From NCBI GenBank assembly GCA_964368835.1, contig CAYJCZ010000001.1, positions 89,481 to 153,480 on the forward strand: a stretch of 64,000 nucleotides of DNA. The letters are read 5' to 3'. The translations under genes and the position numbers were made by a program. Numbering within the stretch: position 1 is the first letter of the stretch; each line of letters begins with the position of its first letter. The notes beneath the pieces were generated by a model. The model saw only the letters and a program-made list of their open reading frames with translations, searched no databases and had not been told where the DNA came from. Positions 1 through 64,000 of this stretch are shown in pieces. Origin of the DNA: an uncultured Candidatus Saccharibacteria bacterium. Lineage in GTDB: Bacteria > Patescibacteriota > Minisyncoccia > Phycocordibacterales > UBA6065.

Positions 1-125
1 ATAAAATAAGCATTATTTTTAGATTCTTCAAAGAACTTTCGTCTAAGACGGTCCGTAATATTAAGACGAAAGCACATATAGGGCTTACAATCGCGCTTTA
101 CTCCGTAAAGCATGTTTTTGTTTAT

Positions 126-1088
126 ATGGCTCTACTTATACCTCTTACCGCCTCTGCAGGCGTTTTTTCATTCATTTCTGACCTCATTGGAAAGGAGGCT
201 GATGCGGAGGTTCGCACAAGCTCCCAGTATCTAGGGGTGCTTCAGGCTCATGTTGGTCCAGGATCTACTTCCCCGGTAGGTGGCGGTGAGATCCAGATTG
301 TCGAGGGTGGTGCGCTTATTCAGGAGGCTGGAGTTATCGGTACTCAGGCCGATCTTACGGAGGCACGGTCAACTCAGATTAGTATCTATGTTGTTCGAAA
401 GGGCGATTCTCTTTCACAGATTGCTCAGATGTATGACGTCACTGTTAATACAATCAAATGGTCTAACAGCATCACAGGTGCAATCAAGGAAGGTGATGAA
501 CTCATCATTTTGCCTATTTCTGGCGTAAGTCACACGATAAAGAAGGGTGATACTGCACGTTCAATTGCTACCAAATACAAAGCTAGCCTCGACGATATCC
601 TAAGCTATAACAATATTAAGGTGACCGACACTCTAGAAATTGGTTCAATTCTTATTGTTCCTGACGGTGAGGTTCAGGCGTCTCCGGTAGTTGCTTCAGG
701 AAAAGTAACTTCGAAGCTTCGAAACGCGGGAGGTCCTGTGTACAAGGATTTTTATATTCGCCCTATTGAAGGTGGAGCAAGAACACAGGGTCTCCATGGA
801 CTTAACGGAGTTGATTTGGCCGCACCAGTGGGCACTCCTATTCGCGCATCAGCAGGAGGAGTGGTTATTATTTCTCGATCATCTGGATACAACGGTGGAT
901 ATGGATCTTATGTCGTTATTTCGCACTCAAATGGCACACAGACGTTGTATGCTCACATGAACAAAGTTCAGGCGATACAAGGCACAACGGTAGCCCAGGG
1001 GGAGCTTATTGGAACCGTAGGAAGCACAGGTAAATCAACCGGACCACATGTCCACTTTGAAGTTCGAGGAGCTGCTAACCCGTTCTAG
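126..1088 (+). CDS. LysM-domain M23 family metallopeptidase (cell-wall endopeptidase-like)
   Basis: Two LysM-like segments (YVVRKGDSLSQIAQMY..., HTIKKGDTARSIATKY...). C-terminal M23 signature HxxxD/HxH-like block GYGSYVVISHSNG...GSTGKSTGPHVHFEV. Confidence 0.8.
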   Translation: MALLIPLTASAGVFSFISDLIGKEADAEVRTSSQYLGVLQAHVGPGSTSPVGGGEIQIVEGGALIQEAGVIGTQADLTEARSTQISIYVVRKGDSLSQIAQMYDVTVNTIKWSNSITGAIKEGDELIILPISGVSHTIKKGDTARSIATKYKASLDDILSYNNIKVTDTLEIGSILIVPDGEVQASPVVASGKVTSKLRNAGGPVYKDFYIRPIEGGARTQGLHGLNGVDLAAPVGTPIRASAGGVVIISRSSGYNGGYGSYVVISHSNGTQTLYAHMNKVQAIQGTTVAQGELIGTVGSTGKSTGPHVHFEVRGAANPF

Positions 1089-2638
1089 TTTTTAAAATGT
1101 TTTTGTCGGTATTGAAGCGCTTCCAGAATATGGGGCGCTTCAATTGTTTTAGATGAATCAATATCGGCAATAGTTCGAGCAAGTTTTACGATGCGATGAT
1201 ACCCGCGCCCAGATATGTCATACGTTTTCGCTGCGTTATTGAGCGTTTCTTGAGCATCACTTGAAAGAAAGAGAGCACGCGCGAGGTCACGGGATGGAAT
1301 TGATGAATTTGATGAGATGTCTAAGCCGAGTGTTTGAAAACGGATTTTTTGGGCGGCGCGAGCAGTATTAACAATAGTACGAGCTTTCTGGGTTTGCTCT
1401 GAACTTGTTTTTTCTTGCATCAGTTTCTCATGATCAACTTTTGATACTTCGATCCACATGTCTATGCGATCAATAATTGGTCCGGATATTTTTCTCGAAT
1501 ACCTGGCGATATCTTGTGGTGCACAAATGCACTGCTTCCCTTTTACCCCTTTGTTTCCACAAGGACAGGGATTGAATGCTGCCACAAGTATGAAATGCGC
1601 GGGAAATTTTGCAGTTCCGCGTGACCGTGAGATTGAAATGACTCTATCTTCAAGTGGTTGGCGTAATGATTCAATAACTCGCTTATCAAATTCCGGAAAT
1701 TCGTCTAAAAACAAAATACCTCTGTGAGCGAGAGTGATTTCACCGGGTTTCGGCGAACTTCCTCCACCTACAAGTGATGAATACGATGCTGTGTGATGTG
1801 GTGCGCGAACAGGTGTGTGCAACATAACATTTCCCTCAAGAGATCCTGCAATTGAATGAATCTCAGTCACTTCAAGCATTTCTTCGAATGAAAGTGCAGG
1901 CAGAATGCTATGAAGTGCTCGGGCAAGCATTGTTTTGCCTGTTCCGGGCGGTCCAAAGAGGGCTATGTTATGAATTCCCGACGCTGCGATGATAAGTCCT
2001 CTTTTTGCAGCTTCTTGGCCAATGACGTCATCGAGGTCGTATGAATCGATATGTTTGTGGACCAACTCCATCGGATCAATTGTTTGAGTTGGGACGAGAT
2101 ATGATTTTTCAGCGCCCTCTTTTGTATCAAGGTGAGAGATAACATCAGCCAGATGCGAGATGCCATAAACTGAAACACCTCTAATTAAAGAAGCTTCTGC
2201 GGCATTCTCTTTTGGAACGTATATTTCACTTATTCCATGAGCAAGAGCAAGTTTTGCGTACGACAGTGCCCCGTGAACAGGACGGAGTGTTCCATCGAGG
2301 GCCAGTTCGCCGATAAAAAGTTTTCCCTGAGGATCAAATTCGATTTCCTCGGCAGAAAGTAAATATCCGAGCGCAATTGGTAAATCAAATGCAGGACCTT
2401 CTTTTTTAATATCTGCTGGTGCCAGTGAAACAGTAATTTTTGCATTCGTCTGTTTTGGAGACTTGAAGCCAGAATTTTTTATTGCAGCAGAGACGCGGTC
2501 TCGAGCCTCTTCGATTGCCTTGTCTGGGAGGCCTACGATTGAGAACGTGTGCAGACCGCGCGACATATCAATCTCAACCGAGATAATATGAGCTTTAAGT
2601 AAATGATTTTGAGCGCTGAGTACTTTTGAAAATTTCAT
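1085..2638 (-). CDS. comM: YifB/ComM family Mg-chelatase-like AAA+ ATPase
   Basis: Walker A GPPGTGKTMLARAL. Length about 517 aa. Typical YifB N-terminal Lon-like region and C-terminal domain. Confidence 0.85.
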   Translation of the reverse strand: MKFSKVLSAQNHLLKAHIISVEIDMSRGLHTFSIVGLPDKAIEEARDRVSAAIKNSGFKSPKQTNAKITVSLAPADIKKEGPAFDLPIALGYLLSAEEIEFDPQGKLFIGELALDGTLRPVHGALSYAKLALAHGISEIYVPKENAAEASLIRGVSVYGISHLADVISHLDTKEGAEKSYLVPTQTIDPMELVHKHIDSYDLDDVIGQEAAKRGLIIAASGIHNIALFGPPGTGKTMLARALHSILPALSFEEMLEVTEIHSIAGSLEGNVMLHTPVRAPHHTASYSSLVGGGSSPKPGEITLAHRGILFLDEFPEFDKRVIESLRQPLEDRVISISRSRGTAKFPAHFILVAAFNPCPCGNKGVKGKQCICAPQDIARYSRKISGPIIDRIDMWIEVSKVDHEKLMQEKTSSEQTQKARTIVNTARAAQKIRFQTLGLDISSNSSIPSRDLARALFLSSDAQETLNNAAKTYDISGRGYHRIVKLARTIADIDSSKTIEAPHILEALQYRQKHFKN

Positions 2639-2706
2639 TTACCCAGTTTAGTGGGTAGACATAAAAATAAAATAAAAACCGCGAGTTGATCGCAGTTTTT
2701 ATTTTA

Positions 2707-3081
2707 CTAGCCTTTCATGTGAGCGACACAAGTCCTTGCCGCCGGATTTGCTTCGAGGCGAGCATGCTCAATCTCCTCTCCGCCCACTTCACAGATTCCG
2801 TATGTTCCCTTCTTGATCTTATCTAGGGCAAGTTTTACATCGTTGTATTGAATCTCAAGTGGTTTTAGGATCGCAGTGTTCGATTCATAGCTTTCAATAT
2901 TGTCTGCAATGTCAGCAGAATCAGATGCGTTAACGTCTACATCGCCCGATGAAGCTTCCCAATCCTTTGGGTTACTTGGATTCTTGTGTCCAACACTTTT
3001 AAGCTCAGTTTCAAGTGTTGCAAGCTCCTTTTCGAGTTTAGTCTTGAAGATTCCTGTATCAATTTTGGTTTGTTTTTTCAT
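2707..3081 (-). CDS. DksA/TraR family C4-type zinc-finger protein
   Basis: Coiled-coil N-terminus and C-terminal Cys4 motif CEVGGEEIEHARLEANPAARTC typical of DksA/TraR. Confidence 0.7.
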   Translation of the reverse strand: MKKQTKIDTGIFKTKLEKELATLETELKSVGHKNPSNPKDWEASSGDVDVNASDSADIADNIESYESNTAILKPLEIQYNDVKLALDKIKKGTYGICEVGGEEIEHARLEANPAARTCVAHMKG

Positions 3082-3121
3082 GTGTGTTTTCGATTGTTCC
3101 CTATAATAGCGGGATTTTCCG

Positions 3122-4270
3122 CTACTGTATAGTACGTACCGTAAGGAGCTTTTCGAGCACGTATTTAAGGGCAGAGGTATTTGTTGAGATTACAATGGTG
3201 TCTTTGTCGGCAAAGGCATACATAAGTATTGATTCGCCCACTTCATTTTTAAACACACGTGTGTCCGTGTTGGCTACAACGGTATCGGTGAATACTGTTG
3301 TGGTCGCCATCATTTCTTCTTGAGGATGTGTTACGCGTATAAGTGGCAAAAGGTCTGTACGCATATTCTTTTCCCATTCAAGCATTCCAGAAAAAGCATT
3401 TTGGAAGAACGTATTCTTTACGATAATAAACGGACTGTTTGCATCGTAAATATACGTCCCAATCATGTATGTATCTGAAAGTGATCGCTTTAATCGATCT
3501 GGCATTTTTGTATTTCTAAATACCTGAGAGATTGGCGCAAACGTTGTTGAAGTCGACGTGTTTGTCGGAATGATTGTATAGATATTTCCAAGACCAGCGT
3601 TCGACGCAGCAAGTTTAGAGCTAATGAGAATGAGAGGGTCGCTTTTCGGTTCAAGGTACACAGTTGAACCTTTTGTTGAAGGAACAATAGTTTTTACTGT
3701 TGTTGGGATCGGTGTCTTCTCGACAGTGTCCTGTGATGATGTAAACCAGTAATACCAACCGCCGCCAATGAGTGCAATTATGATGATTGCAATTACGACA
3801 AATATCCCCGGTGAGCTTGGTTTTTTTTCTTCAACTTGAACCTTGCTTCTCGCTTCCCTTCTTTTCTGCTCTGCGATTGCAATATCGATTGTTGAAACGT
3901 TCTGGTATTTTACAGCTTCCTCAGCATCGCTTTTGAAAGTACGAAGAGGTTTAATTGAAGGATCGTTCATAGGTTCGATCTTTTCTGGCACTGCTTCTAC
4001 CGGTTTTGGAACTGGTGGAGTTGGTGGAAGTGGTATATCGAGAGGCTCCGATGTGGTATTGAGTCGGTCGACTGATTCTTGGAGGCTTCCTTTTGAGAAT
4101 TCGTTGTCTTCAGCAATACCAGAGCCGGATACAATATCTACGCCTTCAGCGTGAAGATCAGGGTATGTTGGACGTGTTGGATCGCCTGGAAGGCCTTCTG
4201 GTTCTTTTTGAGGTATCGGATTATTGGGTTCCATATGCTTATTATATACTTTACTTACGATTTTGGGCAC
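3122..4270 (-). CDS. hypothetical membrane protein (Pro-rich N-terminal region, single TM)
   Basis: Long ORF. Pro-rich low-complexity N-terminus, hydrophobic segment FVVIAIIIIALIGGGWYYWF, then a C-terminal domain. Confidence 0.5.
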   Translation of the reverse strand: MPKIVSKVYNKHMEPNNPIPQKEPEGLPGDPTRPTYPDLHAEGVDIVSGSGIAEDNEFSKGSLQESVDRLNTTSEPLDIPLPPTPPVPKPVEAVPEKIEPMNDPSIKPLRTFKSDAEEAVKYQNVSTIDIAIAEQKRREARSKVQVEEKKPSSPGIFVVIAIIIIALIGGGWYYWFTSSQDTVEKTPIPTTVKTIVPSTKGSTVYLEPKSDPLILISSKLAASNAGLGNIYTIIPTNTSTSTTFAPISQVFRNTKMPDRLKRSLSDTYMIGTYIYDANSPFIIVKNTFFQNAFSGMLEWEKNMRTDLLPLIRVTHPQEEMMATTTVFTDTVVANTDTRVFKNEVGESILMYAFADKDTIVISTNTSALKYVLEKLLTVRTIQ

Positions 4271-4349
4271 GGTCGAGTGATAATTTGTTGATTAGGCGAG
4301 ATAAAGAAAGGCCGCGGCACCTTCCGGTGCCGCGGCCACATTTCTTAAT

Positions 4350-5000
4350 TTATCTTAATTTTCGAATCACTTTTCGCATTCCTCCCATTTTTCCTTGATC
4401 TCCTTGTCGCTGAGGTTTGTCATTGTGTTCTTGTCGGTTTTCCTCATTTCGATCGGTTTTCTTTGGGAATTCCCTGTGATCTCGACCGTTGTAACGGCCA
4501 CCCATCACGTATCGCCCTGCATTTTCATCCATGTCGATGAAATCGTCTGCGACTTCCTTGAGCTTTCCAGATGCTGACTTACCGAATGAAATTACTTCCA
4601 CTTGGCATCCATTCATCTTTAAGTACTCAATAAGAGGGATAAAGTCACCATCGCCTGATGCGATAACGACCACGTCGAGCTTTGATGCGAGTTTAACTGC
4701 ATCGATTGCCAAACCTACGTCCCAATCAGCCTTTTTTGAGCCAGATGAGAAGATTTGAAGATCTTTTGTCTTTGTTTCGATACCGATCTTTGTAAGAGCG
4801 TCGAAAAAGCCTTTTTCTTCGCCTGTTTCTGTGGTGATCACATATGCGATCGCACGAACAAGCTGACGTCCGGCTAGGGCGTCTCCTAGAACATTATCGA
4901 AGTTCACCCTTCCTTGATGAAGGTTTTTTGCGCTGTGATAGAGATTCTGCGCATCGAGGAATACGCCTACGCGCTGTTCCTTGTGTTTAATTACTGCCAT
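4350..5000 (-). CDS. NYN/LabA-like domain protein with basic C-terminal tail
   Basis: N-terminal VGVFLDAQNLYHSAK and ASGDGDFIPLIEYLK motifs typical of NYN (LabA-like) PIN-like nucleases. Lys/Arg-rich C-terminus. Confidence 0.7.
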   Translation of the reverse strand: MAVIKHKEQRVGVFLDAQNLYHSAKNLHQGRVNFDNVLGDALAGRQLVRAIAYVITTETGEEKGFFDALTKIGIETKTKDLQIFSSGSKKADWDVGLAIDAVKLASKLDVVVIASGDGDFIPLIEYLKMNGCQVEVISFGKSASGKLKEVADDFIDMDENAGRYVMGGRYNGRDHREFPKKTDRNEENRQEHNDKPQRQGDQGKMGGMRKVIRKLR

Positions 5001-5134
5001 ATAAAATATAGTTACCTACTAATTGACCGTCATAATATTAAAAAATCGAACTTTTTAAAATTTCATGCTTTCCTCAGGGCGGTTTCGTAAAACGAAACCG
5101 CCCTACTTACAAAGTATCGGGCGGCTTCAGTTTT

Positions 5135-5407
5135 TTATTTCTTGAGCTCGTTCTTTTTCGAAATCTCTGAGTTTCGCTTAGGTTGCTTTTGCTTCTTAGC
5201 GAGATACTTCATATGAGTCTGACGATTAGCTACCATCGCGAGGAGTCCTCGTCGAGAGTGCTTGTCTTTATCATGTTTTTTGAGATGTCGAGCAAGTTCT
5301 TCGATCTTTGCTGTTAAAAGCGCGATCTGAACTTCCGGTGAACCAGTGTCCGTTGCGTGGACGCCTGCGTTCTTGATTACTTTGGTTTTCTTTGTCGTTG
5401 AAAGCAT
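5135..5407 (-). CDS. rpsO: 30S ribosomal protein S15
   Basis: [38 protein letters not shown] matches the S15 core. The start was moved to the internal Met (MLSTTKK), since the tracked ORF has an implausible 35-aa leader. Lys-rich C-terminal tail. Confidence 0.85.
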
Positions 5408-5511
5408 GGTGTAAGAAGGATAGCACATAACTTTTGAAAATGCAAGCCCATTCCTGCTTATTTGAGCAGACGGGCCTATATATGAGCTATTTGCTATAAT
5501 ATTGTGCGACA

Positions 5512-6456
5512 TTGATCATATATAGGTACATGGCATCTCTTAAAGACTTAAAAACGCAGTTTCTTGAATATACAGAGATAGAAAAGGGTCGCAGTTTAAA
5601 TACTGTGCAGAATTATGATCGATATATCACTCGATTTTTGCAGTTTTTGAAGAAAGACTCCCCTTCTGACATCACGGATTCTTCTGTGCGCGAGTTTCGT
5701 CTTTGGCTCAACCGTCAGGCAACCGGAAATAACAAAAAGACGGGAGAAACACTTAAAAAGAAGACTCAGAACTATTATTTGATTGCTTTACGCGCTTTTC
5801 TCAAATATTTGGCGCGACAAGGAGTAAAATCGATGGCACCAGAGCGAATTGAGCTCGCAAAGGTTGGTGAACGTCATATTGAGTTTATGTCGAATGAAGA
5901 ACTTCACAGGTTGCTTGAGGCGCCGAAAGGTTCGGATCTCAAATCCTTGCGTGATCGAGCTATTTTGCAGATGTTGTTCTCTACTGGGCTCCGTGTCTCG
6001 GAATTGTGCTCACTTTCTCGAGATACTGATCTGTCGAGCGATGAAATCTCTATTAGAGGTAAGGGTGACAAGGTTCGCGTGGTTTTCCTCTCTGATGAGG
6101 CTAAGAAAGCTACAAAGGCTTACGTAGACAAGCGCGACGACGTAGATGATTCCCTTTTCGTTAAAGTGGCCGTAGAGACGCGTAATAAAGGTGAATCCAT
6201 GCCACTGACCCGCAGATCGGTAGAGCGCATCGTGAAACACTATGCGACAAAGGCCGGGATTATGTCGAAAAAAGTTACACCGCACGTTATTCGTCACTCG
6301 TTTGCGACGGATTTACTCTCTAATGGTGCTGATTTGCGCTCTGTTCAGGCACTTCTTGGTCATGCAAACATTGGAACTACTCAGATTTATACACACGTTA
6401 CAGACAAGCATCTGCGAAACATTCATAAGCAGTTTCATAATAAGAAGGGAAAGTAA
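5512..6456 (+). CDS. tyrosine site-specific recombinase (XerC/XerD family)
   Basis: C-terminal catalytic block [39 protein letters not shown] (R...HxxR...Y). N-terminal SAM-like core-binding domain. Alternative (TTG) start as tracked. Confidence 0.85.
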
Positions 6457-6581
6457 CACATTTACAAACAGGCTTTACTCGCCAGTCCTCGACAAAAAAT
6501 CCGTCAAAGAGAGCCTTGACGGATTTTTTATCTGCGGAGGCTCGCGCAGCTTGTTTGTAAATGTTTTGCTATCATACTGCT

Positions 6582-7379
6582 ATGAAAATCATATCTTGGA
6601 ACGTAAACGGTATACGTGCAGTGCACAAGAAAGGCTTGTTCTTACCTTTTATTGAGAAGTATAAGCCAGATGTTCTGTGTCTCCAGGAAACTAAAGCTGA
6701 GCAGGGTCAGGCAGTGATTGACCTTACAGGATATGAGGAATACTGGAATTCTGCCCTTAAGAAGGGTTATTCAGGTACGGCTATATTTACTAAGGTAAAG
6801 CCGCTTTCAGTTATAAACGGTATTCCAGACAAGATTTGCGAGAAATATGGCTTAAAAGCTGATGATTATGGCGATCCGCGCACCGAAGGTCGGGCTATCG
6901 CCGCTGAATTTAAGGATTTCTATGTAGTTACGGTCTATACACCCAATGCAAAAGACGATTTAACTCGTATTCCCCTTCGACATAAGGAGTGGGATCCAGC
7001 GTTTTTAGCTTATTGCAAAGAACTTGAGAAACAAAAGCCGGTGATCTTCTGCGGAGACCTCAATGTTGCACATACGCCGGATGATCTTGCTCGACCAAAA
7101 GAGAATGTTGGCAAAAAGGGATTCACTGACGAAGAACGTGAAGGTTTTGAAAATATGATTACTGCCGGGTTTGTAGATTCGTTTCGAATTTTCAAAAAAG
7201 GAAATGGTTTTTATACATGGTGGTCACACTTCGCAAATGCTCGCGCACGCAACGTTGGTTGGAGGATAGATTATGTTTTAGTTTCAAAAAAGTTGGAGAA
7301 AAAAATAAAATCCGCGGAGATTCTACCAGAAGTCATCGGATCTGATCACTGTCCCGTTTCTCTAGAAATCGCTTTGTAG
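6582..7379 (+). CDS. xth: exodeoxyribonuclease III
   Basis: MKIISWNVNGIRA start, QETK, and C-terminal SDHCPV are the ExoIII/APE1 EEP-family signature. The start was moved to Met8 of the tracked ORF. Confidence 0.85.
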   Translation: MKIISWNVNGIRAVHKKGLFLPFIEKYKPDVLCLQETKAEQGQAVIDLTGYEEYWNSALKKGYSGTAIFTKVKPLSVINGIPDKICEKYGLKADDYGDPRTEGRAIAAEFKDFYVVTVYTPNAKDDLTRIPLRHKEWDPAFLAYCKELEKQKPVIFCGDLNVAHTPDDLARPKENVGKKGFTDEEREGFENMITAGFVDSFRIFKKGNGFYTWWSHFANARARNVGWRIDYVLVSKKLEKKIKSAEILPEVIGSDHCPVSLEIAL

Positions 7380-7390
7380 AGCCACACAAT

Positions 7391-7420
7391 CAATGTCCTT
7401 AATAAAGGACATTTTTGTTT
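7391..7420 (+). terminator. intrinsic terminator hairpin after xth
   Basis: aatgtcctt-aataa-aggacatt followed by a T run. Confidence 0.5.
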
Positions 7421-7439
7421 TTAAAATTAAATGAGTTAT

Positions 7440-7830
7440 CCACACTACTTGTCCTTTACATGTCTTTTATCGCTGATAGAATGTCTGAGGAGGCAACGGG
7501 GACTAATTCGTTTCGTACGAAGAAGAGCCTCGAAGATGGTTCTTTACACATAAGTCGGTAATCGTTTAAGGTTTGGTCTCGGGTAGCGGTTCGGGTTGGT
7601 GCTCAACGTTGTGCGCTTATCAGGTGATGAACGTAGATCGTTGAGTGTCACAGAACCGGCACTCAACTTGGTCCACAAGGACCTACATTTGAAAGGAAAG
7701 CTCCAGCGAGCGCAGAAAACGCCTCCTCAAAAGGCAACATAATTAATTATTGCGTGCCTCCCTAGTGGAGAAAACGCTCTGTACTCACTAAGCGTCCCTT
7801 TCATAACCGTCGCACACTTGCGGCGGTTTG
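7440..7830. other. GC-rich non-coding block, candidate structured RNA (identity unassigned)
   Basis: About 390 nt with no credible ORF, visibly higher GC than its surroundings and many short perfect helices (GGTCC-ACAA-GGACC; GTTGAGTG...CACTCAAC; CTCAACG...CGTTGAG). Flanked by the xth terminator and the cca terminator. Confidence 0.25.
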
Positions 7831-7847
7831 TTGTTTCTGGACAATCA

Positions 7848-7875
7848 AGCAAAAATGGCTCTGTTGAGCCATTTT
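7848..7875. terminator. bidirectional hairpin terminator (AAAAATGGCTC-TGTT-GAGCCATTTTT)
   Basis: Perfect 7-bp stem flanked by A and T runs, immediately downstream of the cca stop on the minus strand. Related copies at 13513 and 13564. Confidence 0.6.
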
Positions 7876-7877
7876 TA

Positions 7878-9383
7878 TTATTTTACGTTATGTTTGCCGC
7901 GAATCTTTGCTACCTCCTCTTCGTCTGCTTTTGCTCGCATATCCTTCCCAACCGCCGCCTGCTTTTTAAGTTCTACTTCATCAATGCTACTTAATTCCTC
8001 TGCCCTCTTGGTTAAGTATTCTTTTGTATTAAGTTTTGGATCTTCAAGGACTTCTTCCATGAGTGCATTGAGTATAAGTCCTATTTTTGGTCCGGGAGGC
8101 ATTTTTATAATCTCCATAATCTCCTTTCCATCGATTTTAAGCATCCCTACGGTGATTGGATCACGCAAAGCTTCCTCAATCATCGCTTTGTACTTTCGGA
8201 GGCGGTACGGGCTTTCCTTGGGCCTTCCAGTGCCTATTCTGTCGCAGATGCGAACGTTCATGAGGTCCCAGATGTGATCCTTCCCTACGTTAGCAATCAT
8301 TCGGCGTACCGCAGAGAGTGTGATTTGCTCTGTGTCCGAGAAAAACATGTGCCAACGGACAAGTTTCACAACCATTTCTATGGTTTTTCCTGGAAAATTG
8401 AGGTTTTTCAACACTTTTTCAGTCATTCGGGCACCAACCACCTCATGGCCGTAAAACGTAAACTGATTGGTTTCACGTGAAAACCTTCGTGTTGCCGGCT
8501 TGCCTATGTCATGAAATAGAGCCGCAAGACGGATCTCAAGAGGATATTTCTTGTCAGCTGAATGCTGTGCTGTTCGAAGGAGGTGTTCCCAAACGTCATA
8601 TGAATGAGCCTGATTCTGCTCTACCCCATAGCTTTCCTCGAGCTCTTTGGCAATAAATGGTATTACACCTAGTTCCCTGCAGAGTGTTAGGGCGTTCATA
8701 GGAGTGTCAGACATAAGAATTCGCACGAATTCATCACGTACTCTTTCCTTTGCGATATGCTCAAGGAGTTTTGAGTGGGTTTGAAGCGCCTCAAGAGTAT
8801 CTTTTTCTATTGTAAGGCCAAGCTCGGCCGCGATTCTGATTGCCCTCATTATTCGAAGCGCATCTTCAGAAAGTCGCTCATGAGCATCACCAACGGTCCT
8901 CAGAAGCCCATCCTTCAAGTCCTTTTCCCCATCAAAAAGGTCAGTAATGTTTCCCGTGAAACCACCATTTTTAGCCGTTTTATCGATTTTGAGGGCTAAA
9001 GCATTGATTGTGAAGTCTCGACGCTTGAGATCATCCTCCAGTTTTGTACTAAAAGACACAGTATCTGGGCGTCTTTTGTCCGAATATTCTGATTCGACAC
9101 GGAAAGGTGTTACCTCTATCACCTTTAGTCGTTCGTCGGTGGCTTCATCAAATACCACACCTACTGTCCCAAAAGTGTTTTCATAGAAAGTATGTGGAAA
9201 GGTTTTCTGGATTTGTTCAGGATTAGCATCTGTTGTGACATCCCAGTCTTTTGGTTCCCGACCAATCAAAAGATCTCGTACGCACCCGCCCACAAGATAT
9301 GCCTGGAATCCCGCTTTTTCCAACCCTTCTGTTACATGTGAAACTTCCGAAGGAATATTGAAGGAGTGTTCTTTCTTTGCCAT
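7878..9383 (-). CDS. cca: CCA-adding tRNA nucleotidyltransferase (class II, HD domain), Lys-rich C-terminal extension
   Basis: GFQAYLVGGCVRDLLIGREPKDWDVTT head-domain motif plus a downstream HD block (LFHDIGK). Confidence 0.85.
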   Translation of the reverse strand: MAKKEHSFNIPSEVSHVTEGLEKAGFQAYLVGGCVRDLLIGREPKDWDVTTDANPEQIQKTFPHTFYENTFGTVGVVFDEATDERLKVIEVTPFRVESEYSDKRRPDTVSFSTKLEDDLKRRDFTINALALKIDKTAKNGGFTGNITDLFDGEKDLKDGLLRTVGDAHERLSEDALRIMRAIRIAAELGLTIEKDTLEALQTHSKLLEHIAKERVRDEFVRILMSDTPMNALTLCRELGVIPFIAKELEESYGVEQNQAHSYDVWEHLLRTAQHSADKKYPLEIRLAALFHDIGKPATRRFSRETNQFTFYGHEVVGARMTEKVLKNLNFPGKTIEMVVKLVRWHMFFSDTEQITLSAVRRMIANVGKDHIWDLMNVRICDRIGTGRPKESPYRLRKYKAMIEEALRDPITVGMLKIDGKEIMEIIKMPPGPKIGLILNALMEEVLEDPKLNTKEYLTKRAEELSSIDEVELKKQAAVGKDMRAKADEEEVAKIRGKHNVK

Positions 9384-9448
9384 GGGACTATTGTACTTCC
9401 ATTGGCATTTTTTGGGAAATCAGAACCGTGCTATACTGTTATATAAAT

Positions 9449-10141
9449 ATGAAAGCAAGGTTGGAAGATAGAAATAAGGCCATAGAATTAAGAAAGCAGG
9501 GTCACAGCTACAAGGAGATCCAGGCTTTTGTACGTGTGTCTAAGGGGCTACTTTCTATGTGGCTCTCAGATCTCAAGCTGTCCTCGGACGAGGAAAAGAG
9601 GTTACACACAAAGCTTCAGGAACGTAAAAATAGGGGAAAGCTAAACTCAAAGATCTTAAATAATTCCAGGCGACTTGATCGTGAACGAAGGGTAGCAAAG
9701 GAAGGGGAGCAGATGTATAAAAAGTGGAAAAACGATCCACTGTTTCTTATGGGTGTGATGCTGTTTTGGACACAGGGTTCACAGTCGTCTCCTGATTTTA
9801 ATTTTATGAGTAAGGACACCGACATGATCTTTGTGATGAACGCATGGGTTCAAAAGTATCTTGGTGTAGGGAAGGAGGATGTAAAAGTAAGGATTTTCCT
9901 GCCAGAAGGCTCACAATCACATGGGATCACTGGTTTTTGGGCTAAAAATCTGGGTATTTCCGAGGATTTGATAAAGGTTTCACGTGAAAAGTCCCGTAAA
10001 GTGGCCTTAAAAAATGATCCTTTCAATAAAGGGTGTGTAAGACTAACGATTTTTGGCGTTAGATATAGGCGACTTATGACTATATGGCAGAAACTGACGA
10101 TAGATTTCCACGGAAAGGCTTTACTTGGCCATAGAATCTAA
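9449..10141 (+). CDS. hypothetical protein with N-terminal helix-turn-helix
   Basis: MKARLEDRNKAIELRKQGHSYKEIQAFVRVSKGLLSMWL resembles the HTH of small DNA-binding or transposase N-domains. No catalytic domain recognised. Start moved to the internal ATG. Confidence 0.45.
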   Translation: MKARLEDRNKAIELRKQGHSYKEIQAFVRVSKGLLSMWLSDLKLSSDEEKRLHTKLQERKNRGKLNSKILNNSRRLDRERRVAKEGEQMYKKWKNDPLFLMGVMLFWTQGSQSSPDFNFMSKDTDMIFVMNAWVQKYLGVGKEDVKVRIFLPEGSQSHGITGFWAKNLGISEDLIKVSREKSRKVALKNDPFNKGCVRLTIFGVRYRRLMTIWQKLTIDFHGKALLGHRI

Positions 10142-10145
10142 AAAT

Positions 10146-10221
10146 TGGTGCTTCCGGAGGGATTCGAACCCCCAACAACGGTTCCGAAGACCGGTATGAT
10201 ATCCATTTCACTACGGAAGCA
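10146..10221 (-). tRNA. tRNA-Arg (anticodon TCG, tentative)
   Basis: Read on the minus strand: TGCTTCC acceptor paired with GGAAGCA, T-arm GGGGGTTCGAATCCCTC, 3-prime CCA encoded, anticodon loop CTTCGGA. Confidence 0.7.
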
Positions 10222-10280
10222 ATGTGCATATCATACGTGAAAATGAATATAAATCAAAAATATGATAGGATTTTTGGTAG

Positions 10281-10493
10281 ATGATCCCAATAAATCGACA
10301 ACGAGCGATAGATGACTTCATTCTGTTTACAACACCGCAGCCTTTTGATACAAGGCCCATGGCTAGTCCGGTAAAGACTGGCTTTACAGGCACAACACTT
10401 GCAGTTAGCCATGTTGATCCTAAGACAGGTAAGCATCCGCCTGGAGATGTACCGTCTGAGGAGGCAGCAAAGCAAATCACCCAAGAGGGGTGA
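10281..10493 (+). CDS. possible 70-aa ORF (alternatively part of a small RNA)
   Basis: The ORF ends inside a strong hairpin plus T-run (ATCACCC-aaga-GGGGTGAT-TTTTT). The region is GC-rich and lies between two tRNAs; coding status is uncertain. Confidence 0.25.
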   Translation: MIPINRQRAIDDFILFTTPQPFDTRPMASPVKTGFTGTTLAVSHVDPKTGKHPPGDVPSEEAAKQITQEG

Positions 10494-10547
10494 TTTTTTC
10501 TTAACAATTTGGAAAATATTCATTGTTGGTGTAGTATTTTCGCTATC

Positions 10548-10618
10548 GCGGGTATCGTTTAGTGGTAGGACACGTCCTTGCCAAGGATGAGGTGAGAGTT
10601 CGATTCTCTCTACCCGCA
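10548..10618 (+). tRNA. tRNA-Gly (GCC)
   Basis: GCGGGTA acceptor, anticodon stem-loop CGTCC-TTGCCAA-GGATG, T-arm GAGTTCGATTCTC. No encoded CCA. Followed by a hairpin plus T-run at 10627-10650. Confidence 0.75.
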
Positions 10619-10969
10619 CAAAGTAAAAAGCGCCTCTTGGGGCGTTTTTTGTTGCTATAAAAGGGACATTCGCCTGTCTTTGAAGTAAAGAGCGGTTTTG
10701 AAACATTAAGGGCATGAATTGCGTATAAAAAAATTCTAAAATACCGCAATAGGGTATGTGTTTTTTGAAAAACTGTGGATAACTCTGGGGATTGTGTTTA
10801 AAAGACAGTCTTTGAGAATTGCGACTAAATCTGTCTTTTGTCCTTATAAGCGCTCTATAAGGCCATAAATTGACATTTCGAATATTAGATTAAGTAATTC
10901 ACAGATTTATCCACGTCTAACAACTTTTCAGTTTAGATTTACTTTATCTGCCTGTGAAATGATGGAAAA

Positions 10970-11368
10970 ATGAAGAAATTTACATCACCAAGCCAGAAAA
11001 CCGGTGAGTTTGCTGAGAATCTTGCTGCTTTATACTTGAAAAAGATGGGTTTCACTATTCTCGATAGAAACTATACTCAAAAATGGGGAGAGATAGATAT
11101 AGTGGCTAGAAAGGGGAGAATTGTTCATTTTGTTGAGGTAAAGAGTGTTACACGTGAAAACTTTGCTACTTTTGCTGGTGATGAAGCGCGTCCAGAAGAC
11201 CAGATGCATGTTCGAAAACAAACGCGACTCATAAGGACAATAAAGACATATCTAGTCTCGCACGAGGTTGTCGACTGGCAATTTGACCTTTTGGCCTTGT
11301 ATCTCGATCATGCCCAAAGAAAAGCCTATGTAAGGCCTTTGTACGATATTATCTTAGGAGAACATTAG
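10970..11368 (+). CDS. YraN/UPF0102 family endonuclease-like protein
   Basis: GEFAENLAALYLKKMGFTILDRNY...GEIDIVARKG matches the conserved UPF0102 (YraN) N-terminal motif. Confidence 0.75.
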   Translation: MKKFTSPSQKTGEFAENLAALYLKKMGFTILDRNYTQKWGEIDIVARKGRIVHFVEVKSVTRENFATFAGDEARPEDQMHVRKQTRLIRTIKTYLVSHEVVDWQFDLLALYLDHAQRKAYVRPLYDIILGEH

Positions 11369-11412
11369 GTTTTTTGGCTGATTATGCTAGTATGTGGAAG
11401 TTCAAAAAATAT

Positions 11413-11485
11413 CGGGGCGTGGTGTAACGGCTAACATGCTTGACTTGGGATCAAGTGACTCTGGGTTCGAATCCCAGCGCCCCGA
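11413..11485 (+). tRNA. tRNA-Pro (TGG)
   Basis: CGGGGCG acceptor paired with CGCCCCG, anticodon stem-loop CTTGA-CTTGGGA-TCAAG, T-arm CTGGGTTCGAATCCCAG. Confidence 0.75.
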
Positions 11486-11505
11486 CAAGACGAAGTTTTT
11501 GGTGG

Positions 11506-11820
11506 ATGATGATCTGTATGCCAAAAAACTCTTTCATTAACGATAGATATAAGAAAGTGAGGGGAGGTTACTCACGTCTTTTAGAGATTTCCTGTGAAAA
11601 GTGCAAAGAACCTGTTTGTTCGTATCAGAAGGATGGTCCAGGTGGATTACGTAGGATGTATCTAGACCGAATACTTAATCCTCGCGTCTCAATAACTCGA
11701 AAAGACTTTTCTTGTTCAAACAATCACTTGCTTGGAGTAAAGATTGTGTACGAAAAAGAAAACCGACCAGCATTTCGACTTTTTGTAGATGCTATAAAGA
11801 AAAAGATTATCAAATCCTAA
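11506..11820 (+). CDS. small Cys-rich (zinc-ribbon-like) hypothetical protein
   Basis: CEKCKEPVCSY and CSNNH Cys pairs. The tracked ORF starts inside the tRNA-Pro, so the start was moved to the first ATG after the tRNA. Its stop overlaps the next gene's ATG (TAATG). Confidence 0.45.
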   Translation: MMICMPKNSFINDRYKKVRGGYSRLLEISCEKCKEPVCSYQKDGPGGLRRMYLDRILNPRVSITRKDFSCSNNHLLGVKIVYEKENRPAFRLFVDAIKKKIIKS

Positions 11821-12125
11821 TGTCTAAAAAATTTACGCGGACAATTGAAGACTTTGTGTGCGAACACTGCGGCACTGCTGTTGTCGGTAATGGCTATACA
11901 AATCATTGTCCAAAATGTTTATGGTCAAAGCACGTTGATATAAATCCAGGAGACAGGGAAGAGACGTGTGGTGGACTTATGGAGCCAATTCAAATAGAAA
12001 AAGAAGGTAAAGATTTTAAACTTACTCAGAAATGCGTGAAGTGTGGTTTCGCTAGGCGAGATCATTTGCGTGACGAAGACAATTTCGAAGCTTTCCTAGC
12101 GCTCTCTCGAAAATTCGGCCAGTAG
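11820..12125 (+). CDS. RNHCP-domain zinc-finger protein
   Basis: CEHCGTAV...GYTNHCPKCLWSKH...CVKCGF matches the RNHCP motif family. Start at the internal ATG overlapping the upstream stop. Confidence 0.6.
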   Translation: MSKKFTRTIEDFVCEHCGTAVVGNGYTNHCPKCLWSKHVDINPGDREETCGGLMEPIQIEKEGKDFKLTQKCVKCGFARRDHLRDEDNFEAFLALSRKFGQ

Positions 12126-12436
12126 ATTTCGTCAAGAAGATTAAAACGACTTATCTATAGGGCTAATTGACTTTTTCGTTTGAAATGGTGAATTCGGATG
12201 GTAATTGAAAGAAAATGCACTCCATCCATCCTAATTCTCTGAGTAAGGCCCGACAAACTTTTTATTGTCATTGGAATCAATCGGTGTCAAATTTTTCAGC
12301 CAGCTTTGACAGTACAATTCTCTCGTGATTTTTTATATTTCGTTTAGAATACAGGTCTATACTTTCATATGAAAGGGAGGACAGCACTCATCTTTCATAA
12401 AGGTTTTGTTTATAAGAACAACTAATGTGAAATACC

Positions 12437-12514
12437 ATGACAGGTACACCAAACACCCCAAAACAGCCTAAGCAGCCTAAGAAGCCAGCGGCTCCAGTTC
12501 CTCCAACTGCGTAA
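12437..12514 (+). CDS. possible 25-aa Pro/Lys-rich micro-ORF
   Basis: ATG...TAA encoding MTGTPNTPKQPKQPKKPAAPVPPTA, followed directly by a terminator hairpin (AAAACTCCGGA-tta-CTCCGGAGTTTTG at 12519-12548). Confidence 0.2.
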   Translation: MTGTPNTPKQPKQPKKPAAPVPPTA

Positions 12515-12616
12515 GGTATTCAAAACTCCGGATTACTCCGGAGTTTTGTTTTACACGGCTTAACCATTAGAAATTAATAGGGAAGTATGATACATTGATT
12601 CTCGTCAAAGTTACTT

Positions 12617-12687
12617 GCGGGCGTGGTTTAATGGTAGAACGATTGCCTTCCAAGCAGTACGTCCGGGTTCGATTCCCGGCGCCCGCA
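12617..12687 (+). tRNA. tRNA-Gly (TCC)
   Basis: GCGGGCG acceptor paired with CGCCCGC, anticodon stem-loop ATTGC-CTTCCAA-GCAGT, T-arm TCCGGGTTCGATTCCCGG. Confidence 0.75.
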
Positions 12688-12765
12688 CATTTTGTGAGAG
12701 ACCGAGGTGTTTGAAGGTTGATAAAGTCAGTACACAGACTTTATTAATTAAGTTATTGTAGGGGT

Positions 12766-12975
12766 ATGGAAAATAAAAAAACAGCAAAATCTTGGTTGAT
12801 ACTAGGTGCGGTCTTTATCGTCATTCTGTTTATCGCAGCCTATCTGATTAACTCAGAGATACTAGATGTGTCATATGGTGCATATACCTTGATATCAGCA
12901 ATATTCGGATTCGGCGGAACACTTTTTCTGCTTATTGGAATCATTAAACTCATCATCGAAAAGTTTCGAAAATAG
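12766..12975 (+). CDS. small membrane protein (2 predicted TM)
   Basis: 69 aa with two hydrophobic helices. Followed by the hairpin terminator at 13021-13050. Confidence 0.4.
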   Translation: MENKKTAKSWLILGAVFIVILFIAAYLINSEILDVSYGAYTLISAIFGFGGTLFLLIGIIKLIIEKFRK

Positions 12976-13020
12976 GTTTACGAACCGAGCAGGAGCCTAG
13001 AATATCTATAAGAGGAAACA

Positions 13021-13050
13021 CAAAACCCACCATGAGGTGGGTTTTGTTTT
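13021..13050. terminator. bidirectional hairpin terminator
   Basis: AAAACCCACC-atga-GGTGGGTTTTGTTTT, between convergent genes. Confidence 0.6.
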
Positions 13051-13066
13051 AGCTTGTGAGCAATAA

Positions 13067-13339
13067 TTATTTTACTGCGTCTTTCAAAGCCTTTGCTGCT
13101 CGGAACTTTGGAACCTTCATTGCTGGGACTGATATTGTCTCTCCAGTTCGAGGATTTCGAGCCTGGCGAGCCTTTCTCGTCTTTACAGAGAAGATACCGA
13201 GGCCTGCGATCGATACTTCATCGCCCTTCTTTAGACCTGCGACGATTGAATCGAACACCTTATCTACTACCTGCTCTGCCTGTACCTTGGTTGTATTGAG
13301 AACACCATGGACTGCTTCTACGATTGCTGCTTTGTTCAT
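13067..13339 (-). CDS. hup: HU family DNA-binding protein
   Basis: MNKAAIVEAV...GDEVSIAGLGIFSVKTRKARQARNPRTGETI is the canonical HU/IHF fold sequence. Confidence 0.85.
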   Translation of the reverse strand: MNKAAIVEAVHGVLNTTKVQAEQVVDKVFDSIVAGLKKGDEVSIAGLGIFSVKTRKARQARNPRTGETISVPAMKVPKFRAAKALKDAVK

Positions 13340-13563
13340 TTGATTGAAACTAGCTTATAAAGATTTACCCATAGAACCTATTACATCACTTTACATGTGA
13401 GACGTTTGGCCGCTCATAAATAAAGTAGTCTAGTGAGTTCTATCTCAGCGCGGAGAATCGCGAGGTATGGTCTATATAAAGTATATATGAAGCCATTTAT
13501 TAGGCAAATGACAAAAATATGGCTCTGTTGACAACTTTTAGACTGAAAAACAGAAATAACTAA

Positions 13564-13593
13564 AAAATGGCCCTATTGAGCCATTTTTTAAGA
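13564..13593. terminator. hairpin terminator downstream of rny (copy of the AAAAATGGC...GCCATTTTT motif)
   Basis: AAAAAATGGCC-ctatt-GAGCCATTTTTT. A degenerate copy lies at 13513-13540. Confidence 0.5.
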
Positions 13594-13595
13594 TT

Positions 13596-15125
13596 TTATC
13601 TCGCGAAATCAACCACTCTAGACTCGCGTATTAATGTAATTTTAATTTCACCTGGATACTTGAGATCGCGTTCTATCCTTTCTGCTATTGTACGTGCCAT
13701 ATTTTTTGATTCTATATCTGTGATTTCTTCCGGCTTAACAAATATGCGGATTTCGCGACCAGCTTGGAGTGCGTATGCTTTTTCTACACCAGGAAGGGAG
13801 GTTGCTATAGCCTCAAGATCCTGAAGTCGCTTGAGATAATTCTCTACGCTGTCATGTCGTGCGCCAGGGCGAGCGCCAGAAATTGCATCGGCCACCTGAA
13901 CGATGATCGATTCGACGGTTTCGTACGGATATTCCTCGTGATGAGCCTGCATTGCCTTAACGATTGCTTCATCCGCACCGAATTTCTGAAGGATTCTGCG
14001 ACCAATCTCGACATGTGTTCCCTGAACCTCATGATCAAGTGCCTTACCGATGTCATGAACAAGTGCTCCTGCCTTGGCGATTTGAACGTTTGCGCCCAAT
14101 TCCTCAGCTATCATGCCTGCTATGTGTGCCATTTCTACTGAGTGTTGGAGGACATTCTGCCCATAGGAGGTTCTGAAGTAGAGACGTCCCAATATAGCGA
14201 CAATTCGAGGGTCGAGATTCATAACGCCTGTTTCAAAGGTCGCTTGCTCGCCCTTTTCCTTAATTATCTTGTTTATGTCCTCTTTTGCTTTCTCAACAAG
14301 TTTTTCAATCTTTGCTGGCTGAATACGGCCGTCGGCAATGAGGGCTTCAAGTGCAAGTCGTGCTACCTGACGGCGGATAGGGTCAAATGACGATAGGGTA
14401 ATGCTTCCTGGGGTGTCATCAACAATGACTTCGACACCCGTTGCACGTTCAAAGCTTTTAATATTTCGCCCTTCTTTGCCAATAACCTTACCTTTGATTT
14501 CATCTGATGCGATGGCAACAGTAGTGGAAAATATATCTGCCGTAACAGCATTTCCAAGTCTCTGGATCGCCGTAGCCAAAATATCCTTTGCACGAGATTC
14601 AATCTTCTCCTGGTTAGACATTTCAAGCTTCTGCATTCGAACAACAAGATCGTCTCCATACTTTTTCTCTATGTCTTTGACGAGCTCATCCTTTGCTTCG
14701 GTTGTTGTGAGTCGTGCTGTCTTTTCAAGCACCTCAGTTCTGTCAGTCAAAAGCTTATCTGCCTTTTCTTTGATTGCTCGTATTTCGACAGCCTTACCTT
14801 TGATGCTTTCAACTTCTGAGTCTAGATCCGCCTGACGCTTCTCAAGAAGGTCTTCTTTCTTTATAAGTCGTTCTTCGGTTGCCTTAAGTTTTTCTTCTTT
14901 TTCTTTTGCCGTTTCTCGCGACTCTTTGAGAGTTTCAGCTGCCTTGTGTTCAGCTTGGAGAATAATTTTCTTTGCTTCTTCTTGCGCACCAACTTCCATC
15001 TTTTTTATCTCAAGCTCCATTGAACCGCGCTTGCCCAATGAAATGATGAGTCGCAAGTAATAGCCCAAAGCGATCCCAACAAGCCCTGCGATGCTTGCGA
15101 GAAGTATGACGATTTTAAGTGACAT
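13596..15125 (-). CDS. rny: ribonuclease Y
   Basis: N-terminal TM, long coiled-coil, KH domain (IGKEGRNIKSFERATGVEVIV) and HD domain (VHDIGKALDHE). Confidence 0.9.
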   Translation of the reverse strand: MSLKIVILLASIAGLVGIALGYYLRLIISLGKRGSMELEIKKMEVGAQEEAKKIILQAEHKAAETLKESRETAKEKEEKLKATEERLIKKEDLLEKRQADLDSEVESIKGKAVEIRAIKEKADKLLTDRTEVLEKTARLTTTEAKDELVKDIEKKYGDDLVVRMQKLEMSNQEKIESRAKDILATAIQRLGNAVTADIFSTTVAIASDEIKGKVIGKEGRNIKSFERATGVEVIVDDTPGSITLSSFDPIRRQVARLALEALIADGRIQPAKIEKLVEKAKEDINKIIKEKGEQATFETGVMNLDPRIVAILGRLYFRTSYGQNVLQHSVEMAHIAGMIAEELGANVQIAKAGALVHDIGKALDHEVQGTHVEIGRRILQKFGADEAIVKAMQAHHEEYPYETVESIIVQVADAISGARPGARHDSVENYLKRLQDLEAIATSLPGVEKAYALQAGREIRIFVKPEEITDIESKNMARTIAERIERDLKYPGEIKITLIRESRVVDFAR

Positions 15126-15343
15126 GTGTAATGGCGGCAGCTCTTCTAGCGGTCTGGATGAAATTGTGGAGGTGTCAGTTCGGGCGGGGAAAGGAAATTA
15201 GGGTTCAAGAGAATCGGTAGAGAACAACCGGTAATTTAAAAGTGGTAACGACCTCATACTACATATAAAGGAGTGGGGTGGCAAGACATAACAAAAAAAG
15301 CCTTCAAAAATAATTTCGAAGGCTTTCTTATTGTAATTTCTTA

Positions 15344-15919
15344 TTAAAGTATCTTGTCTACAACTCCATACTTTTTTGCTTCTTCAGCATCCATAAAGAA
15401 ATCTCGGTCGACATCTTTTTCAATCTGACTGATAGACTTGCCGGTGTTGTCTGCAAGAATTTTGTTGAGACGTTCACGAGTTTTCAAAATATGTTTTGCG
15501 GTGATTGCGATATCTGCAGCCTGACCTTCAACTCCACCAAGTGGCTGATGGATCATTACTTCAGCGTTCGGCAAAATGAATCGCTTTCCTTTTTCACCTG
15601 CAGACAAAATGACTGCACCCATTGATGCTGCCATTCCCACGCATACAGTCGAGACATCATTCTTGATGTGGTTCATCGTGTCGATGATTGCAAGACCTGC
15701 AGTGACTGAACCGCCTGGTGAATTTACATAAAGTGAAATATCTTTTTTCGAATCCTCTGATTGAAGGAAAAGAAATTGAGCAATGATGGTGTTAGCAACA
15801 TGATCATCAATTGGGCCAGAAAGAAAAATAATATTTTCTTTGAGGAGTCGTGAGTAGATATCATACGCTCGCTCGCCGAGGTTTGTTTTTTCAATGACTG
15901 TTGGGATGAGTATGGACAT
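15344..15919 (-). CDS. clpP: ATP-dependent Clp protease proteolytic subunit
   Basis: [14 protein letters not shown]...[13 protein letters not shown] active-site Ser block and overall ClpP length. Confidence 0.9.
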
Positions 15920-16055
15920 GTTTTTGTTGCTTACTGATTAATGTGGGATAGCGACACAATAGCAAAACCGAAGGGAAGTGCAAATGATTGACAGAACTAT
16001 TTGACCCTCTAGTATATACGTTGGTCCACCGCAACATTCAACTGATCTTTACCAC

Positions 16056-16286
16056 ATGCTTATCGGAAGATGGTTCGCTACATCAATTTTGCTCGCGATT
16101 TGTTCAACGCCGGCAGTGCTATATTCGGTCGCGCGATTTCAATCAGCGCCATCACGTTTTCAGGAGGCGTGCATTTCGTCTTCTGGCACATTTATCTTGT
16201 CAGGCCTTCAACTTATTTTTGCTATCATTTTTCTTTTTGGAATTGCCGCCATTTGGGTGCCACTTCCAGAACAGCGCCGTCCATAG
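16056..16286 (+). CDS. possible small membrane protein (76 aa)
   Basis: Hydrophobic two-helix ORF whose stop sits in the loop of a hairpin plus T-run (CCGTCC-atag-GGACGG-TGTTTTTT) at 16277-16305. Otherwise the clpP-rsmE intergenic region has only overlapping spurious ORFs. Confidence 0.25.
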   Translation: MLIGRWFATSILLAICSTPAVLYSVARFQSAPSRFQEACISSSGTFILSGLQLIFAIIFLFGIAAIWVPLPEQRRP

Positions 16287-16331
16287 GGACGGTGTTTTTT
16301 ATTTTTCGGAGTTTAGTGTAGAGTGTTTCTC

Positions 16332-17021
16332 ATGAGGTTACACCGCTTTTTCACCAAGCATATTATCGATAAAGGAAATATAAATTCTTTCTCAAATAAA
16401 GATCAAATCCACCAGTTACGGCGTGTTTTCAGGTTACATTCTGGGGATAAGTGCATCTTCTTCGAGGGGAATGGAGAGGAACATGTTTGTGAGGTCATAT
16501 CGATGACAGACGTTAAACTCGAGTTTCGAGTGCTTGAAACACATCCTGTGAAACCTGTTATTCGCAAGCTGTCTTTGGCGGTGTCTCTTATCAAAAAGGA
16601 CAATTTTGAATGGGTAATTCAAAAAGGAACGGAGCTTGGGGTGACAGAATTTATCCCCCTTGTGAGCGAACGAAGTGAGAAGAAAGGTTTCAATATGGAG
16701 CGTGCGGAAAAGATTATGATTGAGGCGCTCGAGCAGTCAGGACGAGGTGATACTGCGCACATTCAATCTCCGATTGATCTCGATGTTTTTCTTGCTTCAG
16801 AAAAAAGAAAGATCATTGCCTTTAACACATCTGGGATAAAATTTTCATCAAAAAATTCTAAAGAAGAAATTGTTGCATGTATCGGACCTGAAGGCGGTTG
16901 GTCAGAAAAAGAAATTGAAATGTTTAAAGATAAAGGTGTTGAAGTGGTAGAACTTGATACTCCAGTTCTGCGAGCCGAGACCGCAGCGATCGCCGTAGCT
17001 ACATTATTTTTGGCGCAATAA
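16332..17021 (+). CDS. rsmE: 16S rRNA (uracil1498-N3)-methyltransferase RsmE family
   Basis: MRLHRFF start, PUA-like N-domain, C-terminal GPEGGWSEKE SPOUT motif. Confidence 0.8.
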   Translation: MRLHRFFTKHIIDKGNINSFSNKDQIHQLRRVFRLHSGDKCIFFEGNGEEHVCEVISMTDVKLEFRVLETHPVKPVIRKLSLAVSLIKKDNFEWVIQKGTELGVTEFIPLVSERSEKKGFNMERAEKIMIEALEQSGRGDTAHIQSPIDLDVFLASEKRKIIAFNTSGIKFSSKNSKEEIVACIGPEGGWSEKEIEMFKDKGVEVVELDTPVLRAETAAIAVATLFLAQ

Positions 17022-17028
17022 ATTCAAT

Positions 17029-17060
17029 AAAAAAACCGCGCATCACGAGCGCGGTTTTTT
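17029..17060. terminator. bidirectional terminator between rsmE and tig
   Basis: AAAAAACCGCGC-atcacga-GCGCGGTTTTTTT. Confidence 0.65.
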
Positions 17061-17062
17061 TA

Positions 17063-18109
17063 TTACTTTTGTTTTTCTAGGAATTCAAACACGGCCTGGT
17101 TGGTAAGAATTTGTTCAAAGTAAACGCGAGCGCTTTCTGGATTTACATCTTTGTGATGTTCTTGAGCGTGCTTAACTTCAGCTTCAATTTTTTCTTTATC
17201 CGCTTCGATCTTTTCTTTCTTTGCGATGTGATCAATTGCGAGATCAAGCTTCACTCGTTTCATTGCATCCACTTTCCATTCTTTTTTTAGATCATCTTCA
17301 GACTTTTTCAAATGCTTGAGATACTCTTCAAATTTAAGTCCCATGCGCTCAATATCATGCGTCATCTGAGAAAGCATTCGGCGTAATTCTGCTTCAACAA
17401 GTACTTCAGGAATTACAACTTCCAAATCTTTGGTGAGCGCATCAACAAGTTCAAGTCGCTTCTTTTCTTTAGCCTTGTGTTCCTTTTCGCTTTCAAGATT
17501 CTTTCGAAGGATTGCTTTGAAGTCAGCGACATCTTTAAACTCACCCCAAGTTTTTACAAGATCATCAGTGAGTTCAATTGGCTTTGCTGGCTCATCTGCA
17601 TCACTTTTCTTTGTACCGATGCGAGCGTAATTATTCTTGATGTCTTCAATTGCTTTGTCGACTTCTGTGTCCGTCACGGCGATCACATCATCCTTCTTTT
17701 TATTTTCTTTTGCTGCAATTTCTTTGTAACCAAACTTTCCTATTTCAGGAACGACTGCAGTGATGATAGTAAATTCAAGTGGATTACCTTCTGCGATTTT
17801 TGTAATTGAAACTCGTGGATGTCCGATCGCATCAATTTTTTCTGCTTCAAGAATGTGACTGTATGCGTGTGAGATTGCATGCTCAGCTGCCTCGCTTAAA
17901 AGTGCAGCACCGCCAATTTTTTCTCGAACAAGTTTTTCAGGAGCCGCACCCTTTCTAAAGCCGGGCATAGTTATCTCCTTTTTAATTTCCATGAGTGTTT
18001 CTTCTACCGCTTCCGCAAACTCCTTGGCATCTATCGAGCTCTTAATCTCAACTTCGCCTGTTTCAGGGAGCTTCTTTGTAACTGCTTTATATGAATGATG
18101 TGATGACAT
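17063..18109 (-). CDS. tig: trigger factor
   Basis: PGFRKGAAPEKLVREKIG ribosome-binding N-domain signature. Start moved to the internal Met (MSSHHSY), since the tracked ORF has a 72-aa extra leader overlapping the upstream gene. Confidence 0.8.
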   Translation of the reverse strand: MSSHHSYKAVTKKLPETGEVEIKSSIDAKEFAEAVEETLMEIKKEITMPGFRKGAAPEKLVREKIGGAALLSEAAEHAISHAYSHILEAEKIDAIGHPRVSITKIAEGNPLEFTIITAVVPEIGKFGYKEIAAKENKKKDDVIAVTDTEVDKAIEDIKNNYARIGTKKSDADEPAKPIELTDDLVKTWGEFKDVADFKAILRKNLESEKEHKAKEKKRLELVDALTKDLEVVIPEVLVEAELRRMLSQMTHDIERMGLKFEEYLKHLKKSEDDLKKEWKVDAMKRVKLDLAIDHIAKKEKIEADKEKIEAEVKHAQEHHKDVNPESARVYFEQILTNQAVFEFLEKQK

Positions 18110-18212
18110 ATATATGTATTGTTGTGACAGGAAGTCTATCCGCAAAGAGCGGTTTTGTCCATAAATTGAATATGAGGGTAAGCAAAAGCCCCGTTTCCGG
18201 GGCTTAGTGCTT

Positions 18213-18506
18213 TTATATGCTTTCGAGACCTGTGAGATCAACATCTGTTGAGCCACTTGTCTGAAGTTCTGCTTCGAGGTCAGATACTTCGTCAGAATTG
18301 TTTGATGGAGGCATTGCTTCATCATTTGCGAGCATGGTTTCAGTAGTAGTAACTGTTGCTTCTGCTCCGTTTCTATTAGTGATTTTCTCTCCCCAGAAAT
18401 AAAGCGCAGCTATAACAAGAAGAATGAGTACAACAACAATAGCGATAATAGGGCCGAGGCTCTTCCTATGCATTGTTTCTGGTGCCTGAGGTTGAATTGG
18501 ATCCAT
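18213..18506 (-). CDS. hypothetical single-pass membrane protein, acidic C-terminus
   Basis: TM helix IIAIVVVLILLVIAALYFW. Terminator AAGCCCCGGAAACGGGGCTTTT downstream at 18181-18212 on the minus strand. Confidence 0.45.
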   Translation of the reverse strand: MDPIQPQAPETMHRKSLGPIIAIVVVLILLVIAALYFWGEKITNRNGAEATVTTTETMLANDEAMPPSNNSDEVSDLEAELQTSGSTDVDLTGLESI

Positions 18507-18525
18507 ATGTTTTTACTTATACTAA

Positions 18526-19332
18526 TTAAATTGTGCCACTAGATGTAGTGCTTGTTGTAGATGTAGAGGTAGTCGTTGTTGCTGGTCGTGGTTTGCTGTC
18601 ATCCCTTCGATCCTCTCTTCGGTCCTCTCTACGAACATCACCCTGCATACCCTTCATATCTGCAACAACCTTCATAAGTGCCTGTCGCGCATCCTGGATT
18701 GCAGTCTGAGCCTTTTTTACGGCCGTCTTAAGCGCTTCTGAGGTAGTTTTTGGTGTGGTGGTTGATACTGGTACTGAGAAGACTGCTTGTACTGTGGTGC
18801 TTGCAGTAGCGAGCTTTGAAACAGCAATCGCGAGATCAGCTCGAGCGGCAGTGGTTGTTGCACCTGCAGTCTCGAATTTTGTAAGACGAGTTTCTATTCG
18901 AGTTTTCGTAGAATTTAGTTCTGCCAAAGCACGAACGAGTCTTTTGCCAGAGTTTTCAAGAATGTTTGAGAGTCTCTCTGAGATATCATCCTTCTTATCC
19001 TCTCTTCGATCCTTGATTTCCTCCTTTCGCTCCTTCAAATCCTCCTTTTTCTCCTCACGCTCTTCGTTCATGTCGTCTTTCTTGTCTCGAAGTTCAGTCT
19101 TCTTTGCTTCGATCTGAGCCTTAAGAGCGTCTCTCTTTGATTCAAGCTCTTCCTTCTTTTTTTCGAGCGCCTCTTTGTTGCTAGAGGTCGCTGCTCGCGC
19201 TTTCACATTCACTTTAACTGGCGTTGTTGAGCCATTTACAGTGAGTTCAAGTGACGCTTCTTCTGCTGAAACGGTGAGCGCTCCAGAGAAGATAAATGCC
19301 ACAGCCGCGAATAATGCTACTGATGTTTTCAT
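18526..19332 (-). CDS. secreted charged coiled-coil protein with Thr/Ser-rich C-terminus
   Basis: Signal peptide, K/E/R/D-rich heptad-like repeats, REDRREDRRDD, then TTTTSTSTTSTTSSG. Confidence 0.5.
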   Translation of the reverse strand: MKTSVALFAAVAFIFSGALTVSAEEASLELTVNGSTTPVKVNVKARAATSSNKEALEKKKEELESKRDALKAQIEAKKTELRDKKDDMNEEREEKKEDLKERKEEIKDRREDKKDDISERLSNILENSGKRLVRALAELNSTKTRIETRLTKFETAGATTTAARADLAIAVSKLATASTTVQAVFSVPVSTTTPKTTSEALKTAVKKAQTAIQDARQALMKVVADMKGMQGDVRREDRREDRRDDSKPRPATTTTSTSTTSTTSSGTI

Positions 19333-19410
19333 AAGATATTTCTTTGTTATAGCCGCCTTTGTACAGACACAAAGCCTGAGACATAGTGCGGATCTCCATA
19401 TTATACAACA

Positions 19411-19448
19411 AAAAGCCCGCTGTGCCTTTGCACAGCGGGCTTTTTGTT
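19411..19448. terminator. bidirectional terminator
   Basis: AAAAAGCCCGCTGTGC-cttt-GCACAGCGGGCTTTTTGTT. Confidence 0.65.
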
Positions 19449-19456
19449 CGGGTGTC

Positions 19457-19996
19457 TTATTTCTTTTCTTTCTTTGCCTTTGACTCTTTGTAGAGTTCTA
19501 CAGATCGTTCAAATGCCTTTTCTGCCTCTTTCTTACCCTCAAACCCATGTACGGTAACTTCTTTATTCTGAAGTTTCTTGTATGTTGAGTAAAAATGCTC
19601 GATTTCCTTGATGGTGTGCTTGTTTACATCCTTTAGATCAACTACATCTGAGAATCGTGGGTCGTCAGTAGGTACCGCGATCACTTTTGCATCAGAATCA
19701 CCTGAATCGGTCATGTCCATAATTGCAACAGGGCGAACACGAACGAGAATTCCTGGGAGTAGTGGATATGTAGTGAGAACCACAACGTCGAGGGCATCGC
19801 CGTCATCCCAAAGGGTCTGAGGAACGAATCCGTAATCAAACGGGAAGTCCTGAGCGGTATGAGCTACTCGGTCGAGTGCAATAATACCGGTTTCTTTGTC
19901 GATTTCGTACTTATTCTTTGAACCTTTGTTAATTTCGATAACAACGTTCATCTTATGTGCTGTACCTGATGGCAAGCCGTGAAGTAAATTCATCAT
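19457..19996 (-). CDS. ppa: inorganic pyrophosphatase (family I) with Lys-rich C-terminal tail
   Basis: VVIEINKGSKNKYEID...DFPFDYGFVPQTLWDDGDALDVVVL matches family I PPase active-site blocks. Confidence 0.85.
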   Translation of the reverse strand: MMNLLHGLPSGTAHKMNVVIEINKGSKNKYEIDKETGIIALDRVAHTAQDFPFDYGFVPQTLWDDGDALDVVVLTTYPLLPGILVRVRPVAIMDMTDSGDSDAKVIAVPTDDPRFSDVVDLKDVNKHTIKEIEHFYSTYKKLQNKEVTVHGFEGKKEAEKAFERSVELYKESKAKKEKK

Positions 19997-20020
19997 ATTT
20001 CTATTTAACCCTTATAAATA

Positions 20021-21163
20021 CTACTCAGAAACAGGTTCTGCGGTCTCTGCCTTTGCAACTCCAACTGGTCGAATGTCGATCTTCCAACCGGTAAGTTTTG
20101 CTGCAAGACGTACGTTTTGACCACCTTTACCGATAGCAAGTGACTGCTGATCTTCTTTTACCTCTACCGTGGCTGTTTTTGTAACTTCATCGAGAACTAT
20201 TGATGAAGGTTTAGCTGGAGAAAGTGAATCTTCGATAAACTTCTTTGGATCTGCTGACCATTCGATAATATCGATCTTTTCGTTGTTAAGTTCGCTTGTA
20301 ACAGTCGTAACTCGAACACCTCGCTGTCCAACAAGTGATCCAATAGGATCAATGTGTGAATCATGAGACATAACAGCGATTTTTGATCGTGATCCTGCCT
20401 CTCGAGCGACTGCCTTTACTTCAACAGTCTTATTTGCGATCTCAGGAGCCTCGATTTCAAAGAGTTTTTCGAGGAATTTTGGATGTGATCTAGAAAGTTT
20501 AAGGAATACGCCTCGAGGAGACTCTTCTACGCGGAAAAGGTATGCGCGAAGTCGCTCACCTTGCTTGTAGTGTTCGCTTCGGATTTGCTCTTCAAAGGGC
20601 AAAATACCCGTTGCACGGCCCATATCTACGAAAATAGTGCCTCGTTCGATTCTCTGGACGGTTCCCGAGACAATATCACCTTCACGCTTGCCGTATTCAC
20701 CCAAAACTGACACTTTTTCAGCTTCTCGGATCTTCTGAATGATGACCTGCTTTGCTGTTTGAGCTGCAATTCGGCCGAAATCATCTTTTGGTTCAAGAGG
20801 GAAGAGCATTTCCTCATCGAGTTCCACGTTTTTCTTGATCATTCGTGCTTCGTCAATCCAGATATGGTGTTCTGGGTTGTATCGAACACGTTCATCGTCA
20901 TCTGCGAGCTCAGGAAGCTCTTCTCCCTCAGGAATATCGATAACTTTTGTGTCATCTACGGCGATTTTTACCTGAAAGAACTCGGTTGCGCCTGTATTTA
21001 CGTCAAAAGTAGCTCGAACAATCTGTCCGCGCTTGCCGTACTCCTTCTTATAAGCGGTAGCTAGAGCCATTTCTATGGCTTCGAGTATCTTTTCCTTTGG
21101 AATTCCTCGTTCTTCCTCGAGCTGGCCGAGTACAGAATGAATTACTTTAAGATCAAACAACAT
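20021..21163 (-). CDS. nusA: transcription termination/antitermination factor NusA
   Basis: N-terminal NusA domain, S1 domain and two KH domains. About 380 aa. Confidence 0.9.
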   Translation of the reverse strand: MLFDLKVIHSVLGQLEEERGIPKEKILEAIEMALATAYKKEYGKRGQIVRATFDVNTGATEFFQVKIAVDDTKVIDIPEGEELPELADDDERVRYNPEHHIWIDEARMIKKNVELDEEMLFPLEPKDDFGRIAAQTAKQVIIQKIREAEKVSVLGEYGKREGDIVSGTVQRIERGTIFVDMGRATGILPFEEQIRSEHYKQGERLRAYLFRVEESPRGVFLKLSRSHPKFLEKLFEIEAPEIANKTVEVKAVAREAGSRSKIAVMSHDSHIDPIGSLVGQRGVRVTTVTSELNNEKIDIIEWSADPKKFIEDSLSPAKPSSIVLDEVTKTATVEVKEDQQSLAIGKGGQNVRLAAKLTGWKIDIRPVGVAKAETAEPVSE

Positions 21164-21340
21164 GGGTGATATTTCTATTAATAACGATGCTAATAAAGTG
21201 CCTATTAAACAAGAAAGTCCGCCCGGAGGGCGAACTTACATACTTCATAGCATATATTTTTATCTGGCATTTGTCAAATGAAAGCTATACACAGGTTATC
21301 TACACAATTTAGGTTTTGACTTGTCCATATCCTTGCTATT

Positions 21341-22594
21341 ATGGTATGGATGAAATCTCTTTTTGTAAAAATTCTCTTCGTTCTTTCACTCTCTGTACTT
21401 CCTCTCTTTGCATCCGCTGATGTTGGAAACGTCACTGGCTACGCATGGTCCGACAATATTGGTTGGATTAGTTTTACGTGTCTTAACACGAGCACGTGTG
21501 CAAGTAATGGTGGTAACGACTACGGTGTTACAGAAAATCCTGGTGGCAGTCTCACCGGCTACGCATGGTCAGATAATATAGGATGGGTCAAATTTGGCGG
21601 TCTCGCTAGTTTTCCATCTGGAGCGGGTACTGTTGCTCAGAACGCTCAGCTTGTTGGAGCAAATCTTGTTGGATGGGCACGAGCGTGTGCCGGAACAGCA
21701 GGAGGAGATTGTTCAAGCATGACAAGTCGAACAGACGGTTGGGATGGTTGGATTTCACTTGGAGGTACAAACTACGGTGTAACAAAAGTTGGTCAACAGT
21801 TTACGGATTATGCATGGGGCGGAGATGTAGTAGGTTGGATACTTTTTGACATACAAAATAAATTCCCAGCTGTCTGTGCTGGATGTGGAGTTATAGGTGG
21901 CGGCGGAGGAAGCAATGCGGATCTCGATGTGCGAAGTGGTGGAGCAGGTGGACCATCAATAGTAGGTAACGGTGCAGTCCTCTACGGCACTATCCCAACT
22001 TTTGTGTGGACGATCGTATCTCCGACAATGACATGCGATATCACAAAAACAGCTGGAGGCACAGCATTCACCTCTATATTAGGAGAGACCACATCAGGCT
22101 CTCGTGCCGGCAATCCTCTTAGCTCAGCTGGTCTTCATACATATCATCTTGAATGTACAAACCCTGCATATACAAAAGATGTAAGCTTTACCGTAGCGCC
22201 TCAAGTCACAGGCTTCTCAATGGGTGGAACTGAAACGGCTCGCATTCAATTCTTGGGATCAGGTCCTGCGAATTCTGAAATAAAGTCTCTATTTGTAACT
22301 CCTGGAGGTGGATTTAGTAATCCAGTTACAATTTCTATAACAGGTTTTCCTACTCCTCCTGCAGGAACCACCTTCACATATTCACTCGGAGGTAGTCCGT
22401 TTGTAGCAAATCCACCATCAGTTGTGATCAGTGATCCGTATCTCGCAGGTCAGACATTCCAGATTCGTTCATCAAGACCGATTTCAAATACATACACAAT
22501 CACTCTCACAGGTACAGCAAGCGGAGCATCAAATGTAACAAAGGACATCATTCTTGATCCTCGAGCATTTGATCCTTCATTTAATGAAATTTAA
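21341..22594 (+). CDS. secreted protein with novel Trp-rich GYAWSDNIGWI-x-F repeats
   Basis: Signal peptide, then at least four repeats: GYAWSDNIGWISF, GYAWSDNIGWVKFGG, DGWDGWISLGG, DYAWGGDVVGWILFD. C-terminal Thr/Ser/Gly-rich beta-rich region. No family recognised. Confidence 0.6.
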   Translation: MVWMKSLFVKILFVLSLSVLPLFASADVGNVTGYAWSDNIGWISFTCLNTSTCASNGGNDYGVTENPGGSLTGYAWSDNIGWVKFGGLASFPSGAGTVAQNAQLVGANLVGWARACAGTAGGDCSSMTSRTDGWDGWISLGGTNYGVTKVGQQFTDYAWGGDVVGWILFDIQNKFPAVCAGCGVIGGGGGSNADLDVRSGGAGGPSIVGNGAVLYGTIPTFVWTIVSPTMTCDITKTAGGTAFTSILGETTSGSRAGNPLSSAGLHTYHLECTNPAYTKDVSFTVAPQVTGFSMGGTETARIQFLGSGPANSEIKSLFVTPGGGFSNPVTISITGFPTPPAGTTFTYSLGGSPFVANPPSVVISDPYLAGQTFQIRSSRPISNTYTITLTGTASGASNVTKDIILDPRAFDPSFNEI

Positions 22595-22600
22595 ACGAGC

Positions 22601-22870
22601 ATGAAAAAGATTATTCTCATAATTGTTGTGTTGGCCGCGGTTGTCCTCCTTGTGCTATGGAAAGTATCGCAGGATAATGTAAAGCAAGAATCAACTTCAG
22701 TAGAAACTGCCCGAGCGCTCGACAGACTGGCGGCGCCGACACCGGAAGAAAAGCCTCTTACACCAGAGCAACAGGAAGCAATTCAAGGTTTATCAGCTCC
22801 TCAGACTCAGAAATCAGAGGCGCAGATGAAACAAGAAGCTGAAGCGTTACGATTATTAGAAGGAAAATAA
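22601..22870 (+). CDS. small secreted/membrane-anchored hypothetical protein
   Basis: N-terminal hydrophobic helix, Gln/Glu/Ala-rich C-terminus. Tightly packed in the operon. Confidence 0.4.
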   Translation: MKKIILIIVVLAAVVLLVLWKVSQDNVKQESTSVETARALDRLAAPTPEEKPLTPEQQEAIQGLSAPQTQKSEAQMKQEAEALRLLEGK

Positions 22871-22886
22871 AAGCACAACAAAACCC

Positions 22887-23474
22887 ATGACTCGAATTAC
22901 AACGATTACCATAGCAACACTAAGCGCACTCTCACTCACTCTCTTTCCACTTGGAGCAGGTGCGTGGACAGGTCCGTCCGCAACACCGCCAGGTGCAAAC
23001 ACTGCGGCTCCTCTTAATGTGTCTGGCAACTCTCAGGCAAAGGCAGCAGGACTTCTTCTTGCAACTTCGGCGGCTACGTACGGTCTTCTTGTGCAGAATG
23101 GAAACGTGGGTATTGGGCTTCTCAATCCAGTCTACAAGCTTGAGATTGCAGGGAGTGTAGGAGCAGGTGCTTTCTTCTATACGTCAGATCGAAATCTCAA
23201 GAAGAATATTTCTCCATTGAACGGCTCTCTTTCAAAAATTTTGAGCCTCGAAGGTGTTTCGTTTGCTTGGAAGGATACTGGAGCAAAGAGCGTGGGCCTC
23301 GTAGCGCAGGATGTTGAAAAGGTGTACCCAGAGCTTGTTCATACAAATCCTCAGAGTGGTATCAAGTCTGTTGAATACGGAAACCTTGTAGCACCACTTA
23401 TTGAAGCAATCAAAGAACAGCAGAAGCAGATTGATCAATTAAAAGCAGAGGTGAAGGCACTTAAGGGGGAATAA
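22887..23474 (+). CDS. secreted Gly/Ala-rich protein with C-terminal intramolecular-chaperone (peptidase S74-like) domain
   Basis: C-terminal SDRNLKKNI...LSLEGVSFAWKD...VGLVAQDVEKVYPELV...VEYGNLVAPLIEAIKEQQKQIDQLKAEVKALK matches the tail-fibre/endosialidase C-terminal chaperone domain pattern (SDxRxK auto-cleavage region, IAQE..PELV, LIEA.KEL, coiled tail). Confidence 0.65.
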   Translation: MTRITTITIATLSALSLTLFPLGAGAWTGPSATPPGANTAAPLNVSGNSQAKAAGLLLATSAATYGLLVQNGNVGIGLLNPVYKLEIAGSVGAGAFFYTSDRNLKKNISPLNGSLSKILSLEGVSFAWKDTGAKSVGLVAQDVEKVYPELVHTNPQSGIKSVEYGNLVAPLIEAIKEQQKQIDQLKAEVKALKGE

Positions 23475-23478
23475 ATAT

Positions 23479-23928
23479 ATGGATCCAATAATTCAAGCAA
23501 ACCCAGAGCAAAAGCAATCTCCGAAATTTGTGTTAGTTGGGATACTTTTGTTAGCTGCTGTTGGTCTTGGTGGCTACATCTATATGACACCTGGTACCTC
23601 TAAGACAGTAGAGCAAGATGGATATACCCAAAAAGAGGCAGTGGAATATGTAAAGACATCTGCAACAAATGCAGTAGCTGCAAATTCAGTTAACATCTCT
23701 GGTTGCGCACCTGATGTAAAAGTAGCTCAGGTAAATATGGGGGATGCTTTGGAATTTAATAACCCCGACAGAATTGGTCACACGATTTGGTTCAGTCCCG
23801 ATCAAACATACCTCATTCCACTTCAAAGTAAGGTAAGTATCAAGCTCAATTTTTTGAAATTTCCAGGCGTAGTTGATTATATGTGCGATTCCAAGTTTGT
23901 CGGCCAGGTTTTTATTACCAATAAATAA
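23479..23928 (+). CDS. hypothetical membrane-anchored protein
   Basis: N-terminal TM ([20 protein letters not shown]), about 125 aa extracytoplasmic domain with 2 Cys. Confidence 0.45.
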
Positions 23929-25811
23929 TGAAAGCGCTAACTATGAGAGCTTTAATACGAAAAATCGGAATAGTTTGCTTTACTGTTTTGTCACTTGTGG
24001 TGGTGCTTGGGAATAATGCTTTTGCCGCTGAGCGCTATCAAGTGGATCCTGGGCAGACGGCTATAATTGATGAATGGGGTGTTTGTTACAACGTAACAAA
24101 CAATGTTCCTAATCCACCTGTCTTTGTCCCAACTAGAACATCGGGGGAATGGAGTTCATTTTATACAAACGTACCGCCTAATGTGCAGTTGACACCATGT
24201 GTTGCTGGAATTCCTGGGTGTATGGATCCTGTGGCTACAAATTATGATCCTGCAGCAACTATAAATGTTGGATGTACATATGCACCCGGCTGCGATCCTA
24301 TTGCTGGAACCACTTGTACCTCTGGTAGCAATGTGTGCGGCCAGTACACGACAGACAGTTATGACTGTACAGGTAGTTGTCCTGCGGTCACACCGCCTGA
24401 CACAAACTGTCCTATGATTGTTGTGGGATGTACAAGTCCCGGCGCTCTAAACTATAATCCCGCAGCTAATGTGAGTGGTCTTTGTCTATGGCCAACAGGA
24501 TGTATGACTCCTGGTTATGACAATTATGATCCAGCTGCTGTGGTTCCTGATTCTTGTAATTGTAATGCTGGTAGGTCATGGAACGGTAATGCGTGTCAGG
24601 ATGATGCGCTTCCAATTGACGGAGGTTGGTCGGCTTGCAGTGTTTCTTGTGGGGGTGGAACTCGTAGCTGTGATAATCCAGCACCAGCAAACGGAGGTGC
24701 GGCTTGTACCGGTTCAACAGATTGCAACACACAGGCTTGCCCTACAGGTCCTGTAGATGGAGGTTGGTCAGGATGGGGACCTTGCTCTGCTTCTTGCGGA
24801 GGAGGAACTCAAAGCCGTTCATGTGATAACCCTGTACCTGCAAACGGAGGCGCTGCCTGTTCTGGTAGTTCATCACAAGCTTGCAACACTCAGGCGTGTT
24901 TAGCGGGATGTACAACTGAAACCTGTGGAGCAACTGCTCCTAATGGTGATGTTTGTGGTTCACCTGTTGATCCTGGATGTGGTGGCGGTCCAGTCGGACC
25001 TCGTGGATGTAGTACTGAAACTTGCGGAGCAGTAGCTCCTAATGGAGACATTTGCGGCTCACCAACTGACCCTGGATGTGGTGGCGGTCCAGCATGTGTT
25101 CCAAGTTGTGCAGGAAGGACTTGTGGGGCAACTGATAGTTGCGGCACAGGAACTTGCGGTTCACCAACTGACCCTGGATGTGGTGGCGGTCCAGCATGTG
25201 TTCCAAGTTGTGCAGGAAGGACTTGTGGGGCAACTGATAGTTGCGGCACAGGAACTTGCGGTTCACCAACTGACCCTGGATGTGGCCCAATTGGCCCTGC
25301 AGGTTGTACGACTGAGTCTTGCGGAGCAACTGCTCCCAACGGTGATATGTGTGGAGGGGTTTGTGATTCAGGTTGCCCAGCAGCAGGATCACCTGGATGT
25401 ACTGGAGCTTGTACTACAGAAACCTGCGGTGCTCAATCTCCTAACGGATCTGTCTGCGGTAGTAATTGTGATGCGGGATGTCCTGGTGCTGGTGGACCAG
25501 GTTGTGGAGGAGGCGGGGGCGGAGGAGGACCTACGTGTGACCCAACATGCGGGTGCGGAATGCACGAGGAGTTCGTTTGCGATATTATGGATTTGGAATG
25601 CACGTGCGATTCATCCCCGTCTGGATGTAGTTTAGATACTCCACCGACATCATGTTCAGCTTTTGAGTGTAATTGTAACGAATATGGCGAGTATCCTAAT
25701 TGTACTGATTGGTACGGTAATCCCGGAGGATTCAGTTGTACGGTTACGGGTTGTGGTATGAACTGTAATCTTGCCTGCACCATAGGTTCAGATCGATGTG
25801 TGCCAGATTAA
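23928..25811 (+). CDS. secreted cysteine-rich protein with two thrombospondin type-1-like repeats and tandem 34-aa Cys-rich repeats
   Basis: Signal peptide. TSP1-like [39 protein letters not shown] and [43 protein letters not shown]. Then [28 protein letters not shown] repeats. Confidence 0.7.
25081..25284 (+). repeat. perfect 102-nt tandem duplication (2 copies) inside the Cys-rich gene
   Basis: gtggcggtccagcatgtgttccaagttgtgcaggaaggacttgtggggcaactgatagttgcggcacaggaacttgcggttcaccaactgaccctggatgtg occurs twice back-to-back. It encodes identical 34-aa units, with older diverged copies flanking. Confidence 0.85.
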
Positions 25812-25844
25812 ATTTAAAAGTCCTGTTAAGTTTATATAATTAAA

Positions 25845-26396
25845 ATGAACAACACACTTAAGATAGTCATCGCCTTACTTCTATGTATTTGTGTTGGATA
25901 TTTTATTTATAGTAAACAGACAAAGAGTACATCGCCACAATTGAATAATAGTGGAACAACTAGCATAAATACTTATAAGTTTGCCGAAGGAAGTTTGCCA
26001 AATAATCCGAATATTAAAACCAGTGAACAGAAGTTTCTTTTTGAGAATCTTTTGAAGCGAGATTCAACATTGGAGGAAAGAAAAAAAATTCTAACTATGG
26101 CAGTAAATGCAGCCGTGGATACCAATGCGCTCGTCCTTAGCGAAAATTGCCTGTCTAATCCGCCTGTAATTAAAATGACGTACGCTTCGAAGTTAAGTGT
26201 CTCAAATACATCAAAAACTGATCAACAGATGATAATTGGTACAAGCAGTGTAATATTGCCAAAAAATTCAGTAAAGACTGTCACGCTTGAGCAGTTGGGA
26301 GTAGGGCAGCTTGCTTCTAAAGGAGTAGTGTTGAAGAGTTATGCCTGCACAGGATTAGATTATCCAGCTGGGTTCATTGTTGTATATCCAAACTAA
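25845..26396 (+). CDS. hypothetical membrane-anchored protein
   Basis: N-terminal TM, Asn/Ser/Thr-rich extracytoplasmic region. Confidence 0.45.
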   Translation: MNNTLKIVIALLLCICVGYFIYSKQTKSTSPQLNNSGTTSINTYKFAEGSLPNNPNIKTSEQKFLFENLLKRDSTLEERKKILTMAVNAAVDTNALVLSENCLSNPPVIKMTYASKLSVSNTSKTDQQMIIGTSSVILPKNSVKTVTLEQLGVGQLASKGVVLKSYACTGLDYPAGFIVVYPN

Positions 26397-27660
26397 AATT
26401 TTCAACAGGCAATTTTTTGCTTTTAGTTGCCTTTTCTTAATTGTATTAAGTGGCTTTTTTCTACGCTTTTATAGTATTGGTTCGCAGTCTTTATGGATAG
26501 ATGAAATTTATACTGTGAACGCTGCATTTTCTGTACTCGAACACGTTATCCCTCTACTTGACTCCGGTCAAATATATACAAATAATTTTGTTTCTGTATA
26601 TCTCACGGCTCTTACTATTAAGATTGCTGGGTTTGATGTATTTAATCCTTGGGCCTCAAGGTTACCGTCTGTTTTTTTTGGAACCTTACTCATCCCATTA
26701 GTGTATTTTCTTTCAAAGAAAGTATTCGAGAATGAAAAAGCTGCATTTTTTTCGGCGTTTTTAATTGCTTTTTCGTATCTTGAAATTGCATGGTCTAGGC
26801 AGGTAAGAGGATATGCTGCACTAGCTTTTTTTATAACCATAGCTTTGTATCATCTTTGGAATTATCTTTTGGAAGCAAAAACACGGAATTTGTTAATATT
26901 TTTTGTGTATTATGTACTCGCATGTCTATCTCACTGGGCTGCACTTACATTTACACCTTCATTACTATTAGTTCTCGTAATTAAAAAACAGATACCAGTT
27001 GAAAAGCTGTGGGGGAAGATATTGTTTTTTACGCTATTTGTAATACCTCCTTTGATTCTTTTAAAATTTAAGTATCCGGTTTCAGGAGGGATTTTCCTAA
27101 GGTATGCAGTCTTCCCATTTTTTCCTATCGTGAGTATTCTTTTTGGCTATATTGTTGTTAGGTTATTTGAGTACCCTTCAGTAAAAGGCAGGTTAGTTCC
27201 AAAATTAGTTTTGGCAGGTTGTGTTGCGATAATTGTTTTCATGATGCCACTTCAGCTTATTCCACTTAAGACACACGAACTTTATCTCCAGGCCCCCCAG
27301 CCAGATTTTAATAAGGTTTTTTCAATTATTCTAAATGAAAGAGAGAGTGATGATGTTGTCATCACATTGCGTCCAGTTTTGAGTCGTCTGTATTTAGGTA
27401 GCGACGGTCTATGGCTCTCGCTTAAATCAAAAAAAGTTGATGAAATTGATATGTACGTTGGAGCAAAACCACTTGTTAAATCATCCGAGTTAATGGACGT
27501 AATTAATTTTGGGAGTGGTTTTATTGTGGTGGATGGGCACTCGTTTTTCACTATTCTACTGAAAAAATATCCAGAAATTTTTGAGCATCCCAAGCTTAAA
27601 CTTAGAATGTATTCCTGTGGTGCAAAACAATTAGACTGTATCTGGCTTTACCGTTTTTAA
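26377..27660 (+). CDS. GT-C fold glycosyltransferase (PMT_2/ArnT-like, GT39/GT83 type), polytopic membrane protein
   Basis: About 11 TM helices with a first-loop DE motif (SLWIDEIYTVNAA) characteristic of PMT/ArnT-type polyprenyl-phosphate-sugar dependent transferases. Confidence 0.6.
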   Translation: MLYIQTKIFNRQFFAFSCLFLIVLSGFFLRFYSIGSQSLWIDEIYTVNAAFSVLEHVIPLLDSGQIYTNNFVSVYLTALTIKIAGFDVFNPWASRLPSVFFGTLLIPLVYFLSKKVFENEKAAFFSAFLIAFSYLEIAWSRQVRGYAALAFFITIALYHLWNYLLEAKTRNLLIFFVYYVLACLSHWAALTFTPSLLLVLVIKKQIPVEKLWGKILFFTLFVIPPLILLKFKYPVSGGIFLRYAVFPFFPIVSILFGYIVVRLFEYPSVKGRLVPKLVLAGCVAIIVFMMPLQLIPLKTHELYLQAPQPDFNKVFSIILNERESDDVVITLRPVLSRLYLGSDGLWLSLKSKKVDEIDMYVGAKPLVKSSELMDVINFGSGFIVVDGHSFFTILLKKYPEIFEHPKLKLRMYSCGAKQLDCIWLYRF

Positions 27661-27771
27661 AGTTACAATTAGAACACACGTTTGCTTTTTTTTCTAATAG
27701 GCGTATGCTTTAGCTAGAGCACTATATGTTGTCAATGATGTTGTTTAAAATCATGTTTTTGGAGGTAATAA

Positions 27772-28818
27772 ATGAAATCTACAGGCTTTGTTTCTGTTTG
27801 GTTTCCGTACGTGGCGATTTCGCTACTACTGTTTGTTGAATGTTTTTCAGCTCCGAACGTAAAGACGGCTTTTGTTCCGTCATTCGTTCCAACACCACTC
27901 GAGGACCTCACTACCACAGATCCTTCAATCCGTCGTCAGATTCCACTTCTCAGCGGTTGGGTTGTCAGAAATCAAGCTAGAATTGTTGGAAATCCACGAT
28001 TGATAATCAAGGATGGTAGTTTGGTGGGTGTCGATGTTGATTATGTTAATGATGAACCCAGTCCGATTGAGTTGGGCTACAAACGGTTTGAAACTCCTTT
28101 TGCACTCCCTTCAGACGTCTCTGAAAAGAGGGTAGAAGAGGAGGTTTGGAAGAAAATTTGCAAACAGGGTTCAGACCAGACAAGTGACTTCTTCGGCAGT
28201 TATTCCTTGGGGCTAAATTTAGTTCAAGGGGATAAGGAAAGAATTGTATACGGTATTTGGTATCTACGAAAAAATACCACCTATACTCGATACGATTCGA
28301 AGAAAAATAAGTTTGTCACATCGGCACCACAGGTTTATCTGAGAAGGATAATGGAGCTTGCTGCATTGCCAGCTCCGACGCCGTTACTGGTTACAGAGAG
28401 GCCAGATCTGCGTTTGGTGACCGAGGAGAAAGAAGTTACCCTTACCCTGACAGCGGCACATGTACCCTTCAAATTGGAGGTTGATTCCAAGTTGGCCACC
28501 GTGATGGAGCCTGTAAGGGTCGTTGCGGAGTGGTTGGATGTCCAGCCTGTTTTAAGGAATGGAAAGATCGATCAGCTTAAGATTGTTCGGGTGGCCGCAG
28601 GTACTCCTTTAGAGAAGGCTGGTGTCAGGGTTGGCCAGCAAATCCGGAGTATCCAAGGGGTGAACGTAATCGGACTGACTGAGCGAGAGTATGATCAAAA
28701 GATGATCGAAACTCCTGTAAAGGGAACATTTCAGATCGAGGTGATTGATTCCTTTGGTAAGATTACTCGTATTAATCTGATCCAGAGCCCGTCTCCACTA
28801 GCATCTGTATCTCCTTGA
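27772..28818 (+). CDS. secreted hypothetical protein with C-terminal PDZ-like segment
   Basis: Signal peptide. C-terminal IVRVAAGTPLEKAGVRVGQQIRSIQGVNV resembles a PDZ binding loop. Confidence 0.5.
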   Translation: MKSTGFVSVWFPYVAISLLLFVECFSAPNVKTAFVPSFVPTPLEDLTTTDPSIRRQIPLLSGWVVRNQARIVGNPRLIIKDGSLVGVDVDYVNDEPSPIELGYKRFETPFALPSDVSEKRVEEEVWKKICKQGSDQTSDFFGSYSLGLNLVQGDKERIVYGIWYLRKNTTYTRYDSKKNKFVTSAPQVYLRRIMELAALPAPTPLLVTERPDLRLVTEEKEVTLTLTAAHVPFKLEVDSKLATVMEPVRVVAEWLDVQPVLRNGKIDQLKIVRVAAGTPLEKAGVRVGQQIRSIQGVNVIGLTEREYDQKMIETPVKGTFQIEVIDSFGKITRINLIQSPSPLASVSP

Positions 28819-28836
28819 GATTGTTTCAGGCACTTG

Positions 28837-28868
28837 CAAACCAATGAATTCGTTCATTGGTTTTTTAT
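28837..28868. terminator. bidirectional terminator
   Basis: AAACCAATGAA-ttcg-TTCATTGGTTTTTTATTTT. Confidence 0.6.
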
Positions 28869-29122
28869 TTTCGTGAAACGAAGGAAAGATTATACAGCGC
28901 CAGAAAAAAAGGAAATAAGTTTGCAAGAAACCCAACTAAATCCTTTTTGCCTAACGAAAAGTAAGCCATAAGAAGCAGACTGCCAGATATGCTTGTGTAC
29001 CAAAAGTAGACAGGAAGTACACTTTTTTGAGCCTGTCTTGATGCAATAACCTGTATGACCCACCGTAAGGAGAAAAGCGCTACGCCTGTGAATCCGACTA
29101 TATTCCAGAAATAACTAGTCAT
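28865..29122 (-). CDS. LAB_N (lipid-A-disaccharide-synthase N-terminal like) small membrane protein
   Basis: WNIVGFTGVALFSLRWVIQVIASRQAQKSVLPVYFWYTSISGSLLLMAYF matches the about 90-aa LAB_N family usually paired with a GT2 polyprenyl-phosphate glycosyltransferase. Start moved to the internal Met. Confidence 0.6.
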   Translation of the reverse strand: MTSYFWNIVGFTGVALFSLRWVIQVIASRQAQKSVLPVYFWYTSISGSLLLMAYFSLGKKDLVGFLANLFPFFLALYNLSFVSRK

Positions 29123-29768
29123 TTTTAATTTTCGATTTAAATATATAAATATCAACTAATCCTTTAATGGTTCTATTGCTGAGATTATATTTCGTCTTCC
29201 CCGCAAATCTTTTTCTTGCCTGGATAGGGACCTCAATCAAAGTCAGACCTGCACTCTCCAAAAAACTTGGAATAAACCTGTGCATCCCTTCAAAAAGATG
29301 TAAGTGGGGAAGGTGACTCTTTCGAATAAGCTTCATTGCACCAGTATCCCGAGCGCTGTCCCGTGTAAATATACTTCTTACCCGGTTTGCGATTTTTGAG
29401 GCCGCACGATTCACGATACTCCTTTTTCTATTGATTCGATAGCCACATACAAAATCCGCCTGTAGCGAAGCCTCAAGTAATTTATGAATATCCTGGGGAT
29501 CACATTCACCATCTCCGTCCATGAGTACACATAATTCGTGACTTGCCTGATTAAGACCGTGCCAGGTCGCATGGCTTTGGCCTTTTCTCTCTGCAAAAGA
29601 GAGTAATGTAACGTTTTCCCGCTCTGAGACAATGGCCTGTGTTCGGTCTGTACTGCCATCGTTAACCACAAGTATTTCTGCTGCAGGGTGCATTTTTTCT
29701 ACCTCGTCGAGCACAAATCTAATGCTTTCTTCTTCATTGTGGACAGGGATAATAATAGAAAACTTCAT
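29115..29768 (-). CDS. GT2 family glycosyltransferase (polyprenyl-phosphate sugar synthase, DPM1/ArnC-like)
   Basis: MKFSIIIPVHNEEESI...VVNDGSTD...DGDGE GT-A DxD-type motifs. About 217 aa. Confidence 0.8.
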   Translation of the reverse strand: MKFSIIIPVHNEEESIRFVLDEVEKMHPAAEILVVNDGSTDRTQAIVSERENVTLLSFAERKGQSHATWHGLNQASHELCVLMDGDGECDPQDIHKLLEASLQADFVCGYRINRKRSIVNRAASKIANRVRSIFTRDSARDTGAMKLIRKSHLPHLHLFEGMHRFIPSFLESAGLTLIEVPIQARKRFAGKTKYNLSNRTIKGLVDIYIFKSKIKND

Positions 29769-29797
29769 AGGTCCTCATTCTACCGCCTTTAGAGGCA

Positions 29798-29826
29798 ACA
29801 AAAAACTCCCCGAAGGGAGCTTTTGT
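29798..29826. terminator. bidirectional terminator
   Basis: AAAAAACTCCCC-gaa-GGGAGCTTTTGT. Confidence 0.6.
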
Positions 29827-29835
29827 AGCGACTGA

Positions 29836-30582
29836 TTACTTTGCGAGGGCTGCTTTAATCTGGCTTTCAAGGCTGTCTGCTGAGACTGCGCCGCCGAGTA
29901 CTGTATTACCCTTTGCGGTAACAATCACGCTGTAAGGCGTACCTTTTGCTCCAGCTGAGATGCCACTCTGGTACTGCGCTTCTACTTTAGCTGCATATTT
30001 GCCGCTATCAAGGCAGGTCTGGAACTTTGCTCGATCAAGACCAATATAAGCAGCGATGTTTGGAAGTTCTGATGCTTCGAGTCGGTTGTTTGTTGGGCTT
30101 ACTTCAAACAATCGGTCGATATATTTCCAGAATCCATCATTTCCACCAAGTTCTGCTGCACATTCAGATGCTTCAGCTTCTTTTCGTGCCTTTGAATGGA
30201 GAGCATCAAGAGGGAAGTGTCGATATACCCACGCAACATCAGTTCCAGCAAATTTTGCTGTGACTGTCTTGAGTGTTGAATGGAACTGCTTACAGAACGG
30301 ACATTCGAGATCAGAATATTCAACTATGACTGCTTTTGCCTTTGCGTTACCACGGATATGGTCAGCAGAGGTAACTGCTGGAACCTTGACCGCTGCTGCA
30401 GCTGTAGGAGCCGCAGCCGTAGGATTTGCAGCTACTGCTGCAGTTGTTCCTTTTACTGCCATGCCTCCAACATTGCTTAGGCCAAAATAAAGTCCTGCGC
30501 CAATAAAGAGTCCCGCGAGGGCAACTGAAAGGGGAAGCGTGAGCCAATCCCTATAATCTGATTTTTGATCAATGTGTGTCAT
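29836..30582 (-). CDS. DsbA-like thiol:disulfide oxidoreductase, membrane-anchored
   Basis: N-terminal TM, Ala-rich linker, thioredoxin-fold CPFC active site (YSDLECPFCKQFH). Confidence 0.75.
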   Translation of the reverse strand: MTHIDQKSDYRDWLTLPLSVALAGLFIGAGLYFGLSNVGGMAVKGTTAAVAANPTAAAPTAAAAVKVPAVTSADHIRGNAKAKAVIVEYSDLECPFCKQFHSTLKTVTAKFAGTDVAWVYRHFPLDALHSKARKEAEASECAAELGGNDGFWKYIDRLFEVSPTNNRLEASELPNIAAYIGLDRAKFQTCLDSGKYAAKVEAQYQSGISAGAKGTPYSVIVTAKGNTVLGGAVSADSLESQIKAALAK

Positions 30583-30652
30583 GCGTATAAACGTGTGAAA
30601 AAATAACAGGTTGATTGTATCACGCTCGATATATTTTTGTTATGCTTTACGT

Positions 30653-31105
30653 ATGTTCAAGCGACAGTTTAAAAGTATGTGGCGCACCAATGCACCCAAG
30701 AGGATTTTCAAGAAAATTATCCTCGCGCTTCTTATCACCCTCGTTGTGTACGGTATCGGTTCGCTTCTGGTTAAAGACACCGTTGAGGCACCGCAATCTC
30801 CGGTCGCAACAGTGTTTATGACAAAAGATGGCTTTGTTCCAACAGAAATTGCCATAAAGCGTGGCCAATCAATTGAATTTATCAATAGTTCACCTGTTGG
30901 ATGTTTGGCAGGGGACGCGGAGTGTAATGTCTGGCCGGTATCAGATCCGTATCCATCTCACGATCTTTATCCGGAGTTTAATTCACAAAAACCAGTACAG
31001 CCGGGCACTTCCTGGATTTTCACCTTTAAAAAATCAGGTAATTGGGGTTTTCACGATCATTTAAGGTACAAGAATCGTGGTGTGATCCGTGTTATTGGCG
31101 AGTAA
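30653..31105 (+). CDS. membrane-anchored protein with possible cupredoxin-like domain
   Basis: N-terminal TM, then a beta-rich segment with Cys/His residues (CLAGDAEC...GFHDHL). The family call is tentative. Start moved to the internal Met. Confidence 0.35.
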   Translation: MFKRQFKSMWRTNAPKRIFKKIILALLITLVVYGIGSLLVKDTVEAPQSPVATVFMTKDGFVPTEIAIKRGQSIEFINSSPVGCLAGDAECNVWPVSDPYPSHDLYPEFNSQKPVQPGTSWIFTFKKSGNWGFHDHLRYKNRGVIRVIGE

Positions 31106-31165
31106 GAGCAATCCCCAGTTTTTCCTGCCGATTGTGCGATATACTAAAGGGGATTCACTCAATCT

Positions 31166-32914
31166 ATGTACATCGAAGAGCAACAACTAAAAACCTTCAT
31201 CGTTGATTCCGGTCTCGTTTCAAAAAAAGACATCGCTGATGCCGAAAAGGAAGCACGATCAAAAAAAACCGGTCTCGGTGAAATACTTGTTGTACAAGGA
31301 AAGCTATCAGAAGACGATCTTCGTAAAACCCAAGCGTATATTTTGGGAATTCCTTTCGTGGACCTCAAAGGGCAGAAGATTGATTTTACGGTTCTTTCAC
31401 TTGTTCCAGAACCAATTGCACGTAGCCACAATATAGTCGCTTTCAAGAAAACGTCTGACACGCTCGAGGTTGCCATGCTTGATACCGACGACCTTCACGC
31501 AATCGACTTTATTAAAAAGAAGGTGGGTCTGCGCATCATGCCGCGTCTGACCGATGCTGAATCAATCAAATCGGTTCTACTCCAGTATCAAAAAAGCCTC
31601 AAAGCTGAGTTCGGAGACCTTATCAAGAAGGAAACAGCTACTCTAAAGGCTCTTTCAGAGGAAATAGGGGGTAAGGCAAACGAGGGGGATCTCAAAAAGA
31701 TGGCCGAAGACCTCCCGGTTATTCGTGTCGTTGATACGCTTTTGAAGCATGCCATCATACAGGGTGCATCCGACGTTCATATTGAACCGATGGAAAAGGA
31801 GCTTTTGGTGCGATATCGAATTGACGGTCTTCTCCACGATGCTATGGTGCTCCCTAAAGAGGCAGAAACCTCCATTACGGCGCGTATCAAGGTGCTTTCG
31901 AATCTGAAGCTTGATGAGAAGCGTTTGCCTCAAGACGGGCGTTTTAAAGTCGAAATGAACGAAGAGAAAGTGTCGCTTCGTGTGTCGATTTTGCCAACAT
32001 TTTATGGTGAAAAGACAGTTATGCGACTTTTGCGAGAATCTGTTTCAGGTTTTAGTCTTGAGCACCTTGGTTTTCATGGGGAAGCGCTCGAACGTATCCA
32101 TGCAGCAACAAAGCTTGCGACGGGTATGATCCTTGCGACGGGACCTACAGGATCTGGTAAGTCTACAACCCTCTATACAGTGCTTGATATTTTGAATACA
32201 CCTGACGTAAACATCTCAACTGTTGAGGACCCGGTTGAATATCAGATGCCTCGAGTTAATCAGACCGCTGTTCGCCCAGATATCGGCTTTACATTCGCAG
32301 TGGGACTACGAACTCTCGTTCGACAAGACCCCGATATCATCATGGTGGGAGAAATTCGAGATAACGAGACTGCTGCGCTTGCCGTAAACGCTGCACTTAC
32401 TGGTCACTTGGTGCTTTCTACGCTTCACACCAACTCTGCTGCTGGTGCAATGCCACGACTTCTTGATATGAAGATCGAGCCGTTCCTTCTTGTATCGACG
32501 CTTTCGGTGGTGATTGGTCAGCGACTTGTGCGAAGACTCACCGAATCTCGAGAGCGCAGGCCTCTTACAAAAGCGGAACTCACTGCACTAGGCAAAGTAG
32601 TGGATCTTGATCGAATGCTCAGTATCTTGCGCGCAGAAAAAGCAATTGGTCCAAAAGATGAGTGGGACAAAGTTATGTTTGGAGTGCCGCGAGTGACACC
32701 CGATAACGATGGATACAAAGGGCGAGTTGGTATTCACGAAGTTTTGAAAATGTCTCCAACTATTAAGGAGCTTATTATGAAAGGGGCAACATCGGGCGCT
32801 ATAGAAGAACAAGCAAAGCGAGAGGGAATGGTTACGATGCTTGAAGACGGTATTTATAACGCTGCTCAAGGATATACGACTATCGAAGAGGTGCTTCGTG
32901 TGGTGACGGAATAA
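31166..32914 (+). CDS. pilB: type IV pilus assembly ATPase PilB (GspE family)
   Basis: N-terminal GSPII_E N-domain, Walker A LATGPTGSGKSTTLYTVL, Asp/His boxes, Walker B. About 580 aa. Confidence 0.9.
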   Translation: MYIEEQQLKTFIVDSGLVSKKDIADAEKEARSKKTGLGEILVVQGKLSEDDLRKTQAYILGIPFVDLKGQKIDFTVLSLVPEPIARSHNIVAFKKTSDTLEVAMLDTDDLHAIDFIKKKVGLRIMPRLTDAESIKSVLLQYQKSLKAEFGDLIKKETATLKALSEEIGGKANEGDLKKMAEDLPVIRVVDTLLKHAIIQGASDVHIEPMEKELLVRYRIDGLLHDAMVLPKEAETSITARIKVLSNLKLDEKRLPQDGRFKVEMNEEKVSLRVSILPTFYGEKTVMRLLRESVSGFSLEHLGFHGEALERIHAATKLATGMILATGPTGSGKSTTLYTVLDILNTPDVNISTVEDPVEYQMPRVNQTAVRPDIGFTFAVGLRTLVRQDPDIIMVGEIRDNETAALAVNAALTGHLVLSTLHTNSAAGAMPRLLDMKIEPFLLVSTLSVVIGQRLVRRLTESRERRPLTKAELTALGKVVDLDRMLSILRAEKAIGPKDEWDKVMFGVPRVTPDNDGYKGRVGIHEVLKMSPTIKELIMKGATSGAIEEQAKREGMVTMLEDGIYNAAQGYTTIEEVLRVVTE

Positions 32915-32917
32915 TTC

Positions 32918-32964
32918 GGGCGCATAAAAAAGAGCCTCAATCGAGGCTCTTTTTTATGCGCCCG
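32918..32964. terminator. strong bidirectional terminator
   Basis: GGGCGCATAAAAAAGAGCCTC-aatc-GAGGCTCTTTTTTATGCGCCC nested inverted repeat. Confidence 0.7.
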
Positions 32965-32971
32965 GCGCTCT

Positions 32972-33757
32972 TTATTTAATCTCGTAAGTAATCGTCACAT
33001 TCGAGACAATCTTGCTTTCACCAGTTGGAAGTGAGACCTGGTTTGATACTTCCTGTGCAACAGCTGAACCACCCATGCCTACATCTTTTGCCATGTAGTA
33101 AGGCTGATACGGAGACTGTTCATAGAAGCTTGTAATACCAACGATCTTTACGCCAAGTGATGCTGCGAGCTCTTCTGCCTGAGTCTTTGCATCTTCGATA
33201 GCCTTATCTCGCGCTTCTCGAAGAAGTTCATCCTGCTTATCAACAGAGAATGAAAGGCCAGAAACATTCGTTGCTCCGAATTCACCTATACCTGAAAGGA
33301 GAGTTCCGGCATCTTCAAGTTTTCGTACCTTGATTTGAATAGTTTGAGATACGACATATCCTGCGAGAACCTGCTTACCTGCAACATATGCTGTGCCGTT
33401 TGTGTAATCGTAACGAGGGTAAATATCGTATGAGATTGTCTTTACGTCCCTGTCTTCAACACCTGCTTTCTTTATATAAGCGAGGATTGAATCCATTTTC
33501 TGAGCTGACTTTGTCTGAGCGTCGCTTACTTTTGACGCCTCTTCGCTTACCGTAAAGGTAAATGTTGCGATGTCGGGAGTAGCAACAACTTCACCTTTGC
33601 CTGATACGTTGATCTGGCTTGGCATGTTTGTAGACTTGCCGATATACGACATTGATTTAAATTCTGAAGCGATTTTGACGCCGACAAATGCAATAAGAAT
33701 AATGCAAAGGCCGGTAAGAAGACTCCTCATAAGAGGATTGTTATTTATTGAATCCAT
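32972..33757 (-). CDS. SIMPL/DUF541 family secreted protein
   Basis: N-terminal TM or signal, then a TFTFTVSEEASKVSDAQTKSAQKMDSILAYIKKAGV...YDIYP pattern typical of the DUF541 (26 kDa periplasmic immunogenic protein) family. Confidence 0.55.
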   Translation of the reverse strand: MDSINNNPLMRSLLTGLCIILIAFVGVKIASEFKSMSYIGKSTNMPSQINVSGKGEVVATPDIATFTFTVSEEASKVSDAQTKSAQKMDSILAYIKKAGVEDRDVKTISYDIYPRYDYTNGTAYVAGKQVLAGYVVSQTIQIKVRKLEDAGTLLSGIGEFGATNVSGLSFSVDKQDELLREARDKAIEDAKTQAEELAASLGVKIVGITSFYEQSPYQPYYMAKDVGMGGSAVAQEVSNQVSLPTGESKIVSNVTITYEIK

Positions 33758-33873
33758 TTTAATATAATTAATAATCTAGTTAGTGGGCGATTGTGCTGCA
33801 ATCAGCCCGTAAAGGTGCCGCTGGGGCCCTCTAGTAATAGAAGACGGACGAGGTCAACTATTCTTACACATCT

Positions 33874-34758
33874 CTACTTTTTTCCGCGGCACGATATTTC
33901 TGCCGATAGTACAAGATTATCAAATAAAGAAAGGACCGTCATTGGGCCAACACCGCCGGGAACGGGTGATATTGCCGAAACAACAGGAGAAACTTCTTTG
34001 AAATTCACATCGCCAACAAGTTTTCGCGTAGGCATTTCTTCGTCGAACTTTTTACCAGTAGTGCTATTGATCCCTACATCTACTACGATTGCACCGGGCT
34101 TAATGTATGAGGCATCGATATGTTCTGGTTTTCCGATAGCAACGATAACAATGTCCGCTTCCTTGGAAATTTCTTTGGGGTTTGGTGTTTGAGAATGACA
34201 GACGGATACAAGGGCGCCTTTTTGTGTGAGGAGGGAGGCGGTTGGAAGACCTACAAGCCGAGAACGGCCAAAGACGGCCACTTTTTTACCTTTCGGGTCG
34301 ATATTATAAAAATCCATGAGGAGTCCTACACCTTTTGCGGTTGCTGGAATAAATTTGGTTTTAGATGTGAGACCGTCGACATCTTTTGTAGGATCAATTT
34401 CTTCGATAAGGCTGTCTTTGTCAGTGTGTGAAGGAATAGGGAGTTGGATGATGATGCCGTGAACATCGGTTCTTTTGTTGAGGAGAGAAATTTGTTCTCG
34501 TACTACTTCTGTCGTCGTGGTTTCAGGTAAATGAATATGTTCAACCGCTGCGCCTATTGATAGGGCGAATTTCTTTTTCTGTTCGATGTAGATTACAGAC
34601 TCTTTGTTATTACCAATCTGGATTAAGGCAAGAAGCGGTTGTACGGGCAATGCCTTTAGACGCACCATAAGCTGTGCTTTAAAGAAATCCCGGGCCTTTT
34701 TTCCATCGAGAAGCTGTGACATGAAAGTGACTATATCATGCGTATTCCCGAGAGTCAC
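33874..34758 (-). CDS. folD: bifunctional methylenetetrahydrofolate dehydrogenase/cyclohydrolase
   Basis: Conserved FolD blocks (PVQPLLALIQIGNN...; VFGRSRLVGLPTASLL; VVDVGIN). Confidence 0.9.
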   Translation of the reverse strand: MTLGNTHDIVTFMSQLLDGKKARDFFKAQLMVRLKALPVQPLLALIQIGNNKESVIYIEQKKKFALSIGAAVEHIHLPETTTTEVVREQISLLNKRTDVHGIIIQLPIPSHTDKDSLIEEIDPTKDVDGLTSKTKFIPATAKGVGLLMDFYNIDPKGKKVAVFGRSRLVGLPTASLLTQKGALVSVCHSQTPNPKEISKEADIVIVAIGKPEHIDASYIKPGAIVVDVGINSTTGKKFDEEMPTRKLVGDVNFKEVSPVVSAISPVPGGVGPMTVLSLFDNLVLSAEISCRGKK

Positions 34759-34766
34759 TTGGCAGA

Positions 34767-35321
34767 CTAAAGCGTCCTAGCAACAAGATAGATAAGAAAG
34801 ATTCCAATAGCGTTGAAGGTATATGAGATAAGCATGAAACGTCTGGTTGAGATCTTTGAAAGACCCATGAGAGCAAGGCCAATTTCGTCAGGAAGAGGGG
34901 ATGCAATGATGAGTGCGCCAACAAGTGCAAGTGACCAGCGAACGAATCGATAGCGGAAAATATGGCGTATTCGACGAGATTTTGCGTGAGCTAAAAGATA
35001 ACTAATATCATTTGATATGTGGCCTTTAACGAAACTAAAGATGACCAGGTCTCCAATGACAGAACCGAGTGCGCCAACAAGAGCGATAACAACAGGTGGG
35101 AAGGCGAGGCTTAGCTTTGCGAGAACTACAATTGCGGGCGCTGTTGTAAATGCAGAGGTAAAGAAAAGACCCGCTACAAAGGCACCGACGATGTAGTAGC
35201 CGTCTACATGAGCAAGAAAATCATCGATGATCCCAGAGCGGACAAGGAGGAGTGCAACAATGATTGAAATTACCACCACTCCTATGTCCCGCATGATTCT
35301 GCCGTGAGCTTTAGTTTCCAT
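34767..35321 (-). CDS. hypothetical polytopic membrane protein
   Basis: Five to six hydrophobic helices. Start moved to the internal Met (METKAHG) to remove overlap with the upstream gene. Confidence 0.45.
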   Translation of the reverse strand: METKAHGRIMRDIGVVVISIIVALLLVRSGIIDDFLAHVDGYYIVGAFVAGLFFTSAFTTAPAIVVLAKLSLAFPPVVIALVGALGSVIGDLVIFSFVKGHISNDISYLLAHAKSRRIRHIFRYRFVRWSLALVGALIIASPLPDEIGLALMGLSKISTRRFMLISYTFNAIGIFLIYLVARTL

Positions 35322-35382
35322 GGGGTGTATTCTACCAGCTAATCTACCCAGCAAAAAGCCACCCGTGAGGATGGCTTTTGTT

Positions 35383-36039
35383 TTAAATAGTGATTTCCTT
35401 TGCTGGATTGAAGTTTCCGTCCTCTGCGATGAAAATCTTTGTTCGAGGAACTGAAGGGGCTGTTGACATTGGCTCACCCTGATCTCGATCAAGATAGCTT
35501 ACTGATACTACAGCCTGAGCTGCTCCTTTGTTGTCGCTTATGACGTCAACGCGGATACCAGTGATAGTAACTCGGTCACCAACGAGAGCATATGACTTGT
35601 CAGTCAAAGCGCTACCTGAGTCTTCAAACAATACAATGTACTTGTATGTACCTGAACCGCCTGAATTAACAGCGAGTGAGGTTACAACATACTTTGCACC
35701 GCCGACTTCTTTTTCTACAGCGACATCGCCAAGAGTAAGTGTACCCTTAACATTTCCTTCGCTGAACTTTGCTGTACCGTTTTCAAGAGCTACACGTGCA
35801 CCGCTTTCAGATGCTGAAACTGACGCGCTCTTAAGTCTTCCGAGAAGGGAAGTGTCTGTAGATTCCTTAGTTACAGGAGCATAATCTTCCTTTGTAACAC
35901 CTGAAGGAGTCTCAGTTGGGGTTTCTGTTCCGTTGTTTTCTGTATTTGGGGTCGCTGAGTCAGAACCATTAAACGCCATGTAAGCGATTACGGCTAGGAC
36001 GATCAAGACTACCAATACTGCTATTCCTTTCTTATTCAT
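35383..36039 (-). CDS. secreted/membrane-anchored hypothetical protein
   Basis: N-terminal TM, Thr/Glu/Pro-rich linker, beta-rich C-terminal domain. Confidence 0.45.
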   Translation of the reverse strand: MNKKGIAVLVVLIVLAVIAYMAFNGSDSATPNTENNGTETPTETPSGVTKEDYAPVTKESTDTSLLGRLKSASVSASESGARVALENGTAKFSEGNVKGTLTLGDVAVEKEVGGAKYVVTSLAVNSGGSGTYKYIVLFEDSGSALTDKSYALVGDRVTITGIRVDVISDNKGAAQAVVSVSYLDRDQGEPMSTAPSVPRTKIFIAEDGNFNPAKEITI

Positions 36040-36118
36040 ATGAATTGTTAACTACTGTCAGTAAAATTGACTCGGCCATTGTAGCACGAGGTTTTTCGAT
36101 CTCAAAGCTATTTCTCCT

Positions 36119-37198
36119 CTAGATTGTGTGAACTTCTATGTCTTCTTTTCCGTCAGAAATGACCACAGAAAAAGAGATTCTACCCAAAAGTTGACCGCGT
36201 GGGCTTGCTACATCCACTCTCCACTGACCGGGGAAAAGGTTTTCTTTGACGGAATATGTCCTAAATCCTCCATCGCGACCTCCGGTGATGCCGAGTTTGA
36301 CGGTATTTGCGGTTGTCCACGCTCGGTCTTTGGTGTCGTAGTACTGCCAGTTGTGAATAACGTCAGTCTTTAGATTGGTCGGTGCAAATATGGCTGTTAT
36401 GGCATAGAGAGGCTGACCGGGCACCATATGAATTGTCGGATCGGCAGAAAAAATTTTAAACCATTCTTGTTCTTCGCCAAACGCGTGGTACGTTCCATCG
36501 GGAAGTTTAATAAGTGATCGATAAATACCAACTTCCTTGAGGGCAAGCGGGATTGGGGGAATGAGGTTGGTGAAGTAGAGAGCATTCATGATTCCAAAGA
36601 TGAGAAAAATGAGAAGCGTAAAGTATGGAGCGCTCCTCTTTGTTCTCTGAGGCGCAAACCATGAAAGCATATATACAAATAGGCCGGTGATGATAAGGCT
36701 TGTGATACCAGAGACGATAAAAATAGGGTCACCCATTTTGCCAAGGATGATAGGGAGGAAAAAGATAAGATATGAGAAAAGTGCTGTGAAATATACAGCG
36801 ATTTGAAAGCTTAAGCGGAGGTAGTTTTTTCGAAGGATCTCGTTTCCGACTATGTAACCAACGAGAAGGAGAAGGAACGGCCAGCTCGCGGTGATGGTTC
36901 CACTTTTTGAATAGAACAGGAAGGATGCGCTGAAAAGACCTCCGAGACAGAATTGCATCATGAATACCAGGATGAGATGGATTGTTCCTGAATGCTCGCT
37001 CTCATATTTTGTCTGGCGAATGTTTAGGAGCACAATCGAGAGCGCAGAAATGATGAGGTAGCTTATGAGGAGTGCGTTTGAGAAAAACACATCGATGCGG
37101 CGAAGCATGAGGTTATCAAAGATAAAGCCTCCCAATACGGTGACAGGGGAAACATAGCGTTCGTATTTAGTGAAGAAGGCGATTGTTTTATCAATCAT
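36119..37198 (-). CDS. hypothetical polytopic membrane protein with C-terminal soluble domain
   Basis: About 8 TM helices, then an approximately 130-aa C-terminal domain. Confidence 0.45.
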   Translation of the reverse strand: MIDKTIAFFTKYERYVSPVTVLGGFIFDNLMLRRIDVFFSNALLISYLIISALSIVLLNIRQTKYESEHSGTIHLILVFMMQFCLGGLFSASFLFYSKSGTITASWPFLLLLVGYIVGNEILRKNYLRLSFQIAVYFTALFSYLIFFLPIILGKMGDPIFIVSGITSLIITGLFVYMLSWFAPQRTKRSAPYFTLLIFLIFGIMNALYFTNLIPPIPLALKEVGIYRSLIKLPDGTYHAFGEEQEWFKIFSADPTIHMVPGQPLYAITAIFAPTNLKTDVIHNWQYYDTKDRAWTTANTVKLGITGGRDGGFRTYSVKENLFPGQWRVDVASPRGQLLGRISFSVVISDGKEDIEVHTI

Positions 37199-37257
37199 GA
37201 ACTTATTATTGCACAGAGAGCTGTACAGAGGAAAATAAACTGATTTAGTTTATAAAA

Positions 37258-37743
37258 TTACTGAACAGTGCTTGTCGATACCACCATGCTTGGTGTTGAT
37301 GTGGCGTTTTTTGATATTTTGCACGCGTATCGTCGGTTGAGTGCGTCAACGGTTACATCATTTACATCACCTGTTTCTGCGAGGTCGTATCTATTTTGAA
37401 ATGCACGTACTGCGGCTAGTGTAGAAGGGCCAAAGTATGCTGTGAGATAAACTCCACCCCCGGTTTCTTCATTTGGATCAATGTATAAGCCCTCGTTTTT
37501 AAGCGCCGCTTGAAGTGCTTTTACTTCGATAGGGTAGTACGCAACGCCGCCTGGGCCGAGGATTCCTTCGTTTGATGGATTTTTCAGATCTTTTTTATCG
37601 CCAAACTGGGTGTTATAGCTGAACGTAAAACAAAAACCAGAGGTGTGGGGCTTAAAGAATAAGAACGCAGCAGATGTAACTACGATAAGCGCTACGAGAA
37701 TAATAAGAGCCTTTTGGTTTTGAGTAATTGATTTTGATTCCAT
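37258..37743 (-). CDS. membrane-anchored protein with putative peptidoglycan-binding (PG_binding_1-like) domain
   Basis: KALQAALKNEGLY...GYFGPSTLAAVRAFQNRYDLAETGDVNDVTVDAL resembles the PG-binding repeat (LQ..L...G......G.FG..T..AV..FQ). Confidence 0.5.
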   Translation of the reverse strand: MESKSITQNQKALIILVALIVVTSAAFLFFKPHTSGFCFTFSYNTQFGDKKDLKNPSNEGILGPGGVAYYPIEVKALQAALKNEGLYIDPNEETGGGVYLTAYFGPSTLAAVRAFQNRYDLAETGDVNDVTVDALNRRYACKISKNATSTPSMVVSTSTVQ

Positions 37744-37761
37744 ATTTTTATTACCTGCAGA

Positions 37762-38067
37762 TTACTCTTGTGAACCACTTTTTGCAAATTTACCGAGAAT
37801 AAAAACGTTGCCGGTTGAAGTAACAAACATTTTGCGCTCCATTGGATCAGGGGTAAAGCATGCGTACTGTGCCGTGACGCTATATCCGAAAGGGACGCGG
37901 GATGATGAGGTTACTTGGGTAAACAAACACGGCTCGCTTGATCCTGATTTTTCTGCCTCTTTCTGTGAGTACACGGTGAGCTTATCCATTACATAGCCCT
38001 GATTTACCCACGGACCCCAAGCAAAAACAACTGCGGCTCCTAAAAGAAATGTAACGATTGTTTGCAT
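37762..38067 (-). CDS. small secreted hypothetical protein
   Basis: Signal peptide. 101 aa. Confidence 0.4.
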   Translation of the reverse strand: MQTIVTFLLGAAVVFAWGPWVNQGYVMDKLTVYSQKEAEKSGSSEPCLFTQVTSSSRVPFGYSVTAQYACFTPDPMERKMFVTSTGNVFILGKFAKSGSQE

Positions 38068-38081
38068 GTTATTTTAATTAT

Positions 38082-38483
38082 TTATTCTGTTGTAACACCA
38101 TCGAATTCAGGACCATCTTTTTCTGCTTCTTCTTTTGTTTTTCTTGAGATTCCGTCTTTGTGGTGGGCAGGGGAGTAGATTGTATAGAGTTTCAGGTCCT
38201 CTGTTTTAGAATCATTTATGACATTGTGTCGTGCTCCTGCAGGGACGATGACAGCATCGCCATCGCGTACAGTGTGCACTGTGTCGTTTATAAGTACGCG
38301 TCCTTCACCTTTTTCGAATCGAAAGAATTGGTCATTATCCTCGTGAATTTCGCTGCCAATCTCTTCTCCTGGTAACAAGCTCATTAGTACAAGCTGGGAG
38401 TGTGCGCCTGTGTAAAGAACTTTTCTGTATTCTTTATTGTTAACTGTGGCAGTTTCTATGTTTGTTTTATAGCCTTTTTTCAT
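38082..38483 (-). CDS. cupin-domain protein
   Basis: SLLPGEEIGSEIHEDNDQFFRFEKGEG...DGDAVIVPAGARHNV two-motif cupin signature. Confidence 0.7.
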   Translation of the reverse strand: MKKGYKTNIETATVNNKEYRKVLYTGAHSQLVLMSLLPGEEIGSEIHEDNDQFFRFEKGEGRVLINDTVHTVRDGDAVIVPAGARHNVINDSKTEDLKLYTIYSPAHHKDGISRKTKEEAEKDGPEFDGVTTE

Positions 38484-38513
38484 AGCTATAGTATAGCAAC
38501 TTCTTTCGCGTAC

Positions 38514-39167
38514 TTATCGTACTTTTTCGAGTTCGCTTGCTTCAGTTACTTTGAGAACCAACGTCGCAGGCACAGATGGTGTGGTGGTTATTGGCTGGTT
38601 TTGCTTTCGCTGAAGATAATTAACTGAGATTTCAGAAGTATTTGGATCAAACTTAACAGACTGTATTGTGATTCTATCTCCGATAATTACCATGTTTGTT
38701 GTTTTCTGGCCGTCTTCGGTGCTTACGATAGCTGCGATTTGATAGAGAGGTCCCGCGTTTTTGTTTTGTCGGGTAAGAAGGAAGGCAACGTCAGATTTTT
38801 TGTCACCGTTAAAATCTCCAATCGTTTCATAGCCAATGTGCTGAAGAGACTCGTTGTTTGAAGGATCGCCGGCAGTAATGAGGGCGAATCCATTTACGAG
38901 TTTGACTTGTCTTCCATCAAAGAGAATCCATGTGTTCTTTGTGTCGTAAGGCGCTTTCTTGATTGGTGCGGCGGTTGTAGTTGTAATGACTCCTGCGGGT
39001 TTAGTGGTGACAGGTGTAGGTTTTGTTTCGACGGTTGTTGTAACAGCCGGTGTTTCTTCGATGACAGGCGCCTCAATCGAGAGGGGACGATTCATGAATA
39101 CAACAAGTGCAATCAATACAACTAATAGAATGATAATAATTGTTGTCGGCTTTTTGATATTTTCCAT
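38514..39167 (-). CDS. membrane-anchored hypothetical protein with Thr/Pro-rich linker
   Basis: N-terminal TM, TTT/PT-rich linker, C-terminal beta-rich domain. Confidence 0.45.
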   Translation of the reverse strand: MENIKKPTTIIIILLVVLIALVVFMNRPLSIEAPVIEETPAVTTTVETKPTPVTTKPAGVITTTTAAPIKKAPYDTKNTWILFDGRQVKLVNGFALITAGDPSNNESLQHIGYETIGDFNGDKKSDVAFLLTRQNKNAGPLYQIAAIVSTEDGQKTTNMVIIGDRITIQSVKFDPNTSEISVNYLQRKQNQPITTTPSVPATLVLKVTEASELEKVR

Positions 39168-39224
39168 AGTGATTCAAGTATAGCACTGACGGAAATAGAC
39201 AAAACAGGGTATGAAATTGTGAGT

Positions 39225-39614
39225 TTAGTTAAACCTTACAGCAAAACTGTACATACCCATCTGGCAAATACCTTCGAGTGTGGTTCCGGCGGCCTGTGGA
39301 GGCACTTCGATTTCAGTCACACCTGTGGAGGGAAGATTAGTTCTATATCCAATGCTTGGAATTGTAAGTGAGGCAGAACAATCAAATGTACCTGATGTAG
39401 TTACTTTCAGTGTTGTTGGGATATTTGCCTGAGCAGAAATTAGTTGTGGGGAATATCCACCTTTAGCTTTGATGTCGATAGTTTGGGCAAGTGGAGTCAT
39501 TTCTCCCTGAATGACAGTGGATGTGACAGGTGCGGCTTCTTCTTTATTACCAATCACAAATATACCTCCAATAAGCAGGGCTGCGGCTATCAAAAGTATT
39601 GTTGGTGTTTTCAT
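39225..39614 (-). CDS. small secreted protein, possible cupredoxin-like fold
   Basis: Signal peptide. C-terminal TFDCSASL...GICQMGMYSFAVRF is reminiscent of cupredoxin_1-type small copper proteins. Tentative. Confidence 0.35.
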   Translation of the reverse strand: MKTPTILLIAAALLIGGIFVIGNKEEAAPVTSTVIQGEMTPLAQTIDIKAKGGYSPQLISAQANIPTTLKVTTSGTFDCSASLTIPSIGYRTNLPSTGVTEIEVPPQAAGTTLEGICQMGMYSFAVRFN

Positions 39615-39617
39615 TGG

Positions 39618-40415
39618 TTATAAATTAAAGAAGGGAGAAATAAGTCCTACTGCAACAAGGCTTGTGAGAAGATTAAGGACTCCAAAGAATATAACAATTA
39701 ATCCGGCAGACTTAAAGAATACACCCGATTGGGTTTTGGTGTGAATTCCAAGTGAGCTAAAGCTTAGGAGTGCGAGAACGGGGAGGGTTCCGAGTGCAAA
39801 GACAAACATTGTCATGGCTCCGGTCCAAAAACTGCCAGTGCCAAGCGTGTATATTTGCATCGATTGAGTGAATCCACAGGGCAGAAAGAATGTGGCAAGA
39901 CCGACAAGGAGCGGGGTAAGTGTGTGGTTTATTTTTTTGAGCCCCTGAATGTGATTTGAAAGAAACTCAGGGAGTCTTGGTTGGAGCTTATCTATCCATG
40001 GGAACACATCAAGAAGATTAATTCCTAGTATAAGGAGAACTATCGCCACAAGGATGCTTAGTACAAAGACGCTTGTTGCACCGAGTTGGAATACTGAACC
40101 AAGAGCACCGATCACTCCTCCAAGGATAAAGAATGAAACAAGTCGTCCTACATGGAAGAGCAATTGTGGACGCACTTTGTTATGTTCTTTTGCAAAGCTT
40201 GCTGACACTGACAGTACAAGTCCTCCAACAACCGCCATACAGCTGGAGACTGATGCGATGAGGCCAATAATAAATGCCGTGCCGTAGGTTACGTCTGTTG
40301 CAGTGATTAGGTTAACGATACCGAGCTTTTGAAGCAGAATGAAAAAAGCAATAAAAACCAGTGCGATAGGGAGCGCAATTTTAAATTCTGACCATGTGGC
40401 TGTTTGTTCCTGCAT
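39618..40415 (-). CDS. DsbD_2/CcdA-like membrane protein (two conserved Cys motifs)
   Basis: Six to eight TM helices with SSCMAVVGG and FFLPCGF motifs, as in the DsbD_2/TauE-like family commonly paired with small cupredoxin-like proteins. Confidence 0.5.
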   Translation of the reverse strand: MQEQTATWSEFKIALPIALVFIAFFILLQKLGIVNLITATDVTYGTAFIIGLIASVSSCMAVVGGLVLSVSASFAKEHNKVRPQLLFHVGRLVSFFILGGVIGALGSVFQLGATSVFVLSILVAIVLLILGINLLDVFPWIDKLQPRLPEFLSNHIQGLKKINHTLTPLLVGLATFFLPCGFTQSMQIYTLGTGSFWTGAMTMFVFALGTLPVLALLSFSSLGIHTKTQSGVFFKSAGLIVIFFGVLNLLTSLVAVGLISPFFNL

Positions 40416-40416
40416 T

Positions 40417-40971
40417 TTAATATGACTTGAAGTGTACGTGTCCGTGAGTTGAGGTCATCTTGCGATAGAAGTGAAGTTCAGGATTAATGCGCTTTGATTC
40501 AAAGACAATTTGGTCCATTCCTTCCCAAAGGAGAAACCATGCCGCTGGTTCCAGAAACACCAAAAGGAATGAAGTAAGGAGATTATCAGTTTCTGAATGG
40601 AAGTGGATGAGTGCCGCACCAACCATAGAGATGATACCGAGCGCGACCATACTGAGGCCGAATTTCATAATTCTGCTGCGGTCCTGGGCGAGTAGGAGAT
40701 GATGCTTTTTGAAGTGACCAGAAAGTCTTTCGCGAATAGTTGCTTCGTGAGATTCGCTACGATCCTTTTCGGGAACAAATAGAACTAATTCAACATCACC
40801 GGCTTTATCATGTGACGCTCGCTTTATTTCACCCAAAAAATCAACCGAAAGCGCTCGGCGTGAATAAGGTCGCATATCAAAGTCAGAAAATATGTCGTCA
40901 TAATGCTCGAGCCGAAGTGAAATCTCTGGCATCTCGTCTAAAAGAGGCGCTTGTGATGTGTGATGTTCCAT
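40417..40971 (-). CDS. hypothetical protein with C-terminal membrane helices
   Basis: ORF only; overlaps the next gene by 1 nt. Confidence 0.4.
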   Translation of the reverse strand: MEHHTSQAPLLDEMPEISLRLEHYDDIFSDFDMRPYSRRALSVDFLGEIKRASHDKAGDVELVLFVPEKDRSESHEATIRERLSGHFKKHHLLLAQDRSRIMKFGLSMVALGIISMVGAALIHFHSETDNLLTSFLLVFLEPAAWFLLWEGMDQIVFESKRINPELHFYRKMTSTHGHVHFKSY

Positions 40972-41139
40972 ATCGGTATAATACCAAAAAAGAGATTAGG
41001 TTGTGAGCGGGAAGTGTGTCCTAAAAACAATTGAGGCATCTTTTTGTCAAATTCAATCGTATTACCGATAGGGTAGTAAAACCGCTCGTAATGACGAGTA
41101 GTGAATCTATTATCTTCGGGTTAATAATTAAATATATTT

Positions 41140-41514
41140 ATGAAAAACATAAAAAACATTAAGCTCTCTTTAGGCTTGATGGGTGGATTGGGAGTAGTGG
41201 CATTGCTTTTGGCGATGTCTCCTATACAAGCTCAAGCATACGAGGTGAATATTTTGACAGACAGTGATCTTACTTTGGGTATGACAGGCCAGAAGGTTAT
41301 CGTACTACAGGGTCTTTTACAAGAATTGGGATATATGACCATACCAGCAGGAGTATCATTGGGCTATTACGGTTCTATGACCAAGGATGGCGTGGCACGA
41401 TATCAGGCGGCACAAAACATTTCGCCTGCAGCTGGATATTTTGGACCAGCAACGAAGGTTGTAATGCATCAGCAATTTCTCTCTCGAGGATGGCTTACAA
41501 TGTTGGGTTGGTAA
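41140..41514 (+). CDS. secreted protein with peptidoglycan-binding-like domain
   Basis: Signal peptide. VIVLQGLLQELGY...GYYGSMTKDGVARYQAAQNI matches the PG_binding_1 pattern. Terminator at 41538-41562. Confidence 0.55.
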   Translation: MKNIKNIKLSLGLMGGLGVVALLLAMSPIQAQAYEVNILTDSDLTLGMTGQKVIVLQGLLQELGYMTIPAGVSLGYYGSMTKDGVARYQAAQNISPAAGYFGPATKVVMHQQFLSRGWLTMLGW

Positions 41515-41564
41515 TTTAAAAAATTCGTGAGACAAAAAAACCGCATGAGCGGTTTTTTTGTGAT

Positions 41565-41999
41565 TTAAAGTGTGATCTCATAGATACCTCTGGTCTCGGG
41601 GGAGGTGTCTATTAGTCTGATCCAAGTCGGTGTCACAAGGAAGCACTTTTGATCCTCGAGAAGGACGAATTTCGTTGTTTGTTTACCTTTTAACGCGAGT
41701 AGTTCGCCATATTTTAACGCCTCAACATCTGACAATTCGCGAGCGATGCCCTCGTATTGAACACTGCCGGTTTCTTTACTCCAGCCAATAACCATAGAGA
41801 TTTTCTTGTTTGTCTGCAGGTTTTTATACTTTCGAGTTTTGCTTGATGTGCTAAAGATAAGGCTCAAATCATCTCTTTCTGCAAAAGCCATAACGGCCGA
41901 TTCTGGCTGGTTCTTTGTATTATCGATGGTTGAAATAACCGATAGTTGTTGGCCTTTGAGGAGGTTTTTAATTTTATCTTTAATGGTTGAGTCGTTCAT
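41565..41999 (-). CDS. pyridoxamine 5-phosphate oxidase-like FMN-binding split-barrel protein
   Basis: Length and motifs (LSVISTID...ESAVMAFAERDDLSLIFSTS...) resemble the PNPOx-like general stress protein 26 family. Confidence 0.5.
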   Translation of the reverse strand: MNDSTIKDKIKNLLKGQQLSVISTIDNTKNQPESAVMAFAERDDLSLIFSTSSKTRKYKNLQTNKKISMVIGWSKETGSVQYEGIARELSDVEALKYGELLALKGKQTTKFVLLEDQKCFLVTPTWIRLIDTSPETRGIYEITL

Positions 42000-42007
42000 A
42001 TGCTTCT

Positions 42008-42391
42008 TTATTCTGAATCAACTTCGACTCGAAAGCCACCGTAACAGAAACGCTTCCCATCAAACGGCATCCCCATTGCCTGCATTTCTGGACTATTCAT
42101 AGCGGGATCAGCCATAACTTTTGCGTTGACCTCATCGCGGTGTTCGCGTGAATTAAAAACTATAAATGAGAGCCAGACCGTCTCATCTTCTTTTGCATCG
42201 GCGGCACTCATAAACGAACGAGGCTTCATACCCATGCCTTCTGGGTGCAGATCGTCTCCGATACATTCTTTGTAATCGAGTGCGCCGTGTTTCATCCACA
42301 CTTCTTTTCCAAGTGTTGCCATCTTTTTATATTCAGCGATTTTATCTTTTGGAATGACAAGCAAGAATCCGTCTACGTATTTATTGTTCAT
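42008..42391 (-). CDS. DUF1428 family protein
   Basis: MNNKYVDGFLLVIPKDKIAEYKKMA...HGALDYKEC...EDETVWLSFIVFNSREHRDEVNAKVMADP matches the conserved DUF1428 (YbaA-like) pattern. Confidence 0.65.
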   Translation of the reverse strand: MNNKYVDGFLLVIPKDKIAEYKKMATLGKEVWMKHGALDYKECIGDDLHPEGMGMKPRSFMSAADAKEDETVWLSFIVFNSREHRDEVNAKVMADPAMNSPEMQAMGMPFDGKRFCYGGFRVEVDSE

Positions 42392-42474
42392 TGGTGTAAT
42401 TGTTTATACTGGCTATTACCTAATATATTACTCAAATATAATACTTGAATCTACCTCGCCATGTTTCGTTTGGG

Positions 42475-42500
42475 GGTGCTGTCGTAGGGGATGTTAGAAC
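42475..42500 (-). promoter_or_regulatory. 26-nt conserved motif copy 1 (sense: GTTCTAACATCCCCTACGACAGCACC), about 100 nt upstream of the DUF1428 gene
   Basis: One of three near-identical copies (42475, 43065, 45382), plus a palindromic variant at 43761, each 90-110 nt upstream of a minus-strand gene start. Confidence 0.45.
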
Positions 42501-42504
42501 CGTA

Positions 42505-42993
42505 TTATCTGGTTTTTATGACTGAGTCACCAATTAGATATAAAACGAGAGTTTGCCATGTCATAAATATATAAATCCAAGATGAGTCATTGTAATAAGG
42601 ATACGGCAAGCTGGATACAATGCCACCAATGAGCGAAATAAATAGTACTTTACGCATAGTGATTTTTTCGAGTAATTTGCTCGCAGTAAGAGTCATTACA
42701 AAACTTCCAAATGCTCCAGCGACGAAAAAAGTGATGTAGTCATTACCCGCAAGGGCTACACAAATTAAATAGCTTAGATAGAAGGTTGCGGTGGATATAC
42801 CAATCCATCCAATGGTACGCAAGATGACAAATTTATTTGTCCAATTCACAAATATGACAAGCCAGATTGTAGCAATTCCAAATACCAAGCCCGGTGCGAG
42901 TATAAATCCATATGGATCGGATAATAATATATAAGAAATAAATCCTGATACAAGACCTGTGATTACAAGCAGCAATCTTAAAAGTATTTTCAT
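42505..42993 (-). CDS. hypothetical polytopic membrane protein
   Basis: Five hydrophobic helices. Apparently leaderless, with an extended -10 (TGATATGAT) ending about 7 nt before the ATG. Confidence 0.5.
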   Translation of the reverse strand: MKILLRLLLVITGLVSGFISYILLSDPYGFILAPGLVFGIATIWLVIFVNWTNKFVILRTIGWIGISTATFYLSYLICVALAGNDYITFFVAGAFGSFVMTLTASKLLEKITMRKVLFISLIGGIVSSLPYPYYNDSSWIYIFMTWQTLVLYLIGDSVIKTR

Positions 42994-43064
42994 ACCAAAA
43001 TCATATCAGGTTAGAGCAGAGAAAGCTTTGTGATTATTAGATGAGAGGGGAGAAACTAACAATG

Positions 43065-43090
43065 GGTGCCGTCGTGGAGGAAGTTGGAAC
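43065..43090 (-). promoter_or_regulatory. 26-nt conserved motif copy 2 (sense: GTTCCAACTTCCTCCACGACGGCACC), contiguous with the conserved promoter module
   Basis: Immediately upstream (in sense orientation) of CCCATTGTTAGTTTCTCCCC...TGATATGAT...ATG. The whole 100-nt module is duplicated upstream of the gene at 45407-46459 (46460-46560). Confidence 0.45.
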
Positions 43091-43167
43091 TGGGTTTGAG
43101 AGGAGAAATAACGCGAGTGTCTATATTCCTGCGTCTTATCCCATCTCTGAATACAACAAATGTAAAT

Positions 43168-43200
43168 AAAAAAGCTCTGGATTTCTCCAGAGCTTCGCAA
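43168..43200 (-). terminator. intrinsic terminator of the GC-rich ORF
   Basis: Sense strand GAAGCTCTGGA-gaaa-TCCAGAGCTTTTTTATTT. Confidence 0.6.
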
Positions 43201-43206
43201 AGTGAA

Positions 43207-43635
43207 TTACCGTCCTTCCGGCCCGTATCCACGCATCCGTGTGTCATGATCCTCCTGCTTTTCTTCGTCTGTACGATGAGTGTCATGATCACCCTGCTTG
43301 AGAAACGCTTCATGCTCACGCTTGTTGCGTTGATGTTCATCAAGCGTACGGTCAATGACAGAAGACTGCCCTCCATGCCGCTCATAAGAAATTTGAGCAT
43401 TAAAGGCTGCATCGCACTCGGCGTCGATATTGGCTTTCCCTTTGCGATAGCCGAGCTGGAAGCAGGGAGAGTAACGGCTGAGGCTCTGACTCCGTATAAC
43501 CTCGTCATTGTAGCCTCGATCGTAACCCTTTTGCCATTCCTTTTTAGCTGAATCCACATTGCCTCCTAGTTCGGGGCAGGGAGGAATGTGAGCTGTCTCA
43601 CTACCTCCGCAATATCTGCATGCTGTTGAGCTCAT
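43207..43635 (-). CDS. hypothetical GC-rich ORF (charged, His/Asp/Glu-rich; CxxC pair at N-terminus), compositionally atypical
   Basis: 142-aa ORF with its own terminator. Two other long ORFs overlap it in other frames, a sign of locally high GC. Product unknown. Confidence 0.35.
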   Translation of the reverse strand: MSSTACRYCGGSETAHIPPCPELGGNVDSAKKEWQKGYDRGYNDEVIRSQSLSRYSPCFQLGYRKGKANIDAECDAAFNAQISYERHGGQSSVIDRTLDEHQRNKREHEAFLKQGDHDTHRTDEEKQEDHDTRMRGYGPEGR

Positions 43636-43760
43636 AGAATGTGCTAGCGGTGAATTATTCGTGTCACCTGATTTCCTTAGGAATCACACGTTGCTCGAAT
43701 GAGCGGATTTTGAAGAACTTAACTTTATGAATCCACGATCGAAATCGTGAACTCAATGAA

Positions 43761-43784
43761 GTGGAGGATGGTTAGATCCTCCAA
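43761..43784 (-). promoter_or_regulatory. palindromic variant of the 26-nt motif (GTGGAGGATGGTTAGATCCTCCA)
   Basis: The GGAGGAT core is paired with its inverted repeat ATCCTCC. It sits among three consecutive perfect hairpins in the 43740-43810 intergenic space. Confidence 0.35.
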
Positions 43785-43829
43785 TTTTGTGAATGATTCT
43801 CCATTCACGAGAGTTTGCAGAGAATACTG

Positions 43830-44348
43830 CTATTTAAGAACGCCGAGGAAGCAAACGCGAACGAAGCCTTTCTCGGTCTGGGGCAACCACAGTTTCCAGG
43901 GTTTTCCCGTCCCAGAAGCAATAAGCCCAGGAGCACGACCTACGGCCGTGATCGATCCAAGGGCGACGATCGGAATAGAATTTTGTCCCGCTTTGGGATT
44001 TTTGATCCCGTAGTCGAGAAGATCGCCGAGAGTGCCTGGTCGATAGCCTTCCTTGTTCATTTCGATGATCACCTTATCTTCATTGTTGAAGCTTCGATTG
44101 GGCCAAAAGCAGAAAAGCTTTTGACCTTGCCCGAGAACCAGAGTCTCGGGACCGAAGGTGTCTTCATTGATGTCGATGGGATGACCATTGAATGTCTTGA
44201 AGTGGCTGGGCATGTCTTTCAGGTTCATGGTAGTAGTATTCATTATAGTGATTTGATTGACAGTGTAAGGATTCTTCAGAATCAGCGTATGCCGATTTAC
44301 CGAAAACTCCCGATTTCTGCCAACCAACTCTGCATTCAAAGAACTCAT
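43830..44348 (-). CDS. hypothetical protein, paralog A of a diverged gene pair (with the ORF at 46676-47077)
   Basis: Start set at MSSLNAELVG, 7 nt after a consensus TTGACT-N17-TATAAT promoter. The promoter plus first codons are alignable at nucleotide level with 47078-47180. The proteins share an FNNEDKVIIEMNK / FNINEEKRVIALAK block. Confidence 0.45.
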   Translation of the reverse strand: MSSLNAELVGRNREFSVNRHTLILKNPYTVNQITIMNTTTMNLKDMPSHFKTFNGHPIDINEDTFGPETLVLGQGQKLFCFWPNRSFNNEDKVIIEMNKEGYRPGTLGDLLDYGIKNPKAGQNSIPIVALGSITAVGRAPGLIASGTGKPWKLWLPQTEKGFVRVCFLGVLK

Positions 44349-44444
44349 ATTTACGTATATATTATACACCTATTTGATGTAAAAGTCAAGTATTGTGAGC
44401 GTCAAAATAGCCCTATAAATAGGGGTTAAATTGGAGAAAAAATC

Positions 44445-44640
44445 GATGGGTGCCTAGAGAGACCGCGGGTACGCTTATCGCCCTCGACTAAAACTTTTTC
44501 GTCAAAAAGTTTTGTCTAGGCACCGCCTCGCACCCATCGGAAACCTTCGGGTCCCGCTCCGGCGTCCGATTCTCTCCCGCATGTCTACTAGACATGCTTA
44601 CGGCACCCAACAGAAAAACCGCTTTCGCGGCTTTTCAATT
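44445..44640. ncRNA. GC-rich structured element (candidate small RNA or structured insertion), identity unassigned
   Basis: A 9-bp long-range helix (GATGGGTGC at 44445 with GCACCCATC at 44530) encloses nested helices, including a perfect 10-bp hairpin AAAACTTTTT-cgtc-AAAAAGTTTT and an ACC-TTCG-GGT hairpin. Followed by GCATGTCTA-c-TAGACATGC and a terminator-like CCGC-GAAA-GCGG-TTTTT (minus-strand sense) at 44614-44636. Absent from the paralogous upstream region at 47078-47220. Confidence 0.3.
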
Positions 44641-44745
44641 GGGTCACTATCCGAACACAGTTATAACCATTTTGGAGGATAGGGAGTATATGGAATCTTT
44701 GTATGCAAAGTTTCTGGTTGTTAAGTATCTAAGAATAGAAGTTCC

Positions 44746-45309
44746 TTAATTTAATTCAGCAATATCACTTTTAGCTAAATAAGTTTTGATTTTTTCGATT
44801 TCTTCTAATACATTCTTCTTTCCAGACTCTGATTCAGCCCAGTTATCTTTTGTGAAAGGGTAGTATTCAGAATAATATGCAGCCGCTTTGAGTTTTATAT
44901 TAGCAGGTGTGTGTCTGCGTAGTGTCATCAGTGAACGACGGGCGTGATAATTTTTTACAACCCCAACAATTGTGTGGATGCTTTTAAGACCAATTTCTTT
45001 ATCAATCACCTTTAATGAAAACAGAACATTTTCTAATGTATTTGTAGACTCATTTTCTATAAGGATGTCATCTCTTTTAACACCAAGATTTATCAACTCA
45101 TTAGCCATATGATCACCCTCAATAATACCGGTTTGAGCATTTATACCGCCACTCACAATTATTTTAGGAACCAAACCCGTTCTGTATAGTTCGGCTGCTT
45201 TTTCAACAGAGCCCTTCCATGCATTCCATGTCCCAAATACTAAAGCCACATCGGCACTTTGATCAGTATCGTTAAGGAAAATATATTCCGATAGTTCCTT
45301 GTTCGTCAT
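44746..45309 (-). CDS. DUF218 (YdcF/SanA/ElyC-like) domain protein
   Basis: ALVFGTWNAWKGSVEKAAELYRTGLVPKIIVSGG...ENESTNTLEN matches the DUF218 core. Confidence 0.7.
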   Translation of the reverse strand: MTNKELSEYIFLNDTDQSADVALVFGTWNAWKGSVEKAAELYRTGLVPKIIVSGGINAQTGIIEGDHMANELINLGVKRDDILIENESTNTLENVLFSLKVIDKEIGLKSIHTIVGVVKNYHARRSLMTLRRHTPANIKLKAAAYYSEYYPFTKDNWAESESGKKNVLEEIEKIKTYLAKSDIAELN

Positions 45310-45381
45310 AGGAAAAAGTATAACAGTTCAATTCCGTGTAGCCTAAATAACCACTAAATCACAAGGGTTTGAATTTTCAGG

Positions 45382-45407
45382 GGTGCCGTCGTGGAGGATG
45401 TTAGAAC
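45382..45407 (-). promoter_or_regulatory. 26-nt conserved motif copy 3 (sense: GTTCTAACATCCTCCACGACGGCACC), overlapping the stop codon of the upstream gene and about 95 nt upstream of the DUF218 gene
   Basis: Differs at only 3 positions from copy 1. Confidence 0.45.
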
Positions 45408-46459
45408 TATTCTCTGTGCAAAATAATTCTTGTTGCATGCAGAACGCCTTGTGCATCTGTGGGGCCAGTAACCAATAGTCTAAATCCACCCGGTCCATCA
45501 TAGGGGCGTTTCATAATTTCTACTATTTCACTGAAGTTATCGTAATTTTGTTCCTTTGCAGATACAAACACTCTTTCGCCGTCAGACATATAACTTTCAG
45601 AATATTTAGCAGTAGAATAGTCTATCTTTAGTTTTTCTCCTTCGTAGTCGGATGTATGCCACAAACCATCGGCTGGGAAAGTGCCTCCAGATACAAATGT
45701 CACTACTTCGCCATCAATGGAGTAAACCGATGATTTTGTGAAAGTTTCGAGAGGCACTGGTTCGCCGAACATGACTTCATATCGAGAAGAGCACGGACAA
45801 TATGGCTCAGATACTCGGTCTGGAAAATCTTTATATCCAGCATGGATCAAGCTTTTGCGGTAGATGATTGAATAAAGATAATTGTCAGCGATTTTCACAT
45901 AACTTCCGACAGAACCATATGGGCCATCGGCGGAAGGTCCGTGAACTTCCTTATTGTCAATTTTTACAGACCAAGTCCAACCTCTCTTTTTCAACTCTGA
46001 CTCATAATACATGGATAGAGCTTGGTAGTTTGTATATTTATTGCCCTCATCAAGATTTTCTTCGCGAGACGTCCACCTGCTGTTTACATTTACAGGTATG
46101 GTTTTGTACTGGAATGGTTCAGATACAGTTATCGAGAGCTCAGTTCTTGTAGGGGACTCAGACTTCCAAGATAGTGATTGGAAGAGAGGGGGATAATCCG
46201 TAAGTCTTTGACTTACTCCAGCATATCCACCACCATCACCATCATAACCAATATTACTTTTTGTCGATGTTGCAGTCACGGCCTCAGGTCTAATATTTTC
46301 TTGAGATTGATCCTTACTTAAAAAATAAAATCCGCCAATTACAATTAAAAAAGCAATTAGAGCGATTACTAAAATATTCTTAGACAGATGTTTTGGTTCC
46401 TGAATAATACTTTGAGATTCGCTCGGAACATGAGGTGCCGATTGTTGTTGATTTTCCAT
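45407..46459 (-). CDS. hypothetical secreted/membrane-anchored protein (350 aa)
   Basis: N-terminal TM after a short cytoplasmic segment. Apparently leaderless, with an extended -10 (TGGTATGAT). Its upstream 100 nt is homologous to 42994-43090. Confidence 0.5.
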   Translation of the reverse strand: MENQQQSAPHVPSESQSIIQEPKHLSKNILVIALIAFLIVIGGFYFLSKDQSQENIRPEAVTATSTKSNIGYDGDGGGYAGVSQRLTDYPPLFQSLSWKSESPTRTELSITVSEPFQYKTIPVNVNSRWTSREENLDEGNKYTNYQALSMYYESELKKRGWTWSVKIDNKEVHGPSADGPYGSVGSYVKIADNYLYSIIYRKSLIHAGYKDFPDRVSEPYCPCSSRYEVMFGEPVPLETFTKSSVYSIDGEVVTFVSGGTFPADGLWHTSDYEGEKLKIDYSTAKYSESYMSDGERVFVSAKEQNYDNFSEIVEIMKRPYDGPGGFRLLVTGPTDAQGVLHATRIILHRE

Positions 46460-46629
46460 ATCAAAATCATACCAGGTTAAAACTGAAAAAGCCTTGAGGT
46501 TATTAGACGAAAGGGAAGAAACTAACGATGGGTCGAGACAGGTCGGCTATTCTGGAGGTGTTGGGGGATAGGGAGTATTTAAATATAGTAGGGGAGAAGT
46601 TGGAGTATGTGGCATTATTTGCATAACAA

Positions 46630-46658
46630 AACCCGCGGAGCACTTTCGTGATGCGGGT
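46630..46658 (-). terminator. terminator-like hairpin after paralog B
   Basis: Sense strand AACCCGC-atcacgaaagtgctcc-GCGGGTTTTGTT. Confidence 0.4.
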
Positions 46659-46675
46659 TGGAAATGAAATCTCAA

Positions 46676-47077
46676 TCAATGCTTCTTGATAACGTAACAG
46701 TAGTTATAGTCCACTAGAAATGGTACTACGAAGGCGTTTATGATTCTTAATTCAGCCTTTTGACACACTTCGAGCAAACGTTTGGCAAGAGCAATCACCC
46801 GTTTTTCTTCATTGATGTTAAACGTAATGGAGATTTGAGGGGGATAACAATGCGTGTTGTCTTCGATATTGCAGCCTAGTGACTTGATTTCTGGCCACTC
46901 TTTCAATTGACTCGCTAATACCCTAAGTGTCACGCGATCATTATCCATATCTGTTTTGGCACTATTAACGGTTTTGGTAGCCACCGTCGGGGCATTGGAA
47001 TTGTCAGATGTGTTTGTCATGAGCAGGAACGGCCGATAATTCAGCCGCTTTTGTCCATGACAACCATCCTGTATCAA
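46676..47077 (-). CDS. hypothetical protein, paralog B (alternative TTG start as tracked)
   Basis: Shares the promoter/5-prime module and a C-terminal block with the ORF at 43830-44348. The start codon is uncertain: the position homologous to ATG in A is AAT here. Confidence 0.4.
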   Translation of the reverse strand: MIQDGCHGQKRLNYRPFLLMTNTSDNSNAPTVATKTVNSAKTDMDNDRVTLRVLASQLKEWPEIKSLGCNIEDNTHCYPPQISITFNINEEKRVIALAKRLLEVCQKAELRIINAFVVPFLVDYNYCYVIKKH

Positions 47078-47220
47078 AGAACTATTACCTATATATTATA
47101 TCATTTTACACTCAAAAGTCAAGTATAGGCTAGAACCAAAATAGTCCTTTGAATTTGGGTTAAATGGGAGAAAGAATAGATTATAAAAATGACGCTTATA
47201 TCGTCTCTTTAAAATCAAAT

Positions 47221-47616
47221 TTAAAAATATTTCTTTATTTCCATAGGCCAGACCAAAAGGCTCTTTACCAAGTCAGTATCAACCCAAAGTGCCTCAAAGA
47301 ATGTGTCTTTGTCGGTTCCAATATTCTCTGGGCTATTTGGCTGCAAGTGGGGAATACCGCTTATGAATTTAAATTCAAAAGTATGATGTGTCCTTCCGTT
47401 AGAACAGACAAATGATTCTATTTTTCTTATGAATGATGATTCGATTGAAGTTTCCTCCCATACTTCTCTGACCACAGCTTGCTCCGGTGTTTCACCTTCT
47501 TCAAGTGTTCCTCCAGGGAGCATATATACATCTTCTCCAGGTTTATGTCTGCAAAGCATTAGAACTTTTCCATCTTTAATTATGAGTGCCGCAGCTCGAT
47601 CCTTTTTCATTTGCAA
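47221..47616 (-). CDS. NUDIX hydrolase
   Basis: Nudix box GGTLEEGETPEQAVVREVWEETSIE. Confidence 0.75.
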   Translation of the reverse strand: MQMKKDRAAALIIKDGKVLMLCRHKPGEDVYMLPGGTLEEGETPEQAVVREVWEETSIESSFIRKIESFVCSNGRTHHTFEFKFISGIPHLQPNSPENIGTDKDTFFEALWVDTDLVKSLLVWPMEIKKYF

Positions 47617-47669
47617 AGTATATCAAAACCGAATAAGAATCACTTCTTACCCCTAAAGTCATCTTATTC

Positions 47670-47747
47670 TGGTGGGGTGCCTAGAGGGAATCGAACCCTC
47701 GACGCCGGGACCACAATCCAGCGTTTTACCACTAAACTATAGGCACC
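47670..47747 (-). tRNA. tRNA-His (GTG) with genomically encoded G-1 and 3-prime CCA
   Basis: Minus-strand read: G-GTGCCTA...CTGGA-TTGTGGT-CCCGG...GAGGGTTCGATTCCCTC-TAGGCAC-C-CCA. The extra 5-prime G opposite discriminator C is the His identity element. Confidence 0.75.
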
Positions 47748-47757
47748 ATTTTTAAGG

Positions 47758-47790
47758 GAAACGGCGGGCGGTATACCGCCCGCCGTGTTT
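47758..47790. other. perfect palindromic hairpin between tRNA-His and tRNA-Leu
   Basis: GGCGGGCGG-tata-CCGCCCGCC (9-bp GC stem). Possible processing or termination signal. Confidence 0.4.
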
Positions 47791-47794
47791 CCTT

Positions 47795-47876
47795 GTGCGC
47801 GGAAGAGGACTTGAACCTCCATGCCTTGCGGCGCTACCACCTCAAGGTAGTGTGTCTGCCAATTCCACCATCCGCG
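47795..47876 (-). tRNA. tRNA-Leu (GAG), long variable arm
   Basis: GCGCGGA acceptor, anticodon stem-loop CTACC-TTGAGGT-GGTAG, variable arm GCGCCGCAAGGC, T-arm GGAGGTTCAAGTCCTCT. Confidence 0.75.
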
Positions 47877-47971
47877 CATTTACTAGCTTTGGCATAATAG
47901 CTTAAACACTCTGGATTTTCAACTTTCTATAGGAGATCAAAAGAAAACCCGCTCTGTGAGCGGGGTGTTTC

Positions 47972-48403
47972 TTATTTTGCTGGAGCTGTTTCTGCCTTAG
48001 CTTCTTCTTTCTTTGGAGACTTCACAACATCAGTGTTTCCTCCTTTTTCAGAGCGAAGGTTTCGCATCTGGCGTCGGATTTCTTTTGCTGCCTTCTCTCG
48101 TACGAAGTAGAGTTTTGATCGGCGGACCTTAGACTTTCGGATGGTTTCGATTTCATCGATCATCGGAGAGTAAAGAGGGAAGATTCGTTCAACGCCTACG
48201 CCGTCGATAACTTTTCGAACGGTAAATGTAGCGCCTGCTTCGTCACCATGCTTTCGAGAAAGGATTAGACCTTCAAAAGCCTGGAGTCGGGTCTTGTCGC
48301 CTTCTTTAATTTTCTGCCAAACGCGAACAGTGTCTCCTGAGCGGAGCTTAAGGGCCTTTCGAGCGGCCATATCTATAGGTGAAGTAATTACTTTGCTTTC
48401 CAT
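47972..48403 (-). CDS. rplS: 50S ribosomal protein L19 with Lys/Glu-rich C-terminal extension
   Basis: [58 protein letters not shown] matches the L19 core. Confidence 0.85.
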
Positions 48404-48495
48404 GAAATTGATGTATTAACGTGGTCGTTAATCTAACATGCAGGCATAAAATTAGCAAGAAAGAGCCATATTTGGCTCTTTCTTTGCGATTTCTG

Positions 48496-48568
48496 TGCGC
48501 CCTGAGGGACTTGAACCCCCGACCTTCTCAGTGTAAATGAGCTGCTCTACCAACTGAGCTAAGGGCGC
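48496..48568 (-). tRNA. tRNA-Val (TAC, tentative)
   Basis: GCGCCCT acceptor, D-arm AGCTCAGTTGGTAGAGC, anticodon loop TTTACAC, T-arm GGGGGTTCAAGTCCCTC. Confidence 0.7.
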
Positions 48569-48653
48569 ATTTCCTATCAGGCATAAACAATAGCTTATTA
48601 GAAGAGTTTTATCAAATTTTTATCTTATATTGCTATATTTTTCGTAAATTTCT

Positions 48654-48962
48654 ATGGCATACAAGAAAATTGAAGATTTATACGCCGCGCAAAAGAGACA
48701 TAGGGTTAAAGTCAGGGGACTCCTTTTCAATTTTTTACTTACCAAATCCTGTATTGATTGTGGCGAGAAAGATCCGATAGTACTTGATTTTGATCACCGA
48801 ACACCTGATACTAAATTCAAGCCGATTTCAAAAATGCTGTCAGGTCACTATTCCTGGGAGTCGCTTATGAGGGAAATAAAGAAATGCGACATTAGATGTG
48901 CTAACTGTCATCGTCGCAGGTCACACAAACAATTTGGTTATTTCGGAAGAATGCCCTTGTAG
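48654..48962 (+). CDS. HNH endonuclease
   Basis: CIDCGEK...DFDHRTPD...CANCHRRRSH HNH/zinc-finger motifs. The 3-prime end overlaps the first 10 nt of tRNA-Arg. Confidence 0.75.
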   Translation: MAYKKIEDLYAAQKRHRVKVRGLLFNFLLTKSCIDCGEKDPIVLDFDHRTPDTKFKPISKMLSGHYSWESLMREIKKCDIRCANCHRRRSHKQFGYFGRMPL

Positions 48963-49024
48963 TTTAATGGATAAAACTCCGGACTTCTAAGCCGGGTATC
49001 GTGGTTCGATTCCACGCGAGGGCA
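48953..49024 (+). tRNA. tRNA-Arg (TCT, tentative)
   Basis: GCCCTTG acceptor paired with CGAGGGC, anticodon loop CTTCTAA, T-arm CGTGGTTCGATTCCACG. Followed by a bidirectional terminator at 49033-49064 (AAAACCACTCC-agtgc-GGAGTGGTTTTATTTTT). Confidence 0.7.
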
Positions 49025-49065
49025 CATGAAAAATAAAACCACTCCAGTGCGGAGTGGTTTTATTT

Positions 49066-49371
49066 TTACATCGATGGATCATCAAGTATCTCCATGGGTA
49101 TTGCAGAGGCATCACTATCTCTTTGTTCAATATTCTTGATTGCTTTGTCTATGTTTTCCTTAGTGAGGCGGATTGTTGGGGTGGTCTGCTCTGCAGGATC
49201 TTCTATGGCATCTGAGGTAAGTTTGATAAATGTCAGCACGCTCATAGAGAGCACAATGATAAGTCCGACAACAAATCCCCATAATGCAAAATGCCAATCA
49301 TACTCAGGGGTTTGACCAAGTCTTGCAAATGGGGAACGTATGCCGTCTATAATTTTGTGAAAGAATTTCAT
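49066..49371 (-). CDS. small membrane protein at the distal end of the pilM/N/O operon
   Basis: Single TM helix. Co-oriented and contiguous with the pilO-like gene. Confidence 0.4.
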   Translation of the reverse strand: MKFFHKIIDGIRSPFARLGQTPEYDWHFALWGFVVGLIIVLSMSVLTFIKLTSDAIEDPAEQTTPTIRLTKENIDKAIKNIEQRDSDASAIPMEILDDPSM

Positions 49372-49373
49372 TT

Positions 49374-49919
49374 CTATTCTTTTATATACTGAATCAATTC
49401 AAGATTAAATGACCATGAGGTTGTAGCATTTTTCTCGTCAGTGCTTCCCATTTTTATAAAATTCACACTCTCTATACGAGAAATATAGGGTAGGGCATCG
49501 AGTGTTGAAATAAATCCAACGATTTTCTCCCATCTGCCACTGCCGGACATTTTCACTCGAAGTTGGGGATAAGGGGAATCTCCCTTTGTCGGTTCAACAT
49601 TAATTGATCCAAAATCTGCTCGAACACCGACTTGTGCTGCTTTATCCTCGAGAATATTGATAAACTCTGGCACACCTTCTTCAGTTACAAATCGATTCTC
49701 AATCCGAAGGAGGGCATCTTTTGAGTTTCTGAGGGTATTTCGTACTGTGCTTGCGTATGTGGATTCTGAATTTCGATTACGCGCTTCCTCTGCAATTGAT
49801 GCTATGCCACCGCTAATCTGCGAGCTTTTATAAATTAGAAAGATCCATGCTGCAAGCACGACAAGTACGCAGAGTGAGAGGAAGATGACGGTAACTTTTG
49901 AGGTTGATGAGTTTTTCAT
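49374..49919 (-). CDS. type IV pilus assembly protein PilO-like
   Basis: Short N-terminus, single TM, coiled segment and C-terminal domain. Position after the PilN-like gene in the pilM operon. Confidence 0.5.
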   Translation of the reverse strand: MKNSSTSKVTVIFLSLCVLVVLAAWIFLIYKSSQISGGIASIAEEARNRNSESTYASTVRNTLRNSKDALLRIENRFVTEEGVPEFINILEDKAAQVGVRADFGSINVEPTKGDSPYPQLRVKMSGSGRWEKIVGFISTLDALPYISRIESVNFIKMGSTDEKNATTSWSFNLELIQYIKE

Positions 49920-49920
49920 A

Positions 49921-50454
49921 TTAGATTTTTGAATCTATGCTAATTGAAAATGGTACATCTTTGCTGCGTGTGAGGCTTCCGACAGGGAGGTTAACGTTCG
50001 TAAATGACGGCTCACCTTGGAGTCGTTTTGAAAATGACACAAGTGCGTCACGAGAAGGGGCTATGCCAGTAATTGAGATTGAGTCTGTCTCCTTATTTCG
50101 ACGAATGGCAAGCGCATCGATTCGGATGTCACTGCCTTTTTTAGATAAAATTCGCTCGAGCACGGTTGCGATTGGAATTTCTGTGCTGTCGACTTCAATT
50201 GCAATGATTCTGCGTTTTGCTGCAGACACTTCGCTATCAATTGAGATGTTTGTTTCCGCTGCCGGGTCAGTCTCAGGACCTTTTTCTATCTGTGCTGCCG
50301 TAAGTCTTGAATCGAGAAGTACATACGTGGGTAAAGTGAGCGCTGCGCCTACTATAAAGAGCAATCCAAGCATACACGCATAGATTATGGCGAAACGAGA
50401 CTTGTATTGTCCCATTACTTGCGCCCTGTATTCATCAAAGAGGAATGTAAACAT
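49921..50454 (-). CDS. type IV pilus assembly protein PilN-like
   Basis: Short cytoplasmic N-terminus then TM (FAIIYACMLGLLFIVGAALTL). Immediately downstream of pilM. Confidence 0.5.
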   Translation of the reverse strand: MFTFLFDEYRAQVMGQYKSRFAIIYACMLGLLFIVGAALTLPTYVLLDSRLTAAQIEKGPETDPAAETNISIDSEVSAAKRRIIAIEVDSTEIPIATVLERILSKKGSDIRIDALAIRRNKETDSISITGIAPSRDALVSFSKRLQGEPSFTNVNLPVGSLTRSKDVPFSISIDSKI

Positions 50455-50459
50455 GGTGA

Positions 50460-51563
50460 TTATAATAGTGCGCCTATAACAGTTCCATACTCGAAAGAAT
50501 CTCGATAGAGAATATCAGGTACATTTTCTTCTACAGATAGAATATTCGTCCACACAGACCCTGTTTTTGCAGGAATCTTTGCTTCACTTGAAATATATCG
50601 AGAGAAACCTGCAATAAGTGCATCGCTACCTGAGAGTATGATGTTCTTTATCTCTTTAACCTCGTTAGTTTTCTTGTTTTGTGTTCTCCAATAAACGAGC
50701 ATTTTTCCAAGTTCGTCTTGAATAATTGAGAAAATCGGTGCCATGGCTTCAAAAAGCTTCATGTCTCCATCACTTTCGGCAAACGCCTTCTCAAGTTTGA
50801 GCTCTCGAGCTGCTGCCTCGGTAATACCGAATTCCTTCGCTATTGCTTGATCAAGATCAACTGACCCTACTTCAAGTGTAGAGCTAAACACGACTGCACC
50901 TTTTTCAACAATAAATACAACCGAGTGATGTTCGTTTACAGAGACGACTGCATGAATATCAGTATCGTGTTTTGCAAAGAGGGAACGGGAAAGTGCTCGG
51001 GCTTCGGTTTCGATTGATACGACCTGTACGCCGCTTGCAGTAAAGAGATTCATCATTTCACCGGCGGTTCTTTTTGAAATAACTGATACAGCCACGGTGC
51101 TTGTGTTCGTGTCAGCGTCTTTTGATATAACTTCATATTCGAATACTGCTTCACTTGGGTGAACGGGAACGTTCTCCTCGAGGATTCCTTCAATAGCAGC
51201 CCTCATTTCACCCTGCTTTATTGTTGGGATTTTTACCTTAAATACGTATGCTTCACCTTCATGAATCACAAGGCGAACCGAGCTGCATTTTTGAGCAGCT
51301 GCCCATGTTGTAAGTGCTGCCACAGCCTCTGCTCGAGATTTATCATTAAGTGAACCAAGGTGGACGTGGGGGAAAGGGATGGATCCGTAAGCTTTTGCGG
51401 TGAGTGAATCTCGGTTGTGGTGTAGTTCAAAGAAACGAAGTCGGTCATCGCTAATGTCGACTGCCATATTAGACAGGATAAGCGATCGAGGCACAGGGAA
51501 TGCCCTTTGTATAAAACTCTTTTTCTTCGAAGCTTGTGCTTTGGGAACTATAGAAGGGTTCAT
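50460..51563 (-). CDS. pilM: type IV pilus assembly protein PilM (actin-like ATPase fold)
   Basis: About 367 aa with two actin/FtsA-like lobes. Typical PilM N-terminal region. Confidence 0.75.
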   Translation of the reverse strand: MNPSIVPKAQASKKKSFIQRAFPVPRSLILSNMAVDISDDRLRFFELHHNRDSLTAKAYGSIPFPHVHLGSLNDKSRAEAVAALTTWAAAQKCSSVRLVIHEGEAYVFKVKIPTIKQGEMRAAIEGILEENVPVHPSEAVFEYEVISKDADTNTSTVAVSVISKRTAGEMMNLFTASGVQVVSIETEARALSRSLFAKHDTDIHAVVSVNEHHSVVFIVEKGAVVFSSTLEVGSVDLDQAIAKEFGITEAAARELKLEKAFAESDGDMKLFEAMAPIFSIIQDELGKMLVYWRTQNKKTNEVKEIKNIILSGSDALIAGFSRYISSEAKIPAKTGSVWTNILSVEENVPDILYRDSFEYGTVIGALL

Positions 51564-51576
51564 CCCAAATAGTATA

Positions 51577-52200
51577 CTATATATTTTCTATTTTTTTGTG
51601 TCGGGATTTCGCTCGTTCTCGTAGAATTTCGATAACGATAGGGAGAAGTGACAAAGCAATGATTCCAAGGATCACAACTTCTAGATATTTTTCGATTCCG
51701 GGCACAACTTGGCCTAAATAGTAGCCTCCTAGGATAGAAAGTTGGGTCCAAAGCAGGCCTCCAGCAACATTCCACACAAGGAATGTTTTATATGGCATTT
51801 TGCCAACACCGGCAATAATTGGTGCAAAAGTACGAATGATTGGCACAAAGCGAGCCAAAAGAATGGTCTTTACTCCGTGCTTTTTATAGAACGCTTCAGC
51901 TCGGAGAGCGTGCTTCTTGTGGAATATAAATGAATCTTCTCTGGAGAATAGGGAGGGACCTACACGTTTACCGAATGCATAACCGACACTATCACCCGCA
52001 ATGGCTGCAATTGCTGACCCAATAAGCAAAACTGATAGGGTGAGATGTCCTTGTGACGCAAAAAGGCCGGCAGTAAAGAGAAGTGAGTCGCCGGGAAGGA
52101 AAAAACCAAAGAAAAGTCCAGATTCAGCGAATACAATAGCTATAATTCCAATCGTACCGAGTGTTTCTATGAGAAATTTTGGCTCTAAGAATTCTGGCAT
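51577..52200 (-). CDS. DedA/SNARE-associated family membrane protein
   Basis: LFTAGLFASQGHLTL...GDSVGYAFGKRVG...KHGVKTILLARFVPIIRTF DedA signature. Confidence 0.8.
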   Translation of the reverse strand: MPEFLEPKFLIETLGTIGIIAIVFAESGLFFGFFLPGDSLLFTAGLFASQGHLTLSVLLIGSAIAAIAGDSVGYAFGKRVGPSLFSREDSFIFHKKHALRAEAFYKKHGVKTILLARFVPIIRTFAPIIAGVGKMPYKTFLVWNVAGGLLWTQLSILGGYYLGQVVPGIEKYLEVVILGIIALSLLPIVIEILRERAKSRHKKIENI

Positions 52201-52290
52201 GTGTTGTGTGTTGTTCTAACTGTATACATATTCACGTTGTGAGGCAATGTGTACTTTATAAAGATGATATACTAATACAAATATTTATAT

Positions 52291-53505
52291 ATGCTTTTTT
52301 CATTTAAGGCAGTTCGAAAAGACGGTTCTCACTATGAAGGTACGCTCGAAGCGACTGATAAGTTTGCTTTGTATCGTGATCTTCATGCAAAAGGGGATAA
52401 CATTTTGTCTGTAAAAGAGAAATCTTCGGGAGGAAATTTAAAGAAGTTCTTCTCTATGTCATTTGGTGGGGCTAAAATGGCGGATCGTATTGCGTTTGCA
52501 AAAAATCTCGCAGCAATGCTTAAGGCGGGATTGCCTCTCGCCCGAGCGCTTACAGTGTTGGAGCGTCAGATGACGGGAAAGGTGTGGAAACCTATTTTTA
52601 AGGTATTAAATGAAAACCTAGCCAAAGGTCTCACACTCTCGCAGTCCCTTTCGATGTTTCCAAAGACGTTTTCTCCTTTGTTCGTATCTATGGTTGGGGC
52701 AGGTGAAGAGTCCGGCTCTCTTTCTCAATCATTAGGCATTGTCGGAGATCAGCTCGAAAAGTCCTACATGCTTCAAAAGAAAGTACGTGGCGCCATGATG
52801 TACCCAGCAATTATCTTGGCAATCATGCTTATAATTGCCATCCTCATGCTTGTATACGTGATTCCAAAACTCACTGCAACATTCAAGGAGTTTAATACTG
52901 AGCTTCCATTTGCGACAAAACTTATTATCGGAGCAAGCGACTTCTTTGCAAGCTACTATATCCTCATAATACTAGTGCTTATTTTACTTGTAACAGGTTT
53001 TTATGTGTTCTCAAGGACAGCGCTCGGTAAGCATGTTATTGGGTGGAGTATTTTGAGGATCCCTATCATTGGTCCAATTTCAAAAGAAGTTAACTCAGCT
53101 CGAACGGCTCGTACACTCTCATCACTTCTGTCATCAGGTGTAGAAGTTGTTACATCCATAAAGATCACATCAACAGTCGTCCAAAACGTGCATTACAGGG
53201 ATATGCTTACTGACACAGCTGAAAAAATACAGAAAGGTGCAACACTCCAGTCACTTTTTACGCCTCGTCAGGATATTTACCCATCATTTGTGTCTGAAAT
53301 GATTGGAGTGGGAGAGGAGACTGGTACTCTTTCAAAAACTCTCTTTGAGGTAGCAATTTTCTATGAGAATGAGGTTGAACAGAAGACAAAAGACATGTCA
53401 ACAATCATCGAACCATTCCTTATGGTTTTCATGGGTGTGGCCGTAGGATTCTTTGCTCTCGCCATGATCTCTCCAATTTACTCACTCTCAAATAATATCT
53501 CGTAG
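52291..53505 (+). CDS. pilC: type IV pilus assembly inner-membrane platform protein PilC (GspF family)
   Basis: Two GspF repeats each with TM helices. About 404 aa. Confidence 0.85.
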   Translation: MLFSFKAVRKDGSHYEGTLEATDKFALYRDLHAKGDNILSVKEKSSGGNLKKFFSMSFGGAKMADRIAFAKNLAAMLKAGLPLARALTVLERQMTGKVWKPIFKVLNENLAKGLTLSQSLSMFPKTFSPLFVSMVGAGEESGSLSQSLGIVGDQLEKSYMLQKKVRGAMMYPAIILAIMLIIAILMLVYVIPKLTATFKEFNTELPFATKLIIGASDFFASYYILIILVLILLVTGFYVFSRTALGKHVIGWSILRIPIIGPISKEVNSARTARTLSSLLSSGVEVVTSIKITSTVVQNVHYRDMLTDTAEKIQKGATLQSLFTPRQDIYPSFVSEMIGVGEETGTLSKTLFEVAIFYENEVEQKTKDMSTIIEPFLMVFMGVAVGFFALAMISPIYSLSNNIS

Positions 53506-53511
53506 TTCTCC

Positions 53512-53973
53512 ATGTTCGCAGCCCACATAAAAAAGTCAGCAGGGTACACGCTTTTGGAGCTCATGATAATCGTGGCAATTTCATCATTACTGGCTGGTCT
53601 GGCATACACGTCGTTTACTGCTTTTTCTCGAAATGAGGCTTTGGATGCTGGCACTGCCTCGATTGTGGCTGGTCTGCGAGATGCACGAGCACGAACTCTT
53701 GCATCAGTTGATGGTTCGCAATATGGAATCTACATAGAACAGTCAAAATACACGTTATTTAAAGGCGCACTCTATGATGCGGGTTCTAACCTCAACTCGA
53801 TTACCGACTTTAATTCATATATAAAGGCATCTTCAACACTTACGTCGATTGTGTTTCAGAGGGTGACGGGAAATACCACTGCATCTGGTACAATAGATGT
53901 ATACCTTATAACCGATCCTTCTCAGAAAAATACGATATCTGTCGCTTTAACAGGGTTAGTAGATGTAGACTAA
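53512..53973 (+). CDS. type IV pilin/pseudopilin (class III signal peptide)
   Basis: Prepilin motif KKSAG-YTLLELMIIVAI (G then x4 E, hydrophobic helix). Confidence 0.7.
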   Translation: MFAAHIKKSAGYTLLELMIIVAISSLLAGLAYTSFTAFSRNEALDAGTASIVAGLRDARARTLASVDGSQYGIYIEQSKYTLFKGALYDAGSNLNSITDFNSYIKASSTLTSIVFQRVTGNTTASGTIDVYLITDPSQKNTISVALTGLVDVD

Positions 53974-54452
53974 TGAAAAAAGCAAAAGGCTCAACATTGA
54001 CGGAGGTTGTTATCGTGGCCGGCATACTCTCAACAGTATCGCTCGCATTTTTAGGCACATTTGCAGTCATCTCGAAGTTTCATGAAAAAAATCTAAGGGC
54101 TATCAAGGCTGGCCTTTTGGCTGAAGAGGGAATGGAGGCGGTGCGAATTATTAAGGGAAGAGACTTCAATACACTTTCTACTTTAGCTCAGTCTGGACCT
54201 TCCACACCTCAGTATTTAGAGGTGTCACCATCTACATGGAACACAACCACTACTCCAGAAGTGGTCGACAATCTTTACTATAGATATTTTGTTGTAAGTC
54301 CTGCATACAGAACGGTAGATTCAGATCCGACACAATCTTCTGCCGGTAACACACTCGACCCAAACACTGTCTATGTTGATGTCACTGTTGAGTGGCTTTG
54401 GCGTAATGCAACAACATCAAATTCTTATAAGGCTTTCATGACAAACCTATGA
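53973..54452 (+). CDS. type IV pilin-like protein
   Basis: Prepilin motif AKG-STLTEVVIVAGIL. Confidence 0.7.
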   Translation: MKKAKGSTLTEVVIVAGILSTVSLAFLGTFAVISKFHEKNLRAIKAGLLAEEGMEAVRIIKGRDFNTLSTLAQSGPSTPQYLEVSPSTWNTTTTPEVVDNLYYRYFVVSPAYRTVDSDPTQSSAGNTLDPNTVYVDVTVEWLWRNATTSNSYKAFMTNL

Positions 54453-54982
54453 TTTTTCCCTTAAACAAAAATCGAAGCGGCGGATACACCCTTACCGAGA
54501 TGCTCATTACAATCGGGCTTATGACGATGCTTCTTTTGCTCATTGTCGACACTTCACTTTCAATCGCAGCGTCCCATAAGCGCGCACAAAAGTATCTTGA
54601 AATAAATGCTTCTGCCATGGGCGCTTTTTCTAGGTTCTCAAGAGATATTCGAAGAGCAACCTCTGTTGATGAGATCAATAGTGTGATTGGGGCTAGCTCA
54701 GGCAAGTTGGTTCTCAACATGAAGAAGGCAGATGGTACGGATGATGTAACCACTTTTTATCTAGACGGTGATCGTGTGAAAGAAATCTATAATGATGAGG
54801 AAAGAGGGGACATAACTCCTGGTCCGGTCAATGTGACGAATTTAACCTTTAGGTTATTCGAGGATGCTACAACTACCGCGGTTAGAGTTGAACTCACAGT
54901 GGCGCCAGATAACACTGATTTGAATATACCAGCGGTCAATTTTTATAGTACGTATGTGTTACGCGGATCTTATACTCAATAA
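54449..54982 (+). CDS. type IV pilin-like protein
   Basis: Prepilin motif RSGG-YTLTEMLITIGLM. Confidence 0.7.
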   Translation: MIFPLNKNRSGGYTLTEMLITIGLMTMLLLLIVDTSLSIAASHKRAQKYLEINASAMGAFSRFSRDIRRATSVDEINSVIGASSGKLVLNMKKADGTDDVTTFYLDGDRVKEIYNDEERGDITPGPVNVTNLTFRLFEDATTTAVRVELTVAPDNTDLNIPAVNFYSTYVLRGSYTQ

Positions 54983-54985
54983 TAT

Positions 54986-56767
54986 ATGCAAAACTTACTA
55001 CACAAATTCTTTCAGGGTTTTAGGGGCAAAGAAGGGGGATACGCACTACTTACCGCACTCGTCTTCTTTCTCACGGCATCAGCTGCGGTAGTTGCTGGGA
55101 TTTCAGATGCAGTTTTTCGTGAGACAAAAATCATTCGTAATGAAACAGCATCTAAACAGAGTTACTTTCTTGCTGAGTCAGGTGCAGAGGATGTTGTGTA
55201 TCGAATACAAGAAAATTTAGGCTACGATAGCAGTGAGACTTACAGCATCGGAGAGTCGACGACTGTTGTTACTGTGGGGGCAGGAGCTACTGGTGATCAG
55301 GAAATAGTGAGTACGGGAGATGCTGGAGGAACACAGCGAACTGTAACAATCACTACTAATTCTGGAAACAATGCGAATTTTTCTTTTGCGTTGCAAGGTG
55401 GTCTAGGTGGTATCTATCTTGATGGGGGCGCAACAATCGAAGGTGATGTGTATACAACTGGTTCGGTGAGTGGGTGTGGTAGCTGTACCATAACGGGTAA
55501 TGTAATTGCGGCTGGTAAATCGAATTCAATTCTAGACCAAGATAATAGTTTGCCTTTGACTCCGACCGCTTCAATGTCATTCGGTTCATCAAAATCAACT
55601 CAAGATTTTGCTCAAAGTTTTCAAGTATCAACTGCGCTTTCTTTGGTTGATATAGAGTTTTATATTAAAAAAGTCGGTAGTCCTTCAAATGCTACGGTGC
55701 GTGTAACTACTGACAACAGTGGCAAGCCATCTAACACTATTTTGACCAGCGGAACTCTTTCTTCATCACTTCTCTCGACCTCATATGAATGGGAAAGAAT
55801 TTCGCTTACCGCTAATCCGGTTTTGACTCCAGCAACAACATATTGGGTTGTCATTGATTCCTATGTGGGCTCGGATTACTACGTGATTGCAGCAAATAAC
55901 ACGATAAACGGTTATTCGTATCCTTCAGGTTCTGCTCGATATGGTAATTATGGAAGTGGATCATGGATCTCATCACCACCACCTGGCCTTGATGGATATT
56001 TCAAGATCAATATTGGTGAAAACCAAGATGGTATAACCGGAGAAGATCAGTGGAACCAGTTGCCTGTATCAAGCGCATACTCATATGAAAGCTCTTATGT
56101 TAATGCAACAGGGGATTTGTATTGCCAGATAGGTACTGATAACAACAAACCTTGCGATACTTCACGTGCAGATCCTGTTGTCCAAGAGTTCCCAATGACG
56201 GATGAGTTGATTGATACGCTCAAAAATAAAATTGATGTAAGCGAGGGTAATGTATACGTAGGTGATTACGTAGCGACGAACGACGACTATATCTTCGGGA
56301 AAAAGATTGAAGGCAATCTCACTATAAGTAATGGTAGAAGGGTAAATATTGGCGGGATAGTATGGGTTACAGGTAATGTAACAATAGACGGCGGTGCAGA
56401 AATAACTAATTTGGGAGGAGATAGTAGTTCAATAATAATTGCAGATGGATCAATTAGTCTTACAAACGGAGCAGAGGTAATGCCAAATGAATATGGTGAC
56501 GGTCAAATCATTTTCCTCTCCACAATGGGAGTGGGTTCAACTCCCGCAGTCACTGTTAGTGGCGGTGCAGAAGATACGGTGGTGTTTGCTCCAAACGGAG
56601 AAATCTCAATTTCAGGTGGTGCTCGAGTCACCGCAGCAGCAGCGTACACACTTTACGCTGACGGGGGAGCGACGATTATGTATGATTCAAGCGTTTCAAA
56701 TATGGTCATTTCTAATGATGAAGGAGTATCGGAATCGAGCATAAAATCTTGGAAGGAGACAGAGTAG
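54986..56767 (+). CDS. large pilus-associated protein (593 aa) with pilin-like N-terminal helix (PilX/PilY-like role possible)
   Basis: KEGG-YALLTALVFFLTASAAVVAGI hydrophobic N-terminus but Thr instead of Glu at +5. Large Gly/Thr/Ser-rich beta domain. Confidence 0.5.
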   Translation: MQNLLHKFFQGFRGKEGGYALLTALVFFLTASAAVVAGISDAVFRETKIIRNETASKQSYFLAESGAEDVVYRIQENLGYDSSETYSIGESTTVVTVGAGATGDQEIVSTGDAGGTQRTVTITTNSGNNANFSFALQGGLGGIYLDGGATIEGDVYTTGSVSGCGSCTITGNVIAAGKSNSILDQDNSLPLTPTASMSFGSSKSTQDFAQSFQVSTALSLVDIEFYIKKVGSPSNATVRVTTDNSGKPSNTILTSGTLSSSLLSTSYEWERISLTANPVLTPATTYWVVIDSYVGSDYYVIAANNTINGYSYPSGSARYGNYGSGSWISSPPPGLDGYFKINIGENQDGITGEDQWNQLPVSSAYSYESSYVNATGDLYCQIGTDNNKPCDTSRADPVVQEFPMTDELIDTLKNKIDVSEGNVYVGDYVATNDDYIFGKKIEGNLTISNGRRVNIGGIVWVTGNVTIDGGAEITNLGGDSSSIIIADGSISLTNGAEVMPNEYGDGQIIFLSTMGVGSTPAVTVSGGAEDTVVFAPNGEISISGGARVTAAAAYTLYADGGATIMYDSSVSNMVISNDEGVSESSIKSWKETE

Positions 56768-56792
56768 AGGTGAATGCTCTTGATAATATGAA

Positions 56793-58640
56793 ATGAAAGA
56801 ACGAATTCGAACAATACGGAAGAATTCACAAACAGGGATGCTTTTTTCCTGGCGTGCAGATGAGAGGGGAATAACTCTCGTCGAAACACTCATTGGTGCT
56901 TTTGTTTTTCTCTTGATTGCTACCGCGGTCTATCAAAGTTACGGTCTCATATTCAAGTTGATTGGGATGACCCGCCTTAAGACTGCTGCTTTTGAGCTTG
57001 CTCAGGAACGTGTCGAGACAGTACGCAGTATGCCGTATGCCGATATTGGTATCATAAGCGGTGTACCTGTTGGAACAATTCCGAGAGTTCAAGATTACAC
57101 TCGATCTGGCTATACATTCCGTGCTACTACTACGGTGCGAAATGTGGATGATCCGTTTGATGGGTTGATTGGAGGCCTGCCCAATGATCTTTCTCCTGCT
57201 GATCATAAAGTTGTTGAGCTTTTGATCGGTTGTGTATCTGCATGTGTAGGTTTTACACCTATCGAAGTAACTACAACTGTCGCCCCTCGAAGTCTTGAGA
57301 CTACAACAGGGAACGGGGCATTGTTTGTTGAAGTGATTGATGCAAATGGTCAGCCCGTGCCTTCTGCAAACGTAAACATCCAAGGCCAAGGCACTTCAAC
57401 GGTCTCAATAACAGAGCTTACGAATACGTCTGGAGTCTTTCAGCTTGTTGATGTTACGCCTGGAAGTTTTCTTTATAAGGTGACGGCGAGTAAGAATCTT
57501 CATTCTACGGAGACGACATACACTCCCGGCGCGCTTGCAAACCCAAATCCAACATTTCCACATGCCACCGTTGCAGCAGGTGTTGTGACGAGACTTACTC
57601 TTGCAATAGATCAAATAAGTACAATTACCGTAAAGTCTGTAAACGAAACATGTGCGCCAATCCCTTTCATTCCTTTCACTATTACGGGGCAGAAGAAAAT
57701 TGGTACAGCGCCTGATGTCTATAAATACACAAGGAGTGACACGACTGATGTAAACGGGCAGTATGTCTTATCGAATGTAGAATGGGATACATATGATTTT
57801 GCACTCGATGGAGGTAATACCGTTTCAGGAACGATACCTTTTGTACCATTCCCACTTTCGCCGAATGTTTCTCAAGAATTGCTAGTTGTACCAAAACCAT
57901 TGGTGCCAGATACACTCTTGGTAAAGGTGAGAGACAAAGCGACAAAATTACCAATCGCAAATGCGAGCGTTACGCTTTCGAGACCTGGTTATACGAGCAC
58001 ACTTCAAACTAATCGAGGGTTTTTCTTGCAAAGCGACTGGTCCGGAGGAACAGGGGAGGTATATTTCTCTGCCGGAAATATGTTCGATTCAACTGACTCT
58101 GGAATCGAGTATCTCGGCACGCCGGGTGAAATATCGTTGAAAAATGTATTTGGTACATATGTTGCGCTCGGTACTCTTACGTCTTCTTGGTTTGATGTTG
58201 GTACTGCATCTACGACTCTGTATGGTCTTGATTGGCTTCCAGTCTCTCAAAATCCTCTAGCAGGCGCTGATAGCGTGAAGTTTCAATTAGAGACGAGGGA
58301 TGATATTGGCGTTCCTCTTGGTGGTTTTATAGGACCTGATGGCACTTCAGGAACTTACTACACGACACCTGGAACAGCTATATCAGGTGATCACACTAAT
58401 AAGAGGTATGTGAGGTATAAGGTGTATCTATCTACTGCAGATTCTTCGGTCACGCCACTTATTTCTGATCTTTCTCTTACGTTTGGAACAAATTGTACTC
58501 CGTTTGGACAAGTATTTTATTCTGGACTATTGGGAGGCGCATATACGATTGATGCGACCGCTCCGGGGTATACAAATTATACAGGCAACGTTACGGTGAA
58601 TTTTGGGGCTAACAGTGTTGATGTCGAACTAGAACCATAG
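56793..58640 (+). CDS. very large minor pilin (615 aa) with Ig-like/carboxypeptidase-regulatory-like beta domains
   Basis: Prepilin motif ERG-ITLVETLIGAFVFLLIA. Repeated beta-sandwich-like segments (GNGALFVEVIDANGQPVPSANVNIQGQG). Confidence 0.6.
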   Translation: MKERIRTIRKNSQTGMLFSWRADERGITLVETLIGAFVFLLIATAVYQSYGLIFKLIGMTRLKTAAFELAQERVETVRSMPYADIGIISGVPVGTIPRVQDYTRSGYTFRATTTVRNVDDPFDGLIGGLPNDLSPADHKVVELLIGCVSACVGFTPIEVTTTVAPRSLETTTGNGALFVEVIDANGQPVPSANVNIQGQGTSTVSITELTNTSGVFQLVDVTPGSFLYKVTASKNLHSTETTYTPGALANPNPTFPHATVAAGVVTRLTLAIDQISTITVKSVNETCAPIPFIPFTITGQKKIGTAPDVYKYTRSDTTDVNGQYVLSNVEWDTYDFALDGGNTVSGTIPFVPFPLSPNVSQELLVVPKPLVPDTLLVKVRDKATKLPIANASVTLSRPGYTSTLQTNRGFFLQSDWSGGTGEVYFSAGNMFDSTDSGIEYLGTPGEISLKNVFGTYVALGTLTSSWFDVGTASTTLYGLDWLPVSQNPLAGADSVKFQLETRDDIGVPLGGFIGPDGTSGTYYTTPGTAISGDHTNKRYVRYKVYLSTADSSVTPLISDLSLTFGTNCTPFGQVFYSGLLGGAYTIDATAPGYTNYTGNVTVNFGANSVDVELEP

Positions 58641-58642
58641 AT

Positions 58643-59248
58643 ATGAATTTTACTAAAAAAAATCTTCGGGGCTTTACGTTAGCAGAAACACTTGTTGCTG
58701 TTGCAATTGTGTCTATCATTGCTATTTCCCTGGGTGTTTTCCAGGGTGACATATTCAAGAAAGAGAGAATAGCCCGCACGCGCATTCTTGCGACAGAACA
58801 AGAACGCATTGCCCTCCGAAGGTTTATAGAAGAAGCGCGTAACATTTCAACATCATCCACCGGAGCATATCCTATATTGGTAGCGGATAGTTTTGCTTTT
58901 ACTTTTTATGCTGATACAGATAATGATAATTTGAAAGAACGATTTCGATATTACATACAAAATGGGAGCTTGAAAAAGGCTGTTATGAAGCCTGTTGGAT
59001 CACCTGCGACATATACCGGGGCAGAAAAAGTAACTACGGTAGTTTCATCTATTGCTACCTCAAGCATGCAGGTGTTTACGTTCTATGACACAAACGGTTT
59101 GACGCTATCGAATCCTGCAAATGTTTCTTCGATTCGTAGCGTCCAGATGAAAGTTGCATCAGTTGTGTATGGTTCAAACGGTGTTGCGACTACGAGTGTC
59201 TCTCAGGAAACCCGCGCGACTTTGAGAAATCTAAAAGATAATTATTAA
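58643..59248 (+). CDS. type IV pilin-like protein
   Basis: Prepilin motif LRG-FTLAETLVAVAIVSI. Confidence 0.7.
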   Translation: MNFTKKNLRGFTLAETLVAVAIVSIIAISLGVFQGDIFKKERIARTRILATEQERIALRRFIEEARNISTSSTGAYPILVADSFAFTFYADTDNDNLKERFRYYIQNGSLKKAVMKPVGSPATYTGAEKVTTVVSSIATSSMQVFTFYDTNGLTLSNPANVSSIRSVQMKVASVVYGSNGVATTSVSQETRATLRNLKDNY

Positions 59249-59249
59249 T

Positions 59250-60662
59250 ATGAACATCTCACGCAACAAAGGAATAATGCTCATTCAGGTTCTCATCTTT
59301 GGTGCAGTTGCTGCGCTTATTATCGGAGCAATTGTTTCATGGGCAGGTAATAGCCTTCGAGATGCTCGCTATACTGCAGAAAGGGAACAAGCCTTCTATA
59401 TTGCTGAGGCGGGAATTGAATACTATCGATGGCATTTGGCTCATGCTCAGCTTGATTTTCAAGATGGTACCGGCGCACCAGGACCATACGTTCATAATTA
59501 TTACGATACGTCTGGTAATTTGTTGGGTACATTTAGTTTAAATATAACGGCACCTTTGGCAGGTTCTACGATCGTTACTATTCGATCCACTGGAAGTGTT
59601 GTGTCTAATCCCGCACTTTCTCGAGTGATTGAAGCTCGCCTCGCTATCCCTTCGCTTGCAAAGTACGCCTTCGTTGCCAATACGGATATGAGATTTGGTG
59701 CAGGTACTGAAGTTTTTGGCGCGCTTCACTCTAATAGTGGTGTTAGGTTTGATGGATTGGCACATAATATTGTTACATCTGCCGTTGCAACATACGATGA
59801 TCCTGACCACAGTGGGGCAAACGAGTTCGGCGTCCATACTCACACGCCTGTAGATCCACTGCCTCCAGCCGCGGTTCCGAATGTACCCGCAGTATTTGAG
59901 GCTGGTAGGCAGTTTCCTGTGCCTGCTGTGAACTTTAACGGATTTACGGCTGATTTAGCGATCATGAAGACTGATGCGCAATTGGGCGGTCGCTATCTAG
60001 CACCATCTGGTGATGATGGATATCAGGTTATATTGCGCACGAACGATACAATGGATGTCTATCGTGTTAATAGCCTTAGGAATCCTCCTGGAGGATGTTC
60101 GAACACGGCAGGTCAAACTGACTGGGGAACATGGAGTGTAAACAATCGAACATTCATAGCCAATTATCCAATTCCAGCAAACGGTATTCTGTTTGTTGAA
60201 GATGATGTGTGGGTCGAGGGACAGATAAATACTGCTCGTATTACTATCGCGGCGGCAAAATTCCCTGAATCAGCAATCGATCTCAAGCATATAACGGTTA
60301 ATAACGATTTGAGATACACAAACTACGACAGTACGGATGTTATCTCTCTTGTGGCGCAGGGCAATGTTAACGTGGGTCTTTATAGTGAAGACAATCTACA
60401 GATTGATGCGGCACTCCTAGCAAAGTCGGGTAGGGTGGGCAGGCATTACTATGCAAGTAACTGCAGTGCTAACTATATTCGCACTACACTTACACTCTTT
60501 GGGATGATAGCTACAAACCAGCGATACGGTTTTGCATATACAGATAATACAGGCTATACAAATCGTACCATCACCTATGATGCAAACCTCTTGTACTCAC
60601 CACCACCATCGTTCCCACTCTCATCAGACCAGTACACAACCATTTCGTGGAGAGAGCTCTAG
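59250..60662 (+). CDS. large pilin-like protein (470 aa) with hydrophobic N-terminal helix
   Basis: NKG-IMLIQVLIFGAVAAL (Gln at +5), then a large beta-rich domain. Last gene of the pilin run. Confidence 0.5.
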   Translation: MNISRNKGIMLIQVLIFGAVAALIIGAIVSWAGNSLRDARYTAEREQAFYIAEAGIEYYRWHLAHAQLDFQDGTGAPGPYVHNYYDTSGNLLGTFSLNITAPLAGSTIVTIRSTGSVVSNPALSRVIEARLAIPSLAKYAFVANTDMRFGAGTEVFGALHSNSGVRFDGLAHNIVTSAVATYDDPDHSGANEFGVHTHTPVDPLPPAAVPNVPAVFEAGRQFPVPAVNFNGFTADLAIMKTDAQLGGRYLAPSGDDGYQVILRTNDTMDVYRVNSLRNPPGGCSNTAGQTDWGTWSVNNRTFIANYPIPANGILFVEDDVWVEGQINTARITIAAAKFPESAIDLKHITVNNDLRYTNYDSTDVISLVAQGNVNVGLYSEDNLQIDAALLAKSGRVGRHYYASNCSANYIRTTLTLFGMIATNQRYGFAYTDNTGYTNRTITYDANLLYSPPPSFPLSSDQYTTISWREL

Positions 60663-60688
60663 GCCTGTGGGGATGATATAATCCCTCT

Positions 60689-61471
60689 ATGGCAAAGATA
60701 CACACAACAGCAAAGAAACATTTCATATTAGTGGGTAATTGGAAGATGAATCCGGATACTCTGGAAGATGCAAAAAAACTTTTTAGTGCGCTATCACGCA
60801 AAGCACAGAAAACAACAAAGGTTTCTGTCGTCATTGCGCCTCCGTATCCATTTATAGGTCCACTGTCGGGCAAATCAGACGTGATTTCTATTGCAGCACA
60901 AGATGTATCAAATGAACCTCGAGGCGCGTTCACGGGCGGCGTAAGCGCTCGACAGGCAAAGGCAGCGGGAGCAAGCTCAACTATTATTGGCCACAGTGAA
61001 AGGCGAAAGGCAGGGGACACAGATGAAGTTATCGCTCAAAAGACTTTTGAGGCGCTTGATGCAGGACTTCGCGTAATACTTTGTGTTGGTGAGAAGGAGC
61101 GTGATCAGCATGCTCACTACTTGCGAGCAATTCGAGATCAGATTCTTATTGTCTTTTCAAAAATCGATAAAAAGAAAGCGTCATGGATTACGATTGCGTA
61201 TGAGCCAGTGTGGGCGATAGGAAAGAGCTACGATACCGCACCTAAACCATCAGATATTCATGAAATGTCTATCTATATAAAGAAAGTTATTTCAGAGGTA
61301 TTGGGCCAGAAACCGGGGTTGAAGTTCCAGGTGCTCTATGGCGGATCAGTAAATTTTGAGAATGCTCAGGCGATCTTAAGTGATGGCGCAGTAGACGGAC
61401 TTTTGGTGGGCAGACAGTCTCTTGATCCTGATGCGTTTGGGAACATGATTGAATATGCAAACAACCTTTAA
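60689..61471 (+). CDS. tpiA: triosephosphate isomerase
   Basis: VGNWKMN, GHSERR, and the C-terminal YGGSV TIM motifs. Confidence 0.9.
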   Translation: MAKIHTTAKKHFILVGNWKMNPDTLEDAKKLFSALSRKAQKTTKVSVVIAPPYPFIGPLSGKSDVISIAAQDVSNEPRGAFTGGVSARQAKAAGASSTIIGHSERRKAGDTDEVIAQKTFEALDAGLRVILCVGEKERDQHAHYLRAIRDQILIVFSKIDKKKASWITIAYEPVWAIGKSYDTAPKPSDIHEMSIYIKKVISEVLGQKPGLKFQVLYGGSVNFENAQAILSDGAVDGLLVGRQSLDPDAFGNMIEYANNL

Positions 61472-62582
61472 AAAAATTTCAGACGTCAAAGATCTAAAAG
61501 GAAAAAGAATCCTGCTTCGGGTGGACTTCAATGTGCCTATTGTCGGGGAAGAGGTACGCGATGATTTTAGGATTCAGAGAACTCTGCCAACAATTCAGAT
61601 GTTAAGTGATGCGGGTGCAAAAGTAATTGTCATAGCTCATCTAGAGAGTGATCTCACGGATTCATTGGGCCGAGTGGCAACATATATTTCAAAATCAATT
61701 CCACTGAAAGCATTCGTCACAGATATAAAGGCAGCGCCAACTGTGGTTGATTCTATGCAGAATGGAGAGGTAATTATGCTTGAGAATTTGCGCAAAAATG
61801 CTGGTGAAAAGACAAACGATCTAGCTTTTGCAAAAGAACTTGCAGAGCTTGCTGATATATATGTAAACGATGCTTTTTCGGTTTCTCATAGGTCGCATGC
61901 TTCAATCGTGTCGATTCCAAAGTTTCTTCCTTCATACGCCGGCCCACTTTTGGCCAAGGAAGTAGAGGAGCTTTCAAAATCATTTAATCCGTCTCGACCG
62001 TTTCTATTTGTACTCGGGGGTGCAAAATTCGATACAAAGCTTCCTTTGATTGAAAAATTTCTAGCAATTGCTGACTATGTTTTTGTCGGAGGTGCTCTCT
62101 CAAACGATATCTTTAAGGAAAAAGGTTATGAAATGGGGCGCTCGCTTGTGGCAAAGCAGAGAATCAACCTCCGTCACATTGAACGTAATCCAAAACTTAT
62201 TGTGCCGACAGACGTTGTTGTTGCAAGTGGGGTGACTAAGGATGTAAGGACTCCGGAAAGCCTTGGTATTGATGAAAGCATACTCGATGCAGGTCCTCAG
62301 ACCATCAGCAGTATGTCTGATCTTTTAAGTGAAGTATCTTTTGTGCTTTGGAATGGACCGCTTGGAGATTACGAACATGGATATTCGGAAGGTACGGAAG
62401 GATTGGCAAAAGCGATTGTCGCAAGCAATGCTAAATCAATCATTGGAGGAGGGGACACCATTGCTGTTATTGCCAAAGCAGGACTTCTCGATAAATTTTC
62501 CTTCATCTCAACGGGCGGTGGCGCTATGCTTGAGTTCCTAGCAAAAGGCACTCTACCGGGTATTGAGGCTCTCGCTAATTAG
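61449..62582 (+). CDS. pgk: phosphoglycerate kinase
   Basis: RVDFNVP N-terminal motif, hinge, and C-terminal GGGDT nucleotide-binding motifs. Overlaps the tpiA end by 23 nt. Confidence 0.9.
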   Translation: MNMQTTFKKISDVKDLKGKRILLRVDFNVPIVGEEVRDDFRIQRTLPTIQMLSDAGAKVIVIAHLESDLTDSLGRVATYISKSIPLKAFVTDIKAAPTVVDSMQNGEVIMLENLRKNAGEKTNDLAFAKELAELADIYVNDAFSVSHRSHASIVSIPKFLPSYAGPLLAKEVEELSKSFNPSRPFLFVLGGAKFDTKLPLIEKFLAIADYVFVGGALSNDIFKEKGYEMGRSLVAKQRINLRHIERNPKLIVPTDVVVASGVTKDVRTPESLGIDESILDAGPQTISSMSDLLSEVSFVLWNGPLGDYEHGYSEGTEGLAKAIVASNAKSIIGGGDTIAVIAKAGLLDKFSFISTGGGAMLEFLAKGTLPGIEALAN

Positions 62583-62964
62583 TCTCGAGGCACTTCTTAA
62601 TTTTTTCTGCATTTCCTGCGAAGTCTTTTTTGTCAGCAGAAACGTTTCTATCAGGAAAGACCCATATGTGGGCGTGGTGAACTTCTTCTCCTACAATTTT
62701 TGAAAGTACAAAGTCAGTATTAAATGCTTTCTTTTGAGCGAGCGCGATTTTTTGAGCGATTTCAAAGTATGCGCCCGCATTCGGAACATCCCACACCCAG
62801 CGGTAATGGGTCTTTGGAATGATGAGGGTGTGGCCAGCAGATTCTGGGTTGATGCTCAAGAACGCCAAAAACTCTTTATCCTCATATACCTTGGTTGAAG
62901 GGATTTCACCTTTAACAATCTTACAAAACACGCAATTGGTTTCCATAAAATAAAAATACCACAC
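62575..62964 (-). CDS. HIT (histidine triad) family hydrolase
   Basis: CVFCKIVKGEIPS...GHTLIIPKTH and the C-terminal HxHxH-like HHAHIWV. Confidence 0.8.
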   Translation of the reverse strand: MWYFYFMETNCVFCKIVKGEIPSTKVYEDKEFLAFLSINPESAGHTLIIPKTHYRWVWDVPNAGAYFEIAQKIALAQKKAFNTDFVLSKIVGEEVHHAHIWVFPDRNVSADKKDFAGNAEKIKKCLETN

Positions 62965-62993
62965 TTTTGAGGGTGTGGCATTGAGCCTTTCGC

Positions 62994-63476
62994 TTAAGGC
63001 TCGCCGAGCGTATCGACGATGTGCGTAATAAGGTTATCGCATTCTTGTGCAGCATGTAAGGTTCTCAGGAATGCATCATCATCGAAATAATCGATGAGGG
63101 TGACAGCACCTGCTGGGTCAATATGACAGACCTGGATCATGAGCGTGTCCGAGTTCGAAGCAACAAGCGCCAGTTTTGGTCCTGCGAGGACCGGCTCGGC
63201 TTGATTGATCAATGGGATGATCATCATGTTGTTGCCGCGTATTTCCGTCTGCTCGTGAAGTTTTCTGAGGAGGTAATCCCTGAAGTCGGGCTCGCTCAGA
63301 AGCTCAACAAAAGCGCTGTTTATATTTACCAAGTGCTGAGAGGTCTGCTCCTCAAGTTCAACCTTCCATTGGGCGGGATTTTCATTCTTGCGATTTTCCC
63401 ATTCTTCCTTTGTTTGGCGCATTTTGCGCAGGTTTTGGAGGTAGCTATCGAGGTGACTTTGATGTTGTGCAACCAT
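62994..63476 (-). CDS. hypothetical protein
   Basis: 160-aa ORF. No recognisable family. Confidence 0.4.
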   Translation of the reverse strand: MVAQHQSHLDSYLQNLRKMRQTKEEWENRKNENPAQWKVELEEQTSQHLVNINSAFVELLSEPDFRDYLLRKLHEQTEIRGNNMMIIPLINQAEPVLAGPKLALVASNSDTLMIQVCHIDPAGAVTLIDYFDDDAFLRTLHAAQECDNLITHIVDTLGEP

Positions 63477-63564
63477 GTGTTTTAGGGGATTCTGTCGTTA
63501 TTTATCCATATAAAACAGATTATGTCAAACATAACAAGCGTACCCTCCGTGTTAAAATGCCTCT

Positions 63565-64000
63565 ATGAAATATTTTCTCCGAGAGGCTGTTGTAGAAAAA
63601 CCGCCAGAATTTTCTGTGTTCTCTGATACTGTTTCGCATCTTTTGCTGTCTCGAGGAGTAGCAACACTCAAGGATGCTCAGATTTTTCTCGATCCTGACT
63701 ATGATTTACATACACATGATCCATTTTTAATGCGACATATGGATCGTGCTGTTGAAAGGGTATACAGGGCGATAAAAAATAATGAAAAAATAGTCGCCTT
63801 TAGTGATTATGATGCAGATGGTATTCCAGGAGCTGTAGTTTTTTCAGATGCGCTCGAGAAGATTGGTTACAAAAATTTTGAAATATATATTCCGCATCGT
63901 CACGATGAAGGGTTTGGACTTAATATGGAGGCGATCAAAGGTTTTATTGAAAGCGGGACCAAGGTCATGCTCACAATTGATTGCGGAATTGCCGATATTG
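63565..64000 (+). CDS. recJ: single-stranded-DNA-specific exonuclease RecJ (DHH family), 3-prime truncated by window end
   Basis: DPDYDLHTHDPFLM...VAFSDYDADGIPGAVVF...HRHDEGFGLN...TIDCG DHH motifs I-III. Confidence 0.8.
   Translation, partial: MKYFLREAVVEKPPEFSVFSDTVSHLLLSRGVATLKDAQIFLDPDYDLHTHDPFLMRHMDRAVERVYRAIKNNEKIVAFSDYDADGIPGAVVFSDALEKIGYKNFEIYIPHRHDEGFGLNMEAIKGFIESGTKVMLTIDCGIADI

Follow-up and report, generated by a model that had tools for sequence, protein, structure and literature searches.

Gene Content and Genomic Setting of the Locus

The window analyzed here, a stretch of 64,000 nt, encodes NusA, trigger factor, RNase Y and PilB/PilC, and its NusA is 89-92% identical to that of named Parcubacteria, Paceibacterota and Taylorbacteria MAGs. 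At 2.8 kb from nusA lies the gene for a Cys-rich modular protein of 627 residues (hereafter the target; table 1), the ATG of which overlaps the stop codon of the upstream gene (TAATG). This gene is native to a Paceibacteria (CPR/Patescibacteria) chromosome, because its GC3 of 0.275 matches that of the neighbouring genes (0.285-0.42), nusA is near and the TAATG overlap couples it to a bacterial operon. Homologues of g149, the upstream partner in this coupling, are found directly upstream of N-domain genes (table 1) elsewhere, and an alternative ATG start of the downstream PMT_2 gene, at 26515, is called in Logan contigs. Rfam models detect tRNAs only and no rRNA, and promoter-like sites are no commoner than in shuffled sequence; a terminator-like hairpin lies at 28838-28863. 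The initial annotation described the target region as GC-rich, which holds only in relative terms (54% at 24900-25500 and 50% for the gene, vs 43% for the window), and the three out-of-frame or antisense ORFs that it listed (24890-25339, 25042-25635 and 25433-25783) are all present.

Table 1. Features of the target locus, in window coordinates
Feature	Position	Strand	Basis
Signal-peptide protein with Peptidase_S74 (tail-fibre intramolecular chaperone) C-terminus; conserved left flank	22887-23474	+	82-87% identical in L091/L093
Hypervariable island, ~5.8 kb (g149, target, g183, PMT_2, PDZ protein, LAB_N, part of GT2)	23478-29262	.	blastn and protein identities
g149, 149-aa membrane-anchored protein, start/stop-coupled to target	23479-23928	+	Gene comparison
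Target, Cys-rich modular protein, 627 aa	23928-25811	+	ORF call; P0001 (NCBI, 174-kb contig) is identical
Predicted Sec signal peptide, aa 1-34 (basic n-region, hydrophobic core, AFA/AE)	23928-24029	+	Read from sequence
N-domain, aa ~35-98 (DEWGVCxNVTN...VPTxTxxEWxSF...C), family-defining	24030-24221	+	Common to relatives' proteins
Three GC(T/M)DPxAxNY(N/D)PxA modules and one CxSxxNxCGQ...CxGSC module	24222-24617	+	Regex survey
TSR1, short subtype (one Trp, three small deletions, six Cys), aa 231-272	24618-24743	+	Pfam, alignment
TSR2, canonical, six Cys, aa 277-325	24756-24902	+	Pfam best stretch aa 279-324; PDB matches; fold search
Array of six Cys-rich units (Crep), 32-41 aa each: 24909-25007, 25008-25106, 25107-25208, 25209-25304, 25305-25409, 25410-25532	24909-25532	+	Sequence
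Perfect tandem tract X-Z-X-Z-X, period 102 nt, in frame (227 nt, 2.2 copies)	25059-25285	+	TRF, self-comparison, Logan breaks
Acidic Cys-rich C-terminal region and stop codon	25533-25811	+	Sequence
g183, 183-aa protein, N-terminal hydrophobic segment; absent from L091/L003 island type	25845-26396	+	
GT-C membrane glycosyltransferase (PMT_2/PMT)	26377-27660	+	Profile match
LAB_N small membrane protein	28865-29122	-	Gene call in L084 mapped to window
Family-2 glycosyltransferase GT2 (candidate polyprenyl-phosphate-sugar synthase)	29115-29768	-	92% identical to L003 copy
DsbA/thioredoxin-like oxidoreductase; conserved right flank	29836-30582	-	80% identical in L091

The target is unusually rich in Cys (12%) and Gly (17%). 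It contains 77 Cys, one in the leader and an even number, 76, in the mature part, and its predicted signal peptide suggests Sec export and cleavage. Searches of Pfam and further family collections assign most of its length to no known family, and no Pfam, NCBIfam or PHROG model matches the N-domain; AF2 modelling of aa 28-236 from a three-sequence alignment gave a pLDDT of 33, which is unusable for the fold of the N-domain region. The GC(T/M)DP and CGQ types of module recur in P0024, L091, L048, L049, L058, L069 and L075 (regex survey). Inspection of the C-terminus found neither an LPXTG/sortase-type nor a hydrophobic anchor and, as it has no recognizable cell-surface anchor, the protein could be released.

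Two Repeats of the Thrombospondin Type-1 Family

The two segments that had been noticed for their likeness to thrombospondin type-1 repeats (hereafter TSR) are present at the positions given in table 1. The Pfam profile TSP_1 (PF00090) matches two stretches (32.7 bits, E 8.6e-8; gathering cut-off 21.6), so that the profile search proposed as a refutation test was passed; PF19028 (TSP1_spondin) remains under its cut-off (22.5 vs 41). Searches of PDB sequences with phmmer retrieve the TSRs of thrombospondin-1 (7yyk/3r6b/1lsl) with E values of 4e-16 to 1e-12 over aa 232-325. A low-complexity Cys/Gly artefact is ruled out as the cause of the likeness by the Pfam gathering score and these PDB E values. 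The structure prediction that had also been called for gave a pLDDT of 70 for the TSR pair (one of five AF2 models), and all of the top 25 PDB matches of this model in Foldseek are TSR structures (E 2e-8), with TM-scores that are low (0.31) for a two-domain model and matches that are partly sequence-driven. Both repeats have six Cys at TSR spacing (C-x3-C-x6-9-C-x10-11-C-x5-7-C-x4-C) in sequence and alignment, a spacing from which disulfide bonding is predicted here as in the other Cys modules. Judged by profile, sequence and model, the two repeats are genuine TSRs with a predicted elongated three-stranded fold.

The repeats differ in the residues that would form CWR layers (WxxW(xxW) of strand A stacked with Arg of strand B), TSR2 having WSGW with one Arg (TQSR) and TSR1 a single Trp with one Arg. 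The indel pattern of TSR1 is repeated in the Taylorbacteria locus L072 (78% nucleotide identity over 115 nt), and its short form, being kept there, therefore represents a subtype and not decay. With the eukaryotic TSRs of thrombospondin-1, properdin, UNC5 and ADAMTS (PF00090; 1lsl, 3r6b, 7yyk) the window repeats share the six-Cys spacing, CSxSCGGG, the Pro-rich strand C and the tandem layout, as well as WxxW in the case of TSR2, and thus match them by profile, sequence and predicted fold. They depart from them in strand B, which has TQxR with one Arg instead of RxR, in the shortened TSR1 with its one Trp, and in their context, namely a bacterial host without ER glycosylation machinery and accompanying modules that are unknown in eukaryotes. 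Sequence motifs for putative O-fucosylation (CxxS/TCxxG) and C-mannosylation (WxxW) occur in the repeats, and the gene of a GT-C enzyme adjoins.

A Hypervariable Island between Conserved Flanks

Comparison by blastn of the window with the syntenic locus L091 shows that nucleotide similarity ends at 23477 and resumes at 29263, with one 87-nt patch inside. The proteins of the flanks are 95% (NusA), 82% (S74) and 80% (DsbA) identical, whereas those of the island reach only 27% (g149), 41% (target) and 36% (PMT_2); the window PMT_2 is likewise only 35-36% identical to those of L091, L003 and L099. In L003, window-like flanks (GT2 92%; last 24 residues of S74 100%) enclose an island of the alternative type, which shares 56-70% identity with that of L091, and L098 is without the island. 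The NusA protein does not differ between L093 and L094, whose sequences agree at 98.9% over 3,280 nt and then diverge completely just past the N-domain, where one continues with CGQ repeats and the other with a W-module and a TSR; both contigs end inside this gene. At the same position L099 has a TSR of the TSP1_ADAMTS type, and the Laminin_G_3 lectin domain is found in orthologues of the target. The island is replaced wholesale between close relatives, and the designation of its product as a variable surface protein is borne out by these comparisons, which reveal a highly variable and probably surface-exposed family.

The constant element of this family is a leader followed by an N-domain of ~65 residues with the pattern (F/W)GxCxN(V/I)(T/A)N ... 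(V/I)PTxTxxEW ... C, which the window protein contains. It is shared with P0024/L003, L091, L093, L094, L097, L099, L072, P0077/L002, L006 and P0250, at identities of 47-60% to P0024 and L091 and of 30-39% to P0077, L072 and L006; a metagenome scan with a two-sequence alignment of the N-domain matched only the P0024 contig. The gene order is also retained, with the S74 gene followed (usually) by a membrane protein of ~145-170 residues, then the N-domain gene and PMT_2, in the window, L091, L003, L099 and partly L072, while in L093 and L094 the N-domain gene directly follows the S74 gene. Behind a conserved predicted signal peptide and N-domain, the relatives carry differing arrays of small predicted disulfide modules, including TSRs, lectin-like and other Cys modules. 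O-antigen and capsule loci similarly have conserved flanks around alternative gene sets, glycosyltransferases among them, that are deeply divergent; the island shows this pattern, but its main cargo is a modular protein and not a polysaccharide pathway.

Crep Units and a Perfect 102-nt Duplication

The Cys-rich units downstream of the TSRs number six, not at least seven as initially counted, and form three subtypes in pairs, the first two units alone fitting closely the motif described before. Similar sequences are very rare elsewhere, with 4 non-self matches among 1.84 billion representatives: P0250 and P0251 contain units of a similar kind, and the other two matches resemble out-of-frame translations. 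(At 48 TSR loci the Crep region gave tblastn matches of ~30% identity; the search was run without composition correction, and they were attributed to Cys/Gly bias and not to homology).

The exact duplication of 102 nt reported within this array is present, since 25081-25182 and 25183-25284 are identical at 102 of 102 positions, and identity extends over the whole tract of table 1, in which X is 23 nt (TCACCAACTGACCCTGGATGTGG) and Z is 79 nt. TRF reports 99% and 2.3 copies, and neighbouring copies share a perfect identity overlap of 125 nt; the copy number is to be read as a lower bound. Logan contigs (k=31) stop at 25088 in run ERR4405439 and start at 25256 in both ERR4405439 and ERR4405440, with zero mismatches to the window, so that each break falls within the tract, exactly 30 nt (k-1) from its nearer border. 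The reads must therefore contain a repeat that is bordered in this way and no shorter than 30 nt; the duplication is real and recent. It would represent the latest local tandem duplication event, which may have arisen when two 23-nt direct repeats misaligned and turned X-Z-X into X-Z-X-Z-X, and its copy number may still be changing.

These features had led to the suggestion of a classical contingency locus, in which slipped-strand mispairing would frequently alter the number of 102-nt copies and thereby switch or resize a surface antigen. The perfect 125-nt overlap between adjacent copies and the presence of the repeat in reads of two runs are in line with this suggestion, and 2.2 copies are the maximum that an assembler with k=127-141 outputs on a collapsing cycle, so that the true number could be higher. 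Yet copies that are long and in frame cannot switch expression by varying in number; the gene has no homopolymer or short simple-sequence tract, its only tandem arrays having periods of 99 and 102 nt, in frame; no copy-number variant was recovered in the k=31 contigs, which break at the repeat; and relatives vary by replacement of whole modules or of the 5.8-kb island, not by slippage. The suggestion is thus not upheld, and we regard it as unlikely. That the duplication is instead an artefact of assembly is highly improbable. The sequence does come from a metagenome assembled from short reads, and similar repeats break or gap other assemblies (N-runs interrupt the module arrays in L072 and in L069). 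In an unduplicated locus, however, no repeat would exceed the 23 nt of X, which is below k=31, and the Logan contigs would cross the tract; in two runs they instead end and begin 30 nt inside its borders, without mismatches, which largely refutes this alternative.

The Alp/Rib proteins of group B streptococci also have tandem units of tens of residues that are in frame and identical in nucleotide sequence, the copy number of which varies by recombination. The window protein resembles them in such repeats and in its leader peptide, but has only 2.2 identical copies, no LPXTG and an unrelated sequence.

Possible Function of the Target Protein

The explanation that accounts jointly for these data, and which we consider likely, is that the native Paceibacteria gene encodes an exported, disulfide-bonded modular adhesin or receptor-binding protein within a variable island, diversified by replacement and duplication. 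The protein would be Sec-exported and fully disulfide-bonded; oxidative folding is suggested by the even number of Cys in the mature part and by the DsbA-like gene nearby. In this strain the array consists of three GCTDP modules and a CGQ module, then two TSRs of the prokaryote/phage subtype, six Crep units and a Cys-rich tail, and the most likely ligand would be the surface of a partner or host cell. The cassette-like island of ~5.8 kb, with its own small membrane proteins and GT-C enzyme (PMT_2), lies between the conserved S74 fibre-like gene and the conserved GT2/DsbA block. Diversity would have two sources. One is the swap of entire islands and of the modules that follow the N-domain, and the other is local tandem duplication.

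An adhesive context is indicated by the Laminin_G_3 domain of the orthologues and by the carriers of the same TSR subtype, which is often joined to the leader of a type IV pilin (L021, L017, L033, P0085), is fused to vWA domains (L048, P0044) and occurs directly after tail-fibre genes on phage contigs (L102/L103, phrog_2295). Other prokaryotic TSR proteins thus have a pilin leader, vWA or a Gly-rich phage protein as carrier, where the window protein has its N-domain and island. Since the island differs so radically between close relatives, the protein is a good candidate for partner-cell recognition. Its adhesin role is suggested by these sequence comparisons, and glycosylation may be envisaged from the adjacency and co-variation that link PMT_2 to the target.

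The proposal can be extended to a self-contained cassette that sets the host range of CPR episymbionts, in which the adhesin would be exported, oxidised by DsbA, glycosylated by the co-varying PMT_2 and displayed with the S74 fibre, its modules, TSRs among them, being traded with phage tail fibres and with the pilins of other prokaryotes that attach to cells; we consider this extension speculative and doubtful. Trp C-mannosylation or O-glycosylation stabilises eukaryotic TSRs, and if the extension were true glycosylation by PMT_2 would be a prokaryotic counterpart of these modifications, and the TSR an ancient recognition module shared by prokaryotes and phages rather than a eukaryotic invention.

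It is quite unlikely that the cluster is instead a domesticated or remnant phage receptor-binding module, with an S74 tail fibre and a TSR tip protein, and not a cellular adhesin. An S74 chaperone-domain gene does lie two genes upstream of the target, and TSR proteins directly follow an S74-type tail fibre in phage contig L102, but PHROGs match only the C-terminal domain of the S74 protein and none of seven other cluster genes, both the S74 protein and the target have Sec-type leaders, and the nusA-adjacent arrangement is kept across several species. This alternative concerns origin more than function, both readings implying receptor binding. (A prophage was rejected, as PHROGs identify no virion, baseplate or packaging genes beside the target). 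Still less probable is a non-adhesive Cys/Gly-rich protein, for instance metal-binding or forming a structural envelope matrix: the composition and the large part without known family could fit such a role, but the even number of Cys in regular spacings suits disulfide domains, as does the DsbA gene nearby, the orthologues have lectin and TSR adhesion domains, and the extreme replacement between strains is unexpected for a structural housekeeping protein.

Returning to the adhesin that we favour, a likely functional analogy is provided by the TSR adhesins of apicomplexans (TRAP/MIC2, CSP), in which TSRs on a secreted or surface protein of the parasite attach to another cell (PMC3417536). These are eukaryotic type I membrane proteins with a gliding motor and often vWA, whereas the window protein has no TM anchor or cytoplasmic tail. 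In CPR bacteria only type IV pili have so far been tested in host recognition and attachment (PMC11623550), and our literature search on Cys-rich CPR surface proteins found nothing relevant. The locus offers a concrete candidate for CPR host attachment, a predicted secreted protein of known adhesion folds (TSR, and LamG in orthologues), and the swapping of this protein between near-identical strains is as expected of a determinant of host specificity.

Distribution of the TSR Subtype in Prokaryotes and Phages

The literature treats the TSR as a domain of animals and apicomplexans. The initial annotation accordingly called it overwhelmingly eukaryotic, which is true of the literature. Among the species-representative genomes of prokaryotes, however, at least 214 loci encode the same subtype (NGGWSxWxxCSxxCGGGTQTRxCxNPxPxNGGxxCxGxxxQxCNTQxC, 60-87% identical per unit), some of them lying on contigs 0.3-1.8 Mb in length, and it also occurs on phage contigs. 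It recurs in CPR, Bdellovibrionota, Omnitrophota, DPANN and phage tail-fibre regions, with an enrichment in episymbiotic and predatory lineages that is biased because the 80 loci listed are ranked by similarity to a CPR query. Together with the native GC3, these loci indicate that the window repeats are neither an isolated oddity nor a recent import from an animal. Eukaryotic contamination, or recent horizontal transfer of the TSRs from an animal or protist, is thus extremely improbable: the top bit scores do belong to multi-TSR proteins of molluscs and cnidarians, and 69% identity is reached by the TSRs of a protist-like metagenome protein (P0028), but these scores reflect the many repeats per protein, the median identity per unit being 53-56% to animal TSRs vs 69-70% to prokaryotic units, and the gene is embedded and start/stop-coupled in a bacterial operon.

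Our literature search found no paper on prokaryotic TSRs of this kind, only type 3 repeats being discussed for bacteria, as in OmpA-like and giant Omnitrophota proteins (10.1101/2023.11.21.568195). Type 3 repeats share with the TSR only the name and extracellular location, being an unrelated Ca-binding Asp-rich motif and not the type 1 fold. The recurrence of the TSR in prokaryotes and phages bears on the origin of the domain and on how microbes that attach to cells build their receptors. Automated Pfam annotation already flags such prokaryotic TSR proteins.

A cysteine-rich protein with genuine thrombospondin repeats

The target gene (23928-25811, + strand) encodes a protein of 627 aa and begins with an ATG that overlaps by one base the stop codon (TAATG) of the preceding 149-aa gene, hereafter abbreviated as g149. 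With 108 Gly, 77 Cys and 63 Pro, the protein is extreme in composition. A single Cys belongs to the N-terminal hydrophobic leader, leaving 76 in the mature part, an even number that matches the expectation if every Cys is disulfide-bonded. Both segments that the initial annotation had likened to thrombospondin type-1 repeats (TSR) are found in it, and match the Pfam model TSP_1 in two stretches, scoring 32.7 bits where the gathering cut-off is 21.6. Crystal structures of thrombospondin-1 TSRs match aa 232-325 in phmmer searches of PDB sequences (E 4e-16 to 1e-12), followed by UNC5, properdin and ADAMTS-5, and a moderate-confidence AlphaFold2 model of the TSR pair (pLDDT 70, one of five models) retrieves TSR structures in 25 of its 25 top Foldseek matches against the PDB. 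On the basis of profile, PDB sequence match and predicted fold, the repeats are genuine TSRs. TSR2 has the canonical form with six Cys, and TSR1 lacks the first Trp and bears three small deletions. Since a repeat in a Candidatus Taylorbacteria locus (L072) carries the same deletions, with 78% nucleotide identity, TSR1 represents a conserved subtype and not a decayed copy.

Outside the TSRs the protein has no match among Pfam, NCBIfam and PHROG models; no NCBIfam model exists for the protein, and inspection of its sequence found no surface anchor. The target is a new, undescribed family variant around a known domain. A domain of about 65 aa directly after the leader, the N-domain, is shared with the proteins of L091, L093, L094, L097, L099, L072, L006, P0024 (encoded in L003), P0077 (in L002) and P0250, while the GCTDP and CGQ modules recur in other CPR and DPANN proteins. 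The Cys-rich units behind TSR2 (Crep) are six, in three subtypes that come in pairs, and not at least seven as previously counted. They are almost unique to the target: a full HMMER scan of aa 325-627 against 1.84 billion representative proteins gave four non-self matches, namely P0250, an N-domain protein with five similar units, P0251, a matrixin-like protease carrying about nine related units of 29 aa, and P0252 and P0253, which look like similar repeats translated in a wrong frame and entered in the database as proteins. In two MAGs, scaffold gaps (N runs) interrupt the repeated Cys-module arrays of homologous genes, in L072 around 6140-6170 and in the L069 ORF starting at 5314. Assemblies systematically break or truncate genes with such arrays, which are probably under-counted.

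The GC-richness of the region is relative, at 54% for 24900-25500 and 50% for the whole gene vs 43% in the window. Codons for Cys, Gly, Pro and Ala, rather than foreign codon usage, account for this elevation; GC3 is 0.275 vs 0.285-0.42 in neighbouring genes, which we read as in line with them. The three long spurious ORFs, antisense or out of frame, that had been listed over the repeats are all present (see table).

The gene lies in a segment of bacterial chromosome, which encodes NusA, trigger factor, RNase Y, CCA-adding enzyme, PilB, PilC and pilins. Its NusA shares 89-92% identity with proteins from MAGs named as Candidatus Parcubacteria, Paceibacterota and Taylorbacteria, so the host is a Patescibacteria (CPR) bacterium of Paceibacteria. 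The cluster is not a prophage, for the PHROG search of the genes around the target gave a phage-like match to nothing but the S74 C-terminal domain of one neighbour.

The 102-nt tandem duplication

The units at 25081-25182 and 25183-25284 are identical at all 102 positions, as first noticed. Exact period-102 identity extends over 25059-25285, that is 227 nt or 2.2 copies, a copy number to be taken as a lower bound (Tandem Repeats Finder: 99% matches, 2.3 copies). By reasoning, an assembler with k=127-141 would put out 2.2 copies on collapsing a longer array. Structurally the tract is X-Z-X-Z-X, with X of 23 nt (TCACCAACTGACCCTGGATGTGG) and Z of 79 nt, as expected if two direct repeats of 23 nt, 102 nt apart, had misaligned. 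Such direct repeats exist because neighbouring Crep units are paralogues of older date, with 79-82% nucleotide identity between units 1 and 2.

Logan data make an artefact of assembly very unlikely. Their k=31 contigs agree with the window at every base; one ends at 25088 (ERR4405439) and others begin at 25256 (ERR4405439 and ERR4405440), in each case precisely 30 nt into the tract from its border. Had the unit not been duplicated, no repeat here would exceed 23 nt, which is below k, and the contigs would have run on; the breaks therefore place the Z-X-Z junction in the reads. The proposal of a contingency locus fares less well: the 102-nt unit is in frame, there is no short simple-sequence repeat and no copy-number variant of the unit was seen, so that the classical phase-variable type is not supported.

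A hypervariable island

Loci of relatives were retrieved via their NusA proteins, nusA being 2.8 kb from the target. L091, with a NusA 95-96% identical to that of the window, has the same gene order: NusA, a 412-aa gene, a 93-aa gene, S74 (a gene with Peptidase_S74 C-terminus), a 145-aa gene, an N-domain protein and PMT_2 (a GT-C glycosyltransferase), with LAB_N, GT2 and DsbA further on. Its N-domain protein has 796 aa and contains neither TSR nor Crep units. Protein identity is 95% for NusA, 82% for S74 and 80% for the DsbA-like protein, against 27% for g149, 41% for the target and 36% for PMT_2. Nucleotide similarity is present to 23477, is lost except for one 87-nt patch, and returns at 29263. 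L003 has flanks close to those of the window (GT2 92%, last 24 aa of S74 100%) and an island of the L091 type, 56-70% identical to L091 and 25-40% to the window; hence at least two deeply divergent island types exist on similar backgrounds. The GT2 protein (window 29115-29768, L003 5828-6475) is 92% identical between window and L003 but only 64% between window and L091, whereas the island groups L003 with L091, a mosaic which points to recombination at island borders.

L093 and L094, from two runs, have identical NusA proteins and share 98.9% identity along 3,280 nt, yet all similarity ends about 316 codons into the N-domain gene, just behind the N-domain, where one has CGQ repeats and the other a W-module plus a TSR. 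In both, a Laminin_G_3 lectin domain precedes the N-domain. Contig chimeras are a less likely source of this difference than strain-level allelic module arrays, for which the pair is a candidate. The N-domain protein of L099, at the same genomic position, has 276 aa and a TSR of the TSP1_ADAMTS type. The island is absent from L098 (GCA_035546035.1, 380-kb contig; NusA 92%), which lacks both an N-domain gene and a PMT_2 block; the gene order there is a 518-aa S74 protein, a 261-aa protein rich in Ala and Ser, and PilB. The idea of a variable surface protein is thus supported, but the mechanism is replacement of modules and whole islands, not repeat slippage.

TSRs in other prokaryotes and phages

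A survey in which a single genome stood for each prokaryotic species, based on two peptide patterns taken from a TSR alignment and on tblastn confirmation, found at least 214 loci, part of them on contigs of 0.3-1.8 Mb. The best 80 of 214, sorted by hand from record titles, comprise Patescibacteria (36), Bdellovibrionota and relatives (10), Gammaproteobacteria and Burkholderiales (10), unclassified bacteria (10), Rickettsiales (3), Omnitrophota (3), Planctomycetales (2), Archaea (Pacearchaeota, Methanosarcinales; 2) and four further groups with a single locus each. The apparent association with cell-attaching lifestyles is no more than suggestive, as the best-80 ranking is biased toward kin of the CPR query. 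TSRs occur behind type IV pilin leaders in L021 (Pfam N_methyl and TSP_1), L017, L033 and P0085, and behind vWA domains in L048 and P0044; some co-occur with the very small Cys modules that the target contains. IMG/VR added 11 loci. In two phage-like contigs (L102, L103), proteins that combine a TSR with Gly-rich sequence lie immediately 3' of tail-fibre genes, one of which has an S74-type C-terminus. These are two or three paralogues per contig (see table), with a conserved N-terminus, one TSR and a long Gly-rich C-terminus ending VVIIKYKYQ or similar, that match phrog_2295 (unknown function) and phrog_863.

The median per-unit identity of the window TSRs is 69-70% to prokaryotic units vs 53-56% to animal units; mollusc and cnidarian proteins reach very high bit scores because each contains many repeats. 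Bacterial TSRs are less unusual than initially assumed, when the domain was called overwhelmingly eukaryotic; they are a recurrent module of prokaryotes and phages. They nevertheless seem undescribed: our literature search on bacterial thrombospondin repeats returned type 3 and nothing on type 1. A further six-Cys module of about 48 aa (TGTWTAANCPTACGT..SYTCTGGNGQCSGTAP..SCSAT..C), in five copies in L072 and one in L094 (gene aa ~325-365), starts with Trp-x4-C-x3-CG and may be a divergent TSR relative.

Neighbouring genes and proposed function

Seven + strand genes from 21341 to 27660 are packed as in an operon, with overlaps or gaps of at most 34 nt, and a terminator-like hairpin follows on the + strand (28838-28863). 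PMT_2, within the island, co-varies with the target; GT2, the LAB_N protein and a DsbA-like oxidoreductase adjoin the island.

Table. Coordinates of features in the window and compared loci
Feature	Location	Detail
Wrong-frame stop-free ORFs	24890-25339 (-); 25042-25635 (+); 25433-25783 (-)	over repeat region; ORF listing
S74-domain proteins	window 22887-23474; L072 8302-8898, 9669-11424; L006 3329-5458; L099 4876-5688
PMT_2	26377-27660	GT-C glycosyltransferase
417-aa secreted protein	21341-22594
Small proteins with hydrophobic N-terminus	23479-23928; 25845-26396; 30611-31105
PilB	31166-32914
PilC	52291-53505
Three small N_methyl pilins	53512-54982
615-aa pilin-like protein	56793-58640	CarboxypepD_reg domain
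593-aa protein	among type IV pilus genes (31166-32914; 52291-62582)	choice-of-anchor R domain
tRNA cluster	10146-12688	Arg-TCG, Gly-GCC, Pro-TGG, Gly-TCC
tRNA cluster	47673-49025	His, Leu-GAG, Val-TAC, Arg-TCT (eight genes in both clusters)
L093/L094 stretches compared	L093 1-1368; L094 1-1131
Phage-contig TSR paralogues	L102 3645-7213; L103 4911-7200	directly after tail-fibre genes
~48-aa modules	L072 6012-7199	five copies

The target protein would be exported by Sec, oxidised outside the cell, possibly glycosylated by the GT2, LAB_N and GT-C set, and would bind structures on a partner cell; its N-domain may serve for docking onto the S74 fibre protein or g149. One reason to infer adhesion is that both TSR and LamG are adhesion folds. 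The same TSR subtype also occurs on pilins and beside phage tail fibres, and the target diversifies like a specificity determinant. Adhesion further agrees with cultivated CPR bacteria being described as episymbionts (PMC11623550). The target is a testable candidate for CPR host recognition; the initial observation is confirmed, its interpretation only partly supported. Fusion of a TSR to a type IV pilin, though seen in other genomes, is absent from the window.

S74-domain proteins of the window and relatives share the conserved motif AWTxPSxxPPxGNxxxPLNVG, and their leaders are of Sec or pilin-like type, with several paralogues in L072, a Shufflon_N domain in that of L099 and a pilin-type leader in that of L006. 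Leader-bearing forms may be cellular fibres of CPR bacteria. Three small proteins with an N-terminal hydrophobic segment end in a pattern (...H...YxC(D/T)...G.(V/I)...) reminiscent of cupredoxins, with copper ligands that look incomplete; only 30611-31105 matches Cupredoxin_1, weakly and below cut-off (E 3.9e-4). The 417-aa secreted protein, which has no Pfam, NCBIfam or PHROG match, contains repeated GYAWSDNIGW(I/V) motifs, lies next to nusA in relatives too (74-87% identity) and has a 43% identical homologue in L022.

Follow-up and report, generated by a model that had tools for sequence, protein, structure and literature searches.

The window analysed here is a 64-kb stretch of DNA from an uncultured Candidatus Saccharibacteria bacterium, whose genome is a Paceibacteria/Taylorbacteria-like MAG of the Patescibacteria. 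It carries an accessory island on the minus strand, which extends from about position 47672 down to 42474 and directly follows rplS, tRNA-Leu and tRNA-His (Table 1). Five boundaries divide the island, in the order X2, X1, X2, X1, X1. The NUDIX gene is the first cargo past tRNA-His, and its segment terminates without X1 or X2. In 80 syntenic loci of relatives, no homolog existed for any protein of the island between the DUF1428 protein and the 133-aa protein, these two included. The NUDIX protein gave just two weak matches (35% identity), both away from the syntenic position, and the 162-aa membrane protein matched nothing but itself among 5.8 billion proteins. Same-strain contigs displayed a layout identical to that of the window, and there were no others of this strain; an excised circle, an empty site or a strain polymorphism was not seen. 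Neither a large serine recombinase (LSR) nor an LSR remnant was detected in the 64-kb window, so that nothing in this stretch is able to move the units.

Table 1. Features of the island, from the tRNA-His gene to the DUF1428 gene.
Feature	Position	Strand	Properties
tRNA-His(GTG)	47673-47746	minus	island anchor; ARAGORN and Rfam
tRNA-His 3′ end, GGCACCCCA	47673-47681		putative recombination core
NUDIX hydrolase gene	47221-47616	minus	Pfam PF00293, E 1e-16; PADLOC candidate family PDC-S07, E 4.6e-13
Module I copy F	47085-47181	minus	core-adjacent arm; promoter TTGACT-N16-TATAAT at 47122-47095; AGTTCTTTGA box
Cargo ORF, 133 aa as listed	46676-47077	minus	probable start 47020 (114 aa); without family match
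5′UTR hairpin	47011-47066	minus	inverted repeat I3; holds 5-codon uORF MDKSG and likely true ATG 47020
X2 boundary element sB	46528-46626	plus	small ORF MGRDRSAILEVLGDREYLNIVGEKLEYVALFA; begins at core-like ATGGGT
Module II copy B	46460-46529	minus	core-adjacent arm; TGGTATGAT 6 nt upstream of ATG
Cargo gene, 350 aa	45407-46459	minus	N-terminal membrane anchor; without family match
X1 copy C, short 28-nt form	45381-45408	plus	recombinase-tail fragment GAVVEDVRT..., without start codon
DUF218 family cargo gene, 187 aa	44746-45309	minus	Pfam PF02698, E 2e-22
X2 boundary element sC	44639-44749	plus	LGHYPNTVITILEDREYMESLYAKFL...; end at core-like GACCCAA; repeat D15
Structured RNA	44447-44608	minus	fold z = -7.2; covariance model
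Module I copy E	44351-44447	minus	arm right after tRNA-like core; promoter TTGACT-N17-TATAAT at 44389-44361
Cargo ORF, 172 aa as listed	43830-44348	minus	most likely start ATG 44243 (137 aa)
Cargo ORF, 142 aa	43207-43635	minus	Cys-rich N-terminus; then terminator 43171-43196
X1 copy A, extended form	43062-43169	plus	MGAVVEEVGTGFERRNNASVYIPASYPISEYNKCK
Module II copy A	42994-43063	minus	core-adjacent arm; TGATATGAT 6 nt upstream of ATG
Cargo gene, 162 aa	42505-42993	minus	multi-pass membrane protein; orphan
X1 copy D, short form	42474-42501	plus	GAVVGDVRT...; last boundary ahead of DUF1428 gene
DUF1428 gene	42008-42391		beyond last boundary (X1 copy D)

Modules I and II and their promoters

Two sequence modules are each present twice. 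The copies of Module II (42987-43067 and 46453-46533) are 83% identical over 81 nt (E 9e-18) and those of Module I (44351-44447 and 47085-47181) 74.5% identical over 98 nt (E 1e-11). No further copy was found in the remaining 58 kb of the window. An earlier note on this DNA had described both pairs with about 75-85% identity, which was confirmed and confined to the island. The Module I copies represent the two best sigma-70-like sites of the region, each with 11 of 12 matches. Their TTGACT/TATAAT promoter had been recognized correctly; the spacer is N17 in copy E and N16 in copy F. The start codon proposed about 7 nt past the -10 did not hold up, as the listed start codon is 12 nt away in copy E and 17 nt away in copy F.

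Moreover, what had been read as shared first codons behind Module I is really a common 5′UTR box (AGTTCTTTGA). Both Module I ORFs most likely start 70-105 nt further downstream than listed. The hairpin, the uORF and ATG 47020 of the 133-aa ORF are also present in the related locus L015, where the common part is limited to the 5′UTR and about 17 codons. The 172-aa ORF possesses a conserved 5′UTR of about 105 nt with an internal palindrome upstream of ATG 44243. Its homolog P0208 begins MNTTTMN, and in L150 the DNA is conserved, yet the upstream ATG reads into a stop. Module I transcripts bear conserved 5′UTRs and do not look leaderless. In Module II, the extended -10 (TGnTATGAT) ends 6 nt before the ATG, in accordance with the earlier description. 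This arrangement of extended -10, 6 nt and ATG is preserved in at least 8 loci, which makes leaderless expression plausible for Module II, and the proposal of leaderless starts is retained to this extent.

Both modules and the boundary motif described below recur in the syntenic loci of relatives with other cargo behind them, and the cassette-like variable locus that had been proposed is supported. Homologs of Module I copy F are located in L015 (12179-12299, after X1) and L017 (10693-10810, directly after tRNA-His). Module I follows tRNA-His in L017, X1 in L015, X2 in L014 and the tRNA-like RNA in the window. For Module II, the preceding element is tRNA-His in two loci (L126 and L135), whereas it is X1 in L014, L121 and the window and, for a further copy, in L135. 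An AGTTCT-type box is repeated in Module I, Module II and X1.

Boundary elements, serine recombinase and structured RNA

The 27-nt motif GGGTGCCGTCGTGGAGGATGTTAGAAC occurs with up to 3 mismatches at 42474, 43064 and 45381, nowhere else in the 64-kb window and in none of 100 shuffles. The recurring 26-nt motif of the earlier note is real in these three copies, but it is the presumably split-off 3′ end of a recombinase gene and not an upstream element. It sits where the preceding unit ends on its 3′ side, and its coding strand is the plus strand: read in this direction, it encodes GAVVEDVRTxFExRNDAxIYIP (X1), which is identical with the C-terminal tail of an LSR. Comparison of 11 copies from 9 genomes revealed a 3-nt periodicity (entropy 0.68, 0.56 and 1.02 at codon positions 1, 2 and 3) and substitutions that are synonymous or conservative. 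Copy C overlaps the stop codon of the 350-aa gene, and the Shine-Dalgarno sequence and ATG of copy A come from the Module II reverse complement. Peptide-level homologs of the X2 element sB exist on the same relative strand in L014, L015, L111 and L138, and weaker ones in L089 and L128; sC has homologs in L011 and L127.

All 88 X1 copies in 72 related or metagenomic sequences are on the tRNA-His strand without a single inversion, and they are always downstream of tRNA-His where this gene is visible. A same-strand tRNA was present upstream in 19 of 58 metagenome stretches, the nearest being tRNA-His in 17 of the 19. With a median of 1006 nt, the 54 units are short, and they are co-oriented and mostly composed of one or two genes, with 16605 aa of ORFs in the orientation of the tRNA versus 3706 aa opposite to it. 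Their cargo is unrelated and nearly all unique. The longest array comprises 9 units (L089).

The LSRs contain Resolvase, Recombinase and Zn_ribbon_recom domains and match the A118, SprA and TP901-1 integrases. In L105, the C-terminus of the LSR ORF reads ...TLILEW-GAVVEDVRTVFERRNDATIYIPAFYHTL followed by the stop. The X1 tail is also found in the diverged LSRs of L107 (31% identity) and L146 (23%), and diverged tail versions end the full-length LSRs P0169 (556 aa) and P0174 (567 aa) and the fragments P0123 and P0141. Read in reverse complement, the 3′ end of tRNA-His (GGCACCCCA) corresponds to the LSR codons W-G-A (TGGGGTGCC). The LSR genes of L012, L055 and L061 overlap the end of tRNA-His in antisense, with W-G placed on GGCACCCCA. 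The post-core sequence TTCGAGAAT(C/G)AGT is common to L012 (tRNA side) and L105 (X1 side). Entire elements running from the LSR through 10-12 kb of cargo to X1 are present in L131 and L125, the former with a Toprim/DUF3854 protein and a type III restriction-modification system as cargo. A far-end X1 was not found within 10 kb for the LSR elements of L012 and L055. Across units the post-core sequence is highly heterogeneous, and no right-hand recombinase half-site common to the units was evident outside the Module I/II families.

The RNA in the island belongs to a new structured RNA family trailing tRNA genes. Its 5′ part is antisense to the 3′ half of tRNA-His, its 3′ end (CTCTAGGCACCCA) is a repeat of that of tRNA-His, and it is preceded by a terminator hairpin (44611-44632). 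An Rfam search gave no match at E <= 10. The covariance model finds 30 members; covariation is seen at every one of the 35 modelled pairs, with 91.8% of cells paired, and 26 of the 30 members are located within 120 nt downstream of a tRNA. The order X2, core, terminator and RNA at the window junction parallels tRNA-His, core, terminator and RNA in L008. There, a C-terminal LSR remnant reads into the tRNA-like end of the structured RNA, and X1 lies at a distance of 4.7 kb with defence-like genes between.

Origin of the units and comparison with known systems

The island is probably (roughly 0.7) an integration hot spot anchored by tRNA-His, which arose as LSR-using integrative elements recombined site-specifically. 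The attP crossover of this LSR clade would lie inside the 3′ end of the LSR gene itself. With a crossover in the W-G-A codons, which match the end of tRNA-His in antisense, integration would fuse the LSR gene to the antisense of tRNA-His and leave the last 25-30 LSR codons (X1) at the far end of the element, on the strand opposite to the cargo. Repeated integration at one core and subsequent loss of the recombinase gene would result in a row of co-oriented cargo units, each with a terminal scar, either X1 or the second type, X2. Recombination at the core presumably took place, and probably in this order; the LSR-less units would be decayed elements or units moved in trans. Modules I and II probably represent the sequence immediately right of the crossover core, either as unit start or as native flank. 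They would be conserved because the first gene of the unit has its promoter in them, and their other strand would also provide the ribosome binding site and start codon of the stranded tail peptide. The presence of Module I in two copies, with copy F near the tRNA and not at the far end of the array, is not predicted by a simple history of insertion always at the tRNA. The earlier idea of new genes placed behind a standard expression module missed the likely driver, LSR recombination at the tRNA-His 3′ end.

Alternatively, the LSR-less units (Module, cargo, X1) might be mobile gene cassettes of an integron-like serine-recombinase platform. They would excise as circles with an X1-core-Module junction and be inserted in trans by an LSR encoded elsewhere, either at tRNA-His or at another X1, with X1 in a role similar to attC and tRNA-His in that of attI. 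We consider this possible, if doubtful. It would account for the regular, compact and co-oriented units of one or two genes between direct X1 repeats, which measure 330-600 nt in the window, L014, L024 and L065. Consecutive units begin with Module II and end with X1 (L135, window), and L014 and the window combine the same module framework with different cargo. Furthermore, LSR fragments are seldom inside units, and the 9-unit array of L089 contains no LSR, only a remnant beyond the array. However, known LSRs require both half-sites, and post-core sequence is not conserved across units; Module II is also unlike the true right arm, the LSR 3′ end. No circular form was observed, no cassette was present in two arrays except for one cargo gene (L144/L068, 61% identity), and deletion of a core-adjacent LSR would yield the same unit shape. 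A classical integron, with tyrosine recombinase IntI, an attI site and promoterless cassettes each bearing a palindromic attC, resembles the island in its array of short co-oriented cassettes with a repeated element between, but has virtually no chance of being correct, three of its defining features being contradicted. Among the island ORFs in the Pfam scan, no integrase of whatever type was present. X1, to which no inverted-repeat pair maps, is not an imperfect palindrome; its sequence is highly conserved between genomes, and it constitutes the coding tail of a serine recombinase. Moreover, the units have their own promoters.

It is improbable that X1 and X2 are free-standing genes of small proteins, such as regulators or antitoxin-like peptides, with Module II as a divergent promoter and without any link to recombination. 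The Module II reverse complement does provide a good Shine-Dalgarno sequence (GGGGAG) and an ATG right before GAVVE..., and the family includes at least 169 small predicted proteins (26-87 aa); among the family sequences inspected, several begin MGAVVED. In contrast, the same peptide forms the in-frame C-terminus of long LSR ORFs, even very diverged ones. Many X1 copies lack a start codon, the preceding codon being TGG or CTG in 44 of 87 read. In the window, copies C and D break off after 9-10 codons. It would also be left unexplained why X1 is so strictly placed and oriented relative to tRNA-His. Still less credible is an ordinary duplication, in which the modules would be one promoter region copied in a tandem gene duplication whose coding parts have since diverged, or the shared operator of one regulon. 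The within-genome module identity of 75-83% and the AGTTCT-type box common to both modules and X1 would suit it, but the proteins encoded downstream of the module copies are not similar to each other (E = 29 and 1.2). The former value was obtained by BLASTP for the 172-aa and 133-aa proteins, which had been taken for diverged paralogs but are not detectably related. Furthermore, the modules are at exact junctions with the tRNA-derived core, they occur in other genomes with other cargo, and the remaining 58 kb hold no other copy.

The proposed integration by an LSR resembles that of known LSR elements (phiC31, Bxb1, A118, SPbeta SprA, TP901-1) in the Resolvase/Recombinase/Zn-ribbon recombinase, the unidirectional orientation, the short common core, the recombinase gene adjoining the attachment site, and the replication and defence cargo. 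In contrast to these elements, the crossover would lie within the recombinase ORF, so that integration would swap the C-terminal 25-30 residues of the enzyme. The putative target is a tRNA gene at its 3′ end, whereas protein-coding genes are the usual targets of LSRs; at the far end the scar consists of a conserved coding fragment accumulating in arrays, and the window is without a recombinase. Tycheposons of Prochlorococcus consist of an integrase, a replication module (primase or helicase) and cargo and integrate at a few tRNA genes, where newcomers push older ones deeper and the islands contain scattered degenerate remnants and partial attachment repeats; 27 of 937 carry a large serine recombinase (bioRxiv 10.1101/2020.12.28.424599). 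The tRNA anchoring, stacking, remnants and integrase/replication/cargo composition are likenesses to the present system. Unlike tycheposons, the repeat here is a split-off recombinase gene tail with only 9 nt in common with the tRNA and not a partial tRNA, the units are regularly packed and, at a median of about 1 kb, far smaller, they begin with conserved arms that bear promoters (Modules I and II), and the host belongs to the Patescibacteria.

In SSV1-type archaeal integrases, integration into a tRNA gene reportedly partitions the integrase gene, with gene capture after loss of the integrase. The location of attP in the integrase ORF, the splitting of the gene into element-flanking parts and the trapping of cargo in the chromosome by loss of function would have counterparts here. 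Those enzymes are tyrosine recombinases of archaeal viruses and plasmids that are inactivated by the split, whereas the present enzyme is a bacterial serine recombinase whose exchange would be limited to a short C-terminal tail. In the integration-dependent immunity of mycobacteriophages, attP is said to lie inside the repressor gene, with a tyrosine integrase and a demonstrated effect on protein stability. In both cases integration would alter the C-terminus because attP lies in the ORF of the protein concerned, and integrated and free forms differ; the affected gene here would be the recombinase itself and not a repressor. Integrons share with the island the one-site-anchored arrays of co-oriented, mostly single-gene, functionally unrelated cassettes with a recurring recombination-derived element between them. 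In contrast to integrons, there is no IntI, the boundary element is sequence-conserved and coding and not a folded palindrome, the cassettes have their own promoters, and the anchor is a tRNA gene. The tRNA-His site is probably a widely conserved hot spot where these tiny bacteria accumulate unrelated accessory genes.

Gene order and repeats of the island

Self-comparison of region 42000–47600 against the whole window recovered both repeats that the earlier note had described. The two copies of the promoter-bearing Module II share 83% identity over 81 nt (E 9e-18) and those of Module I 74.5% over 98 nt (E 1e-11). The recurring motif, taken to be 26 nt long, measures 27–28 nt and is present in three copies. 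No comparable match to Module I, Module II or the motif was found in the rest of the 64-kb window. The promoters proposed for Module I are the region's two best sigma-70-like sites (11/12 matches each). The spacing between their -10 region and the proposed start codon had been put at about 7 nt, but amounts to 12 nt in copy E and 17 nt in copy F. In Module II, the extended -10 (TGnTATGAT) does precede an ATG, at a measured gap of 6 nt. Paralogy of the cargo could not be substantiated: the 172-aa and 133-aa proteins encoded behind Module I are without detectable relation (E = 29), and the same holds for the 162-aa and 350-aa proteins behind Module II (E = 1.2). The suggested strain comparison gave no presence/absence information, since same-strain Logan contigs have an identical layout and are broken at the repeats.

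Its L19 relatives place the genome in the Patescibacteria, among Paceibacterota and Candidatus Taylorbacteria-like MAGs. An identical L19 was present on a 1.2-kb contig (L001; JACCEC012052799.1) of the very fragmented NCBI assembly GCA_013573275.1; this organism thus also makes up a small part of another deposited assembly. On the minus strand, rplS, tRNA-Leu and tRNA-His are followed by the island (see table). Four island proteins have a Pfam name (NUDIX, DUF218, DUF1428 and PNPOx-like) and the others are without family. PADLOC detected no system in the island, its sole match being that of NUDIX to a candidate family. In 80 syntenic loci of related genomes, zero homologs were found for the island proteins from DUF1428 to the 133-aa protein, and the NUDIX protein had two weak matches of 35% identity (L013 and L042), neither at the syntenic position. 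A homolog search with the 162-aa cargo protein returned only itself. The island flanks do have homologs in the syntenic loci, namely a 181-aa protein upstream and a PG-binding protein and DsbD downstream. Module pieces and the motif recur there as well, always on the tRNA-His strand and downstream of tRNA-His. Beyond tRNA-His, the window carries an HNH-endonuclease-like ORF (CxxC...HxxxxxN...CxxCH pattern); DNA homologous to its region adjoins the same tRNA-Arg in L041, L043 and L054.

Features of the island in their order along the minus strand from tRNA-His, and related features elsewhere (L numbers: loci of related genomes or metagenome contigs)
Source	Order	Feature	Coordinates	Strand	Remark
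Window		HNH-like ORF, 102 aa	48654-48962	+	ends within start of tRNA-Arg(TCT), 48953-49025
Window		tRNA-His	47746-47673	-	
Window	1	NUDIX gene		-	
Window	2	Module I-F	47085-47181	-	
Window	2	Hairpin	47011-47066	-	
Window	2	114/133-aa gene		-	
Window	2	X2 (sB)	46528-46626	+	window boundary
Window	3	Module II-B	46453-46533	-	
Window	3	350-aa gene		-	
Window	3	X1-C	45381	+	
Window	4	Promoter, DUF218 gene		-	
Window	4	X2 (sC)	44639-44749	+	window boundary
Window	5	Terminator		-	
Window	5	Structured RNA, 161 nt	44447-44608	-	RNA family member
Window	6	Module I-E	44351-44447	-	
Window	6	Palindrome AATCGGCATACGCTGATT	44273-44290	-	
Window	6	137/172-aa gene, 142-aa gene		-	
Window	6	X1-A	43064	+	
Window	7	Module II-A	42987-43067	-	
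Window	7	162-aa membrane gene		-	
Window	7	X1-D	42474	+	
Window	8	DUF1428 gene		-	followed by conserved flank
Window		10-mer CAGTTCTAAC	42994-43063, 43064-43090		also L135, L121, L126
L033		RNA family member	3772-3925		
L054		RNA family member	8895-9048		
L038		RNA family member	1509-1648		26 further members
L014		X2	13199-13294		
L015		X2	12954-13040		also L111, L138, L127, L011
L089		Longest array	548-12655 (flipped)		contig_29626, 283,896 bp
L098		X1 just downstream of tRNA-Arg	1928-2112		
L103		X1 just downstream of tRNA-Arg	319-812		
L087		Reverse transcriptase gene	1244-2359		
L008		LSR remnant to X1	11580-15863		

X1 and large serine recombinases at tRNA-His

Copies of the motif in other genomes are part of a longer conserved element of ~75 nt, X1, whose translation on the window plus strand reads GAVVEDVRT(I/V)FE(K/R)RNDAT(I/V)YIP. 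Among eleven copies from nine genomes, variation falls mainly on the third codon position (entropy 0.68, 0.56 and 1.02 at positions 1, 2 and 3), and the proline codon occurs as CCT, CCC, CCA or CCG. Genomes with L19 proteins about 73% identical share X1 at 27/27 positions. A profile search retrieved at least 169 short hypothetical proteins without Pfam domain that carry the X1 block. Longer matches (proteins P0028, P0042 and P0076) add an N-terminal ...NEWFVPIEKAYPxLExEYxRLEL...LILSW, which belongs to the C-terminus of a large serine recombinase (LSR). The LSR of L090 (540 aa; Resolvase, Recombinase and Zn_ribbon_recom domains), which matches the A118, SprA and TP901-1 integrases, ends with ...NDWFVPIEKAYPELEAEYRRLEL...LILRWG.... 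In L105, a long LSR ORF continues directly into X1 and its stop codon (...TLILEW-GAVVEDVRTVFERRNDATIYIPAFYHTL). The same tail was found on LSRs only 31% (L107) and 23% (L146) identical, and an exhaustive search revealed diverged X1 tails on the full-length LSRs P0169 (556 aa) and P0174 (567 aa). Given these in-frame fusions, X1 is the 3′-terminal coding segment of an LSR gene. An AbrB/VapB-like antitoxin N-terminus, guessed for the small plus-strand ORFs, which had no Pfam match, was dropped once the LSR fusions were found. An L088-type LSR was ruled out as N-terminal partner by mismatched reading frames, the right partner being of the L090/L105 type. A partial tRNA (T-arm plus acceptor) was rejected on inspection, as only the last 9 nt match tRNA-His.

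Reverse-complemented, the junction codons W-G-A (TGGGGTGCC) match the tRNA-His 3′ end (GGCACCCCA). LSRs occupy the same site in relatives (L012, L055, L061, L105, L131 and L125). In the first three, an intact tRNA-His is immediately followed by the LSR gene in the opposite orientation, and the LSR frame passes through W-G into tRNA antisense (...LILEW-GAYRESNSG..., then a stop, in L012). Past the core, the LSR-side DNA of the L012 tRNA junction agrees with that of the L105 X1 junction (TTCGAGAAT(C/G)AGT); the two junctions thus combine the same arms in two ways. The core GGCACCC(C)A is found at the 3′ end of tRNA-His, in X1 and at the structured RNA's tRNA-like end, and all four arm combinations were seen: tRNA with Module I (L017), tRNA with LSR (L012), X1 with LSR (L105) and X1 with Module I (L015). 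Whole elements, an LSR followed by 10–12 kb and X1, are present in L131 and L125, the former carrying a Toprim/DUF3854 protein and a type III restriction-modification system. The far ends of the L012 and L055 elements were not found within the 10-kb flanks. In L008, a related Taylorbacteria MAG, a decayed LSR C-terminus is located near tRNA-His and X1 follows 4.7 kb further on. The segment between them encodes a 401-aa AAA ATPase, a 176-aa partner, a 519-aa KAP-like NTPase and a 340-aa SIR2-like protein, labels given by reading the sequences rather than by family scan; it looks like a defence island.

The simplest reading of these junctions is that attP would lie inside the LSR ORF, ~30 codons before its stop, and that the tRNA-His 3′ end would serve as attB. 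Integration would then leave the LSR tail fragment, X1, at the distal end of the element. We favour a general LSR hot spot as the model for the locus, with a probability of about 0.7.

A scan of metagenome contigs with the exact X1 pattern yielded 58 stretches. Together with the genome loci, 72 sequences contain 88 copies, and all 88 are on the tRNA-His strand. The nearest upstream tRNA is tRNA-His in 17 of the 19 metagenome loci showing one and in all 11 genome loci carrying X1. X1 next to tRNA-Arg, with no tRNA-His in view, was observed in L098 and L103, reflecting either a different tRNA cluster or a second target. Direct X1 arrays are frequent (L096, L104, L120, L121, L145 and L149). The longest one (L089) comprises tRNA-His and 9 X1-bounded units over 12 kb with HisG, NUDIX, CYTH, HD, methyltransferase and RibD_C genes among its cargo; several units open with one shared module (AGCATTTTTTGAGCCCTATTTTTAAG), and an LSR-type arm directly adjoins the final X1. 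With tRNA-His or X1 as boundaries, 54 intervals were obtained; their median length is 1006 nt (range 155–7713), and their ORFs add up to 16605 aa on the tRNA strand compared to 3706 aa on the opposite one. Many consist of one gene packed from the core to the next X1, and cargo is almost entirely unique across arrays. X1 was absent from IMG/VR viral contigs, so a prophage origin is unsupported. On a short metagenome contig (L087), a 371-aa reverse transcriptase (RVT_1) adjoins an X1/LSR-remnant junction and may be cargo of the retron or defence-RT type.

A second peptide family at unit ends, X2 (G.(D/Q)RS.IL..LSDREYL..VKEKL...), behaves like X1. Its core is slightly different (GGGGACCCA or GTGACCCCA), and no full-length gene with X2 as tail was found. 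In the window itself, tblastn with two LSRs gave no homolog or fragment at E <= 0.01; the window is therefore classed not as an intact element but as an array of units and scars that has no recombinase.

Promoter modules and a structured RNA trailing tRNA genes

Both modules begin exactly at the core. The left neighbour of Module I is tRNA-His in L017, X1 in L015, X2 in L014 and, in the window, the tRNA-like end of the structured RNA. A right-hand arm joinable to different left arms would be expected to show such a pattern. Module II, (C)ATCGTTAGATTTTCC...TTTTCAGTTCTAACCTGATAnnnTTTTGGT-ATG, is widespread and follows tRNA-His (L135 and L126), X1 (window copy A, L014, L121 and L135) or X2 (window copy B). 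The extended -10, six bases and an ATG opening a real ORF are kept. About nine more junctions, from six other genomes (L014, L110, L121, L126, L135 and L145), show this arrangement, most of them with real ORFs behind. It makes a leaderless start of the Module II genes plausible. Of the leaderless starts proposed for both modules, those of Module I are contradicted by conserved 5′ UTRs and conserved starts downstream.

Module I is accordingly read from its sequence as a strong promoter that would not be leaderless. The AGTTCTTTGA box after its -10 is non-coding in copy F, L015 and L017. For the 133-aa ORF, the most likely start is ATG 47020, behind a conserved hairpin with a 5-codon uORF; for the 172-aa ORF it is ATG 44243, the position at which the homolog P0208 begins. 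In L150 the upstream ATG runs into a stop, and the DNA is conserved, palindrome included. The hairpin behind copy F, retained in L015, surrounds the uORF (MDKSG) together with the probable start of the 114-aa gene, and the palindrome behind copy E has perfect symmetry in L150. Either element may control translation. Read on the opposite strand, each module offers a GGAGAA-type ribosome-binding site and an ATG or TTG immediately ahead of the tail codons; this accounts for the many database entries given as MGAVVED.... The 10-mer CAGTTCTAAC occurs both at the start of X1 and in the spacer immediately before the Module II -10, and its partial inverse GTTAGA lies 4–9 nt after the core in Module II. 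This 10-mer could be a protein-binding site common to X1 and Module II.

The structured RNA of the window folds with z = -7.2. Rfam searches of the whole window at gathering threshold and of 42300–47300 at E <= 10 returned only tRNAs and two chance matches, leaving this GC-rich RNA and the modules without match. From a plain MAFFT alignment of seven members RNAalifold recovered 6 pairs only. A covariance model built from a four-member seed and searched in 1.2 Mb of related loci found 30 copies. In their alignment, 91.8% of cells pair and all 35 pairs change on both sides, figures that are somewhat generous as the alignment was fitted to the model. The covariation score, subject to the same leaning, was 0.78, compared to 0.21 for shuffles and 0.07–0.14 for slid partners. 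Members are ~150 nt long with a conserved three-way core, CGGAGC-hairpin-GCGAG followed by GUGCCCAGAC-hairpin-AGUCGAGGG, and appear to form an undescribed structured RNA family.

Twenty-six of the 30 copies lie <= 120 nt downstream of a same-strand tRNA gene (Leu, Val, Ser, Arg or His). The 5′ part is antisense to the T-arm and acceptor end of the upstream tRNA, with a hairpin inserted, and the 3′ end repeats the last 10–19 nt of the tRNA. In L008, this tRNA-like end apparently served as an integration site. The window copy is an exception, being 3 kb away from tRNA-His, a gap that fits insertion of a first array between the two. Here the junction of X2, GACCCAA, terminator and RNA matches that of tRNA-His, core, terminator and RNA in L008 and that of X2, core, terminator and RNA in L138. 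Judged from this match, tRNA-His and the RNA that originally trailed it seem to have been separated by insertion of the island's first 3 kb, and the rest looks inserted at the tRNA-like end of the RNA. Searching 60 X1-selected metagenome loci with the RNA model gave nothing; the RNA is therefore not tightly coupled to X1 arrays.

Readings of the locus and known systems

Units without an LSR might be active cassettes moved in trans rather than leftovers of larger elements. They are small and regular, successive units each run from Module II to X1 (L135 and the window), L014 and the window share a framework filled with different cargo, and LSR fragments are scarce. However, the sequence past the core is heterogeneous, no unit is common to two arrays except for one shared gene (L144 and L068), and neither circles nor empty sites were seen, so that we consider mobile cassettes unlikely. 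Equally doubtful appears a joint reading, in which an integron-like capture platform of Paceibacteria is combined with a two-form switch of the LSR and with RNA landing sites or another role of the RNA. A serine recombinase would insert self-promoted, often leaderless single-gene cassettes (module, cargo and X1) in trans at the tRNA-His 3′ end. The LSR would be full-length in the free element and tail-less when integrated, since attP would lie inside its own gene, and the tRNA-trailing RNAs would give extra landing sites or have a separate function of their own.

The array does resemble an integron, but differs in three defining features: recombinase type, palindromic attC and promoterless cassettes. 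No integrase was found among the island ORFs scanned against Pfam, and the flank consists of tRNA genes and rplS instead of IntI/attI. No inverted repeat maps to X1, which is unlike attC because it is sequence-conserved (27/27), codon-periodic and non-palindromic. Units bring their own Module I promoter (11/12) or the extended -10 of Module II.

The favoured hot-spot model follows the same enzyme and site logic as LSR integrative elements. Successive integration at a tRNA with scattered remnants is also the principle of the tycheposon islands of Prochlorococcus (bioRxiv 10.1101/2020.12.28.424599). Like these, the island is tRNA-adjacent and contains tandem or degenerate elements and repeated attachment remnants. 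The likeness concerns the general architecture of LSR, Toprim/DUF3854 protein and cargo (L131). SSV1-type archaeal integrases have attP inside the recombinase gene, and integration-dependent immunity is known in mycobacteriophages; the putative attP within the LSR gene recalls the former and, more loosely, the latter. Among the papers searched on islands in Patescibacteria and on cassette arrays with serine recombinases, none described such an architecture.

Patescibacteria, with their tiny genomes, exchange genes by few recognised routes. The locus would represent a concrete, widely conserved mechanism by which they gather accessory genes at one address, with cargo ranging from restriction-modification and other defence-like genes to NUDIX and HD hydrolases, methyltransferases and many orphan membrane proteins. 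It would add a serine-recombinase counterpart to tRNA-anchored successive-integration islands and to integrases split by their own attachment site, and the exchange of the LSR C-terminal tail on integration is a candidate directionality switch. As a cheap 27-nt marker, X1 can serve to find such islands in metagenomes. The family of RNAs trailing tRNA genes, of which 1.2 Mb yielded 30 members and in which all modelled pairs covary, offers RNA biology a lead of its own.

Follow-up and report, generated by a model that had tools for sequence, protein, structure and literature searches.

The window, the whole 64-kb stretch of DNA that was analysed, carries a tRNA-His gene (GTG) on the minus strand at 47673..47746, identified by ARAGORN and Rfam, with the 3' end ...GGTTCGATTCCCTCTAGGCACC followed by CCA. 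Judged from the sequence, the chromosomal attachment site (B arm) is this 3' end, just downstream of which the island array begins. The array would consist of five short modules, A to E, with one or two accessory genes each, and every module would end in an arm. Three arms appear to be of type 1, one full and two reduced to a 26-28-nt half-site, and two of a second type that may come from a sister clade of large serine recombinases (LSRs). The 64-kb window has no LSR gene; LSR homologues match via their tails only, so that the islands of the window may be inactive and their arms inert scars.

Beside the tRNA gene, the plus-strand stretch 47637..47672 is possibly a weak remnant of a recombinase 3' end. 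Its translation, …ESLLTPKVILFWW, runs into GA and the stop codon of the antisense tRNA-His. Residues 549-576 of P0239 align to 47646-47729 (E 0.006) and tRNA-antisense-type LSR tails align to 47646-47732; the KVIL match at 47637..47672 taken alone is not significant. Module A encodes a NUDIX protein (47221..47616) and a 133-aa protein (46676..47077) and ends in a probable second-type recombinase-tail arm on the plus strand (46528..46626). The arm encodes MGRDRSAILEVLGDREYLNIVGEKLEYVALFA up to a stop codon, as in the tails of the LSRs P0201 and P0307, with a marginal alignment of ILEVLGDREYLNIVGEKLEYV against IIAVFSDREYMAEIREKLQFI of the P0201 C-terminal tail (E 0.015). Module B starts with an 81-nt left-end leader (46453..46533, minus strand) that connects the junction with the start codon of a 350-aa gene (45407..46459). 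Repeat search and alignment showed 83% identity to its paralogue, the 81-nt left-end leader of module E (42987..43067, minus strand).

Module C contains a DUF218 gene (44746..45309) and the other second-type arm (44636..44745, plus strand), which encodes …PNTVITILEDREYMESL… before a stop codon and has the outer end …ATAGTGACC followed by CAA in gene sense. It matches the C-terminal tails of the LSRs P0312, P0310, P0311 and P0308 (residues ~500-517 of 539) with E values of 6e-6 to 2e-4 in blastp-short, and also in tblastn. A terminator hairpin (44610-44635) precedes a GC-rich, tRNA-His-like structured element at 44447..44612 on the minus strand, overlapping its 5' end by three bases. The element folds with -96 kcal/mol (z = -7.3), and an Rfam search of it gave no match. 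Its 3' end, CTCTAGGCACC followed by CATCG, copies the tRNA-His 3' end, and further modules follow; it looks like a second B-type junction. After the motif boundary, loci L043 and L010 have homologues of this element, and L029 and L028 have weaker ones. Same-strain assemblies are interrupted at 44447..44612.

Module D comprises genes for a 179-aa (43830..44369) and a 142-aa protein (43207..43635) and ends in the full type-1 arm (43062..43169, plus strand), which encodes MGAVVEEVGTGFERRNNASVYIPASYPISEYNKCK up to a stop codon. The arm aligns with copies from other genomes, and its peptide matched the C-terminal tails of the full-length LSRs P0225, P0227, P0278 and P0193 in blastp with E values of 1.6e-10 to 3e-8. 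Between the two genes, a decayed partial type-1 arm on the minus strand (43751..43766) reads GTGGAGGATG-G-TTAGA and represents motif positions 10-24 plus one inserted base. An earlier sequence-only reading had counted a fourth motif copy here; the match exists, but it is partial and lacks the terminal GGTGCCGTC. The partial arm is now one half of a 7-bp hairpin, GGAGGAT/ATCCTCC, which had been placed slightly off its actual position of 43753-43772. Both neighbouring hairpins described at the same time are present, CACGAT..ATCGTG at 43734-43749 and GTGAATG..CATTCAC at 43790-43809. In module E, the leader covers the stretch between the junction and the start codon of a 162-aa membrane protein gene (42505..42993), and its extended -10-like TGATATGAT immediately precedes the ATG. 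Beyond the last arm lie DUF1428 (42008..42391) and PNPOx (41565..41999) genes.

In its degenerate form, the 26-nt motif has exact matches at 42475-42500 (copy 1, end of module E), 43065-43090 (copy 2, within the full arm) and 45382-45407 (copy 3, end of module B), in one shared orientation. The window holds no further match at up to three mismatches. None of 100 dinucleotide shuffles contained a match, giving an expectation of 0 by chance against 3 observed, which confirms the three copies first reported. In gene sense the motif reads GTTCTAAC ATCCTC YACGAC GGCACC, followed by CC. Its plus-strand form GGTGCCGTCGTRGAGGAWGTTAGAAC is antisense to the neighbouring genes and makes up the outermost 26 nt of an element ~100 nt long. 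The gap to the next start codon on the minus strand, counted from the motif's far end, is 109, 97 and 98 nt for copies 1, 2 and 3, in agreement with the spacing of 90-110 nt given before; counted from the sharp boundary of the element it is 83, 71 and 72 nt. The copies had also been said to abut or overlap the preceding stop codon. This is the case for copy 1, 5 nt past the membrane protein gene stop (42505-42507), and for copy 3, which shares one base with the stop codon (45407-45409) of the 350-aa gene. Copy 2 is an exception under a better gene model, which places the gene 43207..43635 before it, with an intrinsic terminator (43171-43196) after that gene; copy 2 lies 116 nt past the gene within the longer conserved element. 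Copies 1 and 3, on the minus strand, are core-only type-1 arms. In copy 3 only the putative P half-site is conserved and the tail peptide diverges past GAVVEDVRTI, the same truncation point as in L018, L020, L045 and L047.

A pattern scan detected the same element in 49 loci of diverse Patescibacteria assemblies. Conservation of the motif itself at the DNA level is biased because the search pattern fixed 20 of its 26 positions. Outside the searched motif, conservation continues for ~75 nt on one side only, with a mean entropy per codon position of 0.55, 0.42 and 1.19 bits; immediately beyond the outer boundary it jumps to ~1.8 bits. Substitutions are codon-periodic on the opposite strand, which encodes the peptide GAVVEDVRTxFExxNDATIYIP… with a conserved stop position. 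The breaks at the outer edge are sharp: L010 and L015 share over 320 nt of 100% identical sequence that ends at GGGTGCC, past which they are unrelated, and the pairs L006/L039 and L017/L036 show the same razor-sharp break. Six core-only copies from different genomes share an identical inner truncation edge. At least 12 loci have arrays of two to three directly oriented elements with spacings of 0.5-1.9 kb. Beyond the boundary, LSR-less junctions have almost no conserved sequence. A convincing inverted P' partner was not found past the boundary at these junctions, which are therefore not demonstrably complete attP sites.

The peptide appears to be a recombinase tail. Throughout the 306 protein clusters from an exhaustive profile search (1.84 billion cluster representatives), it was always C-terminal, and the longest tail-bearing protein among the 150 best matches listed had 184 aa. 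Five full-length LSRs end in this tail, P0248 and the four that match the full arm of the window (P0193 being from L022), and P0120, P0159 and P0188 are LSR remnants with it. Among the 120 closest LSR homologues, five have the tail, ~50 read on from the shared …[RW]-G junction into GAYRESNPD..FHKLQC-like tails, and most others stop no more than two residues past this junction. The ~50 tails are an antisense reading into a tRNA gene, a tRNA-His where checkable; the tRNA type was directly verified only for L060, the window and the FHKLQC-type tails, and other tails may belong to other tRNAs. The LSR of L060 literally has the antisense of tRNA-His as its tail, GTG anticodon included. The LSRs have Resolvase, Recombinase and Zn_ribbon_recom domains, and the solved structures nearest to the catalytic domain are the TP901-1 integrase and a putative conjugative-transposon recombinase. 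An assignment as Ccr protein was rejected: the best NCBIfam match, CcrB, scored 109 bits, against a cutoff of 900.

Codon periodicity and a conserved stop position would also be expected of small antisense protein genes of ~30-45 aa between other genes, with the 26-mer as their conserved 5' coding end. An in-frame ATG (43062) at window copy 2 and the 306 ORF clusters called in public data agree with such genes. They are very unlikely all the same. In 22 of 52 copies, the stretch from the upstream stop to the motif contains no ATG, GTG or TTG, and the putative starts shift in and out of frame because the base run before GGTGCC varies (TGG-GGT vs NTG-GGT). Several copies have internal stop codons and the core-only copies keep just nine codons. 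All occurrences of the peptide are C-terminal extensions, attached to LSRs where a real protein precedes, and no family was matched by ten tail-containing ORFs in Pfam or by two in PADLOC.

An intact 15.4-kb island was found with L060 and L009 on one 279-kb contig. The gene order is rplS, tRNA-Leu, pduO and tRNA-His, then, past the first junction, the LSR, a DGR (Avd, RT), restriction-modification genes and further genes up to the element, and the flank after the second junction. The 9-bp direct repeat GGCACCCCT is present at both junctions, and joining the two ends of the island brings the tail in frame with the LSR. Neither an empty site nor a circular-junction sequence was recovered. The cargo of the islands consists of accessory and defence genes (DGR, restriction-modification, toxin-antitoxin, Fic). 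A tRNA-His gene is located upstream of the motif in the same orientation in 15 of the 15 loci that contain one, and also in the window and in L060; the chance of the 15/15 arrangement is about (1/4)^15. tRNA-His and motif are separated by 0.65-3 kb in these 15 loci, by ~2.3 kb in the window and by 15.4 kb in L060.

Due to this island layout and the tRNA-His linkage, the motif fits an element-side attachment arm (P half-site). The acceptor end GGCACC is common to motif and tRNA-His. A T-arm-like block in the motif, GAGGATGTTAGAAC versus GAGGGAATCGAAC in the antisense tRNA-His, is shifted 4-5 bp outward from the junction relative to the tRNA-His arm (45382-45407 vs 47676-47698 in the window). 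The conserved core is 26-28 nt long. [quoted passage not shown]

A sharp boundary, a conserved stop and a missing start codon could alternatively mark the displaced 3' end of a host gene, if islands inserted into its last ~33 codons as SCC does at rlmH and each repeat were a gene fragment. An ~85-aa ORF family with a conserved N-terminal part (P0040, P0041, P0052 and P0191; NEWFVPIEKAYPELE…SW-GAVVEDVRT) might be such a gene. This origin is highly improbable, as no widespread intact host gene occurs among the 1.84 billion cluster representatives, and N-terminal partners are mostly junk, LSR C-termini or one rare family. The N-terminal part of the ~85-aa family is absent from all 49 loci and the window, and the intact island has tRNA-His, not a protein gene, as the chromosomal partner of its opposite end.

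The best explanation, with a probability of roughly 80%, is that the motif is the terminal arm (P half-site) of integrative islands that are moved by an LSR and stacked downstream of tRNA-His. In these Patescibacteria (CPR bacteria), the LSR would insert islands at the tRNA-His 3' end and bind the 26-mer, the P half-site of attP, which would be present here in attR-type junctions. The LSR gene would lie at the tRNA-side end of the island and read outward over the junction into the antisense tRNA, and the opposite end would bear the ~100-nt element with the motif outermost. On excision, or where islands abut, the LSR frame would extend into the element and gain the conserved ~30-aa tail. A repeat with a non-genic look could evolve like coding sequence because the frame runs into it. 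The short modules are probably non-autonomous or decayed islands. To our knowledge, attL and attR are not substrates of canonical serine integrases; the tandem arrays would therefore need a tolerant B' recognition, Ccr-like promiscuity or secondary sites. Arrays may have grown by a route of this kind, and the tail may have a function. The sequence-only reading had offered a recombination or insertion boundary as its second choice. This is supported by the identity of more than 320 nt ending exactly at the outer edge of the motif and by the motif's place at the distal end of tRNA-His islands. The thought that the motif might be a terminal repeat of a known IS or MITE was right about a terminal arm of a mobile element, which however appears to be an integrase-type island and not an IS or MITE.

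The first choice had been an operator or activator site, with one transcription factor binding the 26-mer ~70-110 nt upstream of genes and co-regulating the island. The next start codon follows each of the three window copies at 71-83 nt, and each downstream gene appears to have its own promoter-like sequence, an extended -10-like TGnTATGAT or TGTTATACT before the ATG. Tabulating how far the next gene start is from the boundary gave no fixed spacing, with about 10 to more than 300 nt in the 49 other loci, several with a neighbour on the opposite strand. The motif has no dyad or internal symmetry, and it runs on into ~75 nt of codon-periodic conservation of the opposite strand. Its position follows tRNA-His and LSR genes and not promoters. 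No recurring regulator gene was seen among the neighbouring gene families, and a promoter scan was not enriched over shuffles and gave no strong site at a fixed offset from the motif. The operator function is thus largely refuted and retains very little credibility. Most window modules have a recognisable promoter-like sequence just past the junction, and the motif lies ~70-85 nt before the next gene because the leader of the next module starts right at the junction. Most likely, the motif represents the docking-site end of mobile islands rather than a gene switch.

Integron-like attC sites, folded single-strand sites of cassettes captured by an IntI-type tyrosine recombinase, would account for modules of one to two genes in one orientation with a one-sided conserved site and a sharp boundary, and for cargo typical of chromosomal integron cassettes (NUDIX, DUF1428, toxin-antitoxin, Fic), but they are extremely unlikely given the lack of a hairpin (RNAalifold, 0 base pairs in 35 copies) and of an R''/R' inverted core partner, a conservation at sequence and codon level across distant genomes that attC does not have, a physically linked recombinase of the serine type, and an array anchored at a tRNA gene instead of an attI beside intI.

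The putative LSR islands share features with several known systems. As in the serine integrases A118/LI, phiC31, Bxb1 and TP901-1, with attP = P-O-P' and attB = B-O-B', the recombinase has the LSR domain set, and there is likewise only a short identity (GGCACCCC[T]) between both partners. The arm of ~26 nt resembles the 25-bp attP half-site per subunit, and the outward displacement of the distal block by 4-5 bp relative to the chromosomal arm resembles the 5-bp zinc-ribbon shift between attP and attB (PMC3783163). Unlike in these integrases, the LSR ORF crosses the crossover point, so that the C-terminus of the LSR would be antisense tRNA when integrated and a ~30-aa tail when the ends are joined. 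Further differences are the tandem arrays, which canonical integrases should not build, a P/P' dyad symmetry that could not be demonstrated, and the target, the 3' end of a tRNA gene. Such targeting is more typical of tyrosine integrases.

In SCCmec and composite SCC, the LSRs CcrAB or CcrC insert islands at the 3' end of rlmH/orfX. Repeated insertions create tandem composites with units bounded by direct repeats of the integration-site sequence, and many units have no recombinase of their own (pseudo-SCC). Serine recombinase, the 3' end of a housekeeping gene, tandem units, many of them recombinase-less, and CcrB as best NCBIfam match are common to both. The islands studied here differ by the tRNA target, the Patescibacteria hosts, a non-Ccr protein and a repeated site that is a 26-nt tRNA-arm mimic plus coding tail, not the last rlmH codons. 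Tyrosine-integrase islands and prophages at tRNA genes are also located downstream of the tRNA in fixed orientation, with the integrase gene adjoining the tRNA, a distal end resembling the tRNA 3' end and accessory or defence cargo. Here, however, the recombinase is of the serine type, and the distal repeat is identical only in GGCACC(CC), the rest being a re-spaced mimic. Integron arrays are similar in their compact modules of one to two genes, one orientation, one-sided conserved end site and sharp boundary. They differ by a foldable attC hairpin, whereas the linked enzyme here is a serine recombinase and the modules mostly have their own promoter-like sequences; neither IntI nor attI was found in a non-systematic scan for IntI in the window. 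In the integration-dependent immunity of mycobacteriophages, which Broussard and colleagues are said to have described in 2013, attP reportedly lies inside a gene and integration alters the C-terminus of the protein; the affected gene is said to be the repressor and the removed tail a degradation tag. The LSR islands resemble this system in a crossover within an ORF and in different C-termini of the integrated and excised states, and differ from it in that the affected protein is the recombinase itself.

The 26-nt motif occurs in the window as exact matches to its degenerate form at 42475-42500 (copy 1), 43065-43090 (copy 2) and 45382-45407 (copy 3), all in a single orientation, as the sequence-only reading had reported. 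None of 100 dinucleotide shuffles matched the 26-mer, and the window held no additional match at up to three mismatches. The reported contact with the preceding stop codon holds for copies 1 and 3, which lie 0-5 nt away. It fails for copy 2, located 116 nt past the gene of a 142-aa protein and also beyond that gene's terminator at 43171-43196. A supposed fourth copy is reduced to a partial 16-nt match at 43751-43766. It does form one arm of a 7-bp hairpin; its terminal nine bases are gone.

Scanning the pattern GGTGCNGTCGTNGNGGANGTTNGAAC over one genome per species yielded 49 loci, nearly all from Patescibacteria assemblies labelled Paceibacterota, Adlerbacteria, Taylorbacteria, Colwellbacteria or 'Saccharibacteria'. 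In the loci and in window copy 2, conservation runs about 75 nt past the motif on one side and ends abruptly on the other, so that the motif forms the outermost part of an element of about 100 nt. The positional entropy of 55 distinct full copies is about 1.8 bits up to this boundary and near zero inside. For the 13 codons outside the searched motif, codon positions 1, 2 and 3 have 0.55, 0.42 and 1.19 bits; the reading strand is opposite to that of the neighbouring genes. The encoded peptide is GAVVEDVRT[IV]FE[RK]xND[AT][TS]IYIP…, and its stop codon comes after about 25-43 codons. In 22 of 52 copies, the stretch from the upstream in-frame stop to the motif contains no ATG, GTG or TTG, and the bases preceding GGTGCC vary (NTG-GGT vs NTGG-GGT). 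RNAalifold detected no conserved base pair in 35 copies, and the element is therefore not an RNA, a terminator or an attC site able to fold. Core-only copies keep just 26-28 nt with the same inner edge (window copies 1 and 3 and loci L018, L020, L045 and L047). At least 12 loci have two or three elements in direct orientation, spaced by 0.5-1.9 kb.

Protein searches connected the peptide to a recombinase. Matches numbered 106 in a word-indexed search and 306 when 1.84 billion cluster representatives were searched exhaustively with a profile. The peptide was C-terminal in every match, and the longest protein among the matches listed had 184 aa. N-terminal extensions were mostly junk; the genuine ones were C-terminal parts of large serine recombinases (LSRs; P0120, P0159 and P0188). 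Locus L022 holds a complete 526-aa recombinase (P0193) that reads in frame into the element. The LSR frame also enters the element in P0225, P0227, P0248 and P0278 and in loci L062 and L064. In the latter two, the chromosomal LSR has the peptide tail and more short modules come after the element. The LSR comprises Resolvase (PF00239), Recombinase (PF07508) and zinc-ribbon (PF13408) domains, its N-terminus reads YCRVSTEEQ, and among solved structures the TP901-1 integrase is closest to its catalytic domain. With the L022 enzyme as query, 675 homologues were found at E ≤ 1e-20, and the C-termini of the closest 120 were read. Among these, the five full-length LSRs P0193, P0225, P0227, P0248 and P0278 carry the peptide tail. 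About 50 have an identical …[RW]-G junction followed by GAYRESNPD…FHKLQC or similar strings, and most of the remaining ones end within two residues past the junction. The GAYRESNPD…FHKLQC-like tails are antisense translations of a tRNA gene. At locus L060, the recombinase gene (10001-11644, +) overlaps tRNA-His (11589-11662, -), and its tail GAYRDSNPGWEFHKLQC is the reverse complement of the tRNA-His acceptor, T-arm and GTG anticodon arm.

One island is intact. It spans 15.4 kb and lies on a single contig of 279 kb, to which loci L060 and L009 both belong. In gene sense, rplS, tRNA-Leu, a pduO-type adenosyltransferase gene and tRNA-His on the host side precede the recombinase. Two small genes, a diversity-generating retroelement (DGR; Avd and reverse transcriptase, RT), methyltransferases, an AlwI-type endonuclease and several small genes follow, and then the ~100-nt element and the flank. 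The 9-bp repeat GGCACCCCT is common to the junction at the tRNA (…GTAGGCACCCCT|TTCG) and the distal one (…CGACGGCACCCCT|AAAG). Joining the island ends gives …NER-GAVVEDVRTIFERKNDATIYIPIFYHTPQLTI* in frame with the recombinase, which identifies the element as the far island end. The peptide is the tail that the LSR would have once the ends join.

The anchoring at tRNA-His recurred. ARAGORN found tRNA-His in 15 of the 48 motif-scan loci that it covered and in neither of two look-up loci also run. All 15 have it upstream of the motif and oriented alike, at a distance of 0.65-3.0 kb, and the window (about 2.3 kb from tRNA-His to copy 3) and L060 obey the same order. The L19 and adenosyltransferase genes recur on the tRNA-His side; the tRNA-His gene and a ~100-nt promoter region are common to L045 and the window at 81-82% identity. 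Genome pairs break exactly at the motif boundary. Loci L010 and L015 are 100% identical over more than 320 nt until GGGTGCC and unrelated beyond, and the pairs L006/L039 and L017/L036 have their breakpoint at the same place; L014 and L030 instead have the opposite side in common. These breakpoints support what the sequence-only reading had offered as its second choice, a recombination boundary where cassettes are joined. A circular junction or an empty site was not recovered among the loci of this analysis. A phage origin was also considered; pattern scans of IMG/VR viral contigs gave no match.

The dimensions of the arms were compared with a characterised integrase. In the LI/A118 integrase of Listeria, one C-terminal domain touches the full 25 bp of an attP half-site, the minimal attB is about 10 bp shorter than attP, and the zinc-ribbon motif is 5 bp closer to the crossover in attB than in attP (PMC3783163). 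Read outward from the boundary, the P arm at 45382-45407 is GGTGCC-GTCGTG-GAGGATGTTAGAAC and the antisense tRNA-His arm at 47676-47698 is GGTGCC-TA-GAGGGAATCGAAC. By eye, the proximal six bases are equal in both arms, and a similar distal block is located 4-5 bp further out in the element. The size of the putative half-site and the shift of the distal block match the attP/attB geometry of serine integrases. We infer that the 26-mer is the putative P half-site of the LSR, kept by binding constraints, and that coding constraints on the tail preserve the adjoining ~75 nt. The site would work like a serine-integrase attachment arm. In a check of P/P' symmetry, the L060 outer ends GTTCTAAC and GTTATATT match at five of eight positions. 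At junctions that lack an LSR, the far side is almost unconserved (entropy about 1.8 bits), and a P' partner was sought there and none demonstrated; arms at such junctions, including those of the window, may for these reasons be inert scars.

The window array consists of five modules on the minus strand. Module A comes right after tRNA-His, which follows tRNA-Leu and the gene of ribosomal protein L19. It comprises a NUDIX gene (47221..47616), the gene of a 133-aa protein and a probable type-2 arm. Module B has an 81-nt leader, the gene of a 350-aa protein (45407..46459) and core-only copy 3. Module C, a DUF218 gene (44746..45309) and a type-2 arm, is followed by a terminator and a GC-rich tRNA-His-like element ending CTCTAGGCACC. 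Module D contains a consensus sigma-70 promoter (44361-44389, 11/12 matches), a 179-aa gene, a decayed arm, the 142-aa gene, a terminator and a full arm with copy 2; neither gene has an assigned function. Module E has an 81-nt leader, the gene of a 162-aa membrane protein (42505..42993) and core-only copy 1; a DUF1428 gene (42008..42391) and a PNPOx-like gene (41565..41999) come next. The 81-nt repeat (42987-43067 vs 46453-46533, 83% identity) spans from the junction to the start codon of the unrelated membrane protein and 350-aa genes. Modules B and E have both ends in common, the 81-nt left and the core-only right, and different cargo, which suggests a family of small non-autonomous single-gene mini-elements. 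Extended -10-like sequences (TGATATGAT, TGTTATACT, TGGTATGAT) were seen 6-9 nt upstream of the ATG at 42993, 45309 and 46459. These gene starts have no Shine-Dalgarno sequence, suggesting leaderless or near-leaderless transcripts.

In a protein search of the window, LSR homologues matched solely through their tails. Copy 2 matched the LSR tail at E 1.6e-10, and the antisense tRNA-His was also matched by LSR tails. A second tail type is encoded at 44636-44745 (+; PNTVITILEDREYMESL vs PTAIITVLEDFEYMASL of P0312, E 6e-6), and a weaker match lies at 46528-46626 (+; E 0.015 to P0201). Arms of the second type (…IITVLEDxEYMxxLKEKL…) belong to a sister LSR clade, whose members likewise finish in antisense tRNA or in the second-type tail. 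They coexist in one array with type-1 arms, the island-end arms bearing the motif. An LSR body or gene was absent from the 64-kb window. A KVIL…WGA likeness beside the window tRNA-His was rejected as an LSR remnant, as this likeness alone is not statistically significant. In a check for strain-level variation in the window's own lineage, the only contigs that encode identical proteins had an unchanged gene order.

The GC-rich element of about 166 nt (44447-44612, -) has a predicted fold of -96 kcal/mol (z = -7.3). It matches tRNA-His in its acceptor-like closing stem (GGGUGCC/GGCACCC) and in the last 12 nt; the 5' half resembles antisense and the 3' half sense tRNA-His. Homologues come after a motif boundary and terminator in L043 (2216-2440) and L010 (7255-7481), and weaker ones are present in L029 (3914-4140) and L028. 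Same-strain assemblies break at this element, inside the window array, which suggests a multi-copy or variable sequence. Rfam, applied at gathering thresholds to the whole window and 18 loci and at a permissive E-value to 42300-47300, detected only tRNAs and one LOOT RNA (RF03000, 80 bits) at 2804-2925 (-) of L022, the locus of the intact recombinase-plus-tail gene. These scans placed nothing on the motif or the GC-rich element.

Several other repeats accompany the junctions. A 45-nt repeat (44403-44447 vs 47137-47181, 82% identity) is located directly upstream of the two best sigma-70 matches of the region, TTGACT-16/17 nt-TATAAT at 44361-44389 and 47095-47122. Its sequence is also present after the motif boundary in L045, near 2277-2373. 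The short motif TTTTNAGTTCYAGY occurs 45-47 nt past seven junctions at six loci (L016, L021, L031, L045, L046 and L062); the window site is at 47118-47137. A TTGAC -35 box follows it after 7-9 nt. The motif directly repeats AGTTCTAAC of the arm and might be a promoter-proximal site or an accessory recombination site. In several genomes, a long perfect palindrome 3' of tRNA-His (L045 ~1060-1120, L002 ~4490-4550, L029 ~2740-2800) takes in the acceptor end in inverted form, as in TAGGCACCCAAACA…TGTTTGGGTGCCTA, and could be a terminator incorporating the attachment site. Elsewhere in the window, between tRNA-Val and the next operon, an HNH-type endonuclease ORF (48654-48962, +; …CIDCGEKDPIVLDFDH…CANCHRRRSH) ends in or abuts tRNA-Arg (48953-49025).

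Other identities of the motif were weighed. An SCC-type island with Ccr recombinase does not fit: CcrB, the best NCBIfam match of the LSR, scores 109 bits where the cutoff is 900, and insertion is at tRNA-His, not the rlmH 3' end. Cassettes joined at integron attC sites would require RYYYAAC/GTTRRRY cores, a palindrome and an inverted core partner, all absent by eye and by folding, and the recombinase linked to the site is of the serine type. A terminal repeat of an IS or MITE does not fit either. Copies within a locus are all direct, the window holds no inverted partner of the 26-mer, and the intact island has unlike junctions, with a tRNA arm at one end and a P arm at the other. The sequence-only reading had favoured an operator or activator site of one regulator, owing to a fixed spacing to promoters; the comparison of loci does not support this reading. 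The distance to the next start ranges from about 10 to more than 300 nt across loci, with neighbours on both strands. The motif has neither a dyad nor a direct internal repeat, and no regulator gene recurs among the neighbour gene clusters of the motif loci. The near-constant distance in the window arises because the leader of the next module directly follows each junction. The end of a displaced host gene was rejected: word-indexed and exhaustive profile searches found no intact widespread gene, and one small ORF family has an N-terminal part that none of the loci contains. This family of about 85 aa (L050 723-974; P0040, P0041, P0052, P0191; …NEWFVPIEKAYPELEAEYNRLELDETLD…FAELILSW-GAVVEDVRT…) has the tail on a conserved non-recombinase N-terminal part and no Pfam or PADLOC match. 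The 3' half of a tRNA or tmRNA was considered for an element ending GGCACCCCA; its T-arm is undrawable, ARAGORN is silent and the coding signal is on the other strand. A DGR template repeat was considered, given the many DGRs of CPR genomes and an RT close to the L050 copy. It was dismissed, as the peptide does not resemble a VR and the link to an RT is not a recurrent one.

The arrays need an explanation, since attL and attR are not substrates of canonical serine integrases. Recognition could be dominated by the tRNA arm, leaving attL reusable; further options are a promiscuity like that of Ccr enzymes, or secondary sites, for instance the tRNA-His-like element. A bolder proposal, given about one chance in five, is a split-tail integrase whose tail senses its state, together with recombinase-less mini-elements that borrow the enzyme in a functionally integron-like manner. 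The attP crossover would lie inside the integrase gene, so the conserved tail of about 30 aa would be present only while the island ends are linked, either in a circle after excision or at a tandem junction. Upon insertion at tRNA-His, the tail would be lost or replaced. Purifying selection would maintain the tail although it is encoded at the opposite island end, and the enzyme would thereby have its own sensor for the integration state. The tail might bias the LSR to integration or excision, or change its stability, without a separate directionality factor. The core-only arms of 26-28 nt and the common 81-nt left end of modules B and E would mark single-gene mini-elements using a borrowed LSR. 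In CPR bacteria, a serine recombinase and a tRNA gene would then underlie what is functionally an integron-like cassette system. If functional, an integrase C-terminus that depends on integration state would be a new way of encoding directionality.

Patescibacteria (CPR) have tiny genomes, and to our knowledge their mobile elements are barely described. A full-text search of literature on serine recombinases and integrases, cassettes, integrons and tRNA targets, mostly CPR-directed, found nothing relevant. An island family inserting at tRNA-His next to rplS appears widespread (675 LSR homologues, 306 tail-ORF clusters). Its cargo includes DGRs, restriction-modification, toxin-antitoxin, Fic and NUDIX genes. 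The L060 DGR (5071-6441; bAvd and RT) is accompanied by two D12 methyltransferases and the AlwI-type endonuclease. In L062, an RT (1028-2377) occurs together with genes for DUF4238, Mrr-like and TerB-like proteins. The RT of L050 (1244-2359), group-II-like or of UG type, is convergent to a tail-bearing small ORF. The P arm and tRNA-His provide a sequence handle to delimit accessory DNA in fragmented CPR assemblies, and repeated elements of this sort may be one cause of that fragmentation. Candidate attP/attB pairs with a tRNA target are available for the development of serine-integrase tools. A short repeat that seems to keep a fixed distance to promoters can also be a recombination arm; here, codon periodicity on the opposite strand gave the clue.

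In comparison with known systems, the junctions are hybrid as in LSR attachment sites, with a chromosomal arm at one island end and the P arm at the other, and the motif array resembles composite SCC islands. The array differs in its tRNA target, its cassette-like mini-modules and a mimic of the tRNA arm with altered spacing. On the enzyme side, the difference is an integrase frame that runs across the crossover point.
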